Shown here piece by piece: positions 1 to 64,000 of a stretch of 64,000 bases of DNA. Made by a program: the position numbers and the translations under genes. Each line of letters opens with the position of its first letter. Position 1 is the first letter of the stretch. Source of the stretch: Lachnospiraceae bacterium. GTDB lineage: Bacteria; Bacillota; Clostridia; Lachnospirales; Lachnospiraceae. A model generated the notes under the pieces. It ran no database searches. It was not told the DNA's origin and worked only from the letters and a program-made list of their open reading frames with translations. The stretch is taken from positions 25,248 through 89,247 of the forward strand of contig JAUNDG010000002.1 in assembly GCA_030526195.1 (NCBI GenBank). The letters run 5' to 3'.

Positions 1-1
1 G

Positions 2-382
2 GGTCCCTACGAGCCAAAGCGCTTTTTCGAGGCAGTAAAAGGATTTGAGGATGTGCCGGAGGGCGGCGAGCGCTGCTTTATCTGTTATGAAATGCGTCTG
101 CGGGAATCCGCCCGATTGGCGGCGGAGGGCAGTTATGATTATTTCACCACGACCCTCACCATCAGCCCCTTAAAGAACAGCGCCAAACTTAATGAGATCG
201 GCCGTCGGCTGGAGGCTGAGTACGGTGTGAAGTGGTTGCCTTCGGATTTTAAAAAGAAGAACGGCTATCTGACATCCATCGAGCTGTCAAAACAGTATGA
301 GCTTTACCGCCAGAACTACTGTGGCTGCGTATTTTCGCGGCGGGAGGCGGAAGCAAGAGAGCAGGCTAAAACTGACGAATAG
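2..382 (+). CDS. queH: epoxyqueuosine reductase QueH (DUF208), 5'-truncated by window edge
   Basis: The reading frame is open from the window edge (GPYEPKRFFEAVKGFEDVPEGGERCFICYEMRL...NYCGCVFS). The Cys motifs and the C-terminal layout fit DUF208/QueH. Confidence 0.65.
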   Translation, partial: GPYEPKRFFEAVKGFEDVPEGGERCFICYEMRLRESARLAAEGSYDYFTTTLTISPLKNSAKLNEIGRRLEAEYGVKWLPSDFKKKNGYLTSIELSKQYELYRQNYCGCVFSRREAEAREQAKTDE

Positions 383-517
383 ATGGGTACTATTTCAAAA
401 AAATGTGCTGAACAGGGATTTGGCAATGAAATGCCTATCATACAAATAAAAAAACATATTTCATATTATATGTGAATAGTGATATAATATCGGAATATTA
501 AATTGGAGGATTTTCAC

Positions 518-1900
518 ATGGCTCAACTTTGGGGCGGTCGTTTTACCAAGGCAACCGATGAACTGGTCAATGCCTATAACGCATCTATTTATTTTGATAA
601 ACGATTCTTCACACAGGATATCCGTGGCAGCAAGGCTCATGTCACCATGCTGGCCAAGCAGAACATCCTGACCGATGAAGAAGCCAAGGCTATTGTGGCC
701 GGTCTTGAAAGCATCGAACGTGATGTGAATGAAGGCAAGCTTCTCATCACAGATGAATATGAAGATATCCACAGCTTTAATGAAGCCAACCTCATCGATC
801 GCATCGGTGAGGTGGGCAAGAAGCTGCACACCGGCAGAAGCCGTAACGATCAGGTGGCGCTGGATATGCGTCTTTACATCCGGGACGAACTGGATGAAAC
901 AGCCCGTCTGATGAAAGAACTGCTTCTGACAGTGGAAGAGGTTATTGAGAACAACGTGGACACCTATATGCCGGGCTTCACTCATATGCAGAAGGCTCAG
1001 CCGGTGACACTGGCTCACCATTTCGGTGCCTATTTTGAAATGTTCCGTCGCGACCTTGAGCGTCTGTCTTCCATCCGGGAACGGATGAATGTCTGTCCGC
1101 TGGGCAGTGGCGCGCTGGCCGGCACCACTTATCCGCTGGATCGGGAATATGTGGCGCAGCTCCTGGGCTTTGACCGGGCCTGCAACAATTCCATGGACGG
1201 TGTGTCCGACAGAGATTACGTGGTGGAATACCTGGACGCTCTGTGCCTCATTATGATGCACATGTCCCGTCTGAGTGAAGAGATCATCTGCTGGAATTCC
1301 AACGAATACGGCTTCATCGAACTGGATGACTCCTACAGCACGGGCTCCAGCATCATGCCCCAGAAGAAGAATCCGGATATTGCCGAGCTGGTACGTGGTA
1401 AGACCGGTCGTGTTTACGGCTCCCTGGTCTCATTGCTGACCACCATGAAGGGTCTGCCGCTGGCTTACAATAAAGATATGCAGGAAGATAAGGAGCTGAC
1501 CTTTGATGCCATCGATACCGTCAACGATTCTCTGAAGCTGATGGACGGTCTCATCAAAACAGCCCGCTTCAATAAAGCCAAAATGGCTAAGAGCGCTGTC
1601 GGCGGTTACATCAACGCCACAGACGCTGCCGATTATCTGGTCCGCAAGGGTGTGCCCTTCCGTGATGCCCACAGCATCATCGGTCGTCTGGTGCTTAAGT
1701 GCATCGAAAAGAACACCGATATGGACAGCCTGCCCCTGGAGGATTACAAGGCTGAATGCGATGCCTTTGAGGCCGATGTGTACGAAGCTATCTCTCTGGA
1801 GACTTGCGTAGCCAAGCGTCTCACCAAGGGTGCCCCGGGTGCCATGAAGGCCGCCATCGCGGAAAACAGAGCCTATCTTGGCCTGGAACCGCTGGCCTGA
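518..1900 (+). CDS. argH: argininosuccinate lyase
   Basis: MAQLWGGRF... N-terminus and the fumarate-lyase signature GSSIMPQKKNPD. GGAGG lies 8 nt upstream of ATG 518; the ORF-track start at 503 is probably an N-terminal over-extension. Confidence 0.95.
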   Translation: MAQLWGGRFTKATDELVNAYNASIYFDKRFFTQDIRGSKAHVTMLAKQNILTDEEAKAIVAGLESIERDVNEGKLLITDEYEDIHSFNEANLIDRIGEVGKKLHTGRSRNDQVALDMRLYIRDELDETARLMKELLLTVEEVIENNVDTYMPGFTHMQKAQPVTLAHHFGAYFEMFRRDLERLSSIRERMNVCPLGSGALAGTTYPLDREYVAQLLGFDRACNNSMDGVSDRDYVVEYLDALCLIMMHMSRLSEEIICWNSNEYGFIELDDSYSTGSSIMPQKKNPDIAELVRGKTGRVYGSLVSLLTTMKGLPLAYNKDMQEDKELTFDAIDTVNDSLKLMDGLIKTARFNKAKMAKSAVGGYINATDAADYLVRKGVPFRDAHSIIGRLVLKCIEKNTDMDSLPLEDYKAECDAFEADVYEAISLETCVAKRLTKGAPGAMKAAIAENRAYLGLEPLA

Positions 1901-2082
1901 ATCAGGACACACTGATAACAAGAGCGGGACTGTGACAGCAGATACCGCAATAGCGAAATATTGATAAAAAGCGTAAATGTTTCGGCTGAGACAGCCCCAT
2001 TTTCGAAGGAAATGCATAATCCGAGAAAGACAAGAGGTTGTCCTTGGCCGGTTGAAGTTTCATTTTCAGGAGGAAAAGGATC

Positions 2083-3165
2083 ATGGAAAGATTACAGGTA
2101 GGTATTTTAGGTGCAACTGGTATGGTTGGTCAGAGATTTATCTCTCTGCTGGCTGATCATCCCTGGTTTGAAGTAAAGGTTCTGGCTGCTTCAGCCCGTT
2201 CCGCCGGCAAGACATATGCCGAAGCTGTCGGCAACAACTGGAAGATCGACAAGGAAATGCCGGCTTGCGTCAAGGATATCGTTGTCCGCGATGTCTCTGA
2301 TGTTGAAAATGTGGCTAAGGATGTCGATATGGTTTTCTCAGCTGTCAACATGACAAAGGATGAGATCAAGGCTATCGAAGAAGCTTATGCCAAGACAGAA
2401 ACACCGGTTGTTTCCAACAACAGCGCTCACCGCTGGACACCGGACGTACCGATGGTTATTCCGGAAATCAACAGCGATCACTTTGCTGTTATCGAAGACC
2501 AGAAGAAGAGACTGGGCACCACAAGAGGCTTCATCGCCGTTAAGCCGAACTGCTCCATCCAGAGCTATGCCCCGACACTGGCTGCCTGGGCTGAATTTGA
2601 GCCGACACAGCTGGTTGTCAGCACTTATCAGGCTATCTCCGGCGCCGGCAAGACATTCAAGGATTGGCCGGAAATGGTGGAAAACATCATTCCGTATATC
2701 GGCGGCGAAGAAGAAAAGTCTGAACAGGAACCGCTGAAGATCTTCGGTCATATCGAAAATGGTCAGATCGTCAAAGCTGCCGGTCCGCAGATCACCTGCC
2801 AGTGCATCCGTGTGCCGGTTCTGAACGGCCACACAGCCACAGTTTTCATTAACTTTGCCAAGAAACCGACCAAGGAACAGCTGATCGATGCTCTGGTCAA
2901 CTACAAGGGCAAGGCTCAGGAACTGAAGCTGCCGAGCGCTCCGGAACAGTTCATCCAGTATCTGACAGAAGACGACAGACCGCAGGTTAAGGCCGACGTT
3001 GATTACGCCAACGGTATGGGTGTGTCCATCGGTCGTCTGAGAGAAGACACGATGTTCGATTACAAGTTCGTCGGTCTGTCTCACAACACCTTAAGAGGTG
3101 CTGCCGGCGGTGCCGTTGAATGTGCCGAAATGCTGGTGGCTCTGGGCTACATCACAAAGAAATAA
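2083..3165 (+). CDS. asd: aspartate-semialdehyde dehydrogenase
   Basis: GILGATGMVGQRF Rossmann N-terminus, the active-site region KPNCSIQ, 360 aa, and an AGGAGG RBS. Confidence 0.93.
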   Translation: MERLQVGILGATGMVGQRFISLLADHPWFEVKVLAASARSAGKTYAEAVGNNWKIDKEMPACVKDIVVRDVSDVENVAKDVDMVFSAVNMTKDEIKAIEEAYAKTETPVVSNNSAHRWTPDVPMVIPEINSDHFAVIEDQKKRLGTTRGFIAVKPNCSIQSYAPTLAAWAEFEPTQLVVSTYQAISGAGKTFKDWPEMVENIIPYIGGEEEKSEQEPLKIFGHIENGQIVKAAGPQITCQCIRVPVLNGHTATVFINFAKKPTKEQLIDALVNYKGKAQELKLPSAPEQFIQYLTEDDRPQVKADVDYANGMGVSIGRLREDTMFDYKFVGLSHNTLRGAAGGAVECAEMLVALGYITKK

Positions 3166-3199
3166 GACTGACAGGCCCTGCCTGTAAAAGGATTATCAT

Positions 3200-5317
3200 T
3201 TGGGAAAATATTTATATATTGCCGAAAAGCCCTCCGTGGCCCGGGAGTTTGCCCGTGTGCTGCATGTGGAGGGCCGCGGCAATGACGGTTACATAGAATC
3301 GGAGGACGCTGTGGTGACCTGGTGCGTCGGGCATCTTGTCACCATGAGCTATCCCGAAAAATATGATATGAAGTATAAAAGGTGGAGTTTAGAGACCCTG
3401 CCTTTTTTGCCCTCTGAATTTAAATATGAGGTCATCCCCTCGGCGGCCAAACAGTTCAAGATCGTCAGCCGCCTGCTGGCCCGGGAGGACGTGGAACGCA
3501 TCTATGTGTGCACCGACTCCGGACGGGAGGGGGAATACATTTACCGCCTGGTGGAGCAGATGTCCCCGGCTTCGGTGAAGGATAAGGATCGGCGCCGTGT
3601 CTGGATCGATTCCCAGACAGAAGAAGAAATTCTTCGCGGCATCCGGGAGGCAAAACCTCTGTCAGAGTACGACGCTCTGGCCAGTTCCGCTTATCTGCGG
3701 GCCAAAGAGGATTACCTCATGGGCATCAATTTCTCCCGTATTCTCACCCTGAAATACGGGAACGGCATGACCCGTTTCCTCGGAGGAAAATGGAGTGCTG
3801 TCTCAGCCGGTCGTGTGATGACCTGCGTCCTCGGCATGGTGGTGCGCCGGGAGCGGGAGATCCGGTCCTTTGTGAAAACCACTTTTTATCGTGTCCAGGG
3901 ACTCTTTGATCTGGGCGGCGAACAGATCGAGGCGGATTGGAAATGCGTGGAGGGCAGCTCCCGTTATCAGCATCCCGCCCTTTACAAGGATGTGGGTTTC
4001 CTCAAAAAGGAAGAGGCGGAAGCCTTTATCGCTGAGCTGAAGGGCTCGCCGGAGGGCCATCAGGGTATTGTGAAGACCCTGGAAAAGAAGCTGGAGAAAA
4101 AACAGGCCCCGCTGCTTTATAACCTGGCGGAGCTTCAGAATGATTGCTCCCGTCTTTTCAAGATTTCTCCTGACCAGACCCTGCAGGTGGCACAGGAACT
4201 TTATGAAAAGAAGATGACCACCTATCCCCGAACGGATGCCCGTGTGTTATCCACAGCGGTAGCCAAAGAAATCGATCGCAATCTGAAGGGACTGCAGAAA
4301 TATCAGACGGCAGAACCCTTTGCGACGGAGATCCTGAGCGGGGACAGTTATAAAAAGATCGCTAAAACCCGATACACGGATGATAAGGCCATCACCGATC
4401 ATTATGCCATCATCCCCACGGGGGCCGGTCTGCAGAACCTGCGCTCCTTAAGCCCCATTTCCGCAAAGGTTTATGAGCTTATCGTGCGCCGTTTTCTGGG
4501 GATTTTTTATCCTCCGGCAGAATACCGGAAGCTGGCCATGACCATCGGTGTGGGCACGGAGATTTTTACCGCCAACACCAAGGTGCTGGAAAAGCCCGGG
4601 TATCTTGTGACGGAATACAGCCGGGAGAAGAGCAATGCTCTGTCCTCATCTCTTCAGAATGCGCTGTTTGCGCTGAAGAAGGGGGCTGTGCTGCCGGTGA
4701 AGGATTTTGTTCTCAAAGAAGGGGAAACCACACCACCCAAGCGCTACAATTCCGGTTCCATTATCCTGGCTATGGAAAATGCGGGCCAGCTTATCGAAGA
4801 TGAATCTTTGCGTGAGCAGATCCGGGGTTCCGGTATCGGAACTTCCGCCACGCGGGCTGAGATCCTGAAGAAGCTGGTGACCATCAAATATCTGAAGCTG
4901 AATAACAAGACCCAGATCATCACCCCGGAGCTTCTGGGTGAAATGGTCTATGATGCAGTCTTTGTGTCTTTGCGGTCCCTGCTCAATCCGGAGCTCACAG
5001 CCAGCTGGGAGAAGGGGTTGTCCTATGTGGCCGAAGGATCCATTCAGCCGGAAGAATATATGCAAAAGCTGGAAACCTTCGTCCGCACCCGGGTGGAGGC
5101 TGTCCGTCAGATCGATAATGACTATCAGATAACCGCCCTGTATCGGGAGGCGGCGCAGTATTACAAAGCGCCCGCCGGTCGTGGCTCGTCAACCGGCCGT
5201 GGCTCATCCGGCGGTCGTGGGTCATCCACCCGCCGCAGTTCGGCCACCCGCCGCAGCGCGGGACGGACACAGACGAAAGACGGGGCTGAAGCTCAGTCTT
5301 CAACGGACGCTCAATAA
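3200..5317 (+). CDS. topB: DNA topoisomerase III with Arg/Gly/Ser-rich repetitive C-terminal tail
   Basis: Toprim N-terminus LYIAEKPSVAREFA..VTWCVGHL, a type IA core (TTYPRTDARVL) and a TTG start. The tail reads GRGSSTGRGSSGGRGSSTRRSSATRRS. Confidence 0.88.
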   Translation: MGKYLYIAEKPSVAREFARVLHVEGRGNDGYIESEDAVVTWCVGHLVTMSYPEKYDMKYKRWSLETLPFLPSEFKYEVIPSAAKQFKIVSRLLAREDVERIYVCTDSGREGEYIYRLVEQMSPASVKDKDRRRVWIDSQTEEEILRGIREAKPLSEYDALASSAYLRAKEDYLMGINFSRILTLKYGNGMTRFLGGKWSAVSAGRVMTCVLGMVVRREREIRSFVKTTFYRVQGLFDLGGEQIEADWKCVEGSSRYQHPALYKDVGFLKKEEAEAFIAELKGSPEGHQGIVKTLEKKLEKKQAPLLYNLAELQNDCSRLFKISPDQTLQVAQELYEKKMTTYPRTDARVLSTAVAKEIDRNLKGLQKYQTAEPFATEILSGDSYKKIAKTRYTDDKAITDHYAIIPTGAGLQNLRSLSPISAKVYELIVRRFLGIFYPPAEYRKLAMTIGVGTEIFTANTKVLEKPGYLVTEYSREKSNALSSSLQNALFALKKGAVLPVKDFVLKEGETTPPKRYNSGSIILAMENAGQLIEDESLREQIRGSGIGTSATRAEILKKLVTIKYLKLNNKTQIITPELLGEMVYDAVFVSLRSLLNPELTASWEKGLSYVAEGSIQPEEYMQKLETFVRTRVEAVRQIDNDYQITALYREAAQYYKAPAGRGSSTGRGSSGGRGSSTRRSSATRRSAGRTQTKDGAEAQSSTDAQ

Positions 5318-5474
5318 GTTATTGAGCGGGCATCACACAGCGGCAACATGTGCTGGGGAACAACGATAACAGGTCCGGAGATGACCGGACCCGATAACAG
5401 ATGGTTCACTTGACGCCACAGGCCTTGGGTGAGCCTTACTATCTGCAAATATTACGAAAGAAGGCACCTGCGTT

Positions 5475-6152
5475 ATGTACGAAACCGTCAAAAACAGTGA
5501 GCTTTTTGATCTTAATGAAACCTATCCCGCAGCCGCTGACGCGCTGCGTGGCAAGACCTATCCCTGGGAGATCCTGTCGGATATTCATGATCTGATCCTG
5601 GCCATCGGAGCTTCCCTGCCGGAAGACCGGTACGAGAAGAGGGGCGAGGATATCTGGATCGCCAGATCAGCCAAGGTCTTCCCCTCAGCCTATATTGCCG
5701 GTCCCTGCATCATCGGTGAGGAGACCGAGGTGCGTCACTGCGCTTTCATTCGCGGCAACGCGCTGGTGGGGGCTCACTGCGTGATCGGCAACTCAGCTGA
5801 GCTTAAGAACGTGCTCATTTTCAATAACTGCGAGGTGCCCCATTACAATTATGTGGGGGATTCCGTCCTGGGCTTCCATGCGCATATGGGCGCCGGCTCC
5901 ATCACCTCCAACATCCGGTCTGACCGGAAAAACATCGTGATCCACGCTTCTTCTGCGGATTATGAAACCGGACTTCGTAAGATTGGGGCTATTCTCGGTG
6001 ATTATGCCGAAATCGGCTGCAATGCGGTGCTCAATCCCGGAACCGTGGTGGGTCCCCGAGCCATGATCTATCCCACATCCTGTGTGAGAGGGGTGGTGCC
6101 CGCGGATGCCATTTTCACAAACAAGGGCGTGGTGAAGGCCAAAAACAGCTGA
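5475..6152 (+). CDS. left-handed beta-helix (hexapeptide-repeat) transferase-family protein, GlmU C-terminal-like
   Basis: Repeated [LIV]-G-x-x-x-x hexapeptide pattern (IIGEETEV, VGAHCVIGNSAEL, VGDSVLG, IGCNAVLNPGTVVG). 225 aa. Confidence 0.55.
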   Translation: MYETVKNSELFDLNETYPAAADALRGKTYPWEILSDIHDLILAIGASLPEDRYEKRGEDIWIARSAKVFPSAYIAGPCIIGEETEVRHCAFIRGNALVGAHCVIGNSAELKNVLIFNNCEVPHYNYVGDSVLGFHAHMGAGSITSNIRSDRKNIVIHASSADYETGLRKIGAILGDYAEIGCNAVLNPGTVVGPRAMIYPTSCVRGVVPADAIFTNKGVVKAKNS

Positions 6153-6319
6153 CGAAACACCTTGCCCAAAAGGGCATTAGATTTTATACTATACCATACG
6201 CTGTCCTGTCAGACGGACCGTGTCAAAAGCAGCCGGTTCGGTATGAATCAGTCAGAAAATGACGTTCTGCGCAGGCGAAAGGTCTCATCAGACAGCGGTA
6301 TGAAGGGAGAAAAAGAGAT

Positions 6320-7933
6320 ATGAATGGTGCGGAAGCTCTGGTGAAATGTCTTGAATATGAAAATGTTGAGTATGTGTTCGGCTATCCGGGCGTGGCCATC
6401 TGCCCGTTTTTCGATGCGCTGACACAGACGGAGATCAACCCCATTCTGGTCCGTCAGGAGCAGAATGCCGCTCATGAAGCCAGCGGCTATGCCCGTCTTT
6501 CGGGCAAGGTCGGTGTGGCTGTCGTGACCAGCGGCCCCGGAGCCACGAACCTGATCACCGGTATTGCCACAGCCTTTGCGGATTCCATTCCGCTGGTGTG
6601 CATCACCGGTCAGGTGGCCAGCCATCTCATGGGGACAGACGGTTTCCAGGAGGCGGATATTTCCGGTGCCTGCGAATCCTTTGTCAAATACAGCTACATT
6701 GTCCGTAACGTGGACGATATTCCCCGGATCGTGAAGGAAGCCTTCTATTTTGCCAACAGCGGCAGAAGAGGCCCGGTTCTCATTGACCTGCCCTACGATG
6801 TGCAGATGCAGGAACTGGAATACTTCAAATATCCGGATAGTGTGAACAAAAAGAGTTACAAGCCCACGGTTGAAGGTCACGCTGTTCAGATTAAAAAGGT
6901 CTTAAAGCAGCTGGCCAGAAGCGAACGGCCGCTCATTTGTGTCGGCGGTGGTGTGCATTTAAGCCAGGCGGTGCCTGAAGTCCGTGAGTTTGTGGAGAAG
7001 CACAATATTCCCACCGTTTCCACTATGATGGGTCTGGGGGTTATGCCCTCCGATGATCCCAACTACTACGGCATGGTGGGCAACAACGGTATGAGAGCCG
7101 CCAATTATGCCCTGAAGGGGGCTGACACCATTATCATGGTGGGGGCCCGTGTGGCTGACCGGACCATCCGCGATCCCAACCTGATCGCCGATAAGGTGCT
7201 CATCCACATCGATGTGGACCCGGCTGAGATCGGTAAGAATGCCGGCCCCAGCATTCCGCTTGTGGGTGACATCCGTCATGTCTTCTGGGAACTGAACCGG
7301 GACGAAAGCACCGGCTATTTCACAGAATGGCGTGAAGAACTGAATGAAAAGAGAGCTGAGGACGCGGCCCGTGAACGGCGTGTGCCCACAGAAGGGGTGA
7401 ACCCTGAGCTCTTTATCCATGATATGACCATGGCGATGGAAGATAATGCGGTCTATGTGGCCGACGTTGGTCAGAATCAGCTGTTATCCTGCCGTCATGC
7501 GGTGATCAAGAACGGTCGCTTCATGACATCCGGTGGTATGGGCACCATGGGTTATGCCATGCCGGCTGCCCTGGGCTGCAAGCTGGCCGATCCTTCCCGT
7601 CAGGTGGTGGCTGTCTGCGGTGACGGCGCTTTCCAGATGACCATGATGGAACTGGCCACCGCCCGTCAGTATGGCGTCCAGATGAAGCTGGTCATTTTCA
7701 CCAACCATACCCTTGGGCTTGTGCGTCAGCATCAGCACAGAGCCTATGACAGCCGTTACATCGTCACGATCCTTGACGGCGATCCGGATCTTCAGAAGAT
7801 TGCGGAGGCCTACGGCATGACCTATATGAAGGTAGCCGAGGACAGTGAACGCGGCGCTGTCATTGATGCGTTCCTTAAGTCTGAGAATTCCGTGCTGCTC
7901 GAAGTGGCTGTTGACCGGGATTTCTGGGTATAA
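6320..7933 (+). CDS. ilvB: acetolactate synthase (AHAS) large catalytic subunit
   Basis: ThDP-enzyme motifs (GYPGVAI, VTSGPGATNL, GGMGTMGYAMPAALG, VCGDGAFQM). It is followed by ACT small-subunit genes and ilvC. Confidence 0.92.
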   Translation: MNGAEALVKCLEYENVEYVFGYPGVAICPFFDALTQTEINPILVRQEQNAAHEASGYARLSGKVGVAVVTSGPGATNLITGIATAFADSIPLVCITGQVASHLMGTDGFQEADISGACESFVKYSYIVRNVDDIPRIVKEAFYFANSGRRGPVLIDLPYDVQMQELEYFKYPDSVNKKSYKPTVEGHAVQIKKVLKQLARSERPLICVGGGVHLSQAVPEVREFVEKHNIPTVSTMMGLGVMPSDDPNYYGMVGNNGMRAANYALKGADTIIMVGARVADRTIRDPNLIADKVLIHIDVDPAEIGKNAGPSIPLVGDIRHVFWELNRDESTGYFTEWREELNEKRAEDAARERRVPTEGVNPELFIHDMTMAMEDNAVYVADVGQNQLLSCRHAVIKNGRFMTSGGMGTMGYAMPAALGCKLADPSRQVVAVCGDGAFQMTMMELATARQYGVQMKLVIFTNHTLGLVRQHQHRAYDSRYIVTILDGDPDLQKIAEAYGMTYMKVAEDSERGAVIDAFLKSENSVLLEVAVDRDFWV

Positions 7934-7951
7934 GCAGGGAGGAAGAGCGGT

Positions 7952-8464
7952 ATGTTTGAAAACAATTCTCAGGAAAAAATCATGAAGCGTATTTATTCTG
8001 TGCTTGTGGAAAACAGAGCCGGTGTGCTGAGCAAAGTGGCCGGTCTTTTCTGGAGACGGTGCTTCAATATCGAATCCCTGGCCGTCGGCGAGACAGAAGA
8101 TCCGACTGTATCCAATATGGTCATTGTCTCCTCCGGAGATGAACGGACACTGGAGCAGATCGAAAAACAGCTGAATAAGAAGCTGGATGTCATCAAGGTC
8201 CGGACCTTCTCCGAGCAGGATGCGGTTTCCCGTGAACTGATGCTGCTGAAGGTGCGCTATACCCGGGACAACCGACGGGATATCATTGAAAACTGTCAGC
8301 TCATGGGGGCACAGGTGGTGGATATGTCCTCTAACCTGATGACCATTCAGATGTGCGATACACCGGAGCGCGTCCGCATTTTCATTGATAACATGCGGGG
8401 TATCCGGATCGTGGAACTGACCAGAACCGGTATGGTTTCCATGGTCAAATGCAGTGAAACATAA
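7952..8464 (+). CDS. ilvN: acetolactate synthase small (regulatory, ACT-domain) subunit, copy 1
   Basis: YSVLVENRAGVLSKVAGLFWRRCFNIESLAVGETED is the canonical IlvN/IlvH ACT N-terminus. A GGGAGGAAGAG RBS precedes ATG 7952. Confidence 0.85.
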   Translation: MFENNSQEKIMKRIYSVLVENRAGVLSKVAGLFWRRCFNIESLAVGETEDPTVSNMVIVSSGDERTLEQIEKQLNKKLDVIKVRTFSEQDAVSRELMLLKVRYTRDNRRDIIENCQLMGAQVVDMSSNLMTIQMCDTPERVRIFIDNMRGIRIVELTRTGMVSMVKCSET

Positions 8465-8479
8465 CATTTTTTACTTTTA

Positions 8480-8508
8480 TTGACAAAAGTGTCAAGCGGC
8501 AGTAATAT
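8480..8508 (+). promoter_or_regulatory. candidate sigma-A promoter inside the ilv cluster (TTGACA-17-TAATAT)
   Basis: TTGACA at 8480-8485, a 17-nt spacer and TAATAT at 8503-8508, lying between the two ilvN paralogs. Confidence 0.45.
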
Positions 8509-8542
8509 TAGTACGTATGTCGCTTATTTAAGGAGTATCAAA

Positions 8543-9040
8543 ATGGAAAAGATCACTTTTTCTCTGCTTGTGGACAATACTCCGGGTGTTCTGGGACGCA
8601 TCGCCGGCCTCTTCAGCCGACGGGCTTATAACATTGAAAGTGTCACCTCAGGTGTCACATCAAACCCGGGCATTTTCCGGATGACCATTGTGTCAAGCGT
8701 TGATAAAGGAAATACTGATCAGATCATGGCTCAGCTGGAAAAGCTGGTTGACGTCCGCAGCATTAAGATCCTGAAGCCGGATAATTCCGTCACCCATGAA
8801 CTGATGATGGTTAAGGTCATGGCCGATGAAGAGGCCAGACATCATCTGATCTCTGTTGCTGAGATCTTCCATGCCAGAATCGTTGATGTTCAGAAGGATT
8901 GTCTGACCTTCGAACTGACGGGCCGTCAGGCCAAGCTGGAAGCATTCCTTGAAATGTGCAGCAACTATCAGATCGCGGAGATCGCCAGAACCGGTGTCAC
9001 CGGCCTTTCTCGCGGATCCGATGGCATTAAATATCTTTGA
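8543..9040 (+). CDS. second acetolactate synthase small-subunit (ACT-domain) paralog
   Basis: FSLLVDNTPGVLGRIAGLFSRRAYNIESVTSGVTSNPG parallels copy 1. AAGGAG lies 7 nt upstream of ATG 8543; the ORF-track start at 8480 is an over-extension. Confidence 0.8.
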   Translation: MEKITFSLLVDNTPGVLGRIAGLFSRRAYNIESVTSGVTSNPGIFRMTIVSSVDKGNTDQIMAQLEKLVDVRSIKILKPDNSVTHELMMVKVMADEEARHHLISVAEIFHARIVDVQKDCLTFELTGRQAKLEAFLEMCSNYQIAEIARTGVTGLSRGSDGIKYL

Positions 9041-9052
9041 GGTACCAATTAA

Positions 9053-10093
<1,041 letters not shown>

Positions 10094-10103
10094 TGTGATC
10101 CAT

Positions 10104-10136
10104 AAAGGGACGGCCGTCAGGTCCGTCCCTTTTCTA
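10104..10136 (+). terminator. intrinsic terminator/attenuator between ilvC and leuC
   Basis: GGGACGG-N9-CCGTCCC stem followed by TTTTCT. Confidence 0.6.
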
Positions 10137-10159
10137 AAACAATAAGGGAGATATTCATC

Positions 10160-11422
10160 ATGGGAATGACTATGTCACAGAAGATCCTGGCTGCTCATGC
10201 CGGTCTTGACAGCGTTGTTGCCGGTCAGCTCATCGAAGCTGATCTGGACCTTGTCCTGGGCAATGACATCACATCTCCGGTTGCCATCAAGGCTATGGAG
10301 AAATTAGGGAAAGAGGGCGTCTTTAACAAAGATAAGATCGCTCTGGTCATGGACCATTTCATTCCGAATAAAGATATCAAATCCGCCGAGCACTGCAAAT
10401 GTGTCCGCGAATTTGCCCGTCGCAATGATGTGACCAACTACTTTGATGTTGGTGAAATGGGTATCGAGCATGCTCTGGTACCGGAAAAAGGTCTGATCGT
10501 GGCCGGTGAACTCTGCATCGGTGCCGATTCACATACCTGCACCTATGGTGCTCTGGGTGCCTTCTCAACAGGTGTCGGTTCCACAGATATGGCCGCCGGT
10601 ATGGCCACAGGCAAAGCCTGGTTCAAGGTGCCGGAAGCCATCAAGGTCAACGTTATCGGCAAGAAGAGCCCCTATGTCACCGGTAAGGATCTGATCCTTC
10701 ACCTCATCGGTGAGATCGGTGTTGACGGTGCTCTGTATCAGTCACTGGAATTCGTGGGCGAAGGCATTGCCGATCTGTCCATGGATGACCGTTTCACCAT
10801 TGCTAACATGGCCATCGAAGCCGGTGCCAAGAACGGCATTTTCCCGGTGGACGAACTGACACAGGCTTACATGAGAGAACATGCCGGCCGTGAAGGTATC
10901 GCCTACGAGGCTGATCCGGATGCCGTTTACGCGTCAGAGATCACCATTGATCTCTCTCAGCTGAAACCCACCGTTTCCTTCCCGCATCTGCCGTCCAACA
11001 CCCACACCATCGATAAGGTGGGCGATATCGCAGTGGATCAGTCTGTTATCGGTTCCTGCACAAACGGCCGCATCAGCGACCTGCGGGCTGCCGCTGAGAT
11101 CCTGAAGGGCCGCAAGGTCAAGAAGGGTGTTCGCTGCATCATCATCCCGGCTACACAGGCCATTTACCTGCAGGCTATGGAAGAGGGGCTTCTGAAAATC
11201 TTCATCGAAGCCGGTGCCGTTGTGTCCACACCGACCTGCGGTCCCTGCCTTGGCGGTTACATGGGTATCCTGGCTGCCGGTGAGAGATGTATCTCCACCA
11301 CAAACCGCAACTTTATCGGCCGTATGGGCGATGTGACATCAGAAGTTTATCTTGCCAGCCCCTATGTGGCCGCAGCCAGCGCTGTAACAGGTAAGATTTC
11401 ATCACCGGAGGAACTGGCCTAA
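10160..11422 (+). CDS. leuC: 3-isopropylmalate dehydratase large subunit
   Basis: Aconitase-family Fe-S motifs ([24 protein letters not shown]). It is followed by the overlapping leuD. Confidence 0.93.
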
Positions 11423-11907
11423 TGGAAGCAAACGGAAGAGTATTCAAATTCGGGGATAACATCGATACCGACGTTATCATTCCCGCTCGTTATCTGAACT
11501 CCTCAGATCCGGCAGAACTGGCTGCCCACTGCATGGAGGATATCGATAAAACATTTACACAGCGTGTGGCTAAGAACGACATCATCGTCGGTTGCAAGAA
11601 TTTCGGCTGCGGGTCTTCCCGTGAGCATGCCCCCATCGCCATCAAGGCTGCCGGGGTCAGCTGTGTTATCGCTGAGACCTTTGCCCGTATTTTCTACCGC
11701 AACAGCATCAACATCGGTCTGCCCATCGTGGAATGCCCGGAGGCTTCCCGTGAGATCAATGACGGTGACGAGGTGGAAGTAAACTTTGACACAGGTGTCA
11801 TTCTGGATAAGACCACAGGCAAGTCCTATCAGGCTCAGCCCTTCCCGCCCTTCATGCAGAAGATCATTGCGGCCGGCGGTCTGATGAATTACGTAAATTC
11901 AAAATAA
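11422..11907 (+). CDS. leuD: 3-isopropylmalate dehydratase small subunit
   Basis: [14 protein letters not shown] and [10 protein letters not shown] motifs. ATG overlaps the leuC stop. Confidence 0.93.
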
Positions 11908-11910
11908 TGG

Positions 11911-11939
11911 TTGCTAACAACAGCGAATACTGATATAAT
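11911..11939 (+). promoter_or_regulatory. candidate sigma-A promoter (TTGCTA-17-TATAAT) upstream of tRNA-Pro/T-box/leuA
   Basis: TTGCTA at 11911-11916, a 17-nt spacer and TATAAT at 11934-11939. The -10 sits in the loop of a 10-bp inverted repeat, CGAATACTGA/TCAGTATTCG (11924-11948). Confidence 0.5.
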
Positions 11940-11951
11940 CAGTATTCGTTA

Positions 11952-12025
11952 CGGGGTATGGCGTAGCTTGGTAGCGCGCACGGCTGGGGGCCGTGAGGTC
12001 GCGAGTTCGAATCTCGCTGCCCCGA
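11952..12025 (+). tRNA. tRNA-Pro (anticodon GGG), no encoded CCA
   Basis: Hand-folded cloverleaf: acceptor CGGGGTA/TGCCCCG, D arm GCGT..GCGC, anticodon stem CACGG/CCGTG with loop CTGGGGG (GGG, G37), T arm GCGAG-TTCGAAT-CTCGC, discriminator A. Confidence 0.9.
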
Positions 12026-12042
12026 TTTAACTTCATAAAAGA

Positions 12043-12338
12043 AAAGCGATGACAGGGAATAGTACATACGGCCCGGAGCACAGAGAGCCGGCGGTTGGTG
12101 TAAGCCGGCGGAAGGAAAGTATGGAACTCGCCCTCGAGCCTCTGTCCGAAATCCGATCAATCACAGGAGAGTAGGCGCAGACGTATGCCCCACGTTACAG
12201 GGGCAGGATATAAAGATCATATGATCCGTATCCGACAAGTGCATGGCCCTGGCCATGAAGAAGAGTGGTACCGCGCAGGACATCAAGTCTTTCGTCTCTT
12301 ACAGATTGTCGTAGGGGGCTGAAGGGCTTTTTCTTTTA
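12043..12338 (+). promoter_or_regulatory. T-box leader riboswitch, probable Leu (CUC) specifier, controlling leuA
   Basis: Stem I elements (GCGATGA..AGTA, AGAGAGCCGG, GGTTGGTG). GAA-CTC specifier at 12127-12129. T-box core GTGGTACCGCG at 12265-12275; UGGU would pair with a discriminator A. Terminator AAGTCTTTC...GAAGGGCTT followed by TTTTCTTTT. Confidence 0.85.
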
Positions 12339-12380
12339 TGAAAATAAAAATATTGCCGTTTATGTAAAGGAGTCATAAAA

Positions 12381-14033
12381 ATGTTTGATTTCAGAAAGTA
12401 CAAAAGACAGTATTACATGCCGCCCGTTGAATGTATGGACTGGGCAAAAAAGGATCATATTGAAAAAGCCCCGATCTGGTGCTCCGTCGACCTTCGTGAC
12501 GGTAATCAGGCTCTGGTCATCCCCATGAGCCTTGAACAGAAGCTGGAATTCTTTAAGCTTCTGGTGGATGTGGGCTTTAAAGAAATCGAGATCGGTTTCC
12601 CGGCAGCCTCCGAGACAGAGTATGAGCTTTGCCGTGCCCTGATTGACCGCCATATGATCCCGGATGATGTCACCATTCAGGTTCTGACACAGGCCCGTGA
12701 TCACATCATCCGCAAGACATTTGACGCCATCAAGGGTGCGCCCAATGCCATCGTGCATGTGTACAATTCCACGTCCTATGCTCAGAGACAGCAGGTCTTC
12801 CGTAAATCAAAAGAAGACGTGAAGCGCATCGCCATCGAAGGCGCCAACCTGCTGAAGGAACTGACAGCCGAGGCTGAAGGCAACATCCGCTTTGAATACA
12901 GCCCGGAAAGCTTCTCCGGTACAGAGATGGAATATGCGCTGGATGTGGTCAATGCCGTGCTTGACGTCTGGCAGCCCACCGCCGACAACAAACCCATCAT
13001 CAACCTGCCCATCACCGTCGAGCTGTCCTCACCCCATGTGGTGGCTCAGCAGATTGAGTACATGAGCAAGCATATGAAATATCGCGAAAATGTCATCATT
13101 TCCATCCATCCCCACAATGACCGGGGCTGCGGTGTGGCCGATGCTGAGCTGGGCGTTCTGGCCGGTGCCGACAGAGTCGAAGGCACACTTTTCGGAAATG
13201 GTGAACGGACCGGCAACGTGGATATCATCACCCTGGGCATGAACCTTTACATGCAGGGTGTGGATCCGGAACTTGACTTCTCCAACATGCCCCACATCTG
13301 TGATGTGTATGAGAGAAGCACCGGCATGACCATCAATGAAAGAAGCCCGTATTCCGGCCAGCTGGTCTTTGCCGCCTTCTCCGGTTCTCACCAGGATGCC
13401 ATCGCCAAGGGTATGAAATGGATCGAAGAGAAGGATCCGGCCCACTGGACCGTCCCGTATCTGCCCATCGATCCCAAGGATGTGGGCCGCAGCTACGATG
13501 CCGATGTGATCCGTATCAACAGCCAGTCCGGTAAGGGCGGTGTCGGCTATATCCTGGAGCACTATTACGGCCTGATGCTGCCGAAGCAGATGAAGGAAGC
13601 CATGGGCTATGCCTGCAAGGCTGTGTCCGACAGAAAGCATGCTGAGCTGTCCGCCTCCGAAATCTTCAACATTTTCAAGGACGAGTTCGAGGGCCACACC
13701 ATTCCGCTGTCCATCAGCGAGTATCATTTCAATCGTGAAAATGGCATGAAGGCCACCGTCAACGCTGTGATGGATGATGTGGAAACTGTCGCCGTCGGCG
13801 AAGGTAACGGTCGTCTCGATGCCGTCAGCAACGCGCTGAAATCTGTCTACGGCTTTGACTACTCACTGGAAGTCTACAGCGAGCACGCTCTGGAGAAGAG
13901 TTCTTCCTCCAAGGCTATCGCTTATGTGGGTCTGAAATGGCCGGATGGCCGCATGACCTGGGGCGCCGGTGTCCACAGCGACATCATTCATGCCTCCATC
14001 GATGCGCTGGTGACAGCCATCAACAACAAGTAA
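12381..14033 (+). CDS. leuA: 2-isopropylmalate synthase (long form)
   Basis: DLRDGNQA, HPHNDRGCGVA and the C-terminal regulatory domain. 550 aa, downstream of the Leu T-box. Confidence 0.93.
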   Translation: MFDFRKYKRQYYMPPVECMDWAKKDHIEKAPIWCSVDLRDGNQALVIPMSLEQKLEFFKLLVDVGFKEIEIGFPAASETEYELCRALIDRHMIPDDVTIQVLTQARDHIIRKTFDAIKGAPNAIVHVYNSTSYAQRQQVFRKSKEDVKRIAIEGANLLKELTAEAEGNIRFEYSPESFSGTEMEYALDVVNAVLDVWQPTADNKPIINLPITVELSSPHVVAQQIEYMSKHMKYRENVIISIHPHNDRGCGVADAELGVLAGADRVEGTLFGNGERTGNVDIITLGMNLYMQGVDPELDFSNMPHICDVYERSTGMTINERSPYSGQLVFAAFSGSHQDAIAKGMKWIEEKDPAHWTVPYLPIDPKDVGRSYDADVIRINSQSGKGGVGYILEHYYGLMLPKQMKEAMGYACKAVSDRKHAELSASEIFNIFKDEFEGHTIPLSISEYHFNRENGMKATVNAVMDDVETVAVGEGNGRLDAVSNALKSVYGFDYSLEVYSEHALEKSSSSKAIAYVGLKWPDGRMTWGAGVHSDIIHASIDALVTAINNK

Positions 14034-14110
14034 GCGGCCGCCGATAGCGGATATGCCCAAATAACCCCTTACTTTTTCAGTAAATATCAGGCGGCTGTGT
14101 CTGCGCTCCG

Positions 14111-14139
14111 TTGCGTAAACACAGCCGTTATGCTATAAT
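14111..14139 (+). promoter_or_regulatory. candidate promoter for thrC (TTGCGT-17-TGcTATAAT)
   Basis: TTGCGT at 14111-14116, a 17-nt spacer and an extended -10, TGCTATAAT, ending at 14139. It is preceded by a 9-bp hairpin, CGGCTGTGT/ACACAGCCG. Confidence 0.45.
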
Positions 14140-14175
14140 GTCATCCGAAAAATTTTCTGATAGGAGCTTAATCTT

Positions 14176-15663
14176 ATGGCAGTTATGTATAAAAGCACAA
14201 GAAGTGCTCTGGAACCGGTAACGGCTTCCCAGGCAATCTTAAAGGGCCTCAGCCCGGACGGCGGACTCTTTGTTCCGACCGAAATTCCTTCACTCCCCGC
14301 TTCATTAGAAGATCTGGCCCCGCTGTCTTATCGCGAACTGGCCTATGAGATCATGAAGCTTTATCTGAGTGACTTTACAGAAGAAGAACTGAAGCACTGC
14401 ATCAACAGTGCGTATGACAGCAAGTTTGATGATGAGCGCATCGCCCCCATGAAGGAAGCCGACGGCATCCACTATCTGGAACTGTTCCACGGCGCCACCA
14501 TCGCCTTCAAGGATATGGCTCTGTCCATCCTGCCGCACCTGATGACCACATCAGCCGCCAAGAATGACATTCACAATGAGATCGTCATCCTGACAGCCAC
14601 ATCCGGTGACACAGGTAAGGCAGCCATGGCCGGTTTTGCCGATGTGCCGGGCACCAAGATCATCGTGTTCTATCCGAAGGACGGTGTCTCCAATATCCAG
14701 GAGAAGCAGATGGTCACACAGCGCGGCGACAACACCTACGTTGTGGCCATCAAGGGTAACTTTGACGATGCGCAGAACCGTGTGAAGGCTCTGTTCAGCG
14801 ATAAGGCTCTGGAACAGGAACTGGCCGCTGCCGGTATCCAGTTCTCCTCAGCCAACTCCATCAACATCGGTCGTCTGGTGCCGCAGATCGTCTACTATGT
14901 CTATGCCTACACCACACTGGTCAGAGAAGGCAAGATCAAAGCCGGCGACGAGATCAATGTCACCGTGCCCACCGGCAACTTCGGCAACATCCTGGCGGCT
15001 TATTACGCCAAGGGTATGGGCCTGCCCATCAAGACACTGGTCTGCGCCTCCAACGAGAATAAGGTGCTTTACGACTTCTTCGCCGACGGTGTTTATGACC
15101 GCCGCCGCGATTTCATTCTGACAACATCACCGTCCATGGACATCCTGATCTCCAGCAACCTGGAACGTCTGATCTACCAGATCGGCGGCTGTGATCCGGA
15201 CCGCAACAAGGCCTTTATGACAGCCCTGGTCAATGACGGTGTTTATACCATCGGCGATGATATGAAGGTCGGTCTTAAGGACTTTGTGGGCGGTTTCGCC
15301 TCAGAGGCCGAAAACTTTGCCGGTATCAAGGCACTGTATGAAAAGACAGGCTATGTCATCGATACTCACACAGGTGTGGCCAATGCTGTGGCCCGCGCCT
15401 ACCGCGAGAAGACAGGCGATATGACACCCATGGTGATCGCCTCCACCGCCAGCCCCTTCAAGTTCGGTCGCGCCGTTATGGGCGCCGTAGCCCCGGAAAA
15501 GGTGGTTGACGATGACTTCGCCCTGATCGACGCGCTGTCCGCAACAGCCGGCGTGAAGGAACCCTTTGCGATCACTGACATCCGCACAGCTCCCGTCAGA
15601 CACAACACCGTTGTGGACAAGGATGAGATGGAAGCTGCCGTCAGAAAGATCCTGGGCATCTGA
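14176..15663 (+). CDS. thrC: threonine synthase (long form)
   Basis: PLP-lysine region HGATIAFKDMAL and SGDTGKA. 495 aa. Confidence 0.92.
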   Translation: MAVMYKSTRSALEPVTASQAILKGLSPDGGLFVPTEIPSLPASLEDLAPLSYRELAYEIMKLYLSDFTEEELKHCINSAYDSKFDDERIAPMKEADGIHYLELFHGATIAFKDMALSILPHLMTTSAAKNDIHNEIVILTATSGDTGKAAMAGFADVPGTKIIVFYPKDGVSNIQEKQMVTQRGDNTYVVAIKGNFDDAQNRVKALFSDKALEQELAAAGIQFSSANSINIGRLVPQIVYYVYAYTTLVREGKIKAGDEINVTVPTGNFGNILAAYYAKGMGLPIKTLVCASNENKVLYDFFADGVYDRRRDFILTTSPSMDILISSNLERLIYQIGGCDPDRNKAFMTALVNDGVYTIGDDMKVGLKDFVGGFASEAENFAGIKALYEKTGYVIDTHTGVANAVARAYREKTGDMTPMVIASTASPFKFGRAVMGAVAPEKVVDDDFALIDALSATAGVKEPFAITDIRTAPVRHNTVVDKDEMEAAVRKILGI

Positions 15664-15726
15664 TTTTAAGAAAATGACGTGTCGCAGCCGGTTCATTACC
15701 GGCTGTCACCGGACAGGAGCTTGCGT

Positions 15727-17121
15727 ATGAAATGGCAGCAGCTGCTTTCCCAGAAAAGAAGAGGCTCTCTTGCCAGCGGGCGGGAGAGGAAGGACCTGCG
15801 GACTGAATTCGAGAAGGATTACCATCGGATCATCGGCAGCGCCTCCTTCCGCCGTCTTCAGGACAAGACTCAGGTCTTCCCCCTGGATAAAAGCGATTTT
15901 ATCCGGACGCGGCTGACCCATTCACTGGAAGTGTCCTCCATCGGCCGGTCCCTGGCGGAAAACATCTCTGCCTCCATTATGGAAAAACGGCTGGATCCCA
16001 CCTTTACCCTGGAGACCAAGGAAGCGGTCTGCGAGATTTTGCAGTGCGCCGGGCTTATCCACGATATCGGCAATCCGCCCTTTGGTCATTTCGGTGAGGA
16101 GGCCATCCGGGAGTGGTTTGTGCACCACTTGCCGGAGCTTATGGTGAACGGTCGCCGGGCAGTCGACCTCCTGGATGAGCAGGAACTGGCGGACCTTCTT
16201 CATTTTGAAGGTAATGCCCAGGGCCTTCGGCTGGTGTCAAAGCTCCATTTTTTTAATAATGAACATGGCATGGATCTGACCTATGGGCTCTTATCCTGCA
16301 TGATCAAATACCCGGTGTCATCCGTCGAGATCGATGACTCCGCCGCCGATATCCGTTTTAAGAAAATGGGTTATTTTAAGGCGGAACAGGATCTCTTTGA
16401 TACCATTCAGACTGAAACGGGCACCTGCGGGGCCCGGAATCCGCTGACCTTTATTCTGGAGGCGGCGGATGATATTGCCTATGCCACCGCGGACATCGAG
16501 GATGCCTTCAAGAAGGGCTTTTTCGATATTTATACCTTCCGCAAGGAGATGGATGAGCGGGGCGTACCGGTGGAAATCATCGCCACCCTGGATGAGCTTT
16601 ATGAAGAGGCTCTGTGCCGGAAACTCACCAATCCGCAGGAATATGTGCTGATGAACAGTCTGACGATCTGGCAGAATCGTCTGCTGGAAACCGCAACGGA
16701 CAGCTTCATCACGCATTACAAGGCCATCATGGATGGCACCTTTGTCTCAGACCTCTTATCCGGGTCAAGGGACGGTGTGCTGCTGGAGGCCTTGAAGGGC
16801 ATCGCTTATGACTATGCCTTTACCTCCGCCTCGATTTATCGGACGGAGATCGCGGCCAACACGATCCTGACCTATCTTCTGGATCATCTGGTACCGGCCG
16901 CCGTGGCCTTTAACGGCCGTACGTCACCCGGGCTCATGGAAGAGAAGTTCATATCCCTGGTGTCGGATAATTACAAAGCGACCTATAATCATGAGTCTGT
17001 CGGTCTTGATGAGAACCGGAAACTGTATCTGAAGCTCTTGCTGGTGACGGATTCCATCAGCGGTATGACAGATTCCCATGCCCGGGATCTGTTCCATGAA
17101 CTGACCGGCAACAAAATATAA
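15727..17121 (+). CDS. dgt: dGTPase-family deoxynucleoside triphosphate triphosphohydrolase (HD domain)
   Basis: FEKDYHRIIGSASFRRLQDKTQVF, RLTHSLEV and HDIGNPPFGH motifs. AGGAG lies 7 nt before ATG 15727. Confidence 0.85.
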   Translation: MKWQQLLSQKRRGSLASGRERKDLRTEFEKDYHRIIGSASFRRLQDKTQVFPLDKSDFIRTRLTHSLEVSSIGRSLAENISASIMEKRLDPTFTLETKEAVCEILQCAGLIHDIGNPPFGHFGEEAIREWFVHHLPELMVNGRRAVDLLDEQELADLLHFEGNAQGLRLVSKLHFFNNEHGMDLTYGLLSCMIKYPVSSVEIDDSAADIRFKKMGYFKAEQDLFDTIQTETGTCGARNPLTFILEAADDIAYATADIEDAFKKGFFDIYTFRKEMDERGVPVEIIATLDELYEEALCRKLTNPQEYVLMNSLTIWQNRLLETATDSFITHYKAIMDGTFVSDLLSGSRDGVLLEALKGIAYDYAFTSASIYRTEIAANTILTYLLDHLVPAAVAFNGRTSPGLMEEKFISLVSDNYKATYNHESVGLDENRKLYLKLLLVTDSISGMTDSHARDLFHELTGNKI

Positions 17122-17355
17122 AAATATAAATATGAGCTCCTGGGATGTTCGACGCCCTGTTTTTTATCTGAACCTACATTTGAATTTTCGGGATGTCAAC
17201 ATCGCCGTTCTCAATGTCGGGCCGCCGATTGCAGCGGAAGACAGCGAAACGGTTGAGGCAACCCACCTGGCGACTGTTAGGCGTCAGTTTTGCAGGAACG
17301 GCACCCCGGGACATTTAAGAAAGCATTTTCTGAAGACATACTGTCTTGATCCGAT

Positions 17356-18420
17356 ATGGTAAAAAAGATTAGAGAGGTAATCGGAGCTTTTGTTCAGAGG
17401 ACACTGGACGATCACATGGGATCCTATGCCGCCACCTGCGCATTTTTCCTGATTCTGTCCTTTGTGCCCCTGATCATGATCCTTCTGGTGGTGATCCGAA
17501 AGACCCATGTAGACGAAACCTTTATTATGAACGGCATCATTTCCATTGTGCCCGCCGGTATTAAGGACTATATCGCGACCATCATCAATGAAGTCTATAT
17601 CAAGCCCTTCACAACGGTGCCGATCTCCATCTTCATGTTGCTCTGGTCTGCGTCCAAGGTCATCCATGCCCTGACCAACGGTCTTAACGTGATCAATCAT
17701 GTGAAGGAAACCCGAGGCTGGTGGTATTTGCGTTTCCGGTCCATGATCCTGGTGGGACTTATGCTGCTGGTGATGGTGGTGCTGGCCCGTTTCATGTTCT
17801 GGGGGGCCGGTATGAGCGGCACCTTCTCGGATGTGCCGATCCTGGGGCCCATCGTGGATGTGCTCCGGCCGTTTAAGAGTCTTGTGGGTTATGCGGCCCT
17901 GATCATGGCCTTTGACCTGATTTACACGCTGCTCCCCAACGAGCGCTCGTCATTTAAGTCGCAGCTGCCCGGGGCGCTGCTTATCGCCACGGTGTGGATG
18001 ATGGTGTCTTATGTGGTCACCATTTACTATACTCATACCAACAATTTTGCCACGATTTACGGATCCCTGACCGGTATTATTCTGGCTATGATCTGGGTCT
18101 ACTTCTGCATGTATTTCCTGCTTGTGGGAGCGGAGCTCAACCGGATCATCCTGGAGAATCCGGAGGATAATATGATCCTGAACACCATTCAGGATGTGAA
18201 GGAAGAATCAAAACTGCGGAAGGAAGCGATTCGAAAAGAGATCGAACGCCAGAAGCGGGAATCAACAGATGAAATATTTAAAACGGCCGCGGAACGAGAG
18301 GCTGTCTTGAATAGTATGGAAGACCATGAGGTGGATGAGGAGACCGGCATTGACTTAAGTCTGGTCAGGTCTGAGGTCTACCGCCATGATGATGAACTCT
18401 GGGAGGAAGAGGATGAGTGA
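17356..18420 (+). CDS. YihY/BrkB-family inner-membrane protein with charged C-terminal tail
   Basis: Six predicted TM segments, the YihY-like N-terminus (GSYAATCAFFLILSFVPL) and the conserved GAELN. The acidic/lysine-rich tail overlaps the pheS start. Confidence 0.75.
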   Translation: MVKKIREVIGAFVQRTLDDHMGSYAATCAFFLILSFVPLIMILLVVIRKTHVDETFIMNGIISIVPAGIKDYIATIINEVYIKPFTTVPISIFMLLWSASKVIHALTNGLNVINHVKETRGWWYLRFRSMILVGLMLLVMVVLARFMFWGAGMSGTFSDVPILGPIVDVLRPFKSLVGYAALIMAFDLIYTLLPNERSSFKSQLPGALLIATVWMMVSYVVTIYYTHTNNFATIYGSLTGIILAMIWVYFCMYFLLVGAELNRIILENPEDNMILNTIQDVKEESKLRKEAIRKEIERQKRESTDEIFKTAAEREAVLNSMEDHEVDEETGIDLSLVRSEVYRHDDELWEEEDE

Positions 18421-19441
18421 TATCGAAGTAAAAGTAAAAGAGATCATGCAGGACGCGCTCGGCAAGCTGGAAAGCGTGAAGGAAATGGATGCTCTTAACG
18501 AGATCCGCGTGAATTTCCTTGGCAAAAAGGGTGTCCTCACATCTGTTATGAAATCCATGAAGGACGTGGCACCGGAAGATCGTCCCAAGGTGGGTAAATG
18601 GGTCAACGAGGCCCGTGAAGCCATCGAGTCACGTCTTGAAAATGTGAAAACCGTTCTCGAAAATGAGATTCAGGACCGCAAGCTCAAGGCTGAAGCCATT
18701 GACGTCACACTGCCGGCCACTGAAAAAATGATGGGCCACAGACATCCCAACACCATCGCTCTTGAAGAAGTTGAACGCATCTTCGTGGGTATGGGTTATG
18801 AAGTCATCGAAGGTCCGGAAATCGAGTTTGACGAATACAACTTCACCAAGCTGAACATCCCGGCCGATCATCCGGCCAAGGACGAACAGGATACCTTCTA
18901 TATCACAAAGGACATCCTGCTCAGAACCCAGACATCACCGGTTCAGGCCCGTGTTATGGAAAAGGGTCATCTGCCCATCCGTATGATCTCTCCGGGTCGT
19001 GTTTTCCGTTCCGACGAAGTGGATGCCACCCATTCACCGTCCTTCCATCAGATCGAAGGTCTTGTCATCGACAAGAATGTCACCTTCGCCGATCTGAAGG
19101 GTACACTGGATGTGTTCGCCAAGGAACTGTTCGGTCCGGAAACCAAGACAAAGTTCCGTCCCCATCATTTCCCCTTCACAGAACCCTCTGCCGAAGTGGA
19201 TGTGAGCTGCTTCAAGTGCGGCGGCAAGGGCTGCCGTTTCTGCAAGGGTGAAGGCTGGATCGAGATCCTGGGCTGCGGTATGGTGCATCCCCATGTTCTT
19301 GAAATGTGCGGCATCGATCCCAAGGAATATCAGGGCTTTGCCTTCGGTGTCGGTCTTGAACGTATCGCACTTCTGAAATATGAGATCGACGATATGCGTC
19401 TTCTTTACGAAAACGATATCCGTTTCCTGAACCAGTTCTGA
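18413..19441 (+). CDS. pheS: phenylalanine-tRNA ligase alpha subunit
   Basis: Class II aaRS motifs (HPxxxxxxxFY, RSDEVDATHSPSFHQIEG, GFAFGVGLERIA). GGAGGAAGAGG RBS before ATG 18413. Confidence 0.95.
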   Translation: MSDIEVKVKEIMQDALGKLESVKEMDALNEIRVNFLGKKGVLTSVMKSMKDVAPEDRPKVGKWVNEAREAIESRLENVKTVLENEIQDRKLKAEAIDVTLPATEKMMGHRHPNTIALEEVERIFVGMGYEVIEGPEIEFDEYNFTKLNIPADHPAKDEQDTFYITKDILLRTQTSPVQARVMEKGHLPIRMISPGRVFRSDEVDATHSPSFHQIEGLVIDKNVTFADLKGTLDVFAKELFGPETKTKFRPHHFPFTEPSAEVDVSCFKCGGKGCRFCKGEGWIEILGCGMVHPHVLEMCGIDPKEYQGFAFGVGLERIALLKYEIDDMRLLYENDIRFLNQF

Positions 19442-19479
19442 TACGAGTGCGATAAGACCATTTTTAAGGAGAAAGACAA

Positions 19480-21900
19480 ATGAATACATCCCTTTCATGG
19501 ATTAAAAGATATGTGCCGGATCTTGATGTGGACGTCAAGACATATTGCGACGCCATGACACTGTCCGGTACCAAAGTCGAAGGCGCCCAGTGCCTGGATG
19601 CCAATCTTGACAAGATCGTTGTCGGTGAGGTGCTGACCTGCGAAGCTCACCCGGATTCCGATCATCTGCATGTGTGCATGGTGAACGTGGGCGGCGAGGA
19701 ACCGATCCAGATCGTCTGCGGTGCCCCGAACGTGGCTGTGGGCCAGAAGGTCCCGGTTGTTCTTGACGGCGGCCGTGTGGACGGTACTCATGCCGGCGGT
19801 GCTGCCGAAGGCGGCGTGGCCATCAAAAAAGGCAAACTGCGCGGTGTGGAATCCAACGGTATGATCTGCTCCATCGAAGAACTGGGTTCCTCCCACGAAT
19901 TCTTCCCGGAAGCCGATCCGGAAGGTATCTATGTCTTCCCGGCTGACACTGAAGTCGGTGCCGATGCTGTGGAAGTTCTGGGCCTTCATGATGCCGTTAT
20001 CGAATATGAAGTCACATCAAACCGTGTTGACTGCTACAGCGTTATCGGTATTGCCCGTGAAGCCGCTGCCACATTTGATAAGCCCTTCTATCCGCCGGTG
20101 ATCAAGGAAACCGGCAACAGCGAAGATGTGAATGATTACATTTCCGTTGAGGTGAAGGATCAGGATCTGTGTCCCCGTTTCTGTGCCCGCGTGATCAAGA
20201 ATGTCAAGATCGGCCCGTCACCGAAGTGGATGCAGAGATGTCTGGCTTCCAACGGCATCCGTCCCATCAACAACATCGTCGATATCACAAACTATATTAT
20301 GGAAGAGTACGGTCAGCCGATGCACGCTTATGATTATGCCACTATCGCCGGTCAGAAGATTGTGGTCAAGAGAGCCGAAGACGGCCAGACCTTCGTCACA
20401 CTGGATGGTCAGGAACGTAAGCTGGACCATGACATGTTGATGATCAACGACGGCGAAAAGGCTGTCGGTCTTGCCGGTATCATGGGCGGTGAGAATTCCA
20501 TGATCACAGAGGATGCCACCACCGTGCTTTTCGAAGCTGCCTGCTTCAACGGCACCAATGTCCGTCTGTCCGCCAAGCGCGTCGGTCTTCAGACTGATGC
20601 CTCCGGTAAGTTTGACAAGGGGCTTGATGCCAATACCACACTGGAAGCCATCAACCGGGCCTGCCAGCTGGTGGAAGAATTCGGCTGCGGCGAAGTTGTC
20701 GGCGGTATCGTGGATGTCCACGGCGAGCTGCCGGTACCGAAGCAGGTGCCCTTCAACAAGGATGAGATCAACCGTCTCCTGGGTACCGATTTTGATGAAC
20801 AGATGATGATCGACATTTTCAAAAAGGTCGATCTTTCCTATGACGCTGCCACCGGCATGGTGACAGTCCCCACATGGCGTCAGGATGTCTTAAGACCCTG
20901 CGATCTGGCAGAAGAAGTGGCCAGATTCTACGGTTATGACAAGATCCCGACCACACTGCCCTCAGGCGCTGCCACAGCCGGCCGTCTTCAGTTTGATCAG
21001 AGACTGAATGAGATCGCCCGTCAGGTAGCCGAGGATAACGGCTTCTCACAGGCCTATTGCTATTCCTTTGAATCTCCGAAGGTCTTCAATAAGCTGATGC
21101 TGGCCGAAGATGACACTCTGCGCAACGCCATCGAGATCATGAACCCGCTGGGTGAGGATTACTCCATCATGCGTACCACTTCCATGAACGGTATTCTGAC
21201 ATCTCTGGGTCTCAACTCCAGCCGTCGCAACAAGAATGTTCGTCTTTATGAAATGGGTAATGTCTACCTGCCGAAAGCTCTGCCGCTGACCGAGCTGCCG
21301 GATGAACGCATGAAGCTGACTCTTGGCTTCTACGGCGAAGGCGACTTCTTCGATATGAAGGGTATTCTGGAAATGCTCATCGCCAAGCTTGGCCTTTCCA
21401 AGCGTGCTTCTTATGAAGTGGGCGAACTGAAACCGTATCTCCATCCGGGTCGTCAGGCCGTGATGCTCTATGAAGGCAAGGAAATCGGTTTCCTGGGCGA
21501 AGTCCATCCGAAGGTACGCAAGACCTACGGTATCCAGGAACGGGCTCTGGTGGCTGTTCTTGATATGCCCACCATCGAGACCTTTGCTACATTCAACCGG
21601 AAATATGCCGGTGTGGCCAAGTTCCCGGCTGTTTCCCGCGACATCAGTATTCTGGTGCCCCATGATGTGACCAATGGTCAGATCGAAGGTGTGATTTTCC
21701 AGAGAGGCGGCAAGCTTCTGGAAAGCTGCCGACTGTTTGACATCTATGAAGGCGCACCGGTACAGGAAGGCTACAAGTCCATGGCTTACAGCCTGTCCTT
21801 CAGACACAGCGAAAAGACACTGGAAGAAGCCGATATCACAGCCGTTATGAAGAAGATCCTCAACGGCCTTGAAGGTCTTGGCATTTCCATGAGAAGCTAA
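19480..21900 (+). CDS. pheT: phenylalanine-tRNA ligase beta subunit
   Basis: 806 aa. Has the tRNA-binding OB N-terminus, B3/4, B5 and FDX-ACB domains in the canonical order after pheS. Confidence 0.95.
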   Translation: MNTSLSWIKRYVPDLDVDVKTYCDAMTLSGTKVEGAQCLDANLDKIVVGEVLTCEAHPDSDHLHVCMVNVGGEEPIQIVCGAPNVAVGQKVPVVLDGGRVDGTHAGGAAEGGVAIKKGKLRGVESNGMICSIEELGSSHEFFPEADPEGIYVFPADTEVGADAVEVLGLHDAVIEYEVTSNRVDCYSVIGIAREAAATFDKPFYPPVIKETGNSEDVNDYISVEVKDQDLCPRFCARVIKNVKIGPSPKWMQRCLASNGIRPINNIVDITNYIMEEYGQPMHAYDYATIAGQKIVVKRAEDGQTFVTLDGQERKLDHDMLMINDGEKAVGLAGIMGGENSMITEDATTVLFEAACFNGTNVRLSAKRVGLQTDASGKFDKGLDANTTLEAINRACQLVEEFGCGEVVGGIVDVHGELPVPKQVPFNKDEINRLLGTDFDEQMMIDIFKKVDLSYDAATGMVTVPTWRQDVLRPCDLAEEVARFYGYDKIPTTLPSGAATAGRLQFDQRLNEIARQVAEDNGFSQAYCYSFESPKVFNKLMLAEDDTLRNAIEIMNPLGEDYSIMRTTSMNGILTSLGLNSSRRNKNVRLYEMGNVYLPKALPLTELPDERMKLTLGFYGEGDFFDMKGILEMLIAKLGLSKRASYEVGELKPYLHPGRQAVMLYEGKEIGFLGEVHPKVRKTYGIQERALVAVLDMPTIETFATFNRKYAGVAKFPAVSRDISILVPHDVTNGQIEGVIFQRGGKLLESCRLFDIYEGAPVQEGYKSMAYSLSFRHSEKTLEEADITAVMKKILNGLEGLGISMRS

Positions 21901-22580
21901 TGAAGATTTACGTTTTAAGACACGGAACAACTGACTGGAATAAAGAAGGGCGTCTTCAGGGCGCCCGGGATATTCCTTTAAATGAAAATGGGATTCTGCT
22001 GGCCCGTCAGACGGCTGAGGGTATGAAGCACATCCATTTTGATCGGGTCATTTCCAGCCCCCTGTCAAGAGCCGTTGATACGGCCCGCATCGTGATGGGA
22101 GACCGGGATATCCCCTTTGAAACGGATGCCCGTGTGGCCGAACGCAATTTCGGCCTCTTTGAAGGCCGTATCTGTCGGGGCGACAAGGCGGATCTGCCGC
22201 CGAACTTCCTGTCCCTGGTCTGCACGGTTGAAAACTCAGCCTATGCACCGGAGGAAGGCGAATCGCTTATTGATGTGTTTGCACGCACCGGTGATTTTCT
22301 CCGGGAGCTTCTGAACAAAAAAGAGTGGGAGCAGGAGTCCATTCTGGTGTCCACCCACGGTCTCTGCTCCAGAGCCATTCTGCATCATATCTGGCAGGAT
22401 GATGATTTCTGGCACGGTCAGATACCGCCCAATTGCTGCGTCAGCATCATTTCCGCAGAAAATGGTCAGGTGACAAACCTGGAGACGGATATTATCTATT
22501 ACAAGGATGAGCCGGAGGATTTCTATCACCTGAACACCCGGAAGGATGCCGCCGGCAAACGGCCGACGAACCTGCCGTGA
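21900..22580 (+). CDS. histidine phosphatase (phosphoglycerate mutase-like) family protein
   Basis: The N-terminal catalytic motif RHGTTDWN and a later STHG histidine. 226 aa. Confidence 0.8.
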
Positions 22581-22595
22581 TCGAACTGAAACCAG

Positions 22596-22626
22596 GAAAG
22601 CGGCGTTTTGAGACGCCGCTTTCTTT
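22596..22626 (+). terminator. intrinsic terminator
   Basis: 11-bp stem GAAAGCGGCGT/ACGCCGCTTTC followed by TTTCTTT. Confidence 0.7.
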
Positions 22627-22678
22627 AAACATGTCGCTCTGGCTGCGTGCAGAAGAGAGGCAAAAAGGGAATACAAAG

Positions 22679-23704
22679 ATGAAAACATCTGATTTTTACT
22701 ATGATCTGCCCACTGAGCTCATCGCTCAGGATCCGCTTAAGGATCGGGCCTCCTCCCGGCTGATGCATGTGAGTCGCCTGGACGGCTCTCTGACACACGG
22801 CACCTTTGCCGATGTGCGGCAGTATCTCAAGGCCGGTGATGTGCTGGTCATCAATAACACAAAGGTTATTCCGGCAAGACTTCTTGGCGAACGGGAGGGG
22901 AGCGGCGGCAAGGTCGAGATCCTCCTTTTAAAGAGAAAGACGGACACCGACTGGGAATGCCTGGTCCGACCCGGCAAGAAGCTCAGAACCGGGGCCCGCG
23001 TCACCTTCGGCGGTGGGTTTTTAAAGGCTGAGATCGCCCAGGTGCTGGATGACGGAAACCGCATCGTTCGCTTTGAATATGAAGGGATTTTTGAAGAAAT
23101 CCTGGATCAGCTGGGTGAAATGCCGCTGCCGCCTTACATCCACAATAAACTTGAGGACAAGGATCGCTACAACACGGTCTATGCCCGGTTTGACGGATCC
23201 GCAGCAGCGCCCACAGCCGGTCTTCATTTTACGGATGAGCTCTTGTCAGACATCAAAGCTATGGGGGTTGAACTGGCACCGGTGACCCTTCATGTGGGGC
23301 TTGGCACCTTCCGCCCGGTCAAGGTGGATGATGTGGAAACCCATCACATGCATGAGGAAAGCTATATGGTGTCGGAGGCTTCTGCGGCCATCATCAACAA
23401 GGCCAAGGAAGAGGGCAGGCGCGTTATCTGTGTGGGCACCACCAGCTGCCGGACACTGGAAAGCGCCGCAGATCGTAAAGGCCATGTGTGTGCCGGTGAA
23501 GGCAACACGGATATCTTCATTTATCCGGGTTATGAATTTAAGATTATGGATGGTCTGATCACCAATTTCCACTTGCCGGAGAGCACTTTGGTGATGCTGG
23601 TGGCCGCTTTCGTGGGCAAAGAAGAGATTCTGCATGCCTATGAAGAGGCTGTGAAGGAGCGGTATCGTTTCTTCTCCTTCGGCGATGCCATGATGATCGA
23701 GTGA
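22679..23704 (+). CDS. queA: S-adenosylmethionine:tRNA ribosyltransferase-isomerase
   Basis: [19 protein letters not shown].. N-terminus, LPPYI, and the C-terminal [11 protein letters not shown]. The upstream part of the ORF-track call covers the terminator and is rejected. Confidence 0.95.
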
Positions 23705-23848
23705 CGAGCTCGTAAAGTTGTTGGCGGGTTTCTGAAGAAACCTGTTGATCATCAGCGGTATCGAAACGGTGCGAGAGTGTCTGTTTTCGCACAATGGGAT
23801 TATTGATAAAAATCCGGGGAAATTTCAGTCATATAGACGAAAATTCAA

Positions 23849-23877
23849 TTGACGCAGGATTAAACCTGTGTTAGTAT
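23849..23877 (+). promoter_or_regulatory. candidate promoter of rplU-rpmA (TTGACG-17-TAGTAT), followed by a structured leader of about 80 nt (possible L21 leader)
   Basis: TTGACG at 23849-23854, a 17-nt spacer and TAGTAT at 23872-23877. The leader 23885-23955 has short hairpins (GTGCCGCAC, CGCC..GGCG). Confidence 0.45.
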
Positions 23878-23965
23878 ATTTGAGTGTGCCGCACAGAGAG
23901 GCAACAAGTGTTACAATCGGTAACCGCCGTATCTGGCGAGTAATAGTAAGAAGGAGGGAAACTTC

Positions 23966-24271
23966 ATGTACGCAATTATTGCAACAGGCGGTAAGCAGTA
24001 CAAGGTAGCCGAAGGCGATGTCATCAGAGTTGAAAAACTCGGCAAAGAAGTCGGCGAGACTGTTACATTTGAAGACGTTTTAGCTGTTAGCAATGATGGT
24101 CTTAAGGTCGGCGATGCCGTCAAGGGTGCCAGCGTTGAAGCTACAGTGCTTCGCAATGCTCGCGCTAAGAAAGTCATTGTTTACAAGTACAAAGCTAAAT
24201 CCGGCTATCACAAAAAGAACGGCCATAGACAGTCTTATACAGCTGTCAAGATCAGCAAGATCAATGGTTGA
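23966..24271 (+). CDS. rplU: 50S ribosomal protein L21
   Basis: [18 protein letters not shown]... is the canonical L21 N-terminus. Confidence 0.96.
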
Positions 24272-24308
24272 TAATTTCTGTTAATCCAAGCATCGGAGGA
24301 ATTTTTAA

Positions 24309-24569
24309 ATGGCACATAAAAAGGGCGTAGGCTCCACCAAAAACGGCCGCGATTCCGCTGCGAAGCGACTTGGCGCAAAGAGAGCTGACGGTCAGTTCGT
24401 AAAGGCCGGCAACATTCTTTACAGACAGCGCGGTACTCACATCCATCCGGGTGAAAATGTAGGTATCGGTGGTGACGATACACTTTATGCCAAGGCTGAC
24501 GGCATTGTCCGTTTCAAGAGACTTGGTAAGTTCAAAAAACAGTGCTGCATCGAAACAGTTGCTGAATAA
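24309..24569 (+). CDS. rpmA: 50S ribosomal protein L27 (no N-terminal propeptide)
   Basis: [16 protein letters not shown].... An in-frame TAA lies immediately upstream of the ATG, so no extension is possible. Confidence 0.96.
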
Positions 24570-24582
24570 TTTTGAATACCTG

Positions 24583-24617
24583 ATAGAGGTTGTCCGAAAG
24601 GACAGCCTCTATTTTTT
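24583..24617 (+). terminator. intrinsic terminator after rpmA
   Basis: 13-bp stem ATAGAGGTTGTCC-GAAA-GGACAGCCTCTAT followed by TTTTTT. Confidence 0.85.
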
Positions 24618-24876
24618 ATGCCTCCGTGTGAGCCGGGGGAAGTCGCACGCTTGCAAAAATGAACAATTTTCCCGATTTGTCATGCTGTCAATGTCAGAAA
24701 GTGTGTTATATTGAAATTGACATTTTTGATTTCTGCAGGAATCTGTATCTGTTGGTACACAATAAATCAGGCGTTAGATGGTGATGGTGTCACCACAACA
24801 GCCCGAGCTACGGATCAGAGTTGCATGCATCTTAGCATACAAACAGAACTTGTCATTATGTAAGGAGGGAACCATT

Positions 24877-26661
24877 ATGAAGCACACCCGTATGAAACTA
24901 AGGAAACATGCCGGTTTAAAGAAAATCGGCTCAATGCTTCTTGTCTTATGCCTGAGCCTGGCCCTCTTACCGGCCGCCGTCTTTGCGGAGGTGACAGAGT
25001 ATGATCTCTGGGTCAATAACGAACGGATTACCTCAGACCATTTAACAGTCGCCTGTGGTGAGGGTACGGCGGTTTATGATCCGGCACAGAACACCTTAAC
25101 CCTGACAGATGCCTTTATCAGAAACGGCTGCGAGATTAAGGATTTATCCTGCGGGATCTACTCAGCCCTGGATAATCTGACGATTGTTGCCAAAGGGGAC
25201 AGCAATTATATTATTGTTGATGGTGGGGAAGGTATCTCGACTTATGATATGGATGACAGCGGTAATCCGATCAGCCATAATCTGTCCATAAAAGGGGATG
25301 GCAAACTGTCCATTGAAGCGCGCAAAGCGTATTATGGTTATGGGATTTACTGTACCGGTGATATCGCCATTTCTGATGTGACACTGGACATCAGATCAGG
25401 TATATCCTGTATCTGGGCCGGTAATAATCTGACATTGACGGATGTCAATGCCTATGTGGTCGCCATTGAAAGCATAGCCCTGGAAATGGGTGGACCGGTG
25501 AAGACCGGCGGATATGGCCTTGTATCCAATAACGGGACGATCACCATTAACAGCAGTGATGTGTACGTGCAAAGTGCCCTCCAAACCGCTTTTTTGACGG
25601 GGACAGATGTTAACCCGGAGAAGATCATTCTTGTGAATACTCAGCTCGCTCAGGGCGGTTTTGAAAAAAGACAGGCACTCCTCCTTAAGCCGTTGATTCA
25701 GGAAAAGCGACTTGGCGGTGACAACCGCTATGCCACAGCGGCCCAGATCGCCAAAGAGGCTTTCCCGGAAGGCGCCGATGAGATCATCCTGGTTAACGGG
25801 GCCAAATTCCCGGATGCACTGGCCGCTTCGGGTTATGCCGGTGCCAAACAGTGTCCGCTTCTCATAACATCTTTAAAGTCTCTTAAACCGGAGATCAAGA
25901 ATCTTCTTGTCAATGACTGGAACGGCAGAGTGAAGAAAGCCACCATTATCGGCGGCGGCTTCGAATCGGCCGTATGGGAAGGCCTTAACGCCTGCGGTAT
26001 CTCAAATGAGAACATCGCCACCATCGCCGGCAAGGATCGTTATGAAACCGCCGAAAAAATCTATGAAGCCGGGATAAATGAAGGGCTTTATAGCACGAAC
26101 AGTGTTGTGATCGCCACCGGCGCCACAGCGGCCGATGCTCTGTCGGTGTCATCCTGGTGTTACGCTTTCAGAGTGCCCATTCTGCTGGCCGGCGGGACCA
26201 CAAAAACACTGCGCCCCAGTGCTCTGGAAAAAGTGAAAAACTGCCAATATATTACCATTGTGGGGTCTGACCAGGTGGTCAATGATCCGGCTGTCAATGC
26301 CCTGGCGGCAGATAACCCGGATCGTGTCCAGAGATTGTGCGGTAATAATCGTTATGAAACCTCTGTTAAGATCGCGGAGTTTTTCGTAGAATGGGCGGGT
26401 CCTATCAACTACATCACGTTTGCGTCCGGCGGAAATGATAATTTCCCGGATGCGCTGGGCGGTGCCATGCTGGCCGGTCAGGTATACGGACCCATCATCC
26501 TGGTGTCCCAGAAAGACAGCAACAATAAACCGGTTTATGACTTCCTGAAAAAGACCTACAGCGAAAAGCCGGTTAAATATGTCTTCTACCTGGGTTCGTC
26601 TAAGGTTCTGACCGATCACACAGCCACTATGCTGAAAGATATGCTGAAGCAGCCGTCATAA
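24877..26661 (+). CDS. secreted surface protein: beta-helix-like N-terminal domain plus three CWB2 (cell wall binding repeat 2) modules
   Basis: Signal peptide (LLVLCLSLALLPAAVFA). Three repeats start GGDNRYATAAQIA, AGKDRYETAEKIY and CGNNRYETSVKIA, each with FPDAL. AAGGAGGG RBS before ATG 24877. Confidence 0.8.
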   Translation: MKHTRMKLRKHAGLKKIGSMLLVLCLSLALLPAAVFAEVTEYDLWVNNERITSDHLTVACGEGTAVYDPAQNTLTLTDAFIRNGCEIKDLSCGIYSALDNLTIVAKGDSNYIIVDGGEGISTYDMDDSGNPISHNLSIKGDGKLSIEARKAYYGYGIYCTGDIAISDVTLDIRSGISCIWAGNNLTLTDVNAYVVAIESIALEMGGPVKTGGYGLVSNNGTITINSSDVYVQSALQTAFLTGTDVNPEKIILVNTQLAQGGFEKRQALLLKPLIQEKRLGGDNRYATAAQIAKEAFPEGADEIILVNGAKFPDALAASGYAGAKQCPLLITSLKSLKPEIKNLLVNDWNGRVKKATIIGGGFESAVWEGLNACGISNENIATIAGKDRYETAEKIYEAGINEGLYSTNSVVIATGATAADALSVSSWCYAFRVPILLAGGTTKTLRPSALEKVKNCQYITIVGSDQVVNDPAVNALAADNPDRVQRLCGNNRYETSVKIAEFFVEWAGPINYITFASGGNDNFPDALGGAMLAGQVYGPIILVSQKDSNNKPVYDFLKKTYSEKPVKYVFYLGSSKVLTDHTATMLKDMLKQPS

Positions 26662-26708
26662 CATGAACCGCAGCTGCCGCAGGCAGCCATGCTTTACAAG
26701 TCAGTCAC

Positions 26709-26749
26709 AAAGCGGACACCATGCCTTGGGGCATACGTGTGTCCGCTTT
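26709..26749 (+). repeat. GCGGACA-stem hairpin (diverged member of the leader-hairpin family) between the two CWB2 genes
   Basis: AAAGCGGACAC-C-ATGCC-TTGG-GGCAT-ACGT-GTGTCCGCTTT: an 11-bp outer stem plus a 5-bp inner hairpin, 26 nt upstream of ATG 26775. Confidence 0.5.
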
Positions 26750-26774
26750 CCCCATAGAAAGGAGCGTGGTGATC

Positions 26775-28562
26775 ATGCCATTGTCAAAGCGCATAAAGAA
26801 AGGGCCATTCTTTAGAAAATGGGGTGTCCTCCTGCTGACAGTCTGTCTCTTGACGGCGCTGCTTCCTGTCAGCATTTTCGCGGAGGAGATCGCTTATGAC
26901 CTTTGGGTTAATAATGAGCAGATCACCTCGAATCATCTGACGGTGGCCTGCGGTGAGGGCACCGCTACCTATGATCCGATCATCAATACACTGGTGCTCA
27001 AAAATGCAACGATCTCAAACGGTTGTGATGTGGATGGGCTGGGATGCGGTATTTTGTCACGCATTGATGGTCTCACCATTGATGTTTACGATCTGTCGAC
27101 GATCACGATCAAAAGAGGCGCCGGTATTTCTACCGCAGATTATGATGATTTCGGTCAGATAGTGCCTCATGAACTGATCATTCAAGGGTATAACATGCTG
27201 ACCATCGACACCTTTACACCGGAAAAGGGCATTGGCATCTATTGTACAGGGAATCTGCTGATCAGAAAACTGGCTCTAATGGTGCGGTCAGAGGCCACAG
27301 CCATTGAGAGTGAGTACGGTGTCCGGTTGACAGATGCGGCCTCAGTTATCTTTTCCGCTAAGGCGGCTGATTATACGGCAGCAGAGGGAACCATCAAAGA
27401 CAGTGGGTATGCTGTGTTTTCGCATAACGGCACCATCGCATTCGATTATGCCACGATCAGAGCGGTCAGCGAATGCAGATCGGCTTTTATGACGGGTGAT
27501 GCGTTAGACGTCAACATGATTGAATTATCGGATGTGATGATCAGTGAGGGAACCTTGACCGGTAACCGTGTGGTCATCGACAGGGCTTCTATGGACGAGA
27601 AACGACTGGGCGGTGCCAATCGTTATGAAACAGCGGCCAAGATTGCTGACGAAGCTTTTTGCCATTACGGGAGTGAAGAGATTATTCTGGTGGATGGCGC
27701 TAAATTCCCGGATGCTCTGGCGGCTTCAGCTTATGCCGGCGCAAAGGATGCGGCTATTCTCATTTCGTCATTGAAATCCTTAAAGCCGGAGATCAAAAAA
27801 CTGATCACAGAAAACTGGACCGGTGTTGTCAAAAAAGTGACCCTCATCGGCGGCGGTTTTGAGCAGCAGGTGATCGATGACCTGAAGGCCTGTGGAATCG
27901 ATGAGAAGAACATTGTGACGATCGCCGGTAAGGACCGCTATGAAACCGCCAAACTGATCTTTGAAGCCGGGAACCGGGATGGCATCCTGACTTATGACAG
28001 CTGTGTGGTGGCCACCGGCGCCAAAGCGGCGGATGCCCTGTCCATAGCCGGGTGGTGTTACAGGCAGAAAATGCCGCTTTTTCTGGCGGGCGGCGCCACA
28101 AAGACGCTGCGTGCCGATGTGTTGGCTCATGTGAAAAAGTTTAATAAGATTTATATCGTGGGAGCAGAATCGGTGGTGAATGATCCGGCCCTTAATGAGC
28201 TGGCGGCCACAACCGATAAGGTCGAACGCCTGGCGGGAAAGAATCGTTATGAAACGTCAGTGGCCATCGCCAGAAAATTCGCTTCACCTTACGGTTACGG
28301 GACGATTGTATTTGCGGCTGGGACCGATGAGAATTTCCCGGATGCCCTGATCGGCGGCACATTGGCGGGCAAGATCATGTGTCCCACACTTCTGGTGTCC
28401 CGGAATGATGCCAACAATAAGCCGGTTTATGATTATCTCAGAGAGGTCTACAGTCACTTTGCTTATCATGATGTGTATTATCTGGGAGATGAACGCGTGG
28501 TGACCAATGACACTGTCACAAAAATGAAAGCCATCATGAATGAAAACAAAATCCTGTCATAA
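26775..28562 (+). CDS. paralogous secreted surface protein: beta-helix-like N-terminal domain plus three CWB2 modules
   Basis: Signal peptide ([17 protein letters not shown]). The N-terminus YDLWVNNEQITSNHLTVACGEGTATYDP nearly matches the upstream paralog. By eye the CWB2 region looks well over half identical to the upstream paralog (not counted). Confidence 0.8.
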   Translation: MPLSKRIKKGPFFRKWGVLLLTVCLLTALLPVSIFAEEIAYDLWVNNEQITSNHLTVACGEGTATYDPIINTLVLKNATISNGCDVDGLGCGILSRIDGLTIDVYDLSTITIKRGAGISTADYDDFGQIVPHELIIQGYNMLTIDTFTPEKGIGIYCTGNLLIRKLALMVRSEATAIESEYGVRLTDAASVIFSAKAADYTAAEGTIKDSGYAVFSHNGTIAFDYATIRAVSECRSAFMTGDALDVNMIELSDVMISEGTLTGNRVVIDRASMDEKRLGGANRYETAAKIADEAFCHYGSEEIILVDGAKFPDALAASAYAGAKDAAILISSLKSLKPEIKKLITENWTGVVKKVTLIGGGFEQQVIDDLKACGIDEKNIVTIAGKDRYETAKLIFEAGNRDGILTYDSCVVATGAKAADALSIAGWCYRQKMPLFLAGGATKTLRADVLAHVKKFNKIYIVGAESVVNDPALNELAATTDKVERLAGKNRYETSVAIARKFASPYGYGTIVFAAGTDENFPDALIGGTLAGKIMCPTLLVSRNDANNKPVYDYLREVYSHFAYHDVYYLGDERVVTNDTVTKMKAIMNENKILS

Positions 28563-28648
28563 CAGAAGCACAGACTGTGAACCAAGGCGTTCATGTATGG
28601 ACAAATCTGATTGAAAATGATCAGAAAACACGATTGATTTACCTTCAA

Positions 28649-28686
28649 AATCCCCCGTTTAAGAAAGCTCTCTTAAACGGGGGATT
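28649..28686 (+). terminator. strong hairpin after the CWB2 pair (probable terminator, poor T-tail)
   Basis: 16-bp stem AATCCCCCGTTTAAGA/TCTTAAACGGGGGATT, followed by CTTG. Confidence 0.5.
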
Positions 28687-28696
28687 CTTGAATCTG

Positions 28697-28725
28697 TTGA
28701 GTTTTACCAATTAAAGTGTTATGAT
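28697..28725 (+). promoter_or_regulatory. candidate promoter for obg (TTGAGT-17-TATGAT)
   Basis: TTGAGT at 28697-28702, a 17-nt spacer and TATGAT at 28720-28725. Confidence 0.5.
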
Positions 28726-28797
28726 GTCTATTAAGTATGCAGTGAATCAAGTTTTTATGCCTCAGGGTGAAGCCTGAGAGACCAAGGAGTGACAGAC

Positions 28798-30096
28798 ATG
28801 TTCTTAGATCATGCCAGAATTCAGATCATTTCCGGTAAAGGCGGGGATGGTCACGTCAGTTTCAGACGAGAAAAATATGTGCCCAGCGGCGGTCCCGACG
28901 GTGGTGACGGCGGCAAGGGCGGCGATATCATCTGTGAGATCGACAAGGGTATGAATACCCTGTTTTATTACAAGCACCGCTATAAATTCCAGGCCCAGAA
29001 CGGCCAGGAGGGCGGTAAGAAACGTCAGCATGGCGCTGACGGTCAGGACCTTGTCCTGAAGGTGCCGGAGGGCACCATTTTAAGAGAAGAGGAATCCGGT
29101 AAGATCATTGCCGATATGTCCGGCGACAACACCCGTCAGATTATCCTGCGGGGCGGTCGCGGCGGCAAGGGCAACATGAATTACGCCACCCCCACCATGC
29201 AGGCGCCGCATTATGCGCAGCCCGGCAAGGATGCCATCACCGTCAACGTGGTGATGGAGCTGAAACTGGTGGCGGATGTCGGCCTCATCGGTTTCCCCAA
29301 TGCGGGTAAATCCACCTTCCTGTCCGCTGTCACCAATGCGGACCCGAAGATTGCCAGCTATCCCTTCACCACCATTGACCCGAATCTCGGGGTGGTCAAC
29401 CTGGATGACGGCCGGGGCTATGTCATTGCCGACATGCCGGGTCTTATTGAGGGCGCTTCCGACGGTGTTGGCCTGGGCCATCGGTTCCTTCGTCACATCG
29501 AGCGTACCCGCGTGCTCATCCATCTGGTGGATGCCGCCTCCTTTGACGGCCGCGATCCGGTGGAGGATATTTATGCCATCAACAGTGAGCTTGAAAAGTT
29601 CAATGTGGACCTTCTGAAGAAGCCCATGGTCATCGCCGCCAACAAGGTGGATGCCACAGGGTACCTGGAGGAGGATCCGGTGGAGAAGATCAAGGCCGAA
29701 TTCGAGCCGAAGGGTTATAAGGTCTTCCCCATTTCCGCTGCCACAGGCGAAGGCATCAAGCCGCTGCTTTACGAGGTTTACAACCTGCTTGAAACCGTGG
29801 CCACAGAGACCGTCACTTACGAACAGGAATTCTTCCCCGAGGAAATGGCGGCCGACGATCTGGCTTACACCGTTGTGATGGAAGAGGAAAAGGACGGTAC
29901 CCGGACCTTTATCGTCGAAGGTCCGAAGATCGAGAAAATGCTGGGTTACACCAACCTGGACAGCGAGAAGGGCTTTATGTTCTTCCAACGCTTCTTCAAG
30001 ACCTCCGGTATCGAAGACGATCTGAAGCGTTACGGTATCAAGAATGAAGATACCGTCCGCATGTATGGTCATCAGTTTACCTACTACGCAGAATAA
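28798..30096 (+). CDS. obg: GTPase Obg/CgtA
   Basis: MFLDHARIQIISGKGGDGHVSFRREKY.. glycine-rich Obg fold, G1 GFPNAGKST, G3 DMPGLIEGA, NKVD, and a C-terminal OCT domain. AAGGAG RBS before ATG 28798. Confidence 0.95.
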   Translation: MFLDHARIQIISGKGGDGHVSFRREKYVPSGGPDGGDGGKGGDIICEIDKGMNTLFYYKHRYKFQAQNGQEGGKKRQHGADGQDLVLKVPEGTILREEESGKIIADMSGDNTRQIILRGGRGGKGNMNYATPTMQAPHYAQPGKDAITVNVVMELKLVADVGLIGFPNAGKSTFLSAVTNADPKIASYPFTTIDPNLGVVNLDDGRGYVIADMPGLIEGASDGVGLGHRFLRHIERTRVLIHLVDAASFDGRDPVEDIYAINSELEKFNVDLLKKPMVIAANKVDATGYLEEDPVEKIKAEFEPKGYKVFPISAATGEGIKPLLYEVYNLLETVATETVTYEQEFFPEEMAADDLAYTVVMEEEKDGTRTFIVEGPKIEKMLGYTNLDSEKGFMFFQRFFKTSGIEDDLKRYGIKNEDTVRMYGHQFTYYAE

Positions 30097-30130
30097 GCCG
30101 GATGACCGGCCGACGATCGGTCTAAACGGC

Positions 30131-30155
30131 ATGCGCCCCTCAGGCGCATTTATTT
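30131..30155 (+). terminator. intrinsic terminator after obg
   Basis: ATGCGCC-CCTCA-GGCGCAT followed by TTTATTT. Confidence 0.55.
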
Positions 30156-30176
30156 CAGACAGAAAGGCATAAAGCC

Positions 30177-30791
30177 ATGGGTCGAAAAATCGGGATCATG
30201 GGCGGCACTTTTAATCCGATTCACACCGGTCATCTCATCCTTGGAGAGGCGGCGTACACCGAACTGGGCCTTGACCTGGTGTGGTATATGCCGGCGGGCA
30301 ATCCGCCCCACAAACGGATCCTTTCCGTAGTGTCGGACGAGGACCGTGTGGAGATGGTCAAAGCAGCCATTTCCGAAAATGAGCATTTTGAGCTGTCACT
30401 TCATGAGATGAATGAGGACGGCTTCACCTATACCTACCGCACCTTAGAGTCCCTTAAGGAAATGGAGCCGGATGCGGAGCTCTACTTTATCATGGGCGGC
30501 GACAGTATCTTTGATTTTGAAAAATGGCGCGAACCGGCGCGGATTGCCGCGGCCTGTACCATCGTGGTGGCCACACGGAATCACGTGAAGGCCGATGCGC
30601 TCAATGCCCATATTGCCCACCTGGTGAAGCGGTTTGGTGCGGATATCCGTCTTCTGGATACGCCCAACATCGATATCGCTTCCAGCGAGATCCGGGAAAA
30701 GGTGCTCCATAATCAGAGCATACGTTATTATGTGCCGGATCGGGTGCGGGATTATATTTACAGGAAAGGGTTGTACACAAGACCGGAATGA
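30177..30791 (+). CDS. nadD: nicotinate-nucleotide adenylyltransferase
   Basis: GIMGGTFNPIHTGH (the HxGH motif) and the SSEIR C-terminal motif. Confidence 0.9.
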   Translation: MGRKIGIMGGTFNPIHTGHLILGEAAYTELGLDLVWYMPAGNPPHKRILSVVSDEDRVEMVKAAISENEHFELSLHEMNEDGFTYTYRTLESLKEMEPDAELYFIMGGDSIFDFEKWREPARIAAACTIVVATRNHVKADALNAHIAHLVKRFGADIRLLDTPNIDIASSEIREKVLHNQSIRYYVPDRVRDYIYRKGLYTRPE

Positions 30792-31393
30792 TAAAGAAAA
30801 ATCGTTTTGATGAATACGCGCACGGTGTTCGGGAACTGATGGACACCAAGCGTTTTCGCCACACCATGGCGGTGGCCTACACGGCGCAGGCCATGGCTAT
30901 GGCATTCGGTGAGGACTATGCACAGGCCGGCATCGCCGGGCTTTTGCACGACTGTGCCAAGCAGCTGGGTGATCAGCGCCTTCTGCGGATCTGTCAGAAA
31001 AACAACATCCCCATTACAGACTGTGAACGCCGCAATGTGTCCTTGCTCCATGCCAAAGCCGGCGCAGCCATGGCGGCTTCTGATTTTGGCGTGACGGATG
31101 AGGCGATTTTATCCGCTATCCGGTATCACACCACCGGGCGGCCGGGGATGACACGCCTGGAACAGATCATTTTCCTGGCGGATTATATTGAGCCGGGCCG
31201 CTATCGAGCGCCTCGTTTACCGGAGGTGCGCCAGATGGCCTTCAAGGATCTGGATGAATGCTGTTACATGGTACTGGACAGCATGATGGCGTATCTGGCC
31301 GAATCCGAGGATGACCTCGATATGACCACTAAGGAAGCCTACGACTATTACAAATTTATCCACGAAAAGAAACAGGAGGATTGTCATGAATAA
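30788..31393 (+). CDS. yqeK: HD-domain phosphohydrolase YqeK (bis(5'-nucleosyl)-tetraphosphatase)
   Basis: RFRHTMAV..LLHDCAK HD motif. Canonical position after nadD, with overlapping stop/start. Confidence 0.85.
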   Translation: MIKKNRFDEYAHGVRELMDTKRFRHTMAVAYTAQAMAMAFGEDYAQAGIAGLLHDCAKQLGDQRLLRICQKNNIPITDCERRNVSLLHAKAGAAMAASDFGVTDEAILSAIRYHTTGRPGMTRLEQIIFLADYIEPGRYRAPRLPEVRQMAFKDLDECCYMVLDSMMAYLAESEDDLDMTTKEAYDYYKFIHEKKQEDCHE

Positions 31394-31760
31394 ATCTGAA
31401 TCCCTTAAGCTTGTCGAGATCATTTTCCGTGCTCTTGACGAAAAAAAAGCATCCGATATCAAGATCCTTGATATCGAAAAAGTCACCCCCATTGCCGATT
31501 ACTTTGTGATCGCCAGTGGTTCCAATGAGAACCAGGTGCAGGCGATGATGGACAATGTTGATGAGAAAATGTCCCGTTCCGGTTATGAAATGAATCATCT
31601 CGAAGGCTTCCACAGAGGTGGCTGGGTGCTGCTTGACTACGGCAATGTGGTTGTCCATATCTTTGATGAAGAAAGTCGTGCTTTCTATGATTTGGATCGT
31701 ATCTGGAAGGATGGCGAGGAAGTGGATCCGGCTCAGTTTGCACCGGCCAAGGAAGACTGA
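31386..31760 (+). CDS. rsfS: ribosome silencing factor RsfS
   Basis: DYFVIASGSNENQVQAM...WVLLDYGNVVVHIF...YDLDRIW is the canonical RsfS/YbeB pattern. Confidence 0.9.
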   Translation: MNKSESLKLVEIIFRALDEKKASDIKILDIEKVTPIADYFVIASGSNENQVQAMMDNVDEKMSRSGYEMNHLEGFHRGGWVLLDYGNVVVHIFDEESRAFYDLDRIWKDGEEVDPAQFAPAKED

Positions 31761-31808
31761 TCCCTCAGTCGGCAAACATAAATTATTTTGTCAGGAGACC
31801 ATTTATAA

Positions 31809-32108
31809 ATGGCTAGAATCGTTAGAAAAGAACGGGTCACGGAACTTTATGAGGCTATTCTTGAGCTGGAAACACCGGAGGAATGCCGCCAGTTTTTCGA
31901 GGACCTGTGTTCACCGGTGGAGATTTCCGCCATCGAACAGCGTTACGCTGTGGCCAAGCTGCTGACTCAGGACGAGGTTTATCTGAAGATCCTTGATGAG
32001 ACCAAGGCCAGCACCGCCACCATCAGCCGTGTCAACCGTGTGATCACGGGCGGTAACGGTATTCTTCAGAAAGTCATTGAGAAAGTGAGAAAAAAACATG
32101 AGTCCTAA
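31809..32108 (+). CDS. TrpR-like YerC/YecD family protein
   Basis: 99 aa. CRQFFEDLCSPVEISAIEQRYAVAKLL....ASTATISRV matches the YerC/YecD helix-turn-helix layout. Confidence 0.75.
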   Translation: MARIVRKERVTELYEAILELETPEECRQFFEDLCSPVEISAIEQRYAVAKLLTQDEVYLKILDETKASTATISRVNRVITGGNGILQKVIEKVRKKHES

Positions 32109-32295
32109 GGCGAAAATCATCATCCATGCATTTCTTTATGTGGCCGCCTCCATCCTGTTCCTGTGGGGTGGTGTGAGCAACATGGGCATCGGCGACAAAC
32201 GCACAGCGCTGCTGTACTTTGTGTGTCTTGGCTTTATGGTCATTTTCGGAGCCCTGAACCTTTACAGAATGATCAGAGATTATAAAAATAAATAA
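32098..32295 (+). CDS. small two-TM membrane protein (hypothetical)
   Basis: 65 aa with two hydrophobic helices. It overlaps the yerC-like stop by 11 nt and is followed by a strong terminator. No SD sequence seen. Confidence 0.4.
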   Translation: MSPKAKIIIHAFLYVAASILFLWGGVSNMGIGDKRTALLYFVCLGFMVIFGALNLYRMIRDYKNK

Positions 32296-32303
32296 GCAAC
32301 AGT

Positions 32304-32347
32304 ATGTCCGCTGTGCTGTAAGGGATTACGGCGGCGGACATTTTTTT
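32304..32347 (+). terminator. intrinsic terminator
   Basis: ATGTCCGC...GCGGACAT stem followed by T7. Confidence 0.8.
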
Positions 32348-32352
32348 GAAGA

Positions 32353-32404
32353 GCAAGTAGAGACGCGGACAGCGTGCCCTGCGGGTATTGCGAGTGTCCG
32401 CTTT
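32353..32404 (+). repeat. 52-nt conserved hairpin element, copy A, in the 5' leader of the LOG-family gene
   Basis: GCAAGTAGAGACGCGGACAGCGTGCCCTGCGGGTATTGCGAGTGTCCGCTTT is 49/52 identical to the reverse complement of 42559-42611. It ends 27 nt before ATG 32431. Confidence 0.75.
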
Positions 32405-32430
32405 ACCTGATTAATCAAGGAGACAGGTGT

Positions 32431-32994
32431 ATGAATATTACGGTCTATCTGGGGGCTTGCGCAGGCACCGATCCCGCCTTTCAGAAGGCTGTGCGGGAGC
32501 TTGGCACCTGGATCGGAAATGAGAAACACACGCTGATCTACGGCGGTTCCAATTGCGGCCTGATGGGAGAACTGGCCGATAGTGTCATGGCCGCCGGCGG
32601 CCGGGTCATTGGTGTTGAGCCCCAGTTTTTTGTGGATGAGGGCTTCCTTCACGAAGGCATCACCGGCACTATTGTGGTGCCGGATATGTCCGTGCGTAAG
32701 GCGAAAATGATCGCGCTCGGGGACGCCTTCATCGCATTTCCCGGCGGCACCGGCACTCTGGAGGAGATTTCTGAGATCATGTCCAAAGTGTCTTTGGGGC
32801 ACCTCAAAGCGCCCTGCATCGTTTACAACCTGAACGGGTATTACGACCCGTTAAAGACACTGCTGGAGCGGATGATCGAGATGGGGCTGTCTGACCGGGA
32901 ACGTCAGAAACTCATTTTCTTTGAAGATTCCCTTGAGGACATTGTGCCCATTCTGAACAGAGTCAACTCCCCGTTTGTGGGGATGCTGGATTAA
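32431..32994 (+). CDS. LOG-family (TIGR00730) nucleotide 5'-monophosphate nucleosidase/phosphoribohydrolase
   Basis: ITVYLGACAG..., LIYGGSNCGLMG and the PGGTGTLEE motif are typical of LOG/'lysine decarboxylase-like' proteins. AGGAGA RBS before ATG 32431. Confidence 0.85.
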   Translation: MNITVYLGACAGTDPAFQKAVRELGTWIGNEKHTLIYGGSNCGLMGELADSVMAAGGRVIGVEPQFFVDEGFLHEGITGTIVVPDMSVRKAKMIALGDAFIAFPGGTGTLEEISEIMSKVSLGHLKAPCIVYNLNGYYDPLKTLLERMIEMGLSDRERQKLIFFEDSLEDIVPILNRVNSPFVGMLD

Positions 32995-33079
32995 TGGCAG
33001 GATGAGACGATCAGAAGATTAGACGATCAGTAAAGACCATGCGGAGCGGCAGAACCGTTTCCGCCAGAAGGTGATTGAT

Positions 33080-34981
33080 ATGATAAAACTCAAAAAAATG
33101 ACAGCCCTGATCCTGGCAGCATCAATAGCCTGCGGGCTTATGAGCAGCCCCATTTTCGCAGATGAAAATGAGGCTCCCGCAGCCGCTGCGATCGAGGCTG
33201 ATCAAGAGGTTCAGACATCAGAGTCATTCGATGCAATCAGAGCGACAGAGGAAAATGATCCTGATGATATTGCCTTTGCAGCTTTGGAAAATGATTCAGA
33301 TGATGTCTCATTTGTGGCACAGGATGCCGATATAGAAGAAACCGAGGGGGCATTAAACTCAGCGACGAATTACCGCCAGATCGCTCTGGAGGGCACCAAT
33401 CGCTATCAGACGGCGGCGGCGGTGGCCAAGGCGGCCTATCCTGAGGGAGCGGAAGAGATTCTGCTGGTGACAGGGGTCAAATTCCCGGATGCCTTATCCG
33501 CCAATGCGTATGCGGGGGCTAAGAATATCCCGCTGCTGCTCACAAAAGCCTCAAAACTCTCGGATGAGACCAGGGGTCTTCTGGTGAACACCTGGGCCAA
33601 TAAGGTGCAGAAGGTGACGATCATCGGCGCCGGGCTTTCCGAGCAGGTTTACAAGGATCTGGAGGCCATCGGTATCGACAGCGCCAACATCCGGACCATC
33701 GGCGGGAATGACCGTTACGAAACCGCGGCGAAGGTCTGTGAGGCCGGTCTTGAGGAGGGGCTTTTCACCACGGATACCTGCTTTGTGGCCACCGGTCGGA
33801 AGGCGGCGGATGCCATTTCCGCCTCAACCTGGAGCAATCAGCTCCGTTATCCGATCCTTCTGACCTACAGCGGTCAGCTGGATGCGCAGACCAAGGCCAT
33901 GGTGAGCCGTTTCAGCAATGTCATTTTGCTGGGGGCGGCCAATGTGGTCAGTGACAGCTGCGCGCTGGGCAAGCCATTTAAGCGTCTCGGCGGCAATAAC
34001 CGCTACACAACAGCCTGCGCCATTGCGGAATACTTTGTGACCAACGGCTACGGTCAGTATCAGAACACCTTCTTTGCGGACGGCACCGATGCCCATTTTC
34101 CGGATGCGCTTTGCGCCGGCATGCTGGCGGCTCAAAAGAAGGCACCGATCCTGCTGACGTCGAACCGTCAGATGGATACCCGGGCCTTTGTGTTCCAGAA
34201 ACTGAAGAAGGATGCCGCGGCCACCGACTTTTATTTCATTGGTTATGACGGTCCCGGTGGAGGTCCCGCCTATCGGCAGATCGGCAGCTATCTCAAGGCC
34301 ACCGACTGGTGTGATGTGCGGTACCTGAAGTCCACCACCGTGTTATCGGCTGCGCAGGTTGATGACAGCGATCTTGATTATTATTTCCTGATCAACACCA
34401 TTGAACCGGGCGGCACGGTGTATAACCGTATTGTCAATAAGTCCTACAACCCGTCAGGGCTTATCGGCCTTCATGAGCTGCGGTATCTGAAGGTGCTGCA
34501 TTATAACTTCAACGGCAAGATCCAGGTGGGCGAACTTATCTGCAATGCGGCCATTGCGAGCAGCTTCATCAGCGTCTTTAAGCAGCTCTATCAGGCTCGC
34601 TATCAGATCAAATCCATGCGGCTTATCGATGATTTCTGGACGGGAGACGGGCTGTCATCGGATGAGGCCTCCATCGAGGCGGACAACACCTCCTGCTTCT
34701 GTTATCGTCAGGCCTCAGATGCGGCGAACCTGTCCAACCATTCCTGGGGACGGGCCATCGACATCAATCCCATTGAAAATCCGTATGTCTATGTGACACC
34801 GCAGGGCAGTTATTCCACTCACGCGGCCTCCAAGCCCTACGTGACGAACCGGGATCCGTCGATCCCTCATGTCATCACCACCTCGGATAAAGCCTATCAG
34901 GTGCTGACAGCCCACGGCTTCACCTGGGGCGGGTTCTTCCCGGGCAATAAGGATTATCAGCATTTTGATAAGCTGAACTGA
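33080..34981 (+). CDS. wall-anchored peptidoglycan hydrolase: signal peptide, acidic linker, three CWB2 modules, C-terminal M15 (VanY/DD-carboxypeptidase-like) domain
   Basis: CWB2 starts at EGTNRYQTAAAVA, GGNDRYETAAKV and GGNNRYTTACAIA. The C-terminal domain has SNHSWGRAIDINP and DYQHFD zinc-ligand motifs (M15B-like). Confidence 0.8.
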   Translation: MIKLKKMTALILAASIACGLMSSPIFADENEAPAAAAIEADQEVQTSESFDAIRATEENDPDDIAFAALENDSDDVSFVAQDADIEETEGALNSATNYRQIALEGTNRYQTAAAVAKAAYPEGAEEILLVTGVKFPDALSANAYAGAKNIPLLLTKASKLSDETRGLLVNTWANKVQKVTIIGAGLSEQVYKDLEAIGIDSANIRTIGGNDRYETAAKVCEAGLEEGLFTTDTCFVATGRKAADAISASTWSNQLRYPILLTYSGQLDAQTKAMVSRFSNVILLGAANVVSDSCALGKPFKRLGGNNRYTTACAIAEYFVTNGYGQYQNTFFADGTDAHFPDALCAGMLAAQKKAPILLTSNRQMDTRAFVFQKLKKDAAATDFYFIGYDGPGGGPAYRQIGSYLKATDWCDVRYLKSTTVLSAAQVDDSDLDYYFLINTIEPGGTVYNRIVNKSYNPSGLIGLHELRYLKVLHYNFNGKIQVGELICNAAIASSFISVFKQLYQARYQIKSMRLIDDFWTGDGLSSDEASIEADNTSCFCYRQASDAANLSNHSWGRAIDINPIENPYVYVTPQGSYSTHAASKPYVTNRDPSIPHVITTSDKAYQVLTAHGFTWGGFFPGNKDYQHFDKLN

Positions 34982-35095
34982 TATGAGCATACAGTAAAGC
35001 CGACGACGACCTCGCGGTTATGGCACCTGTCCGCCCAATCAAGAGGTACGACTCGGCAGAAAGGAAAAACCGTCAGACAGACGGCGTATAAGGAA

Positions 35096-35683
35096 ATGGA
35101 CATCAACGAAGAATTTCTGAAAAAAGCGATCAAGGATGTGGCGAAAATGATGGAGCTCGGTGAAAAAGCCAATGCTTCCCGTCTGGCCTTCCTGACCACG
35201 TATGAAAAAATGGTGAGTGACAACATGGCCTTCAGTACGGAGGTGCCGGCAGACACCTTCAAGGCCATGGCCGGCACTCCGGCGGAGGATCTTGAGGCCT
35301 GTCTTTACAAGATGGAAGAGATCCATGAGGTTCTGGACTACTTTGAATATGAAGAAAAATGGCCCACCAAGGACTTTGATGAATTCAGGGAGGATGTGAC
35401 CACCACCATCATCGATCTGTCCGTGAAGCTTGACGGCCTCAAGGCGGCTGTTGTGGATATCACCGGCTCCTATGATAAAGGCGAACAGCGCCTTTATCAG
35501 GAGGAAATGGCGTTTCTGGCCAAAACATGCAGTGATGCGGATATCCTGATGGAGCGGCTCCTCAATCTTCTGGATGAAGCCGATGAGGTGCTGGCAGATT
35601 GTCTGGAGACCCTGCACATGGATGCGGAAAAAGCAGCCCAGAGAGCAGAGAATCCCTTTGCGGATCTGTCGGAGTTTCACTGA
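35096..35683 (+). CDS. hypothetical highly acidic, predicted all-helical cytoplasmic protein
   Basis: 195 aa, very rich in D/E, with no signal peptide or TM segment. Its stop overlaps the ATG of the next gene (TGATG), and an AAGGAAATG start context is present. Confidence 0.6.
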   Translation: MDINEEFLKKAIKDVAKMMELGEKANASRLAFLTTYEKMVSDNMAFSTEVPADTFKAMAGTPAEDLEACLYKMEEIHEVLDYFEYEEKWPTKDFDEFREDVTTTIIDLSVKLDGLKAAVVDITGSYDKGEQRLYQEEMAFLAKTCSDADILMERLLNLLDEADEVLADCLETLHMDAEKAAQRAENPFADLSEFH

Positions 35684-36189
35684 TGGCTGAGTACACTACG
35701 GTTTATCACACCATTCCGCCGCTTTGGGCAGCGGACTCCCGTGTGCTCGTTCTGGGATCCTTCCCGAGCCCGAAATCCCGGGAGGCGGCCTTCTTCTACG
35801 GCCATCCCCGGAATCGCTTCTGGCCGGTTCTGGCGGCTGTCCTGGGGGAAGAGGCACCGGCAAACGTGGAAGAGAAGCGGGCCATGGTGCTGCGCCATTA
35901 CATCGCCATGTGGGATACGCTTTACAGCTGTGAGATCAAAGGGGCTTCGGATACCTCGATCCGTCATCCGGTGGCCAATGATCTAAGCAGCATCATTGAG
36001 CGGTCTCAGATAAAGGCGGTGTTCTGTACCGGCGGGACATCCTATAAGTATTACGTGAAGCTCTGTGAGAGCCTCACAGGCATCAGGGCGGTCTGTCTGC
36101 CGTCCACAAGTCCTGCCAATGCGGCCTGGTCATTTGAACGCCTTGTGGAGGCCTATCGCGTGATACCTGAGGCTTTGTATAAAGACTGA
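35683..36189 (+). CDS. uracil-DNA glycosylase superfamily protein, hypoxanthine/deoxyinosine-DNA glycosylase-like (family 6-like)
   Basis: LVLGSFPSPKSREAAFFYGHPRNRFW (motif 1) and CLPSTSPANAAW (motif 2). The ORF-track N-terminal extension from 35599 is rejected. Confidence 0.75.
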   Translation: MAEYTTVYHTIPPLWAADSRVLVLGSFPSPKSREAAFFYGHPRNRFWPVLAAVLGEEAPANVEEKRAMVLRHYIAMWDTLYSCEIKGASDTSIRHPVANDLSSIIERSQIKAVFCTGGTSYKYYVKLCESLTGIRAVCLPSTSPANAAWSFERLVEAYRVIPEALYKD

Positions 36190-36375
36190 GAGAGTTTCAG
36201 ATGCGAGAGATAATTATTTTCTGCAAAGATATAACGTCTTCAGCAAGGGTAAAACTGCGCTGGAAACAAAGCTACAGTGATTTTTGAAACAGTAGCCACT
36301 TGGACAAGCGCCATATCCTGATATGGCAGGCGTCTGCATCACACGATAACGGGGGAAAATAAAGGAGAACAAAAC

Positions 36376-37791
36376 ATGCTCGATGCTTTACATTCTGTGA
36401 TTCTGTTTATTTCGGACATTCTGTATAAACCCTGGTTTGTTCCGATGATTCTTGTCTTGGGCGGTCTGTACTTTACATGCCGGTCAAAACTGATGCAGGT
36501 ACGCCTCTTTAAGGAGGCCTGCCGGGTGATCATGGCCAAACCGGAAAAAGAAGGTAACATTTCTTCCTTCGGGGCCTTGATGGTGTCAACGGCCTCACGT
36601 GTGGGTACCGGTAATATCATCGGTGTGTCCATGGCCATCTGCCTGGGCGGCCCCGGTGCTGTTTTCTGGATGTGGGTCACAGCCTTTATCGGCGGTGCCA
36701 CAGCCTTTGTGGAATCCACCCTGGCTCAGATCTATAAAAAGAAGAGCCCGGATGGTTCCTGCTACGGCGGTCCGGCTTATTACATGCAGGATGCCCTCGG
36801 CAAACGCTGGATGGGTGTCATTTTCTCAGTTCTTATCATCGGCATCTACGCAGTCGGCTACAATATGCTGGCGGCCTACAATATGCAGTCCACATTCTCA
36901 GCCTTCAGCTACTATGATGAGAAGACAACACCGATGATCATCGGTCTTGTGCTGGCTCTGCTGTTTGGCATTATCATTATGGGCGGTGCCAAGCGTCTCA
37001 CCAGGATCACAGAGATCATGGTGCCGATCATGGGTGTGCTTTATGTGCTGGTGGCCCTTGTGATCCTCATTATGAATATCAAAAATGTGCCGTCTATGTT
37101 CGTCAATATCTTCACCAGCGCCTTTGATTTCAAATCTATTCTGGGCGGTTTTGCCGGCAGCTGTATCATGTGGGGTGTGAAGCGTGGTCTTTACTCCAAT
37201 GAAGCCGGTATGGGTTCTGCTCCGAATGCCTCTGCCCAGGCCGACGTGGCTCATCCGGCCACTCAGGGTCTGGTTCAGATGGTCTCTGTTTTCATCGACA
37301 CTCTGCTGATCTGTTCGGCCACAGCTCTTATGTGCCTCAGCACCAACGTGGTGCCCACACCGGAAATGAAGGGTGCTCCGTATGTTCAGGCTGCTATGCA
37401 CGATGCTCTGGGCGCTTTCGGCCCCATTTTCATTGCGGTGTCTCTGTCACTATTTGCCTTCACAACACTGATCGGCAACTATTCTTATTGCGAAGGCTGT
37501 CTTGAATTTATCATTCGCCGCAAAGCGCGGAAGGCGGAGCTGATCATATTCCGTCTTCTGGCCACCTTCCTGGTATTTGCCGGTGCCATCGCCAGTGCAG
37601 GGCTTGTCTGGGATACAGCCGACCTCTTACAGGGGCTTATCGTTATCGTCAATATGCCGGCCATTCTGATTCTGGGCGGTCGGGCCTTTGCCTGTCTGAA
37701 GGATTATACAGAAAAGAGAAAGACAGAAGAGAAGCCGCATTTCCATGCGAAAGATATCAACCTGCCTGAGAAAGTGGATTTCTGGGATTGA
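36376..37791 (+). CDS. alanine/glycine:cation symporter (AGCS family)
   Basis: 471 aa, polytopic. SFGALMVSTASRVGTGNIIGV and GLYSNEAGMGSAPNA are signature AGCS motifs. Confidence 0.9.
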   Translation: MLDALHSVILFISDILYKPWFVPMILVLGGLYFTCRSKLMQVRLFKEACRVIMAKPEKEGNISSFGALMVSTASRVGTGNIIGVSMAICLGGPGAVFWMWVTAFIGGATAFVESTLAQIYKKKSPDGSCYGGPAYYMQDALGKRWMGVIFSVLIIGIYAVGYNMLAAYNMQSTFSAFSYYDEKTTPMIIGLVLALLFGIIIMGGAKRLTRITEIMVPIMGVLYVLVALVILIMNIKNVPSMFVNIFTSAFDFKSILGGFAGSCIMWGVKRGLYSNEAGMGSAPNASAQADVAHPATQGLVQMVSVFIDTLLICSATALMCLSTNVVPTPEMKGAPYVQAAMHDALGAFGPIFIAVSLSLFAFTTLIGNYSYCEGCLEFIIRRKARKAELIIFRLLATFLVFAGAIASAGLVWDTADLLQGLIVIVNMPAILILGGRAFACLKDYTEKRKTEEKPHFHAKDINLPEKVDFWD

Positions 37792-37831
37792 CGGTTATAT
37801 CAATAAAAAAACACAACCATAGATAGAATAG

Positions 37832-37881
37832 AAAAACTCCACTCACAGGTGCTCACATGAGCCCATTGAGTGGAGTTTTTT
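37832..37881. terminator. bidirectional intrinsic terminator between the convergent AGCS gene and lexA
   Basis: AAAAACTCCACTCA...TGAGTGGAGTTTTT: a 14-bp stem flanked by an A-run and a T-run. Confidence 0.8.
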
Positions 37882-37990
37882 GGACATGTTTTGATTTATA
37901 CTCATATCAGTTGATCGGAGATGATCGGAGATGATTAACAGGGAAAAACATTTCCCTCGTTCTTTGACAACTGAACATCGTTCATGAAGG

Positions 37991-38605
37991 TCAGTTCATG
38001 AAACGGAATACACCGGCAACCCTTCCGAGGATACGAATATCCTGATCGGGGGTGACGATGATCGGATCCATGGTGTCGTTTTCCGGCTGGAGACGGATAA
38101 AACCATCCTCTTTATAGAAGGTTTTCACTGTGGCAGAGTCATCGAGAAGTGCAACTATCATTTCACCGTTCCGAGCAGATGCCTTTTCCTCCACAAGGAT
38201 ATAGTCACCCGGAAGGATGCCGGCCTGTATCATGGATTCACCTTTAACCTGAAGCATGAAGGTCTGACCCTTCGGCAGCTTGTCTGCCGGGATTGGGAAG
38301 TAGCTGTCGATATTCTGTTCGGCCAGAAGCGGCTGACCGGCGGCAACGGTCCCGACCATGGGCACCTGGACCATCTCCCGGCGCATGGAATAGAAGCTGT
38401 CGTCGGTGATCTCGATGGTTCTGGGCTTTGTGGGGTCACGACGAATCAAACCGTTTTTCTCAAGAGTGGCCAGATGGGCGTGAACGGAGGAAGTGGATTT
38501 CAGATCCACAGCCTTGCAAATATCACGCACTGAAGGCGGATACCCTTTTTCGAGAATCTGCTCTTTGATATAGTCAAGGATTTCCTGCTGTTTTTCGCTG
38601 ATCAT
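37991..38605 (-). CDS. lexA: LexA repressor
   Basis: N-terminal winged HTH (PSVRDICKAVDLKSTSSVHAHL), the cleavage site VAAGQP, and S24 peptidase Ser/Lys (VKGESM...KTF). Confidence 0.95.
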   Translation of the reverse strand: MISEKQQEILDYIKEQILEKGYPPSVRDICKAVDLKSTSSVHAHLATLEKNGLIRRDPTKPRTIEITDDSFYSMRREMVQVPMVGTVAAGQPLLAEQNIDSYFPIPADKLPKGQTFMLQVKGESMIQAGILPGDYILVEEKASARNGEMIVALLDDSATVKTFYKEDGFIRLQPENDTMDPIIVTPDQDIRILGRVAGVFRFMN

Positions 38606-38684
38606 ATGAAACCTCTTTTCTTGTGTGTGTGTTGTGTATCCTGTGCCTGCCGGGTCGTTTTGAGGTTAACGATCCGGCAGTGTG

Positions 38685-38757
38685 CAAACGTGTGTTCTGA
38701 CATAACTATACCATATCAAAAGAGCAAAAACAAACATTAGTTCCGAACAGACATTCT
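38685..38757 (-). promoter_or_regulatory. lexA autoregulatory region: three LexA (Cheo-type) boxes bracketing a TTGTTT-17-TATAGT promoter
   Basis: Boxes CAAACGTGTGTTCT (38685-38698), CAAACATTAGTTCC (38731-38744) and CGAACAGACATTCT (38744-38757). On the minus strand, the -10 TATAGT is at 38705-38710 and the -35 TTGTTT is at 38728-38733. Confidence 0.6.
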
Positions 38758-38915
38758 TTTTTGCGGCATTTTATATCTGCCGAACGGAGTATTTTTAGGG
38801 TTTTGGCCCAACAATTTGGCCTGTTTCATACTATGTTCACATTTGCTGTGCTATAATCGCCCCATCAAGACATGGTGAACACATTCATCATTTTTGGGAA
38901 TCAAAGGAGGTTATT

Positions 38916-39395
38916 ATGAGAAAAGTAAAAGTATTGATCAGTATGGCTATGGTAGCAGCTCTGGCATTTATGATGACAGCCTGCGGCGGCACAAAGGCAG
39001 AAGACAAACCGGCTGAAACACCGGCTGCCACAGAAACACCGGCTGAAGCAGAATCAGATGAACCGGAAGGTGATGTTGATTACGCACATCCGGACATCGT
39101 CATCGAATTCGGTGATCATGCCGCCATCGAAAAACTGGCTAAGGACAACCAGAATTTTGAAACAGCCGAAGGCACCATCGTTAAGATCACAGGTATCCTG
39201 AATACCGATCTGTCCACACCGACAATCAACGAAGAAGTTGATGAAAGCAACAAGGTTGGTGTCAGCTTCTATGTTGACGGCGATTGGGAAGCACCGGCCA
39301 ACGGCTCCAAGATCGAACTCACCGGTGTGATCGTCCAGGGCAATATGTTTATGAAGCTTCAGGTTCCGTCAGGCAACATCTCTGTTGTGGAATAA
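38916..39395 (+). CDS. lipoprotein of unknown function
   Basis: Lipobox FMMTAC-GG after a signal peptide, a Pro/Thr/Glu-rich linker, then a globular domain of about 100 aa. AAAGGAGG RBS. Confidence 0.65.
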   Translation: MRKVKVLISMAMVAALAFMMTACGGTKAEDKPAETPAATETPAEAESDEPEGDVDYAHPDIVIEFGDHAAIEKLAKDNQNFETAEGTIVKITGILNTDLSTPTINEEVDESNKVGVSFYVDGDWEAPANGSKIELTGVIVQGNMFMKLQVPSGNISVVE

Positions 39396-39451
39396 TGAGA
39401 ACGCTGAAAGTCAAGTAAGCACATAACAATCGAATATTCATAAGATAAGTG

Positions 39452-39486
39452 AGAGCCTGCGGGAAAGCCTGCAGGCTCTTTCTTTG
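39452..39486 (+). terminator. intrinsic terminator after the lipoprotein gene
   Basis: AGAGCCTGC-GGGAAAG-CCTGCAGGCTCT followed by TTCTTT. Confidence 0.65.
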
Positions 39487-39655
39487 TCCATTTACCTTTA
39501 GCTATGAATCCGTTGGTAAATAGCGCAAGAGTAAGCCGATGAGGCATGTCGCGTCTTTGTAACGATGTTTGTTATTTTTCGAATCTAACACCAGCATTTC
39601 TGAATCCGCTGATATAACGAATGGATCAGCGTAACACGGTCAAAAACAGGGCATT

Positions 39656-39751
39656 CGAAAATATGTTCGAAAAAGTGTTAAAATAATATTGACAAACGTA
39701 CGTTCGGGAAGTATTATCAGTTCAAGAACGGATGTTCGGAACGGTTGTTCG
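39656..39751 (+). promoter_or_regulatory. SOS-controlled promoter: TTGACA-17-TATTAT with four LexA boxes
   Basis: Boxes CGAAAATATGTTCG (39656-39669), CAAACGTACGTTCG (39693-39706, inside the spacer), AGAACGGATGTTCG (39725-39738) and GGAACGGTTGTTCG (39738-39751). The -35 is at 39689-39694 and the -10 at 39712-39717. Confidence 0.7.
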
Positions 39752-39785
39752 CCCAGCGAACGGAAGAGTAATGAGGAAAGAGAAG

Positions 39786-40196
39786 ATGAAGAGACAGAGA
39801 ACATACTATTACGATTATGACAGACATACTTACAGACAAAACCGTACCGGAAGATCCTATGCAAAAGCTGTGGCTCGCCAGCAAAAAGACCAGTTAAAGC
39901 ACTGGAAACTGACAGCCGTTATTCTCATCGTGGTATGTATTCTGACCATTGCATTTGCCATGATTCTGACAACAAGCGAAACACGCGCTGATGAACAGGC
40001 TGAAGTAAAAAGCTACGTCAGTTATGAGATTCAGGCCGGTGATACCTTATGGAGCATCGCCTCAGACATTTATTCAAGTCAATCAGATATCAAACGCTGC
40101 GTAGCCGAAATTAAAATGATCAATGGTATCAGCGAAGATCTGATTCATGCCGGATGCCACATCATCGTACCGCAGATTGATTCTGCGATGGTCTGA
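39786..40196 (+). CDS. YneA-like SOS-induced LysM membrane protein (candidate cell-division inhibitor)
   Basis: A basic N-terminus, one TM segment (LTAVILIVVCILTIAFAMIL) and an extracytoplasmic LysM domain (YEIQAGDTLWSIA...INGI...AGCHIIVP). The start could instead be ATG 39771. Confidence 0.6.
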   Translation: MKRQRTYYYDYDRHTYRQNRTGRSYAKAVARQQKDQLKHWKLTAVILIVVCILTIAFAMILTTSETRADEQAEVKSYVSYEIQAGDTLWSIASDIYSSQSDIKRCVAEIKMINGISEDLIHAGCHIIVPQIDSAMV

Positions 40197-40400
40197 CCGA
40201 CACCATAGTTTTGTCATCACAGAGTTCCCCCTTTTGTCTGTGATTTGACATATTGTTTGTTTACCTCATATTGATATGTGCCCCTTGCACAGAGAAGCCG
40301 TCATGTCTATTCGCCGTGGACATGGCGGTTTCGCATTTTTGACATCTTTACAAGGGGATACAGATATATCTTTTCGCCAAACGCGAGTTTAACGAAAAGA

Positions 40401-40429
40401 TTGACAAGGGATTAAGGGAATATTACAAT
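40401..40429 (+). promoter_or_regulatory. candidate promoter of the recombinase gene (TTGACA-17-TACAAT)
   Basis: TTGACA at 40401-40406, a 17-nt spacer and TACAAT at 40424-40429. Confidence 0.5.
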
Positions 40430-40564
40430 ATATTAGGAATAATCGGTAAAAACTACCGTGCATTTGCCCGTCAAACCGATGATCACGTTTTGATGGTCTA
40501 TGCACCTAACACCGTTAATACAATCAGATTTAGAAATCAGACACACACAACGAGGTACACCGCT

Positions 40565-41644
40565 ATGGCTGATCGTCAGACTTATCATCAGCAAAATGAC
40601 ATCAAGAATATTTTAAAGCTCCGTGAAGTCCTGGCCACGCTGCCGGCTTTCGTTAAGGATTATTTCCGGTCTATTGATGCCACCACATCCACGAAAACCC
40701 GTATTTCCTATGCTTATGATATCCGGGTCTTTTTTCAGTTCCTTCAGTCCATGAATCCGGTCTGGAAAAACCAGGCTCTGACGGACTTCAAAATTGATGA
40801 CCTGGATAAAGTCAATGCCCGTGACATTGAGGAATATCTGGAATATCTCAAATACTACGAAGCGCCCGCCGAGAATACAGCCGCCGGGGAATCCCGGACC
40901 TGCACCAACGGCGAACGTGGTCTCAAGCGCAAAATGTCAGCTCTGCGCAGCTTTTATGCCTATTATTTCCGTCAGGAAATGATCAAAACGAACCCCACGG
41001 TGCTTGTGGATATGCCCAAAATTCATGAACGAACGATTGTTCGATTGGATGCGGATGAAGTGGCCATGTTGCTGGATTTTGTTGAAAATGCCGGCAATGT
41101 GTTAACCGGTCAGGCCCTGGCTTATTATCAGAAAACCCGTGAACGTGATCTGGCCTTAATGACTCTGCTTCTGGGGACTGGTATTCGAGTCTCGGAATGT
41201 GTGGGGCTTGACATTGAGGATGTGGACTTTAAGAACAACGGGATCAAGATCGTTCGAAAAGGCGGTAATGAGGCTGTTGTCTACTTTGGCGATGAGGTGG
41301 AACGGGCTCTCAGGGATTATCTGGATGTGCGGGCCGGTATCGCCCCCTGCCCCGGTCACGAGCATGCTCTCTTCTATTCTACACAGAGAAAACGGATGAC
41401 CGTGCGTTCTGTTGAAAATCTGGTTGAAAAATATGCCTCACAGATCACCGGGACCAAGAAAATCACCCCTCATAAGCTCCGCAGTACTTACGGCACCGCT
41501 CTGTACCGCGAGACAGGCGATATATACCTCGTGGCGGATGTTCTGGGCCACAAGGACGTCAATACCACCCGTAAGCACTACGCGGCCATGGACGACCTCA
41601 GACGGCGCCAGGCGGCCGGTGCGGTCCAGCTGCGTGAGGATTGA
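40565..41644 (+). CDS. Xer-type tyrosine recombinase, XerS-sized (359 aa)
   Basis: Catalytic region RDLALMTLLLGTGIRVSE (Arg), ITPHKLRSTYGTALY (H-x-x-R) and LGHKDVNTTRKHY (His, Tyr). The N-terminal core-binding domain is long. GAGGT RBS before ATG 40565. Confidence 0.85.
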   Translation: MADRQTYHQQNDIKNILKLREVLATLPAFVKDYFRSIDATTSTKTRISYAYDIRVFFQFLQSMNPVWKNQALTDFKIDDLDKVNARDIEEYLEYLKYYEAPAENTAAGESRTCTNGERGLKRKMSALRSFYAYYFRQEMIKTNPTVLVDMPKIHERTIVRLDADEVAMLLDFVENAGNVLTGQALAYYQKTRERDLALMTLLLGTGIRVSECVGLDIEDVDFKNNGIKIVRKGGNEAVVYFGDEVERALRDYLDVRAGIAPCPGHEHALFYSTQRKRMTVRSVENLVEKYASQITGTKKITPHKLRSTYGTALYRETGDIYLVADVLGHKDVNTTRKHYAAMDDLRRRQAAGAVQLRED

Positions 41645-41708
41645 GTCATGCCTCACTTCAGATTTGTGATCATGCCACATCACGAGTCTGAAGTTGATTG
41701 AGATGGTT

Positions 41709-41735
41709 AGTTTCCATAATGATATTACGTAAACT
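41709..41735. other. dif-like recombination site candidate (11-bp arms, 5-bp core)
   Basis: AGTTTCCATAA-TGATA-TTACGTAAACT. The arms are 9/11 inverted repeats, and the right arm is one mismatch from the TTATGTAAACT arm of Bacillus-type dif as I recall it. Confidence 0.45.
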
Positions 41736-41794
41736 ACAACACCGGTGCTCATAGGTGTGCCATCTGATGAAATAAATAATTTGATATATACATA

Positions 41795-41845
41795 AAAACA
41801 GCCCTCGGCTTCAGACAATCTGTCTTTGAAGTCGAGGGCTGTTTT
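41795..41845. terminator. bidirectional intrinsic terminator at the convergence point
   Basis: AAAACAGCCCTCGGCTTCAGACA...TGTCTTTGAAGTCGAGGGCTGTTTT: a long stem flanked by an A-run and a T-run. Confidence 0.8.
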
Positions 41846-41856
41846 ATCATCACATC

Positions 41857-42543
41857 TTACAGAACTTTCTTTTGAATATTGTCGTATTCGCGATTCTCAC
41901 ACCAGTAGACAGTCCGTTCTGTTGTATCAAACACCATGGACACGACTGTGGGGCAAACTTCCTGTGAGCAGGCCTTAAGAATCTTAAAAATATCATCCAC
42001 ATCGCCATCATCGGGCATAGCGGCTAACATCTTTTCAGCTGTCTGAAATCGATCAAGGCCCATCCAGGGGTGCATTTCAGATTCGCCTTTAAACGGCGAA
42101 AAATTCGTCAGGACAATGTGATCGGGCTTTTCATAGTATTTGTATCCCTGGCCGGGAATGATATGCAGCACATTGCCTTCTGCATCTGTCAGTGATGACA
42201 TAAAGGTTACCCCCGGTATACTGTAAACAGGCTCCTTTTCAGCGATGGACTTAATTTCCTGAAATGTTTTCTTCTGAAGTAAAAGATCTATGCCAAGCAT
42301 CATGGTGATCGGACAGGCCGGTGAAACCGGATTGCTGCGGTCATCAAAGGGATGACAGGTCGGCATACCCACAAAATCACCGCGCTTATTAGCGCCAAAA
42401 ATCGGGATCCACCCTTCTTTGTCATCTTTGATATCGATATAGACACCATTTTCATCGGAACGGACCCGATGGACCATGCCCAGAATATCAAGATTCCAAC
42501 CTACTAATGTTTTGTTTTTATTGACAGTTATGCTTGTGCACAT
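41857..42543 (-). CDS. Ntn-hydrolase-like protein (choloylglycine hydrolase/linear amide C-N hydrolase-like), short form
   Basis: Starts MCTSITVNKNKTLVGWNLD, with Cys2 as the candidate N-terminal nucleophile and an N-x-D further on. GGAGAG RBS before ATG 42543. At 228 aa it is shorter than typical family members (about 320 aa). The ORF-track extension to 42576 overlaps the repeat element. Confidence 0.5.
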   Translation of the reverse strand: MCTSITVNKNKTLVGWNLDILGMVHRVRSDENGVYIDIKDDKEGWIPIFGANKRGDFVGMPTCHPFDDRSNPVSPACPITMMLGIDLLLQKKTFQEIKSIAEKEPVYSIPGVTFMSSLTDAEGNVLHIIPGQGYKYYEKPDHIVLTNFSPFKGESEMHPWMGLDRFQTAEKMLAAMPDDGDVDDIFKILKACSQEVCPTVVSMVFDTTERTVYWCENREYDNIQKKVL

Positions 42544-42558
42544 GTTTTCTCTCCTCTG

Positions 42559-42611
42559 AAAAGCGGACACTCGCAATACCCGCAGGGCACGATGTCCGCT
42601 TCGCTACTTGC
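42559..42611 (-). repeat. 52-nt conserved hairpin element, copy B, in the 5' leader of the Ntn-hydrolase-like gene
   Basis: The reverse complement, GCAAGTAGCGAAGCGGACATCGTGCCCTGCGGGTATTGCGAGTGTCCGCTTTT, matches 32353-32404 at 49/52 positions. It ends 16 nt before ATG 42543. Confidence 0.75.
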
Positions 42612-42628
42612 TGCGGTTCAATAATCAT

Positions 42629-43375
42629 TTACCAGTTCATTTTCTGAAGCCAGTTGTTGACTGAATCTTCACGTTCTTTTGGAGACTGATCATTTTTTAA
42701 AACTAACTCACCCTGAATATGCCCATCCTCCAGGTAAAGGATTCTGCCGCAGTGGCTGGCCATGCGGCTGTCGTGAGTTACCATGAAAATCGTGGTCCCC
42801 GCTTTGTTGAGTGATACAAGGGTATTCATAACATCTGCTGAAGCATTTTGATTAAGAGCCCCTGTCGGCTCATCTGCAAACAGGATGACAGGATCATTCA
42901 TGAGGCTTCTGCAGATGCAGGCCCTTTGCAACTGCCCTCCGGATACTTCTGTTATGCGTCTTCTGTCCAGTCCGCCGATAGAAAGTGTCTGCATCAGCTT
43001 CTGTGCTTTTGCGGTCAGGGCTTTTTCGCCGATTTTTTGAGTTTTCTTTTCTTTATCGGCCTGAATAGCCGGGAGCAGGATGTTGTCTATGATGTTCAGA
43101 TTGTCTATCATATGCATCTGTTGGAAAACAAACCCCATTTCATGAAGGCGGAGGCGGGCACTTTCGTCTTCAGAAAGTGTGGTGATGTCTTTACCATTCA
43201 GCATAACATATCCGGAGTCAGGTTTGTCCATTCCCGATATATTGTAGAGCAATGTGGATTTGCCCGATCCGGAGGGACCCATCACAGCCACCATTTCACC
43301 GTTGCGCACATCCAGGGAAACATCGTGAAGGATGTCTTTTTTATTTAAAGATTTTACATTTAATATTATACTCAT
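42629..43375 (-). CDS. ABC transporter ATP-binding protein (MacB/LolD-like)
   Basis: Walker A GPSGSGKST, signature VSGGQLQR, Walker B LFADEPTGALN. Confidence 0.9.
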   Translation of the reverse strand: MSIILNVKSLNKKDILHDVSLDVRNGEMVAVMGPSGSGKSTLLYNISGMDKPDSGYVMLNGKDITTLSEDESARLRLHEMGFVFQQMHMIDNLNIIDNILLPAIQADKEKKTQKIGEKALTAKAQKLMQTLSIGGLDRRRITEVSGGQLQRACICRSLMNDPVILFADEPTGALNQNASADVMNTLVSLNKAGTTIFMVTHDSRMASHCGRILYLEDGHIQGELVLKNDQSPKEREDSVNNWLQKMNW

Positions 43376-43378
43376 TGT

Positions 43379-45625
43379 TTACTCCTTTCCCCGGCAACAT
43401 TCAGATGCAGATATGCGATGGGTTCCGGCGGTTCCGACAAAGACAGCAATAAAACCGCTCATAATGAAAGCACTGAAAACCATCAAAACACCGGAAATTG
43501 AAATCACAAACTGAAAACCACAGGCACCAAGTGCTTGTAAGGCCACTTCGCAAATTGCCTGGCCAAAAACTATCGATAATACAGCCCCCGTCGCGATACC
43601 GATTAAAACGGGGCGTAACCCCTTTCTCATATATTGCTTTCTTATGACCTTATTTCTGAAACCTAAAGCTTTCCGCAGGGAAATCGAGATTCTGTTCTTT
43701 TCAATCATAAGACTGACAAACAGAATAACAACGACAATGATAATAAACAGAGCAATATTGAGCGCCGCAACTTTAACCTGATCAACCTGTTCAATGGTTG
43801 GTCCGTAAGTGGCTTTGACATAATCAGCGATGTTCACAACATCTGCGCCCAAACCGCTGTATCGGCTCAGCCACGCTTCTTTATCGGAGCCGGCAGTGAG
43901 TGAGACATAGATGATGCTCCAAATGACGGGGGTATCACTGTTATTATCGGTAAGGCGGCTCATTTTTGCTGTTTTACCGCCATTTGTGATATCGGAATAA
44001 ATGCCGCACACAACAACATTTTCAAAGGATTCTTCAGTGCCGATCGTCATCGTATCCCCAAGACCAAGACCTAAGTCCTTCGCCTGCAGGACAGACAAGG
44101 CGATGTCACCTTTCTTTTGCGGTGATCGCCCTTCGGTGTAAGCCACGGGGAAAACACTATGGTCACCGACTTCAATAAGCAGGTTTATGGGGCTTTCCTG
44201 GTCAACGAGGGCCGGACAGGATACGGTTTTTAACGCGACATAGTTATCAATCGAGGCATCCTGTTCCATAGTATCAACAATATGCTTTGTGACAGATGCG
44301 ATATCGTCTGATTGGCGTACGTCTAATCGATATTCAGCTGATCCGATGCCCATATATGACACAAACCCAGGGGCAGCGAGTGTTGTGTACAGATTTTGTG
44401 GAATCAGGGCCATCAGGCTGCATAGTGCTGTCACAAGACCGATCAAAACCATTTGGCTCGCCGTTGATCGACGACCAAAGGATCGATCACGAAACAGAGC
44501 ATCAATAACAGATATTTTTTCGTTCTTTTTCAGAATCCGTCTGATAAACAAAAGGATAATAGCCTGGATCAAAATGCCGATGAGCAGACCGGCTGATAAA
44601 GATACCGCAGTATTGTCAGGCGTACCATATAAGGCTTTTAACGACCGCCCCAGCGGTACGGCCAGGATTAAAGCCAGGATGAAGCCTGTTCCGCCGCCCA
44701 CGATTGCAAACAACAAATATTTGGCCTGATACATCTTTCTGATCTGTTTTTTGGGGATACCTAATGCTTTTAACAGACCGGCTTCCCGTCGATCGCGTTC
44801 CACCCCTATTGATGTGATATAGCCGATACATAAGAGGGAAATTACTAAAATGACAATACCCACAAGGAAAATGATCAATATCATAATACCGTCAGATAAT
44901 GCATTCATCAGTCTGATCAATGCTTTTGTGATGGTCGGCCCATTATCCGGTAATCCGGCCTGACGATAGGCCGCTGCAAAAGCATCCAGATCTGTTCCCG
45001 GTTTGAGCCGGTATTCGATCAGGTATTCTTCATGGCCGAGCGGATACAGTTTGTCATAATCCTCTTCTGACACCAGAAATCTCTTGGAAGAGGCCATCAT
45101 GGCATTCATCTGAGAGTCACGGATAAATCCGGCAATAAGATACTCCTGATTGACAATCCTGATGATCTCGCCCTCTTTAAGCTGATAAAGCTGACGGTAA
45201 CACACAGGAACATAAATCTGACCGGGGCGAACATCGGGCTGCCGGTTATCCATATCCAGAAGATAATCAAAGCCTGATCCCTGCAGGCACACCCCATTGT
45301 CCTGGGTATTATCGGCAATGTTTTCGCCATTAAGGTATAAGCGGCTGTTATCAATATTCAGAAACCGACTAACCTGCCAATCTTCGATTTCCTGATGGTC
45401 ATGAGCAAAGGCATTCAGGGCATCGTCATTTATCTGACCGGCATGCATTTGCAGATAGTCCGGTGTTTTGGCTTTTTCCATAAGATTATTGACACTACCG
45501 ATGAGATTGGTAAAGAGTGTCAGGGAAAGCACGATCAACAGAGATGATAGGGCCATAAAAATGACAGTGGCATATGACAGAAGCCTGTGCTTGTTGATGT
45601 CATTTTTTATCAGTCGCGTCAGCAT
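43379..45625 (-). CDS. ABC transporter permease with duplicated FtsX/MacB-type domains
   Basis: About 748 aa. Two TM bundles are each preceded by a large extracytoplasmic domain. GAGGAGGA RBS before ATG 45625. Confidence 0.8.
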   Translation of the reverse strand: MLTRLIKNDINKHRLLSYATVIFMALSSLLIVLSLTLFTNLIGSVNNLMEKAKTPDYLQMHAGQINDDALNAFAHDHQEIEDWQVSRFLNIDNSRLYLNGENIADNTQDNGVCLQGSGFDYLLDMDNRQPDVRPGQIYVPVCYRQLYQLKEGEIIRIVNQEYLIAGFIRDSQMNAMMASSKRFLVSEEDYDKLYPLGHEEYLIEYRLKPGTDLDAFAAAYRQAGLPDNGPTITKALIRLMNALSDGIMILIIFLVGIVILVISLLCIGYITSIGVERDRREAGLLKALGIPKKQIRKMYQAKYLLFAIVGGGTGFILALILAVPLGRSLKALYGTPDNTAVSLSAGLLIGILIQAIILLFIRRILKKNEKISVIDALFRDRSFGRRSTASQMVLIGLVTALCSLMALIPQNLYTTLAAPGFVSYMGIGSAEYRLDVRQSDDIASVTKHIVDTMEQDASIDNYVALKTVSCPALVDQESPINLLIEVGDHSVFPVAYTEGRSPQKKGDIALSVLQAKDLGLGLGDTMTIGTEESFENVVVCGIYSDITNGGKTAKMSRLTDNNSDTPVIWSIIYVSLTAGSDKEAWLSRYSGLGADVVNIADYVKATYGPTIEQVDQVKVAALNIALFIIIVVVILFVSLMIEKNRISISLRKALGFRNKVIRKQYMRKGLRPVLIGIATGAVLSIVFGQAICEVALQALGACGFQFVISISGVLMVFSAFIMSGFIAVFVGTAGTHRISASECCRGKE

Positions 45626-45648
45626 GGGTGTATCCTCCTCTGATATAC

Positions 45649-45667
45649 AACCGACAAGTTGTCGGTT
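45649..45667. promoter_or_regulatory. candidate TetR operator upstream of the ABC permease gene
   Basis: Perfect 9-bp inverted repeat AACCGACAA-G-TTGTCGGTT, about 20 nt upstream of the permease RBS. Confidence 0.5.
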
Positions 45668-45705
45668 AAAAGGTAAATATAAGGGAAACGCCAAAGCATT
45701 TCCCG

Positions 45706-46341
45706 CTATTTCTGTTCCCGGTAAAACATAGGCATCATAGCTTCAAGCAGACTGCCGGGTGCCATCTGAAGCATCAGTTCTGTGTTTCTGATAAAAGCCT
45801 GAACTTTGTAAAGCCTTACCGTTTCCGGATAGTCAATGAGTGCGTCAAATGTGGTATGGGCATATGACAAAGCCATAGCGACCACTTCTTCCGGATAATC
45901 ACTGAACATGATGCCCTGCGCAATACCGTCCTTAATGATTCTAACAAAGTACGGGGTGATAGCATCCAGAAGGCGCTGTTCCATCTTTTGATGCATAAGA
46001 GCATTCTGGGGTTTATGGACTTGCTCCAGAACCATGTCACCTACTTCTGTATCCACACGCGTACTCAGAACGGCCTGTGTAAAGCGCTCTAACACGGGTT
46101 TATCGGCATTTTCAGCAATGGCGGCTACTTTGATTCTGATATCGGCTATGATCCGCTCAATAATACCATCCAGAATATCTTCCTTTGATCTGAAATGGTA
46201 ATACAGTGTCCCGCGTGCAATACCTATTTCAGCCAGGATATCGTTGGTACTTGTACAATCGTATCCGTTCAAACAAAAGAGGCGTTCGGAAACATCCAGT
46301 ATTTCTTTTCTTCTTTCTTTACCATCTTTTACGATTCTCAT
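45706..46341 (-). CDS. TetR/AcrR family transcriptional regulator
   Basis: N-terminal HTH RRKEILDVSERLFCLNGYDCTSTNDILAEIGIARGTLYYHFRSKEDI. GGAGG RBS before ATG 46341. Confidence 0.85.
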   Translation of the reverse strand: MRIVKDGKERRKEILDVSERLFCLNGYDCTSTNDILAEIGIARGTLYYHFRSKEDILDGIIERIIADIRIKVAAIAENADKPVLERFTQAVLSTRVDTEVGDMVLEQVHKPQNALMHQKMEQRLLDAITPYFVRIIKDGIAQGIMFSDYPEEVVAMALSYAHTTFDALIDYPETVRLYKVQAFIRNTELMLQMAPGSLLEAMMPMFYREQK

Positions 46342-46351
46342 CAGTGCCTCC

Positions 46352-46370
46352 AACCGACAGCCTGTCGATT
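46352..46370. promoter_or_regulatory. second, related inverted repeat upstream of tetR (candidate autoregulatory operator)
   Basis: AACCGACAG-C-CTGTCGATT shares the ACCGACA/TGTCG core with 45649-45667. Confidence 0.4.
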
Positions 46371-46418
46371 TCTCATAGTATACACAGACAACCGGGAAAA
46401 GTAAAGACAATGATACCA

Positions 46419-48020
46419 TTACCCCCGGCGTCTCCGGTCGATACCGGAGGCTTTGTAGAACTCACTCTTCTGCCGGTACATGTCTTCATCGGCCTGTTTG
46501 AGGATATCCTCGAAGACCAGGCCACCGGCCATAGAGTCCTGATAGACAGCCCCCAGAGACCCGTTAGAGCCCATAAGTTCCCGGGCCATGGCGACCTTGC
46601 GCTCGAAACCTTCCCGGGAAATGGCGGTGTCAACGGCAATAAACTCATCGCCGCCCAGCCGATAGATCGTGCCCTCACCGAACACACTCTTCATAACAGC
46701 ACACACATTGAGGATCAGCCGGTCACCGGCATCATGGCCGTACTGATCGTTGGTGATCTTCAGGTTATTGACATCGCACATGGCAATGGCCAGTGAATGA
46801 CTGCTGTCAAAGTGACGGGTATACAGGGCCTCCAGAGCTTTGCGGTTCAGGGTATCCGTCATACCGTCATGGAGCGCGTTATAAGTCATTTCCTGCGTGT
46901 TATCCCGTAAACGCAGCATGAAGGAAATGATAAATTCCATCATACTGATCAGATCTGAAATATCCTGCAGCTTATCAAGGGGAGGATTGTCGACACCATA
47001 GAAGCCGACCATTTTCCCTTCCACAATGATGGGACCCGTAACCAGGGAGTTGATGCCCTGAGGTTTCAGAATATCATACATGGGCTGACTGATGCTGCGA
47101 TAGTCTTCCAGATTGCGAATAATGATGTTGTTGGATTTGCGATATCCGTTGTACCCGACCTCGATGACTCCTTCGTAGGGCACGTTCTGGAGATTATCGA
47201 TCTCGGCGCTTACCCCTTCGCGGCACCACTCATAAGTATTATCAAAACTGCCGGTGTCATTTTCTTCGAAAATGTAGGCCCGGTCAGCCTTCAGGTTTTC
47301 GCAGATATACTGGATCAGCTGATTGATCACCTTGTTGGGCTCACCCTCTGACGAGGCATAACGCACCATATCCGTGATAAAGACATCATAGGTATCGATC
47401 TTGTCATGGATATGACGGTTGTCGATTTCCAGTGTCTCAATGCGCAGGCGATACAGGATTTTCTGCATCTTATGACGCATGATGATGGCGGTGATCACTA
47501 AACTGAGCAGGCAGTAGGGAATGATATTCACCAGATTATAGGCAAAGATGGCCGGCGGCTGTGTTCGGGAAGCCATAACGATATAAACCACCAGACTGCA
47601 AAGAATGATGCTGTTCATGATCCAGGTTCTGGCGGTGAACAAAAGCGGTACCGCGATCAGCATGACAATGTAGGCCACCGTCAGATCATTAGGGGTTAAG
47701 AGCGTCCCCATGACAATGCCGAAGGACAAAAGGGCCATAAAGAACACATAAACCAGAAGGTTCTTGACCCGTACCGGAACGGCTTTCAGGGACATCAGGA
47801 TATAAATGACGGCTGAAACAAGCGCGTAGGTCAGATAAAGGCCCTTATTCCGGTAAATACTTGGTGAGAAGTGGCTGACGAGGGTCATCATGGCGAAAAT
47901 GGCAATCCCGATAACCGCAAAGACCCTGAGGCTCTGGCGGTTATCCTTCCAGACCTCTTCTTTTATCAGTGCATAATCTTCTTTTTTAAAAGAGAAAAAT
48001 GAAAACTTCTCTTCCATCAT
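46419..48020 (-). CDS. membrane-bound diguanylate cyclase (multi-TM N-terminus, GAF-like domain, GGDEF)
   Basis: About 6 TM helices, a central GAF-like region, and the C-terminal RLGGDEFIAV active site with an upstream inhibitory-site-like motif. Confidence 0.85.
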   Translation of the reverse strand: MMEEKFSFFSFKKEDYALIKEEVWKDNRQSLRVFAVIGIAIFAMMTLVSHFSPSIYRNKGLYLTYALVSAVIYILMSLKAVPVRVKNLLVYVFFMALLSFGIVMGTLLTPNDLTVAYIVMLIAVPLLFTARTWIMNSIILCSLVVYIVMASRTQPPAIFAYNLVNIIPYCLLSLVITAIIMRHKMQKILYRLRIETLEIDNRHIHDKIDTYDVFITDMVRYASSEGEPNKVINQLIQYICENLKADRAYIFEENDTGSFDNTYEWCREGVSAEIDNLQNVPYEGVIEVGYNGYRKSNNIIIRNLEDYRSISQPMYDILKPQGINSLVTGPIIVEGKMVGFYGVDNPPLDKLQDISDLISMMEFIISFMLRLRDNTQEMTYNALHDGMTDTLNRKALEALYTRHFDSSHSLAIAMCDVNNLKITNDQYGHDAGDRLILNVCAVMKSVFGEGTIYRLGGDEFIAVDTAISREGFERKVAMARELMGSNGSLGAVYQDSMAGGLVFEDILKQADEDMYRQKSEFYKASGIDRRRRG

Positions 48021-48131
48021 GTTACCTCTTAAAGCACCGCCGGAAGCGGTTTATTTTGTGTATGCCGTGCCTTTATCATGGAGCAGCATGCTGATTTATC
48101 AGTATGCGGATTTCCCGTTATGTATCGCCGA

Positions 48132-50555
48132 TTATTTCAGTATTGCCGCCAAAGCCTCATCCAGCTTATCAAGATGAATGGGCTTGGCCACATGGCCGTT
48201 CATCCCCGCCTCAAAGGCCTTGCGTCTGTCCTCTTCGAAGGCATTGGCGGTCATGGCGATGATAGGGGTGGAAGCCTTTTCCGGGTGTTCCAGAGCGCGG
48301 ATGCGCCGAGAAGCCTCGTAACCGTCCATAAAGGGCATCTGGATATCCATAAGAATCAGGGCATAGGTGTGGGGCGCGGCATCCTCTATGATGGCCACAG
48401 CCTCGGCACCGTCATCGGCGATATCCACCAGGAAGCCTTTGTTCTGCAGGATTTCATAAGCGATCTCCTGATTGAGTTCATTGTCCTCAACCAGAAGCAG
48501 GCGAAGACCTGTATAAGCCACCGTTTTGGGTGCTGTGTCATCATTCCCGGATTCATCATGGCGGTTGTTAGATGTGAAGTCGTCTTCACACGCGGCCTGT
48601 GATACCACCTGCAGCGGCAAGGTGACGGTAAAGGCTGTGCCTTCGCCTACACGGCTGTCAACCGTGATCTCACCGCCCATCATATCCACGATGCTCTTGG
48701 TGATGGCCATGCCAAGGCCGGTGCCCTGGATGCCGCTGACCGTGGAGGTCTGCTCACGGGTAAAGGGCTCAAAGATCACGGCCATGAACTCTTCGCTCAT
48801 GCCGATACCGGTATCACGAACAACAAACGTAAATTGAGATGTTTCGCCTTTGACAGTTTCATTTTCGGAAATGGTTAAGCTGACGGCCCCACCGGCTTTG
48901 GTGAATTTCATGGCATTGCTTAACAGATTCAAAAGCAGCTGGTTAAGGCGCAGCTTATCGCAAATGACAAAGTCATGTTCGACCGCATGACTGTCCACGG
49001 TAAAGGTCAGCCCTTTGGATTCCATATCCGTCATGATGATGGTGGAAAGATCCCGAATCAGGGTATTTAAGTGAACCTGTGATTCCTGAATCGTGATCTT
49101 ACCGGACTCGATACGGCTCATGTCCAGCACATCATTGATGAGATTGAGGAGATGGCCGCCGGCCGTGCTGATCTTGCCAAGATAATCCCGGACACGGTCG
49201 GGATCGTCCGTGTGATCGGCCGCCAGGGAACTGAAACCAATAATGGCATTCATGGGCGTACGCATGTCATGGCTCATATTGTTGAGGAAGGTGGTCTTGG
49301 CCCGATTGGCTTTTTCTGCCTGTTCCAGAGCTTCCTTGAGAATACGCTGTTTTTCCTGTTCGGCCCGGACCTCATCGTCCACGATGGCAAAGCCCATGAC
49401 CACATGTCGGAAGGCGGGTTCCTCTTCTACCTTGGCGATACGCAGCTGGGCATAAAGCTCAGTGTCGCCGCGACGAAGTCGATACTGATAGGACAACATG
49501 CGATCTTTTTTCAGGACCTCATGGAGATAATCAGGATCCGAAAAACGAAGCATTTCCGCCACCTGTTCCGGCACGGCGAAATTTTTGACATAGTTGCTGT
49601 AAACATGTTCAAAGTAATACTGTTTATTGAGTTCAATGCCGTAGATGGTCGTGGACGCATCGGACAGACGGATGGGAATGGCCGTGTTCTCAAGGAGATC
49701 CACATAGTAGACCGAGGAATATTCCTGGCTGAGAATCTGCACAACCGAGGCCTGACGGTTCAGGGCAATCTCCTCCTGCAGGAGTTTTTCCTGAAGCTTC
49801 AGTCGCTCATCGGTGGCTTTAGCGGCCTGATGCAACAGGGCATCCTCTTTTTCACGTTTTAAATGTTCCGCCTGATGACGGCGACCAAGGCTTACGGTAA
49901 AGAAACAGATGAGGCCAAGAGAGATGATCACGATCACCAGCTGAATGAGACTGTTCCGGAAAATGCTGGAATTGGAATCGCTGATGATCCTGCCCACCAC
50001 ATTTTCGCGAATACGGACAGAGACCATCCAGTCAGTATCCGGCACCGGTTTGTAATAAAGGCAGCTGCGACCCTCATCGTTGGCTGTGTAGACCACATAG
50101 CCCTCCCGGTGATTCTGCCAGTCCTCGATGACCCGATCGCAGGGATACTCCGTCGGGAACACACAGTTATGGCGCCACACATCGAAAATGCTGCTGCCAT
50201 CGGCATAGCGGCCTTCCTTTTCGAGAACGGCGGTACCGTCACTGCCGTTAAAAATGCGGGTGAGCACCTGTGAGTCAGCTGTGTCCAGTAAGGACGCATT
50301 GATGATGTCAGTCAGATTATCGGCATTTGCAGAAGCATGCTTCAGACGACCGGTCACATCAGTGACCGTATGATCCGCTATCTCCTTCAGATAGAATTCA
50401 CCGAGAGCTGTAGAGGCCTGATCGGTGATGCGTCCTGTCTGAGCACTGTAGACAATGGTTGAGATGACAATGATAAGCGCAGCAAGAATCAGAACGATGA
50501 TCGTTCCGATATCAGAGTATTTATGTCCTGATGTTGCGCGCTGTGTGTTCTTCAT
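48132..50555 (-). CDS. hybrid sensor histidine kinase/response regulator with extracytoplasmic Cache-like sensor
   Basis: Two TM segments flank a domain of about 170 aa. H-box [11 protein letters not shown], HATPase G-boxes (DTGIGM, GTGLGM) and a C-terminal REC domain ([13 protein letters not shown]). Confidence 0.9.
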
Positions 50556-50619
50556 GGCATCTGATCGTATGGGGCTGGTGATTGGTTATCGGATAATAGT
50601 TGATGTTAATAAGCGCTAT

Positions 50620-50650
50620 GAGCCTCTGATGCGATTGGCGTCAGAGGCTC
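50620..50650 (-). terminator. hairpin after the AI-2E permease gene (probable terminator, weak T-tail)
   Basis: 10-bp stem GAGCCTCTGA/TCAGAGGCTC. Confidence 0.45.
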
Positions 50651-50668
50651 GATTCTAGCTATCAATTA

Positions 50669-52267
50669 TTAGAATTCAGGTGTGTCATCAGAAACCGCTG
50701 ATTCGTCAGAGGCTTCTGTGTCAGTCCCGGCATTGGCTTCTTCAAGACGCTGCTGGGCTTCCATTTCGGCATGGGCCTCTTCCACTTCGGAGCGAATCTG
50801 CTCGGCTTCGGCCTGAGCCTGTTCGGCTTCGTGAAGGGCATCCACATGACGCCAGGCTTCTTCCGCCTGAAGAGAAATCTTCCGTTTCTCCATCAGAGCC
50901 CGGACGGATTCCTCTGTCTGATCCCAGACAGTTTCCTCTGCCGGATTCAGCTTATTCTCATACTTCTTACCGAAATGCTTCAGCTTGTCATACAGACCCA
51001 TTTTCCCATCAATAGGACGGTCTGTGACCGGCTTATGGGTTGTGGGATCCATTTCCCACATAGTGCGGTAGGATTCCAGATCGGAAGGCAGGTCCTTCTT
51101 AAGCGTAGACTTGATCACGTAGGTCTGGATGATGGCGAAAATAATGGCGCACAGCGGGACTGCTATGATCATACCCACCATGCCCAGGATGCCGCTGCCG
51201 ATGAGGATCGAGATCAGCACCAGGAAGCTGGATACACCCACGGAGTTGCCCAGGATCTTCGGGCCCAGGAAGTTGCCGTCAAACTGCTGAAGGACAATGA
51301 TCAGGATAATGAAGTAAAGGGCCATCAGCGGATCCACAAAGAGGATCAGGATCGCGGAGGGAATGGCCCCGATCAAGGGTCCGAAGAATGGAATGATGTT
51401 CGTCAGACCGATGACGATGGCGATCAGCATGGGATACGGCATGTGCAGGATCGACATGGCCACATAGCAGATAATACCGATGATCAGGGAGTCGATGAGC
51501 TTACCGATGATGAAGCCGCCGAATTTCTTATCCACGAACCGCAGATTGTGCACGATCATATTAGCAGCGGTGATGGAGAATACAGCATACACCAGCCGTT
51601 TGAAGCGGGCTTTGATGCGGTTTTTATAGATGAGCACATAGACGGATACGATAAGTCCCAGCACCATATTGGCGATAAAGCCCACAATGCCGACCACATG
51701 CGTGGTAACCTCGCTCACAAGACCGTCGATACCGGGACCCAGGTTTTCATTAAGGAAGTCGAAAATCTGGCTCACATAATCAACAGCGGTGTCGGCCGCT
51801 GTCTCACCGAAGGTGTTGTTCAGGAACCCGGAACCGGAAAAGAGCTGGCTCAGCAGTTTATTGGCCTGATCAAAATAAGTGGGCAGGTTATCAATGATGC
51901 CCTTGATACTCTGGACAAGTTCAGGCACAATGCGGCTGATCACACCGTAAATGATCAGGATCAGTATGATGACCACACCGATGGAGCTGATAAAGCGGAT
52001 CACATTGCGGGTCCGTTTGCTCAGTTCCCGGTGATTATGACCGCATATCTTCAGGAGCAGACGCTCGATGAGCATCATAAAGGGATCCAGAAGATACGCG
52101 ATGGCAAAGCCGTAGACCACCGGGGCCAGTACCTTGCCGATGCCCCTTAAGCCCGCGGCAATGGATGAGACGCGGAATAACAGGAAATAAAACAGAATAC
52201 AGGCCGCAAAGGTCACAAAGCCCGTGACGGCGATCTTTCCGTATATTGTCTTTGGTTTCCATTTCAT
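50669..52267 (-). CDS. AI-2E family (PerM/YdiK-like) transporter with long charged C-terminal extension
   Basis: Polytopic core with the typical conserved region IPFFGPLIGAIPS. The C-terminal ~150 aa are hydrophilic and include an Ala/Glu/Gln-rich helix. Confidence 0.85.
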   Translation of the reverse strand: MKWKPKTIYGKIAVTGFVTFAACILFYFLLFRVSSIAAGLRGIGKVLAPVVYGFAIAYLLDPFMMLIERLLLKICGHNHRELSKRTRNVIRFISSIGVVIILILIIYGVISRIVPELVQSIKGIIDNLPTYFDQANKLLSQLFSGSGFLNNTFGETAADTAVDYVSQIFDFLNENLGPGIDGLVSEVTTHVVGIVGFIANMVLGLIVSVYVLIYKNRIKARFKRLVYAVFSITAANMIVHNLRFVDKKFGGFIIGKLIDSLIIGIICYVAMSILHMPYPMLIAIVIGLTNIIPFFGPLIGAIPSAILILFVDPLMALYFIILIIVLQQFDGNFLGPKILGNSVGVSSFLVLISILIGSGILGMVGMIIAVPLCAIIFAIIQTYVIKSTLKKDLPSDLESYRTMWEMDPTTHKPVTDRPIDGKMGLYDKLKHFGKKYENKLNPAEETVWDQTEESVRALMEKRKISLQAEEAWRHVDALHEAEQAQAEAEQIRSEVEEAHAEMEAQQRLEEANAGTDTEASDESAVSDDTPEF

Positions 52268-52332
52268 GGCGGTGATGTCCTCTAATGAAAATATTGTCTG
52301 TGAGTCATCAAACGATAGTGTGACGCTGTTGA

Positions 52333-52962
52333 TCAGCCTTCAATCCCATCCTTCAGGGCGCAGGCTTTGATGATGAGATCGGCGCAGCCTTCAATGCCCA
52401 GCACACTGCTGTTAAGGCACAGGTCATAGCTTAAGGAAGCGCCCCATTTTTTATTAGTGTAGTAATTGTAATAACTGCTGCGCTTCTTGTCATTTCTGAG
52501 AATCTGGTCGTGAGCCTTTGTCAGGGTCAGATCCGCATGACGGGTCATAAGTGTTTTGGCCCGGTCATCTTCTGATGCATGGATAAAGGTGGAGAACAGG
52601 GGCGCAAAGCCTTCAAGGGCATAATCGGCGCAGCGGCCGACAATGACACAGGGACCTTCCTGGGCAATGCTGCGGATGGCCTCAAACTGAGCCTGGAAAA
52701 CCTTATGCTCCAGGGGCAGGCCGGTAAAGCCGGTGGCCCCGTAGCCGAACCCGTTGCCCATTACCAGTGAGTAAAGGAAACTGTTGGTAGGCTTTTCGTC
52801 ATGCTGTTCCAGGATTTCTTCGCAGAAGCCACTTTCCTTTGCGGCTCTCTCCAGCAGGTTATTATCATAAAAGGGAATACCCAGACGATCAGCGATGAGG
52901 CGGCCGATCTGTCTGCCGCCGGAGCCTGTCTGTCTGCCGATTGTAATAATAGATCTCATCAT
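52333..52962 (-). CDS. cytidylate kinase-like family P-loop protein
   Basis: ITIGRQTGSGGRQIG P-loop variant. 209 aa, the typical 'cytidylate kinase-like' layout. Confidence 0.7.
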   Translation of the reverse strand: MMRSIITIGRQTGSGGRQIGRLIADRLGIPFYDNNLLERAAKESGFCEEILEQHDEKPTNSFLYSLVMGNGFGYGATGFTGLPLEHKVFQAQFEAIRSIAQEGPCVIVGRCADYALEGFAPLFSTFIHASEDDRAKTLMTRHADLTLTKAHDQILRNDKKRSSYYNYYTNKKWGASLSYDLCLNSSVLGIEGCADLIIKACALKDGIEG

Positions 52963-53876
52963 ACACCTCCGAGTTTTTTGAGTAATGCTTTATAGTAGGC
53001 AGGGAGTTCTGCCTCAAATCGTACCGCTTCATGGGTGGTGGGATGTTCAAACCCGATCACCGCCGCATGGAGGGTCTGTCCCGTCAGAGGATAGGGACAT
53101 TTTTTCGGACCGTAAAGCGGATCTCCCAGAAGCGGGTGACCCAGGGAAGCCATATGGACACGGATCTGATGGGTCCGGCCGGTTTCCAGTCGGAATTCGC
53201 AGTCGTCATACCCGTTCAGGCGCTGCAGCACCCGGTAATGGGTCACCGCATGACGGCCGTTTGGATCCACAGCCTGTTTTTTCCGATCCTTTTTATCGCG
53301 GCCCAGGGGCTTATCCACGGTACCGCTCTCCTCCTTCAGATGACCGATGACGATGCCCCGGTACACACGCTCGATATCGTGCACCTTGAGCTTATCGGCC
53401 AGAAACTGATGGGCTTTGTCATTTTTGCAAATGATAAGTGAACCGGTGGTGTCCTTATCGATCCGATGGACGATCCCCGGTCTCATTATACCATTAATTC
53501 CCGATAACTGGTCACCACAATGATAAAGAATGGCATTTACCAACGTATCATCCGTATGCCCGGCGCTGGGATGGACCACCATATCCTTGGGCTTGTTGAT
53601 GATGAGAATGTCATCATCCTCGTAAATGATATCCAGGGGCATGTCCACCGGCCGGATGTCGCAGGGCTCCGGTTCCGGCACCTCCAGGGTGATCACTTCG
53701 CCCCCTTTAAGCTTTAAGGATACCTTGGGCTGCTTGCCATTGACGCATAAGCGCCCCTCTTCCGCCAGTGTCTGCAGGCGGGAACGGGAAATGTCGGGCC
53801 AGGCAGCGGCCAGGTATTTATCAAGACGAGTCGGCGCCTCAAGGGCCGGCACCGTCAGACTGCGCAAGTCACTCAT
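52959..53876 (-). CDS. rluD: RluA-family 23S rRNA pseudouridine synthase (RluD-like) with S4 domain
   Basis: N-terminal S4 domain (RLDKYL), the catalytic motif HRIDKDTTGSLI, and the C-terminal GRTHQIRVH. Confidence 0.9.
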   Translation of the reverse strand: MSDLRSLTVPALEAPTRLDKYLAAAWPDISRSRLQTLAEEGRLCVNGKQPKVSLKLKGGEVITLEVPEPEPCDIRPVDMPLDIIYEDDDILIINKPKDMVVHPSAGHTDDTLVNAILYHCGDQLSGINGIMRPGIVHRIDKDTTGSLIICKNDKAHQFLADKLKVHDIERVYRGIVIGHLKEESGTVDKPLGRDKKDRKKQAVDPNGRHAVTHYRVLQRLNGYDDCEFRLETGRTHQIRVHMASLGHPLLGDPLYGPKKCPYPLTGQTLHAAVIGFEHPTTHEAVRFEAELPAYYKALLKKLGGV

Positions 53877-53913
53877 AGACGCTTCCTTTCGGTTGTGTCT
53901 TCGCTTCGGCCGT

Positions 53914-54411
53914 TTATTTGAGGCTCAAGAAGTCGAAATCTTCATTTTTATAAACAAACAAAATGAGCAGGACGAGCACCGCCACGCCCACGGACACATA
54001 AATGTCCGCTACATTGAAGATCGGGAAATCAATCAGGGAAAAATAAATGAAATCCCGGACATATCCGAAGACAATGCGGTCCACCAGATTCCCCACAGCG
54101 CCGGCCATGATCACCAGGATGGTGAGGCGCATCAAGAGGAAACGGCGTGTGTTCGGGACTTTAATGAGCACATAAAGGGCCACTGCCAGGAAAATAGCCG
54201 TGATGATAATAAAGAAGACACGGGCATCCTGCAGCAGACTGAAGGCGGCGCCATGGTTCTCCAGATAGTGAAATTCCAGCACATTGTTGATGAGCGGCAG
54301 CGGGGTGCCAAGGCGCGATGCCGCCAGCGCTTTGGTGACAAGATCTGCCGCCACCAGCACAATAAAGAGCACCAGGGATTTGATGATACGGGACGGTGTC
54401 AGGGTTTTCAT
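53914..54411 (-). CDS. lspA: lipoprotein signal peptidase II
   Basis: 165 aa with four TM segments. NHGAAFS and FNVADIYV catalytic Asp motifs. Confidence 0.9.
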   Translation of the reverse strand: MKTLTPSRIIKSLVLFIVLVAADLVTKALAASRLGTPLPLINNVLEFHYLENHGAAFSLLQDARVFFIIITAIFLAVALYVLIKVPNTRRFLLMRLTILVIMAGAVGNLVDRIVFGYVRDFIYFSLIDFPIFNVADIYVSVGVAVLVLLILFVYKNEDFDFLSLK

Positions 54412-54414
54412 AGC

Positions 54415-55506
54415 TTAAACCTCCGGACAGATGGCCGCAATGCCGTTCATCATCTCCTCATCCGTCACGTCATATGCCGTGAACGCATCCCCGAGGGCGC
54501 GAAGAAGCACAAAGCGAATCTGTTTATTCTGCATTTTTTTATCGGATTTTGTGTTGTTCAGGACAGCCTGCCGGTTGATAGCCTCACAGGACACGGGCAG
54601 AGCTAAGGCCTTCAGGGTCTTCACAATATCCTCATGATCCTTTTCGGAAATGAGGCTGCGGTCGGCGCTCATGCGTGAAGCGGCCACCATGCCAAGGGCC
54701 ACACATTCCCCGTGGGTCATGGTGAAATTAAGCGCTTTTTCAACGGCGTGACCGATGGTATGGCCGAGATTTAAAAGCATACGCTCGCCATTTTCAAAGG
54801 GGTCACGGGTGACAACGCCCTGCTTGATCATACAGGTGCGGCGGACCATTTCCTCGAGAGTTGCCGTGTCGTGGGCGTTGATGGCCGCTACATTTTCTTT
54901 AAGCCAGTTGTAGAGGGCCTCATCCTTGATAAGGGCAGACTTCACCACTTCTGCCATACCGGATCGGAACTCCCGCTCCGGCAGCGTGCCGATGACGGCC
55001 ATGTTGATGTAGACCAGAGACGGCATGTGGAAAGCGCCGATCATGTTCTTGTAATCGTTATAATCGAAGCCGGTTTTGCCGCCGATGGAAGCATCCACCT
55101 GGGATAACAGGGTCGTGGGGATCTGGATGAAAGGAATGCCCCGCATGTAGGTGGCGGAGGCAAAGCCGGTCATATCGCCGATGACACCGCCCCCCAGGGA
55201 AATCAGCAGACTCTTCCGGGTGAAGCCGGCGGGGATCAGGGCATCGTAGATGCTTGTGATGGAGGTGAGGTTCTTATGGATCTCACCGGCCGGGATGGTG
55301 ATCAGGAGCGGCTCCGGATCGAAGGTGCGCAGGCACTCTAAGATGGACGCGCTGTAAAGAGGCGCGGTGTTGGAATCGGCAATGACAGCGATCCGGTCGG
55401 GTGTGAGCCCGGTTTTCCGGATGGCGTCAGCCAGAGATTCGAAACTGTCAGTGAGCACAATATCGTAGGCGGAACCGTCTTTATTGGTAATGGTTAAGGT
55501 ATTCAT
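54415..55506 (-). CDS. aroB: 3-dehydroquinate synthase
   Basis: GGGVIGDMTGFASATYMRGIPFIQIPTTLL and GHTIGHAVE metal/NAD motifs. AAGGAGGG RBS before ATG 55506. Confidence 0.9.
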   Translation of the reverse strand: MNTLTITNKDGSAYDIVLTDSFESLADAIRKTGLTPDRIAVIADSNTAPLYSASILECLRTFDPEPLLITIPAGEIHKNLTSITSIYDALIPAGFTRKSLLISLGGGVIGDMTGFASATYMRGIPFIQIPTTLLSQVDASIGGKTGFDYNDYKNMIGAFHMPSLVYINMAVIGTLPEREFRSGMAEVVKSALIKDEALYNWLKENVAAINAHDTATLEEMVRRTCMIKQGVVTRDPFENGERMLLNLGHTIGHAVEKALNFTMTHGECVALGMVAASRMSADRSLISEKDHEDIVKTLKALALPVSCEAINRQAVLNNTKSDKKMQNKQIRFVLLRALGDAFTAYDVTDEEMMNGIAAICPEV

Positions 55507-55650
55507 AGGGAAGGGCGTACCCTCCTTTCTCAAAAATAAAAGAAAGCATCAGACGATGAGCGCCTGACGCTTTTTAGATCTGAATAGTCAAGCGGATAAG
55601 TGGCATCCGCTTCTTAGCCCGCGCAGGACCGTTAAGCGGCTGCGGGTGCT

Positions 55651-56289
55651 TTAATACTGCGATTTCATCATGGACAGATCGATGGACCCGTTCAGGATGT
55701 CTTCATAATCACCGGTGAGTTCAACATTTTCCGGTGTCAGAATGAAGATGTAGCTGGAGATCTTCTTAAGGCTGGCATTAAGTGAGTAGGTTGTGCCACA
55801 GGTGAAGTCGATGATGCGCTGAGCCATCTCTGTATCAAGACCTTCCAGGTTGAGGAGGACGGTATAATTGTCAAGCAGCGTATCGGCAATGAGCTGAGTA
55901 TCCTCCATGGATTTTGGCCTGATCACGTTGACAGCCATGCCGGCGGGAAGACTTCTCTTACCGCGGATCGGTGTAACCTTAGGACCGGCGGCCTTGTGCG
56001 TCTGTTTTTCCTTGGAGAAACGATCTGTTTTCTCAGTGGGCTTGTCAGCCTTGGGCGCCTTCGGGGCCGGGCCGGTTGCTTTCTTAGAGGATTTCTTCGG
56101 TTTTGGTTCATCGAAATCTTCGAATTCGTCAAAATCGTCGATATCATTTTCCTTAAAGCGTTTGAAAAATCTGTTTTTCGGTTTATCTTCCTCGTAATCG
56201 TCGAAGTCTTCGTCGTCGAGGAATTCTTCGTCGTCATCATAGTCATCGTTGAGTTTGATGGCGTCTAAAAAGCGATCTAAAAGTCCCAT
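55651..56289 (-). CDS. sepF: cell division protein SepF with expanded charged linker
   Basis: N-terminal amphipathic MGLLDRFLDAIKL and a C-terminal DUF552 core (VLLNLEGLDTEMAQRIIDFTCGTTYSLN). Adjacent to yggS. Confidence 0.85.
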   Translation of the reverse strand: MGLLDRFLDAIKLNDDYDDDEEFLDDEDFDDYEEDKPKNRFFKRFKENDIDDFDEFEDFDEPKPKKSSKKATGPAPKAPKADKPTEKTDRFSKEKQTHKAAGPKVTPIRGKRSLPAGMAVNVIRPKSMEDTQLIADTLLDNYTVLLNLEGLDTEMAQRIIDFTCGTTYSLNASLKKISSYIFILTPENVELTGDYEDILNGSIDLSMMKSQY

Positions 56290-56304
56290 TTTTTATACTC
56301 CGTT

Positions 56305-56997
56305 TTATACCTGATAATAGCGTTTGCCGAAGATATCCGAGCCCACACGCACCATGGTTGAGCCCTCTTCCACCGCTATCTTGTAATCATTGGACATACC
56401 CATACTAAGGGTAGTACCACACATATTATTGAGGTTTTTGGAATTTATGTCAACACTTAATTTCCGAAGCTCGGCGAAGAAGGGACGGTCATCCTCCGGG
56501 TCATCCAGGAAGGGCGCGCTGGTCATCAGACCCTCAAATCGGATGTGCGGATAGTCTGCCAGAGCGGCCACAAAGGCCGGGGCTTCTTCTGCGGAAATGC
56601 CGAATTTGCTTTCCTCTCCGCCGACGTTCACTTCCACCAGGATCGGAATAATCCGGTTGTGTTTCGCCGCTTCCTTATCGATGACGGCTGCCAGTTCCAG
56701 TGAATCCACGGAATGGATCATGGCCACGTAGGGGGCGATGTATTTGACTTTGTTCTTCTGTAAATGACCGATCATGTGCCAGTTAATATCCTTGGGCAGA
56801 TGCTCCTGCTTCTCCCGCAGCTCCTGCACATAATTTTCGCCGAAATCCCGATGGCCGGCTTCGTAAAGCTCCATAATATCGGCTTCAGGCTTTGTCTTGG
56901 AGACCGCCAGCAGGGTGACATCCCCGGCATCACGACCCACCTTGGCACAGGCCTCGGCGATATTGTCTTTTACAGCATTCAGATTATCAATGAGCAT
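56305..56997 (-). CDS. yggS: YggS/YlmE-family PLP homeostasis protein
   Basis: LLAVSKTKP (PLP lysine), HMIGHLQKNK and the C-terminal MVRVGSDIFG. Confidence 0.9.
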   Translation of the reverse strand: MLIDNLNAVKDNIAEACAKVGRDAGDVTLLAVSKTKPEADIMELYEAGHRDFGENYVQELREKQEHLPKDINWHMIGHLQKNKVKYIAPYVAMIHSVDSLELAAVIDKEAAKHNRIIPILVEVNVGGEESKFGISAEEAPAFVAALADYPHIRFEGLMTSAPFLDDPEDDRPFFAELRKLSVDINSKNLNNMCGTTLSMGMSNDYKIAVEEGSTMVRVGSDIFGKRYYQV

Positions 56998-57051
56998 GAA
57001 AACGCTCCTTTCTTACTAAATATACCAACTTAAAATTCTGTCATGTATAGA

Positions 57052-57162
57052 GGGAATCTTCCCTTCGTGCCTGTCAATCTCTGATGGGGGGAATCTTCCC
57101 TTTGTGTCTGTCATTCTCTGATTGGGGGAATCTTCCCTTCATGCCCGTAATCTCTGCTCGGG
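57052..57162. repeat. three tandem 37-bp direct repeats, each starting with the mini-palindrome GGGAATCTTCCC
   Basis: Units run 57052-57088, 57089-57125 and 57126-57162. By eye each pair differs at several positions, with the GGGAATCTTCCCTT head conserved in all three (identity not counted). A degenerate partial unit lies just upstream (57030-57051). Confidence 0.85.
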
Positions 57163-57168
57163 CATTCA

Positions 57169-58569
57169 CTATCGCTTGGATGTGATCTCATCTTCTTTTA
57201 CATCGGAGGCATTAAGCACGATATAGTCAAACTGTCGGATACCGTAGCCGGTACCTTTTTCGACAATACAGTAATCTTCATTTTTGTCGAGGATCAGGAT
57301 CTTTCGGAAGACTGCATAACCCTGATTGAGGCAATAGACCCCCTCCAGCTGAGCGGTTTCCCCGATGGTGTAGGTGTCGGTATGATCCGATTCCTTATAA
57401 AGGATATCGCCCGCTGTCAGTTCTTCATTGTCGATGTAATACACCCCGTCCTTGTGTTCGTAAAGGGAGGTCTCCGTGAAAATGATGGAGGCAGCGTTAT
57501 CATCGTTGACCACCTGTTTCAGGAAGCCGATGTTGTTGCTGTCGCCGCCGAGGGCCGCATATTCCTCGGGAATGGTGTAGAACCTTTTGTTGACTACAGA
57601 GGACACCGGGATTTTAAGACCGGTCTGGGTGTTGGTCACAAGCTCCACGGTGAGGAACCGGTCATTGATGTAGCGGATCATACCGCTGGTAAATTCCACA
57701 CGGCCGTAGTAGGCGCCGTCTTCACCTGTGAGAATGGTCAGCTTGCCGGTCTGGGTTTTGCTGTCCTTAAGGAACTTGACCCGGATGGAGGTGCGGCCGT
57801 CTAACTGCACGATCTGACGCGAAGTCAGGGGCACCAGAATGGACCAGGTTTCCGAATCCACCAGTTTATAGACAGGGCTGCCTGCACTGACAGTCTCATC
57901 GGTTTTGAGCTTTGTTTTCACATACTGCTTGCTGTCAAAATCAGCGGCGCTGACCTGCAGGGGATCATAATCCTCATAGCCGTCCATAGCATAGACCACC
58001 ACGCCGTCTGAGGGGGCCACATTCAGCACCTGATCATTCACCGTCATGGTGCCGCCCAGAGTGTTGCCGTCGTGATCGGGCATCTGGGCACTGAGCAGGG
58101 TGCTTTCAATCTCATAGCCGAAATTGTAAGCGTCAAGGAAATTGGAGGGATTAAAAGAACCGGCAAAGTTTTCCAGGCGGTTCTGCATATCCCGGTATTC
58201 CTCGTCCGTGATCTCATCCAGGCGGGTTTCACTCTTGGTATTCCCGATACCGAAGACAGTACCGGTTTTACGGATCTTATTATTCTCTTTGGCATAATAG
58301 GTGATGTATCCGCTGTTTTCAGCCCGGACCACCTGTTCAGATCTCACACAAAGGGCGGTGTACACCTGGTTCTGGGCCAGCGGACCGGCCGTCACCCGGT
58401 AGGACACCACATGACCGGCGGTCATATAAAGCACCAGTGTGATGATAATATAAATAAAAATTGCACCAAAAAGAATCGTTCCGATGTTGAAAGAGAAACG
58501 GCGTTCTCTCACATCGGATTGATTCATTTCTGGTGCAGAATAGTCTTTGTTAATGCGTTTTGTTGACAA
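57169..58569 (-). CDS. membrane-anchored protein with HlyD/biotinyl-lipoyl-like barrel-sandwich features (function unknown)
   Basis: One N-terminal TM segment (FNIGTILFGAIFIYIIITLVLY) and a large beta-rich ectodomain. The assignment is by general resemblance only. Confidence 0.4.
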   Translation of the reverse strand: MSTKRINKDYSAPEMNQSDVRERRFSFNIGTILFGAIFIYIIITLVLYMTAGHVVSYRVTAGPLAQNQVYTALCVRSEQVVRAENSGYITYYAKENNKIRKTGTVFGIGNTKSETRLDEITDEEYRDMQNRLENFAGSFNPSNFLDAYNFGYEIESTLLSAQMPDHDGNTLGGTMTVNDQVLNVAPSDGVVVYAMDGYEDYDPLQVSAADFDSKQYVKTKLKTDETVSAGSPVYKLVDSETWSILVPLTSRQIVQLDGRTSIRVKFLKDSKTQTGKLTILTGEDGAYYGRVEFTSGMIRYINDRFLTVELVTNTQTGLKIPVSSVVNKRFYTIPEEYAALGGDSNNIGFLKQVVNDDNAASIIFTETSLYEHKDGVYYIDNEELTAGDILYKESDHTDTYTIGETAQLEGVYCLNQGYAVFRKILILDKNEDYCIVEKGTGYGIRQFDYIVLNASDVKEDEITSKR

Positions 58570-58602
58570 TGGGGAGCCTCTTTTCGTGACTCCTATCCAT
58601 TA

Positions 58603-59022
58603 TTACAGGGCTGTGTTAACCAGAGCCTGCAGATCGGCATCAAGATCAGCCTTATCAACAGACAGAGTAACTGTCATGTCGATTGAATATTCATCACAAA
58701 TCTTCATTATTTTATGGCATACCGGTGCAACATCTTCTTTTTCGATGCCCGGGATCTTAAGGAGACCATCGATATACATCTGTTCGATGTCTCTGTTCTG
58801 GGAAATGATACCCATGACAAAACCCAGCATCTCGTCAGCTGTGGCAATCGGGAAGTCCTTTGTGCAGATGAGACGAATCTTGTTGTTTAACTCATACATG
58901 TGTCTCATGCTGTGATCTAAATAGACGACGCAGCCTTTTGCTTCTTTCACTTTTTCGTTTGCTGTGTCGATAAGGATACGAGTCTTACCTTTGCCTTTTT
59001 CACCGGTGATTAAACTAACCAT
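58603..59022 (-). CDS. minimal P-loop NTPase (139 aa), function unknown
   Basis: Walker A GEKGKGKT at residues 7-14 and Walker B-like CVVYLD. AAGGAGG RBS. Confidence 0.5.
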   Translation of the reverse strand: MVSLITGEKGKGKTRILIDTANEKVKEAKGCVVYLDHSMRHMYELNNKIRLICTKDFPIATADEMLGFVMGIISQNRDIEQMYIDGLLKIPGIEKEDVAPVCHKIMKICDEYSIDMTVTLSVDKADLDADLQALVNTAL

Positions 59023-59076
59023 GGCGTTATACCTCCTTGAATTCAGACAGTATAGAGCATGTCCGTTATAGGTATA

Positions 59077-59105
59077 ATTATAGAGGAAGACCCCATGGTT
59101 TTCAA
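59077..59105 (-). promoter_or_regulatory. candidate promoter of the P-loop gene (TTGAAA-17-TATAAT on the minus strand)
   Basis: Minus-strand TTGAAA at 59105-59100, a 17-nt spacer and TATAAT at 59082-59077. Confidence 0.5.
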
Positions 59106-59124
59106 GTGCGGACTTACACAGTCT

Positions 59125-60282
59125 TTACATATTTGTAGAGATTAACAAACTATCCATGTCATCATAGAGCATCTTTTTGTTCTGCTCCCGGACGATGACA
59201 TCAATGAAAAGTTCGCCGTAGGCATTCTGGGTCACAAGGGCCAGACAACTGCCGGCGATGGAGGTAGTACCTGTCTTGCCGCCCAGGACAGAGACATTTT
59301 TCGGCACCGTGCGATAGCCGGTCAGATAGTAATCCGTTGAGTCAAGTCGCTTCTGAATCTCCTCTCCCGCTGTGTTGGTATAGGTCAGCACATAATAGGG
59401 ATTCTGGGACATATTAAAGAACTCCGGATAAGCGGAAGCGGCATTCAGCATCAGATAGATGTCGTAGACACAGGTGTAGTGATTGTAGTCATGAAGCCCG
59501 GTGGGGTTCACAAAATGAGTCCCCACAGCCCCGATCTTCAGGGCTTCTTCGTTCATCAGATTCACGAAGTCAGACACGGCCCCCCCCACATGACGGGCCA
59601 CGGCCATGGCCGCATCGTTGCCGGAATACACCACCATGGCATTGATGAGTTCTTTCAGTCGGACGGTGTCCCCCACGGCAAAGCCGATGGACTGAGACCC
59701 TTCCTCAAGATTGATATCCTGGGGCGCGATGGTGACCATGTCATCCATATTGCCGTATTTAAGAGCTACCACCAGAGTCATGAGCTTGGTGATACTGGCC
59801 GGGTAGATGGTGTCGTACATATTCTGGGCAAAGAGCACCTTTTTATCGGTTAGGCTGAAAAGAGCGCCGCAGGCCCCGCTTTCAATATGCACATCACCAT
59901 AGGCCTGATTGTCCGGACCGACACAAAGATTCTCGGTAAAACCGGGGGCTGTCTCCAGTGCGGAAACAGCGGAAGCCCCGTAACCAAGGCCCGATTCCCG
60001 GTAAAGGGCGGGCACACGTACGGTGGACACATATTTAAGAGCATAGATGGAAAAGCCGCCCACCGCCAGAGCACCCACCAGCAGCATGATCATGGCGGCT
60101 GTGAGCACATTGCGGCGCTGCTTGCTCTTCTGCTTTCTGGTAAGCTTCGGGGCCTTTTTGATGGTGTCAATCCCCGCGGCTTCGGCACCATCGTCAGTGG
60201 CATCCGGAGTGGCCGGCGTCTGACCGATGTACTCAGCCATGCCGGATTTCTTTTTGGTTGTCTTAATCTCTTCTTCTGTCAT
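59125..60282 (-). CDS. D-alanyl-D-alanine carboxypeptidase (S11, PBP5/DacB-like) with N-terminal membrane anchor
   Basis: The SxxK (ASITKLMT), SxN (YSGNDAA) and KTG (GGKTGTTS) triad. Confidence 0.85.
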   Translation of the reverse strand: MTEEEIKTTKKKSGMAEYIGQTPATPDATDDGAEAAGIDTIKKAPKLTRKQKSKQRRNVLTAAMIMLLVGALAVGGFSIYALKYVSTVRVPALYRESGLGYGASAVSALETAPGFTENLCVGPDNQAYGDVHIESGACGALFSLTDKKVLFAQNMYDTIYPASITKLMTLVVALKYGNMDDMVTIAPQDINLEEGSQSIGFAVGDTVRLKELINAMVVYSGNDAAMAVARHVGGAVSDFVNLMNEEALKIGAVGTHFVNPTGLHDYNHYTCVYDIYLMLNAASAYPEFFNMSQNPYYVLTYTNTAGEEIQKRLDSTDYYLTGYRTVPKNVSVLGGKTGTTSIAGSCLALVTQNAYGELFIDVIVREQNKKMLYDDMDSLLISTNM

Positions 60283-61447
60283 AACGTCTGTTTAATTTAC
60301 GGGTATGGCGTTTGTTCTGTTCACGACGGACGTTGGATAAGCGGACCTTACTCTGAAGACCGACGTTCAAAACAATGCCGATACCGATGAACTGGCTTTC
60401 CAGTGAGGAAAGACCGTAGCTGACAAAGGGCAGCGGTGTGCCGGTGTTGGGCAGAAGGCCTGTGGCTACACCGATGTTGATAAAACTCTGGAAGGCGATA
60501 ACCGCCGCAACCCCGGTGCATATGATCACACCGGACAGGTCCTTGGCCCGCCTGCTGACATACAGGCATTCCATGACCACCAGCAAAAGCAGGATGATGA
60601 TACCCGAGCTCCCCAGGAACCCGATTTCCTCTCCCGCTACGGCGAAAATGAAGTCCGTCTGGATTTCCGGAATGAAGTTCCCCTTATTGGCAGAGGAAAC
60701 GTCCGAGTTATTAAGACCCTTCCCCATCAGCTGCCCGGAGCCGATGGCATTCACAGAGTTATTCTGCTGCGTATTGTTGTCTTTGTACTCTTCCTTGTCC
60801 GGATAGATGAACGCCATAATACGGTTGCGCTGGTAATCCTGGAGCAGGGTCTGATCCGGCTGCTTGACGATGCTGATGAAAATGGTCCCCACCGGAATGA
60901 GGATGGCCAGCACCACGATGATGAACCGGTAGCTGAGTCCTGCCACAAAATACATGATGCAGAATACCGCCGTGAAGGTGATGGTGTTCTTAAGGTCCGG
61001 CTCCACGAAAATGAGGGCCAGCGGCAAACCGATGAGCGCGGCGATCCGGATCATGATCCGGGGCTTGTTGAGCTCATGAGCGTGCTTCATGAAATACCGG
61101 GCAAAAAAGAGGATCAACAGGATCTTGGCCAGCTCAACAGGCTGGAAACGGACGAACCCAAGGTCGATCCAACGCTGAGCACCGTTGGTGGACCAGCCGA
61201 TCACCAGCACCAGGAACAGAAGGCCCAGTGTGGCCACGTAAAGAATCCAGTAGAAATTGAGGATCCAGGAGAAATCGATCAGGGAAAAGACCACCATTAG
61301 GCCGATGCCCAGAAGGATACCCAGAACCTGGTGCATCTGGAGGGAGGCATCCGCCGATCCCACCAGAAGAACACCGATGACACTCAGTGCCAGGATCCAT
61401 AAGATCAGTCTGAAGTTGTAATCTTTAAGTTTGTAAAGCCTGAGCAT
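60263..61447 (-). CDS. rodA: SEDS-family peptidoglycan glycosyltransferase RodA/FtsW
   Basis: About 10 TM segments, and conserved PEIQTDFIFAVAGEE and LLPNTGTPLPFVSYG motifs. Directly downstream of a class B PBP gene. Confidence 0.85.
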   Translation of the reverse strand: MLRLYKLKDYNFRLILWILALSVIGVLLVGSADASLQMHQVLGILLGIGLMVVFSLIDFSWILNFYWILYVATLGLLFLVLVIGWSTNGAQRWIDLGFVRFQPVELAKILLILFFARYFMKHAHELNKPRIMIRIAALIGLPLALIFVEPDLKNTITFTAVFCIMYFVAGLSYRFIIVVLAILIPVGTIFISIVKQPDQTLLQDYQRNRIMAFIYPDKEEYKDNNTQQNNSVNAIGSGQLMGKGLNNSDVSSANKGNFIPEIQTDFIFAVAGEEIGFLGSSGIIILLLLVVMECLYVSRRAKDLSGVIICTGVAAVIAFQSFINIGVATGLLPNTGTPLPFVSYGLSSLESQFIGIGIVLNVGLQSKVRLSNVRREQNKRHTRKLNRRYDRRRD

Positions 61448-61470
61448 GTATCATGCCTTTCCGCAGACCC

Positions 61471-64000
61471 TTAGTCGGTCTGCTGCTGGCTGACACCACC
61501 GGTGGAGGCGCCGCCTGTGAGGATGCTGGCTTCATCAGCCAGATCAAAGTAATAAGCCAGAACGTCCCGGGTGGCCAGCATGGCGTTGATGGAGGAATAA
61601 CCATTGGCAATACGTGCGGCAATGGCAACCTGCGGCGCTTCATACGGCGCGTAGCAGATGAAAAGCGCGTGGGACGGACTTTGTGAGGATGACTGGGCCG
61701 TACCTGTCTTACCGGCTACATTAACGCCGAAGCCGGCAAATTCAGGTTTCGCCTGGATAACGGCCCGCAGACCCTGATGCACCACGTCCCAGGTCCGGTC
61801 TGACAGCTCAAGGTTGCTGGAGATGGACGGGTCGAAGTTCTGGATCAGGATGCCGTTATTATCGGTCACCTTATCAAGCAGATTCAGATTGTAGCTGGTG
61901 CCGCTGTTGGCCAGTGTGGCGGCATAACGCGCCAGCTGGGTCGTGGTATAGGAATGAGTACCCTGACCGATGGCCGACTGGATGGCATACTGGGTGGAAA
62001 TCTGGGGTTCCGCTTCTGAGATCTGGATGCCGGAGGGCTTATCAAGATCGAAAAGCTGGGCATAAGCCTGAAGCTTGCTTAATGACAGAGAGTCAGACCA
62101 GGCGCCCATATCGGTACGGCCCAGATTAAAGGCCACATTTGAGAAATAGACGTTACAGGAATTCTCAATACCGCCCACCAGGTTGAGGTCGCCATGACCT
62201 TCCTTATACCAGCAGGCCAGCGGTGTTTCGATAAGATCGAACACACCATTGCAGTTATAAACGGTTTCCGGTGTGACCACATGTTCCTCAAGACCGGCCA
62301 CGGTGGTGACCAGCTTAAAGGTGGAACCGGGGGCTGTCTTCTGCTGGGTAGCCTTGTTGTAGAAAGGCTGAGACCCGTCAGTGACCAGCTGATTGTAATA
62401 AGCCGTATCCATAGTGTTGGCCAGACGATTATTGTCATAGCCCGGGTAGGTGACACAGGCTAAGGTGTCGCCGTTATGGGGATCCACTACCACCAGAGAG
62501 CCGGAACAGGGTTCCAGAGCCAGCATGGCCGGGGTGATCTCAAGGTTATTGATCTTGAGCATCATCAGGTCATAGGCCGGCAGCTCACCGTACTGGAAGG
62601 GCCAGTAGCAGTCATCGCCTGTGGACAACACACCCTGATCATACAGCACGTTGATGATCATTTCCGGGGTGATGCGGTCCGCATGCAGCAGATACTTGTA
62701 AAGCAGCTTATCAAACTGCTTATCCGCCGACAGGTTATCGGCGATATAGGAAGCCAGCACACTGTAAACCTCATCGGAGGACACATAGGTGTCGGTTTCT
62801 ACAATGTTGGCGATATCGATCCAGTTCTGGGAGGCGGCATACATCAGATAGTCTTTCATACTGATGGTTTTATCCTTCGCCCAGGCAATGTACATGGCAT
62901 CGGATTTATCGATGGCCTGCGCATTTAAGATACCGGTCTTCTGTGTCAGAAGTGTGTCGACGATGTAAGTCTCATACTCCTTCATCTCATCATCAAGATC
63001 TTCAAAAGCCCGGGGCGCAGCGCCGGTGAGTTCTTCATTGATGGCGGCAAAAACTTCGGCCTGCTTCAGATCGTGGGACGCCAGCATGGCCTTCGAGTTA
63101 TCGGAGGCATCCGGTGCCGCAAACAAAGAGGTATCGATGACACTGTTGGCGATCAGGGCGTTATAAACGTCATAGATCGGGATCCGGATATCGGAGGAGT
63201 CCTCCAGTGCTTCAAAATCAAAGGTCTTTTCGTTGATGATAACAGACTGGACCACACCGGCGATCCGCTGTTCCAGAATCTTATAAGCGGCGATCTGGAG
63301 ATTCTTATCGATGGTCAGATAGACATCGTTGCCCGCCACGGGCTGGATCACGGATTCTTCATTGACTTCCGTGACCTTACCCAGGTTGTCAACGTAAACC
63401 GTCTGACTGCCGTCATGGCCCTGCAGAGTGGTTTCCATGACCTTCTCGATGCCCAGCTTACCGACGACGGAGGTGGTGCTGTAGCCTTCATTTTCTTCGG
63501 AAAGCGCCGTCAGTTCCTCCGCAGAGATCTTGCCGGTGTAACCGATGATGGAGGAAAAGGCCTCCGGATTGTCATAGACACGGATGGAGTCCTCTTCGAT
63601 GGCAATACCCACCAGATTGTTGGATTCCTCGTCAAGATGGGCCACACTCTCCTCTGATAAGTGGGTGGCGATGGTGACGGGCAGGTATTTCTGGTAGCTG
63701 GTGGTGAAAAGCTCGTAACGGATATAGGTGATATCCAGAATCTCTTCTTTAGTCAGCTCAGTGGGCAGACCGACAGAAGTCAGTTCAGCCTCGGTGTAGG
63801 GTTTCTCCTCGCGAATGATACCAAAGCGCTTTTCGGAAATGAGGTACGCCATCATTTCCTCAGCTGTGGCATTGGCCTCCTCATCCTTCATGGTCTCGAT
63901 CTTGGCCCGGCCGTAAACGTCAGCTTTGAAACGCTGAAGGCTTGTGCCGGAAACGTTGTAGGCATACTGCCCATTTTCATCCAGGACCACGTGGAAGTCA
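61471..64000 (-). CDS. mrdA: class B penicillin-binding protein (PBP2/MrdA-like), 5' end outside window
   Basis: Transpeptidase triad STFK (PGSTFKLVT), SxN (NSCNVYF) and KTGTAQ. The frame is still open at position 64000. Confidence 0.85.
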   Translation of the reverse strand, partial: DFHVVLDENGQYAYNVSGTSLQRFKADVYGRAKIETMKDEEANATAEEMMAYLISEKRFGIIREEKPYTEAELTSVGLPTELTKEEILDITYIRYELFTTSYQKYLPVTIATHLSEESVAHLDEESNNLVGIAIEEDSIRVYDNPEAFSSIIGYTGKISAEELTALSEENEGYSTTSVVGKLGIEKVMETTLQGHDGSQTVYVDNLGKVTEVNEESVIQPVAGNDVYLTIDKNLQIAAYKILEQRIAGVVQSVIINEKTFDFEALEDSSDIRIPIYDVYNALIANSVIDTSLFAAPDASDNSKAMLASHDLKQAEVFAAINEELTGAAPRAFEDLDDEMKEYETYIVDTLLTQKTGILNAQAIDKSDAMYIAWAKDKTISMKDYLMYAASQNWIDIANIVETDTYVSSDEVYSVLASYIADNLSADKQFDKLLYKYLLHADRITPEMIINVLYDQGVLSTGDDCYWPFQYGELPAYDLMMLKINNLEITPAMLALEPCSGSLVVVDPHNGDTLACVTYPGYDNNRLANTMDTAYYNQLVTDGSQPFYNKATQQKTAPGSTFKLVTTVAGLEEHVVTPETVYNCNGVFDLIETPLACWYKEGHGDLNLVGGIENSCNVYFSNVAFNLGRTDMGAWSDSLSLSKLQAYAQLFDLDKPSGIQISEAEPQISTQYAIQSAIGQGTHSYTTTQLARYAATLANSGTSYNLNLLDKVTDNNGILIQNFDPSISSNLELSDRTWDVVHQGLRAVIQAKPEFAGFGVNVAGKTGTAQSSSQSPSHALFICYAPYEAPQVAIAARIANGYSSINAMLATRDVLAYYFDLADEASILTGGASTGGVSQQQTD

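Follow-up and report, generated by a model that had tools for sequence, protein, structure and literature searches.

Two Xer-type sites flank one tyrosine recombinase gene in the window (the whole 64,000-nt stretch of DNA that was analysed). The window spans the region where replication of the chromosome of a gut Lachnospiraceae bacterium terminates. The favoured reading, held with somewhat better than even confidence, is that the upstream site (site B) and the recombinase form a difSL/xerS-type module and that the downstream site (site A) is a separate XerC/D-type site. A gene-linked, probably single-recombinase XerS-type module is very likely present. Site B is most likely the cognate site of the XerS-like recombinase, and it is proposed as such because of its universal linkage to the gene, its difSL-like sequence and architecture, and the prophage junctions found at this type of site. 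The preliminary description of this DNA had proposed a single-recombinase module for chromosome dimer resolution; the XerS-type module stands, and the partner site is likely to be B and not A as was supposed. The features of the region are as follows.

37991..38605, minus strand: lexA, SOS repressor (Pfam LexA_DNA_bind and Peptidase_S24)
39732..40196, plus strand: LysM-domain protein, YneA-like (Pfam LysM)
40294..40332, plus strand: terminator-like hairpin between the LysM gene and the recombinase unit
40368..40401, unstranded: site B, ATCTTTTCGCCAAAC-GCGA-GTTTAACGAAAAGAT, 34-bp difSL-like palindrome, proposed cognate site
40401..40429, plus strand: sigma-A-type promoter of the recombinase gene, TTGACA-N17-TACAAT (11/12 consensus matches, best in the region)
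40565..41644, plus strand: XerS-like tyrosine recombinase, 359 aa (NCBIfam XerS, Pfam Phage_integrase and SAM_1)
41655..41694, plus strand: strong hairpin 3' of the recombinase gene (16-bp stem, about -23 kcal/mol, z = -4.05)
41709..41735, unstranded: site A, AGTTTCCATAA-TGATA-TTACGTAAACT, palindrome of XerD-type arms separated by 5 bp, located where the two replichores converge
41795..41846, unstranded: bidirectional intrinsic terminator between converging genes (-35.5 kcal/mol, z = -10)
41857..42576, minus strand: first gene of the opposite replichore (ORF map)

Terminus and gene neighbourhood

The recombinase gene (40565-41644) is the last plus-strand gene ahead of a strand switch, and the long ORFs that fit a non-overlapping gene map from 41857 to 64000 are all on the minus strand. 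GC skew in the window changes sign at 40-42 kb. The flip of gene orientation from plus to minus and the change of GC-skew sign fall exactly at the 3' end of the recombinase gene in 47 of 48 related species. Over the species with full flanks, the left flank holds 436 kb of plus-strand versus 36 kb of minus-strand coding sequence and the right flank 34 kb versus 384 kb, while the mean GC skew passes from +0.098 left of the recombinase 3' end to -0.086 right of it. The same strand-switch geometry is found at true xerS, which lies at 47-55 % of two complete streptococcal chromosomes. For Ruminococcus sp. OA3 the coordinate of the ortholog was uninformative, the sequence being a WGS scaffold with an undefined origin.

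The SOS locus that had been placed next to the recombinase was confirmed, with RAAC-N4-GTTC boxes upstream of lexA at 38686 and 38732 and four such boxes (39656-39750) preceding the LysM/YneA-like gene. The gene order lexA-LysM-recombinase is kept in the loci L005-L010; in Blautia the recombinase gene lies 8 kb from lexA, and site B is still kept. The hairpin at 41655-41694, reported earlier between the gene and site A, is likewise real and has no T-tract.

The recombinase

The catalytic residues of the recombinase are found in GIRVSE (R), HKLR, LGH and KHY, in agreement with the R...HxxR...H...Y motifs first read from the translation. Its resemblance to XerS in length and layout was also upheld: the best NCBIfam match of the 359-aa protein is XerS, with 214.4 bits over positions 8-353 of 360, followed by XerA and XerC (170 bits each) and XerD (153 bits). 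The XerS score lies below the curated equivalog cut-off (NF003462; 214 versus 267 bits), and a true streptococcal XerS reaches 561 bits on the same model. In pairwise BLAST the recombinase is 29-30 % identical to true XerS and 25-31 % identical to XerC-like proteins of Clostridia, that is, equally close to both; XerH structures match it with only 43 bits. Genes of this kind are at present annotated only as 'tyrosine-type recombinase/integrase' or as generic 'XerD'.

The -35 box of the recombinase promoter overlaps site B by one base, and a TTGACA directly after site B is repeated in many orthologous loci. No other tyrosine recombinase was found in the window or within ±10 kb of 80 Lachnospiraceae loci, and no XerC/D-type gene within ±10 kb of any of these loci. 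A profile of the XerC-like proteins that are linked to A-type sites in other Clostridia returned only entries labelled 'Clostridia/Clostridiales bacterium' and none labelled Lachnospiraceae.

Site B and its relation to difSL

Site B lies 164 nt ahead of the recombinase ATG. Of 87 loci, 81 have one B-type copy ahead of the gene, at a distance of 50-300 bp, and between lineages its two arms change together in such a way that the palindrome is retained. The difSL site of L. lactis, ATCTTTCCGAAAAAC-TGTA-ATTTTCTTGACA (PMC2965235), has 12 of 15 left-arm identities to site B, a 4-bp gap of equal length and the same RTTT after the gap. On the half-site position weight matrix (PWM) of B, the left arm of difSL scores 16.5 bits, a value attained by only 7e-5 of background 15-mers, and the arms of the window's own site B score 18-20 bits. 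The right arm of difSL gives no score, which fits its known extra base. The half-site of A scores -32 bits on the same PWM.

The centre of site B, AAAC-N4-GTTT, weakly resembles an SOS box, and B may have a regulatory role. Site B was rejected as a LexA box, only this centre being alike and the conserved element measuring 34 bp.

Many large gut phages carry B-type palindromes; about 50 of the 120 matches in the raw 15-mer viral scan are without the full palindrome and are probably due to chance. An assignment of the large-phage palindromes as CI/LexA operators was discarded, the adjacent ORFs of about 200 aa having neither HTH nor S24 domains. One such ORF is weakly similar to terminase small subunits.

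Inovirus prophages at B-type sites

The prophage evidence for site B comes from relatives, and the window's own genome shows no such junction. In Blautia obeum, from two samples, a 6.2-kb inovirus (Rep, Zot and coat genes) has dtd on one side and the recombinase gene on the other, and no recombinase domain was found among its called genes. Its attL and attR both contain ATCTATACGACAAACCCG, which is the left arm of B plus the spacer, and a partial copy in inverted orientation is found some 100 bp into the prophage. At the ends of a second prophage (L093/L094) are direct repeats of 29 bp, spaced 6,229 bp, which include the left arm and spacer of B, and a third prophage lineage (L097, L337) abuts a B-type site. 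No tyrosine recombinase was detected in these prophages, either as a domain in the called genes (L137) or by tblastn. Across the three phage-host lineages, all defined junctions of integrase-less prophages are at B and none at A. Two apparent cases of inoviruses integrating at A (L097, L094) proved to have their junctions at B-type sites 9-530 bp from A, and the 6.5 kb between B and the gene in L072 holds no inovirus.

Inoviruses of gut Lachnospiraceae were recently found, with no integrase or attachment mechanism described (PMC10061712). The literature searched contained no integrase-less element at a difSL-type site of an XerS-like enzyme in a Gram-positive gut anaerobe.

Site A and its relatives

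Site A begins 64 nt after the recombinase stop codon. It had been described as a 27-bp dif-like site with 9/11 inverted arms and a 5-bp spacer, and this was borne out: the 27-mer AGTTTCCATAATGATATTACGTAAACT at 41709-41735 has an 11-5-11 geometry, its two 11-nt arms are 9/11 inverted repeats, and it is the single copy in the 64-kb window even when 3 mismatches are allowed. The right arm, TTACGTAAACT, matches TTATGTAAACT, which Kono's table gives as an arm of dif in B. subtilis and S. aureus, at 10 of 11 positions, in agreement with the one-position difference from the Bacillus-type arm stated earlier. The Kono 2011 supplement has no Lachnospiraceae entries. Site A is AT-rich and intergenic and has an inner ATAA...TTAY palindrome; it was rejected as an RNA/DNA hairpin or terminator, since its predicted fold is not significant (z = 0.18) and a T-tract is missing.

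The clade consensus of the site A family is GTTTACATAA-N5/6-TTATGTAAAC, the right arm being TTATGTAAAC, and in relatives the left arm of A-type sites mirrors the XerD arm. These arms are the same as the XerD arm of dif in Firmicutes and have nothing in common with the difSL arms. A half-site PWM scan over 1.46 Mb of related loci returned 36 sites whose spacer is 5 bp and 26 whose spacer is 6 bp, compared with about 1-2 sites per replicate of shuffled sequence. Among 35 distinct strong A-type sites in the clade the spacer is 5 bp in 21, 6 bp in 12 and 7 bp in 2. The 5-bp spacer of site A is the commonest state in the clade and no one-off deletion, and with this and the enrichment of the motif family over shuffled sequence the earlier claim of a genuine dif-like element with a non-canonical spacer holds. 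Mirrored arm substitutions (17 versus 7.5 expected) exceed expectation only 2.3-fold and were therefore given no weight.

Strong A-type sites lie at a plus-to-minus gene convergence in 18 of 22 cases. In relatives they can lie on either side of the recombinase gene, at distances between 0 and 8.5 kb. About 13 other Lachnospiraceae loci have an A-type site directly 3' of the gene, some related loci hold 2-3 copies, and in about half of the loci none is present within ±10 kb. The refuting condition named in the preliminary description, a lack of conservation of the site among relatives with the same recombinase, applies in part. In many Blautia the A-type site is 8-9 kb before the switch, and co-oriented genes run on past it; A and B are about 8.4 kb apart there. 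The most similar loci (L005-L010, 76-80 % identical orthologs) and Blautia L001 have no A-type site downstream of the gene, and A was ruled out on this ground as a fixed downstream partner of the recombinase. Duplicated A sites were likewise discarded as ends of an integrated element, the DNA between them in the B. luti group being ordinary, with genes for an aldolase, a two-component system and citrate synthase.

A-type sites also occur with other recombinases. In other Clostridia, perfect copies with a 5-bp spacer lie at the 3' end of genes for XerC-like proteins of 323-333 aa, three of which score 221-241 bits on the XerC model. The fetched flanks of these genes contain no site B element, and for the three loci taken from the metagenome scan a closer XerS-like gene was not detected. 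In the Clostridiales loci L392-L394 the XerC-like gene and A are at a strand switch, and a second recombinase adjoins spoIIM. In several streptococci A-type sites lie at the stop codon of true xerS. An A-type site follows directly after xerS-type genes, in the Lachnospiraceae and streptococcal loci mentioned, more often than co-location at the terminus obviously predicts.

Proposed mechanism

In the favoured reading, two recombinase monomers would occupy site B (40368-40401) at its two arms of 15 bp, and strand exchange over the short central segment would resolve chromosome dimers, presumably under FtsK control at the septum by analogy with XerS of L. lactis, for which such control has been shown. 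Occupancy of B would probably autoregulate the recombinase gene as well, because B abuts the -35 box. Integrase-less filamentous phages would bring a copy of the B left arm plus spacer and integrate into B, with the recombinase as the presumed enzyme. Site A is most likely bound by an XerC/D-type protein, assumed to be encoded elsewhere in the genome, and might be either an additional dif of the classical kind or an XDS-like mark of the terminus that is bound without recombination.

Alternative explanations

That site A is only bound and does not recombine, as a terminus mark like the XDS sites of B. subtilis where XerD unloads SMC, is a possible if tentative reading. It agrees with the two XerD-type arms, with a spacer that is not fixed in length, with the occurrence of A-type sites in streptococci, where XerS resolves dimers, and with their clustering (three within 160 bp in L264, two spaced 81 bp in L360 and in L370, three in 3.3 kb in L355). 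However, the search of the window and of ±10 kb around the 80 Lachnospiraceae loci gave no XerD-type gene, and a single perfect A beside an XerC-like gene looks like a real dif in the genomes concerned.

It is rather unlikely that the difSL/xerS-type cassette is a once-mobile module, similar to the integrative mobile elements exploiting Xer (IMEX), that was inserted into a resident XerC/D-type dif (site A), leaving two Xer systems side by side. Such an insertion would explain the A-type sites that bracket the recombinase cassette in L016, L086 and Streptococcus L122, the A-type sites 3' of both xerS-type and XerC-like genes, and the presence of the cassette in two distant Firmicutes lineages. 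If it were true, the integrase-less inoviruses and many large phages with B palindromes would be exploiting the site of the cassette.

A further reading, in which site A is the true dif of a classical XerC and XerD pair encoded elsewhere and the XerS-like gene with B is accessory to the main dimer-resolution system (for example a domesticated integration cassette or a site exploited by phages), is unlikely. The XerD-type arms, the position of A exactly at the convergence point of the window and the arrangement in L392-L394 argue for it, as do the tendency of xerC to lie near dif and the presence of both XerCD and XerS in L. helveticus, both reported by Kono et al. Against this, B and the recombinase occur universally and in one copy, with a fixed place at the skew switch in 47 of 48 species, whereas A has no such fixed place; 2-3 nearby copies with a variable spacer would be unusual for an active dif, and the search around the 80 Lachnospiraceae loci (±10 kb) gave no XerC/D gene.

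The pairing put forward in the preliminary description, with the XerS-like recombinase acting as a homodimer on site A in a dimer-resolution module with a 5-bp core, is doubtful and probably wrong. Near-perfect palindromy would suit one protein on both arms, A is adjacent to the gene in the window, exactly at the strand convergence, and in about 13 other loci, it recurs at the xerS stop codon of several streptococci, and a second recombinase is missing within ±10 kb of the 80 loci. Yet the GTTTACATAA arms are unlike the difSL and B arms known or inferred for XerS-type proteins, as their -32 bits on the B PWM show; the closest orthologs have no A downstream, and elsewhere it is up to 8.5 kb away or, in about half of the loci, absent. 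XerC-like genes in loci without B have the identical, perfect site beside them, the A-type spacer varies between 5, 6 and 7 bp, and the defined junctions of integrase-less prophages are all at B.

Least probable by far is that site B is a transcriptional operator only, through which the recombinase gene is autoregulated or placed under SOS control: B is next to the -35 box, its centre resembles the RAAC-N4-GTTC boxes of the lexA and LysM promoters and the gene adjoins the SOS locus in many species, but in three independent phage-host lineages the prophages are bounded by directly repeated copies of the left arm and spacer of B, the conserved 34 bp are far longer than an SOS box and match difSL, and B is kept in Blautia with the gene 8 kb from lexA.

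Significance

XerS/difSL has so far been regarded as a hallmark of streptococci and lactococci. A module that is distant from it yet identical in architecture, fixed at the Lachnospiraceae terminus, would extend this distribution. The Lachnospiraceae are among the most abundant families of the human gut, and the finding therefore bears on the origin of the module. Integration at B offers a concrete mechanism, open to testing, for the inoviruses of gut Lachnospiraceae, and the large set of gut phage contigs with a B-type site suggests a possible link to larger phages. Palindromes of the site A kind, with XerD-type arms around a spacer of 5 bp, recur widely in Clostridia. They may be dif sites whose core is unusual or marks for SMC unloading, and they offer an entry to the organisation of the terminus in organisms for which nothing is known of it.

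Comparison with known systems

The module resembles XerH/difH of Helicobacter and Campylobacter and XerL/dif of Legionella in having what is probably a single recombinase, with palindromic arms, and XerH/difH also in the linkage of gene and site. It differs from both in its arm sequences, and the sequence relationship is remote (43 bits to XerH structures).

With the classical XerC/XerD (CodV/RipX)-dif system of Firmicutes site A shares its AT-rich, intergenic position at the terminus, the inner ATAA...TTAY palindrome and a right arm that is 10/11 identical to TTATGTAAACT. It differs from classical dif in being 11-5-11 (27 bp) and not 11-6-11 (28 bp), in having two XerD-type arms where classical dif has distinct XerC and XerD arms, and in the variation of copy number and spacer among relatives. 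XDS (Karaboja 2021, as cited in PMC11840125) are described as dif-like sites of the terminus region at which SMC is unloaded by XerD of B. subtilis; site A, to the extent of that description, is similar in being dif-like and near the terminus, sometimes in several copies and with XerD-type arms, and any such function in Lachnospiraceae or streptococci is purely inferred.

XerS/difSL has been described as a landmark of the Streptococcaceae (Le Bourgeois 2007, PMC1914069; Nolivos 2010, PMC2965235), with difSL immediately upstream of xerS and proposed as part of the xerS promoter (PMC1914069). Le Bourgeois 2007 reports that XerS/difSL was analysed functionally in E. coli, L. lactis and S. pneumoniae. 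The module reported here is similar in its probably single recombinase (359 aa, about 356 aa there), encoded by the last gene before the terminus strand switch, in a site immediately upstream of the gene at its promoter, and in two arms of roughly 15 bp ending in ...GAAAAAC, with a 4-bp gap followed by RTTT.... In contrast to XerS, the protein is only 29-30 % identical and stays under the curated cut-off (214 versus 267 bits), and in contrast to difSL, site B is a nearly symmetric 34 bp without the extra base that weakens the right arm of difSL. The host also belongs to the Clostridia (Lachnospiraceae) and not to the Streptococcaceae, and an extra site of the XerD-arm type lies alongside.

IMEX that integrate without an integrase at the dimer-resolution site of their host include CTXphi, VGJphi and TLCphi of Vibrio and LME-1 of Legionella (PMC5357621, PMC9765430). 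The inoviruses described here are like these elements in having an attP with one good and one degenerate arm, like CTXphi in the inverted partial site about 100 bp inside one prophage end, and like LME-1 in that the junctions of a mobile element reveal the site of the host. Unlike the IMEX of Vibrio and Legionella, their target is a difSL-type site of an XerS-like enzyme in a Gram-positive gut anaerobe.

Terminus-associated module

The window, which comes from a Lachnospiraceae MAG, most likely carries a difSL/xerS-type dimer-resolution module at the replication terminus, composed of a 34-bp palindrome (site B) and the XerS-like recombinase gene, and, shortly past it where the genes converge, a separate palindrome of XerD-type arms (site A). 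The preliminary description had paired the recombinase with site A; its observation was confirmed, and its interpretation is supported in part only. In the literature searched, neither a module of the XerS type nor phages that exploit Xer were found described for Lachnospiraceae.

Features of the window
40368-40401, no strand, site B, ATCTTTTCGCCAAAC-GCGA-GTTTAACGAAAAGAT, window copy
40565-41644, + strand, tyrosine recombinase gene, 359 aa, from ORF and catalytic motifs
41709-41735, no strand, site A, AGTTTCCATAA-TGATA-TTACGTAAACT, 64 nt past the recombinase stop codon

The catalytic motifs quoted for the recombinase are present in the translated gene. Its proposed resemblance to XerS stands insofar as the XerS model is the best match among curated family profiles and is matched over its full length (positions 8-353 of 360), but the score of 214 bits is under the 267-bit equivalog cut-off; XerA, XerC and XerD score 170, 170 and 153. 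BLAST identities of the recombinase are 29-30 % with true XerS (114-123 bits) and 25-31 % with Clostridia XerC-like proteins (112-133 bits), and true XerS matches the latter at just 80-85 bits. These distances and the sub-cut-off XerS score point to a distinct Xer lineage, predicted to act like XerS by every architectural criterion tested, yet below the curated membership score. No XerS structure exists, and the closest solved relatives are the XerA and XerD catalytic domains.

The SOS context was recovered as described, with lexA and a LysM (YneA-like) gene 5' of the recombinase and clear SOS boxes on both. The gene order over 37991-41644 is lexA, divergent LysM gene, recombinase, which recalls the lexA/yneA/yneB (resolvase-like) SOS operon of B. 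subtilis. SOS control of the recombinase is not evident, since a terminator precedes it and it is served by a promoter of its own. The hairpin at 41655-41694, between the recombinase stop codon and site A, is real (16-bp stem, about -23 kcal/mol, z = -4) and has no T-tract; site A itself has no significant fold.

Replication terminus

Long ORFs of the window lie on the + strand up to 41644 and on the - strand from 41857 onward, the exceptions to the + strand run being lexA and ORFs nested within bigger + strand ORFs, and the GC skew crosses zero at 40-42 kb. Orthologous loci were fetched from 80 species (one per species), and the flip analysis was made on the 48 with full 10-kb flanks. In 47 of these 48 species, strand and skew flip exactly at the 3' end of the recombinase gene. 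Coding DNA over the 48 loci amounts to 436 kb (+) versus 36 kb (-) left of this point and 34 kb versus 384 kb right of it, with mean GC skews of +0.098 and -0.086, respectively. The recombinase locus is the replication terminus.

Within 48000-64000 of the window the skew is positive again beyond about 48 kb, with genes still on the - strand, so the second replichore has a weak or locally disturbed skew signal there. A DHQ synthase-lspA-rluD-cytidylate kinase block lies 5' (+) of the recombinase in Blautia (locus L134, 6083-9315) and 3' (-) of it in other Lachnospiraceae (locus L006, 8595-11089), a swap that is a terminus-centred rearrangement. An IS element with a DDE_Tnp_1 transposase is found just beyond the terminus in L005 (7920-9722) and is absent from L006 and L007, other samples of the same species.

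Site A

The 27-mer at 41709-41735 was verified and is single in the window even allowing three mismatches; the arms of its motif family equal the XerD-binding arm of Firmicutes dif (table of Kono et al.). The proposed pairing with the recombinase is not supported and probably wrong; the closest orthologs (76-80 % identity) are without site A downstream. A half-site PWM retrieved GTTTACATAA-N5/6-TTATGTAAAC sites 36 times with a 5-bp and 26 times with a 6-bp spacer (shuffles, 1-2 each), in only 44 of 85 loci. In about 13 loci they follow the gene directly, and elsewhere they lie 3.5 kb upstream beside lexA or, in many Blautia, 8-9 kb upstream, some loci having two or three copies. Spacers of distinct strong sites are 5 bp (n = 21), 6 bp (n = 12) or 7 bp (n = 2). 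Strong sites fall at gene convergences in 18 of 22 cases, and the strand switch is blurrier when anchored on A sites than on the recombinase gene. The A sites form a real motif family that is not tied to the recombinase gene.

At least 120 loci with a perfect 5-bp-spacer A were returned by a metagenome scan; in about 20 of those listed, the short flanks contain a true B or the XerS-like gene, which among the matches listed is roughly 50-fold over random expectation and not exclusive, and several of the listed loci hold two to three perfect sites 80 bp to 3 kb apart. In three loci, A lies at most about 0.45 kb from the 3' end of a 326-333-aa recombinase gene (L355), or directly there (L293, L316), and these recombinases match XerC (221-241 bits) and XerD (200-228) best over their full length, not XerS; named NCBI homologs are 'tyrosine recombinase XerC [Clostridia bacterium]'. 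One Clostridiales genome (L392-L394; 1-558 and 10001-11026) has an XerC-like gene and GGTTAACATAA-ATAAG-TTATGTTAACC at a strand switch, a second tyrosine recombinase (304 aa) adjoining spoIIM 9.5 kb off, and no B element in these loci. Its perfect 5-bp-spacer site is inside a 20-bp-stem palindrome flanked by A6 and T6. Around true xerS of streptococci, which are reported to resolve dimers by XerS alone, A-type sites with 6-bp spacers are likewise found, often at the xerS stop codon and sometimes in threes.

XerD-arm palindromes, 6-bp spacer, exactly at the xerS stop codon (Streptococcus)
L264: 11070, 11147, 11226
L265: 11070
L269: 11068

The occurrence of A beside XerC-like genes at a strand switch and around true xerS argues for an XerC/D-type site family of the terminus. 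As such, A could be a classical dif. Alternatively, A may only be bound, as a mark resembling the XDS sites at which B. subtilis XerD unloads SMC (PMC11840125). In the 80 Lachnospiraceae loci, the +-10 kb around the recombinase gene hold no gene of the XerC/D type. A-type sites bracket the site-B-plus-recombinase cassette in two Lachnospiraceae loci and one Streptococcus locus, the pattern expected had the cassette inserted into a dif that was already there.

A-type sites bracketing the cassette
L016: 8080, 11062
L086: 138, 1260, 3133
L122: 2961, 4844

In a small viral contig (L095, 3967-4040), one full site is surrounded by four A-type half-sites in tandem (GGTTTACATAA).

Site B and prophages

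Site B was found by comparing empty and occupied loci of Blautia obeum. In about 60 species, the 15-mer core of ATCTATACGACAAACCCG recurs without change 5' of the recombinase gene; it forms one half, the left arm, of an imperfect palindrome of 34 bp, ATCTATACGACAAAC-CCGA-GTTTTTCAAATAGAT in the Blautia consensus. A relaxed pattern finds one copy in 81 of 87 loci, 50-300 bp 5' of the gene, and four of the six loci missing it end early upstream. Both arms of the window copy depart from the Blautia consensus at identical inner positions and are still 13/15 mirror images; the copy ends on the base that opens TTGACA-N17-TACAAT, the region's best promoter. B is a better candidate than A for the recombinase's site.

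In 12 species, B is reversed relative to the gene with its upstream position kept (about 9880-9950; L024, L026-L029, L036, L041, L044, L048, L057, L069, L076). In L072 (3511-9962), B lies 6.5 kb 5' of the gene with a 1209-aa ORF and no inovirus genes between them, possibly another type of insertion at B.

Junction sequences in three phage-host lineages indicate that B recombined in vivo in relatives. In B. obeum, a 6.2-kb inovirus (Rep, Zot, gp8-like coat), without a recombinase domain among its called genes, sits between dtd and the recombinase gene, and both junctions carry ATCTATACGACAAACCCG. In two such loci (L137, L143), attL joins the host left arm and spacer to a degenerate right arm from the phage, attR restores the full B, and about 100 bp within the left prophage end there is a partial B in inverted orientation, the arrangement left by CTXphi after Xer-mediated integration. 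Two prophage calls from isolate genomes (L093, L094) have 29-bp direct repeats with the B left arm and spacer, 6,229 bp apart, enclosing a prophage with Rep and a Zot-like gene; just outside lies the recombinase gene, 60 % identical to the window's. A relative of the Blautia phage abuts a B-type site in L097 and L337, 9 bp and about 60 bp, respectively, from an A site. No tyrosine recombinase was detectable in the prophages of these three lineages. Integration at A was considered for L097 and L094 and rejected, their junctions being at B-type sites. Enterocloster, a member of the Lachnospiraceae, is known to harbour active inoviruses with flanking direct repeats, for which no mechanism of integration is described (PMC10061712).

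Among the viral contigs scanned (L144-L263), at least 70 gut phage contigs, many of 40-130 kb, carry a complete B-type palindrome, e.g. ATCTATACGACAAAC-ACGA-ATTTGTCGTATAGAT (L180 10973, L195 13716, L166 3411). It is intergenic, beside a 193-217-aa ORF (one weakly small-terminase-like), with no XerS-like gene near, and may serve the host enzyme as an attP, act in multimer resolution or have some other role.

Comparison with difSL/xerS

The minimal difSL of L. lactis used in experiments is ATCTTTCCGAAAAAC-TGTA-ATTTTCTTGACA, of which the right arm has an extra nucleotide and weaker binding (PMC2965235). The left arm is identical to the window B arms at 12 of 15 positions, and the 4-bp gap and subsequent RTTT are common to both. 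On a PWM from B arms, the difSL left arm reaches 16.5 bits versus 18-20 for the window's own arms, a score attained by only 7e-5 of background 15-mers, about equal to the real B arms in the background set; the right arm does not score, which fits its documented properties. Streptococcal true xerS has the same terminus geometry, its position in two complete chromosomes being 47 % and 55 %. Immediately upstream of xerS, all streptococci and lactococci have difSL, for which a role as part of the xerS promoter was proposed (PMC1914069), and this layout, with the site at the promoter and 5' of the gene, is that of B and the recombinase here.
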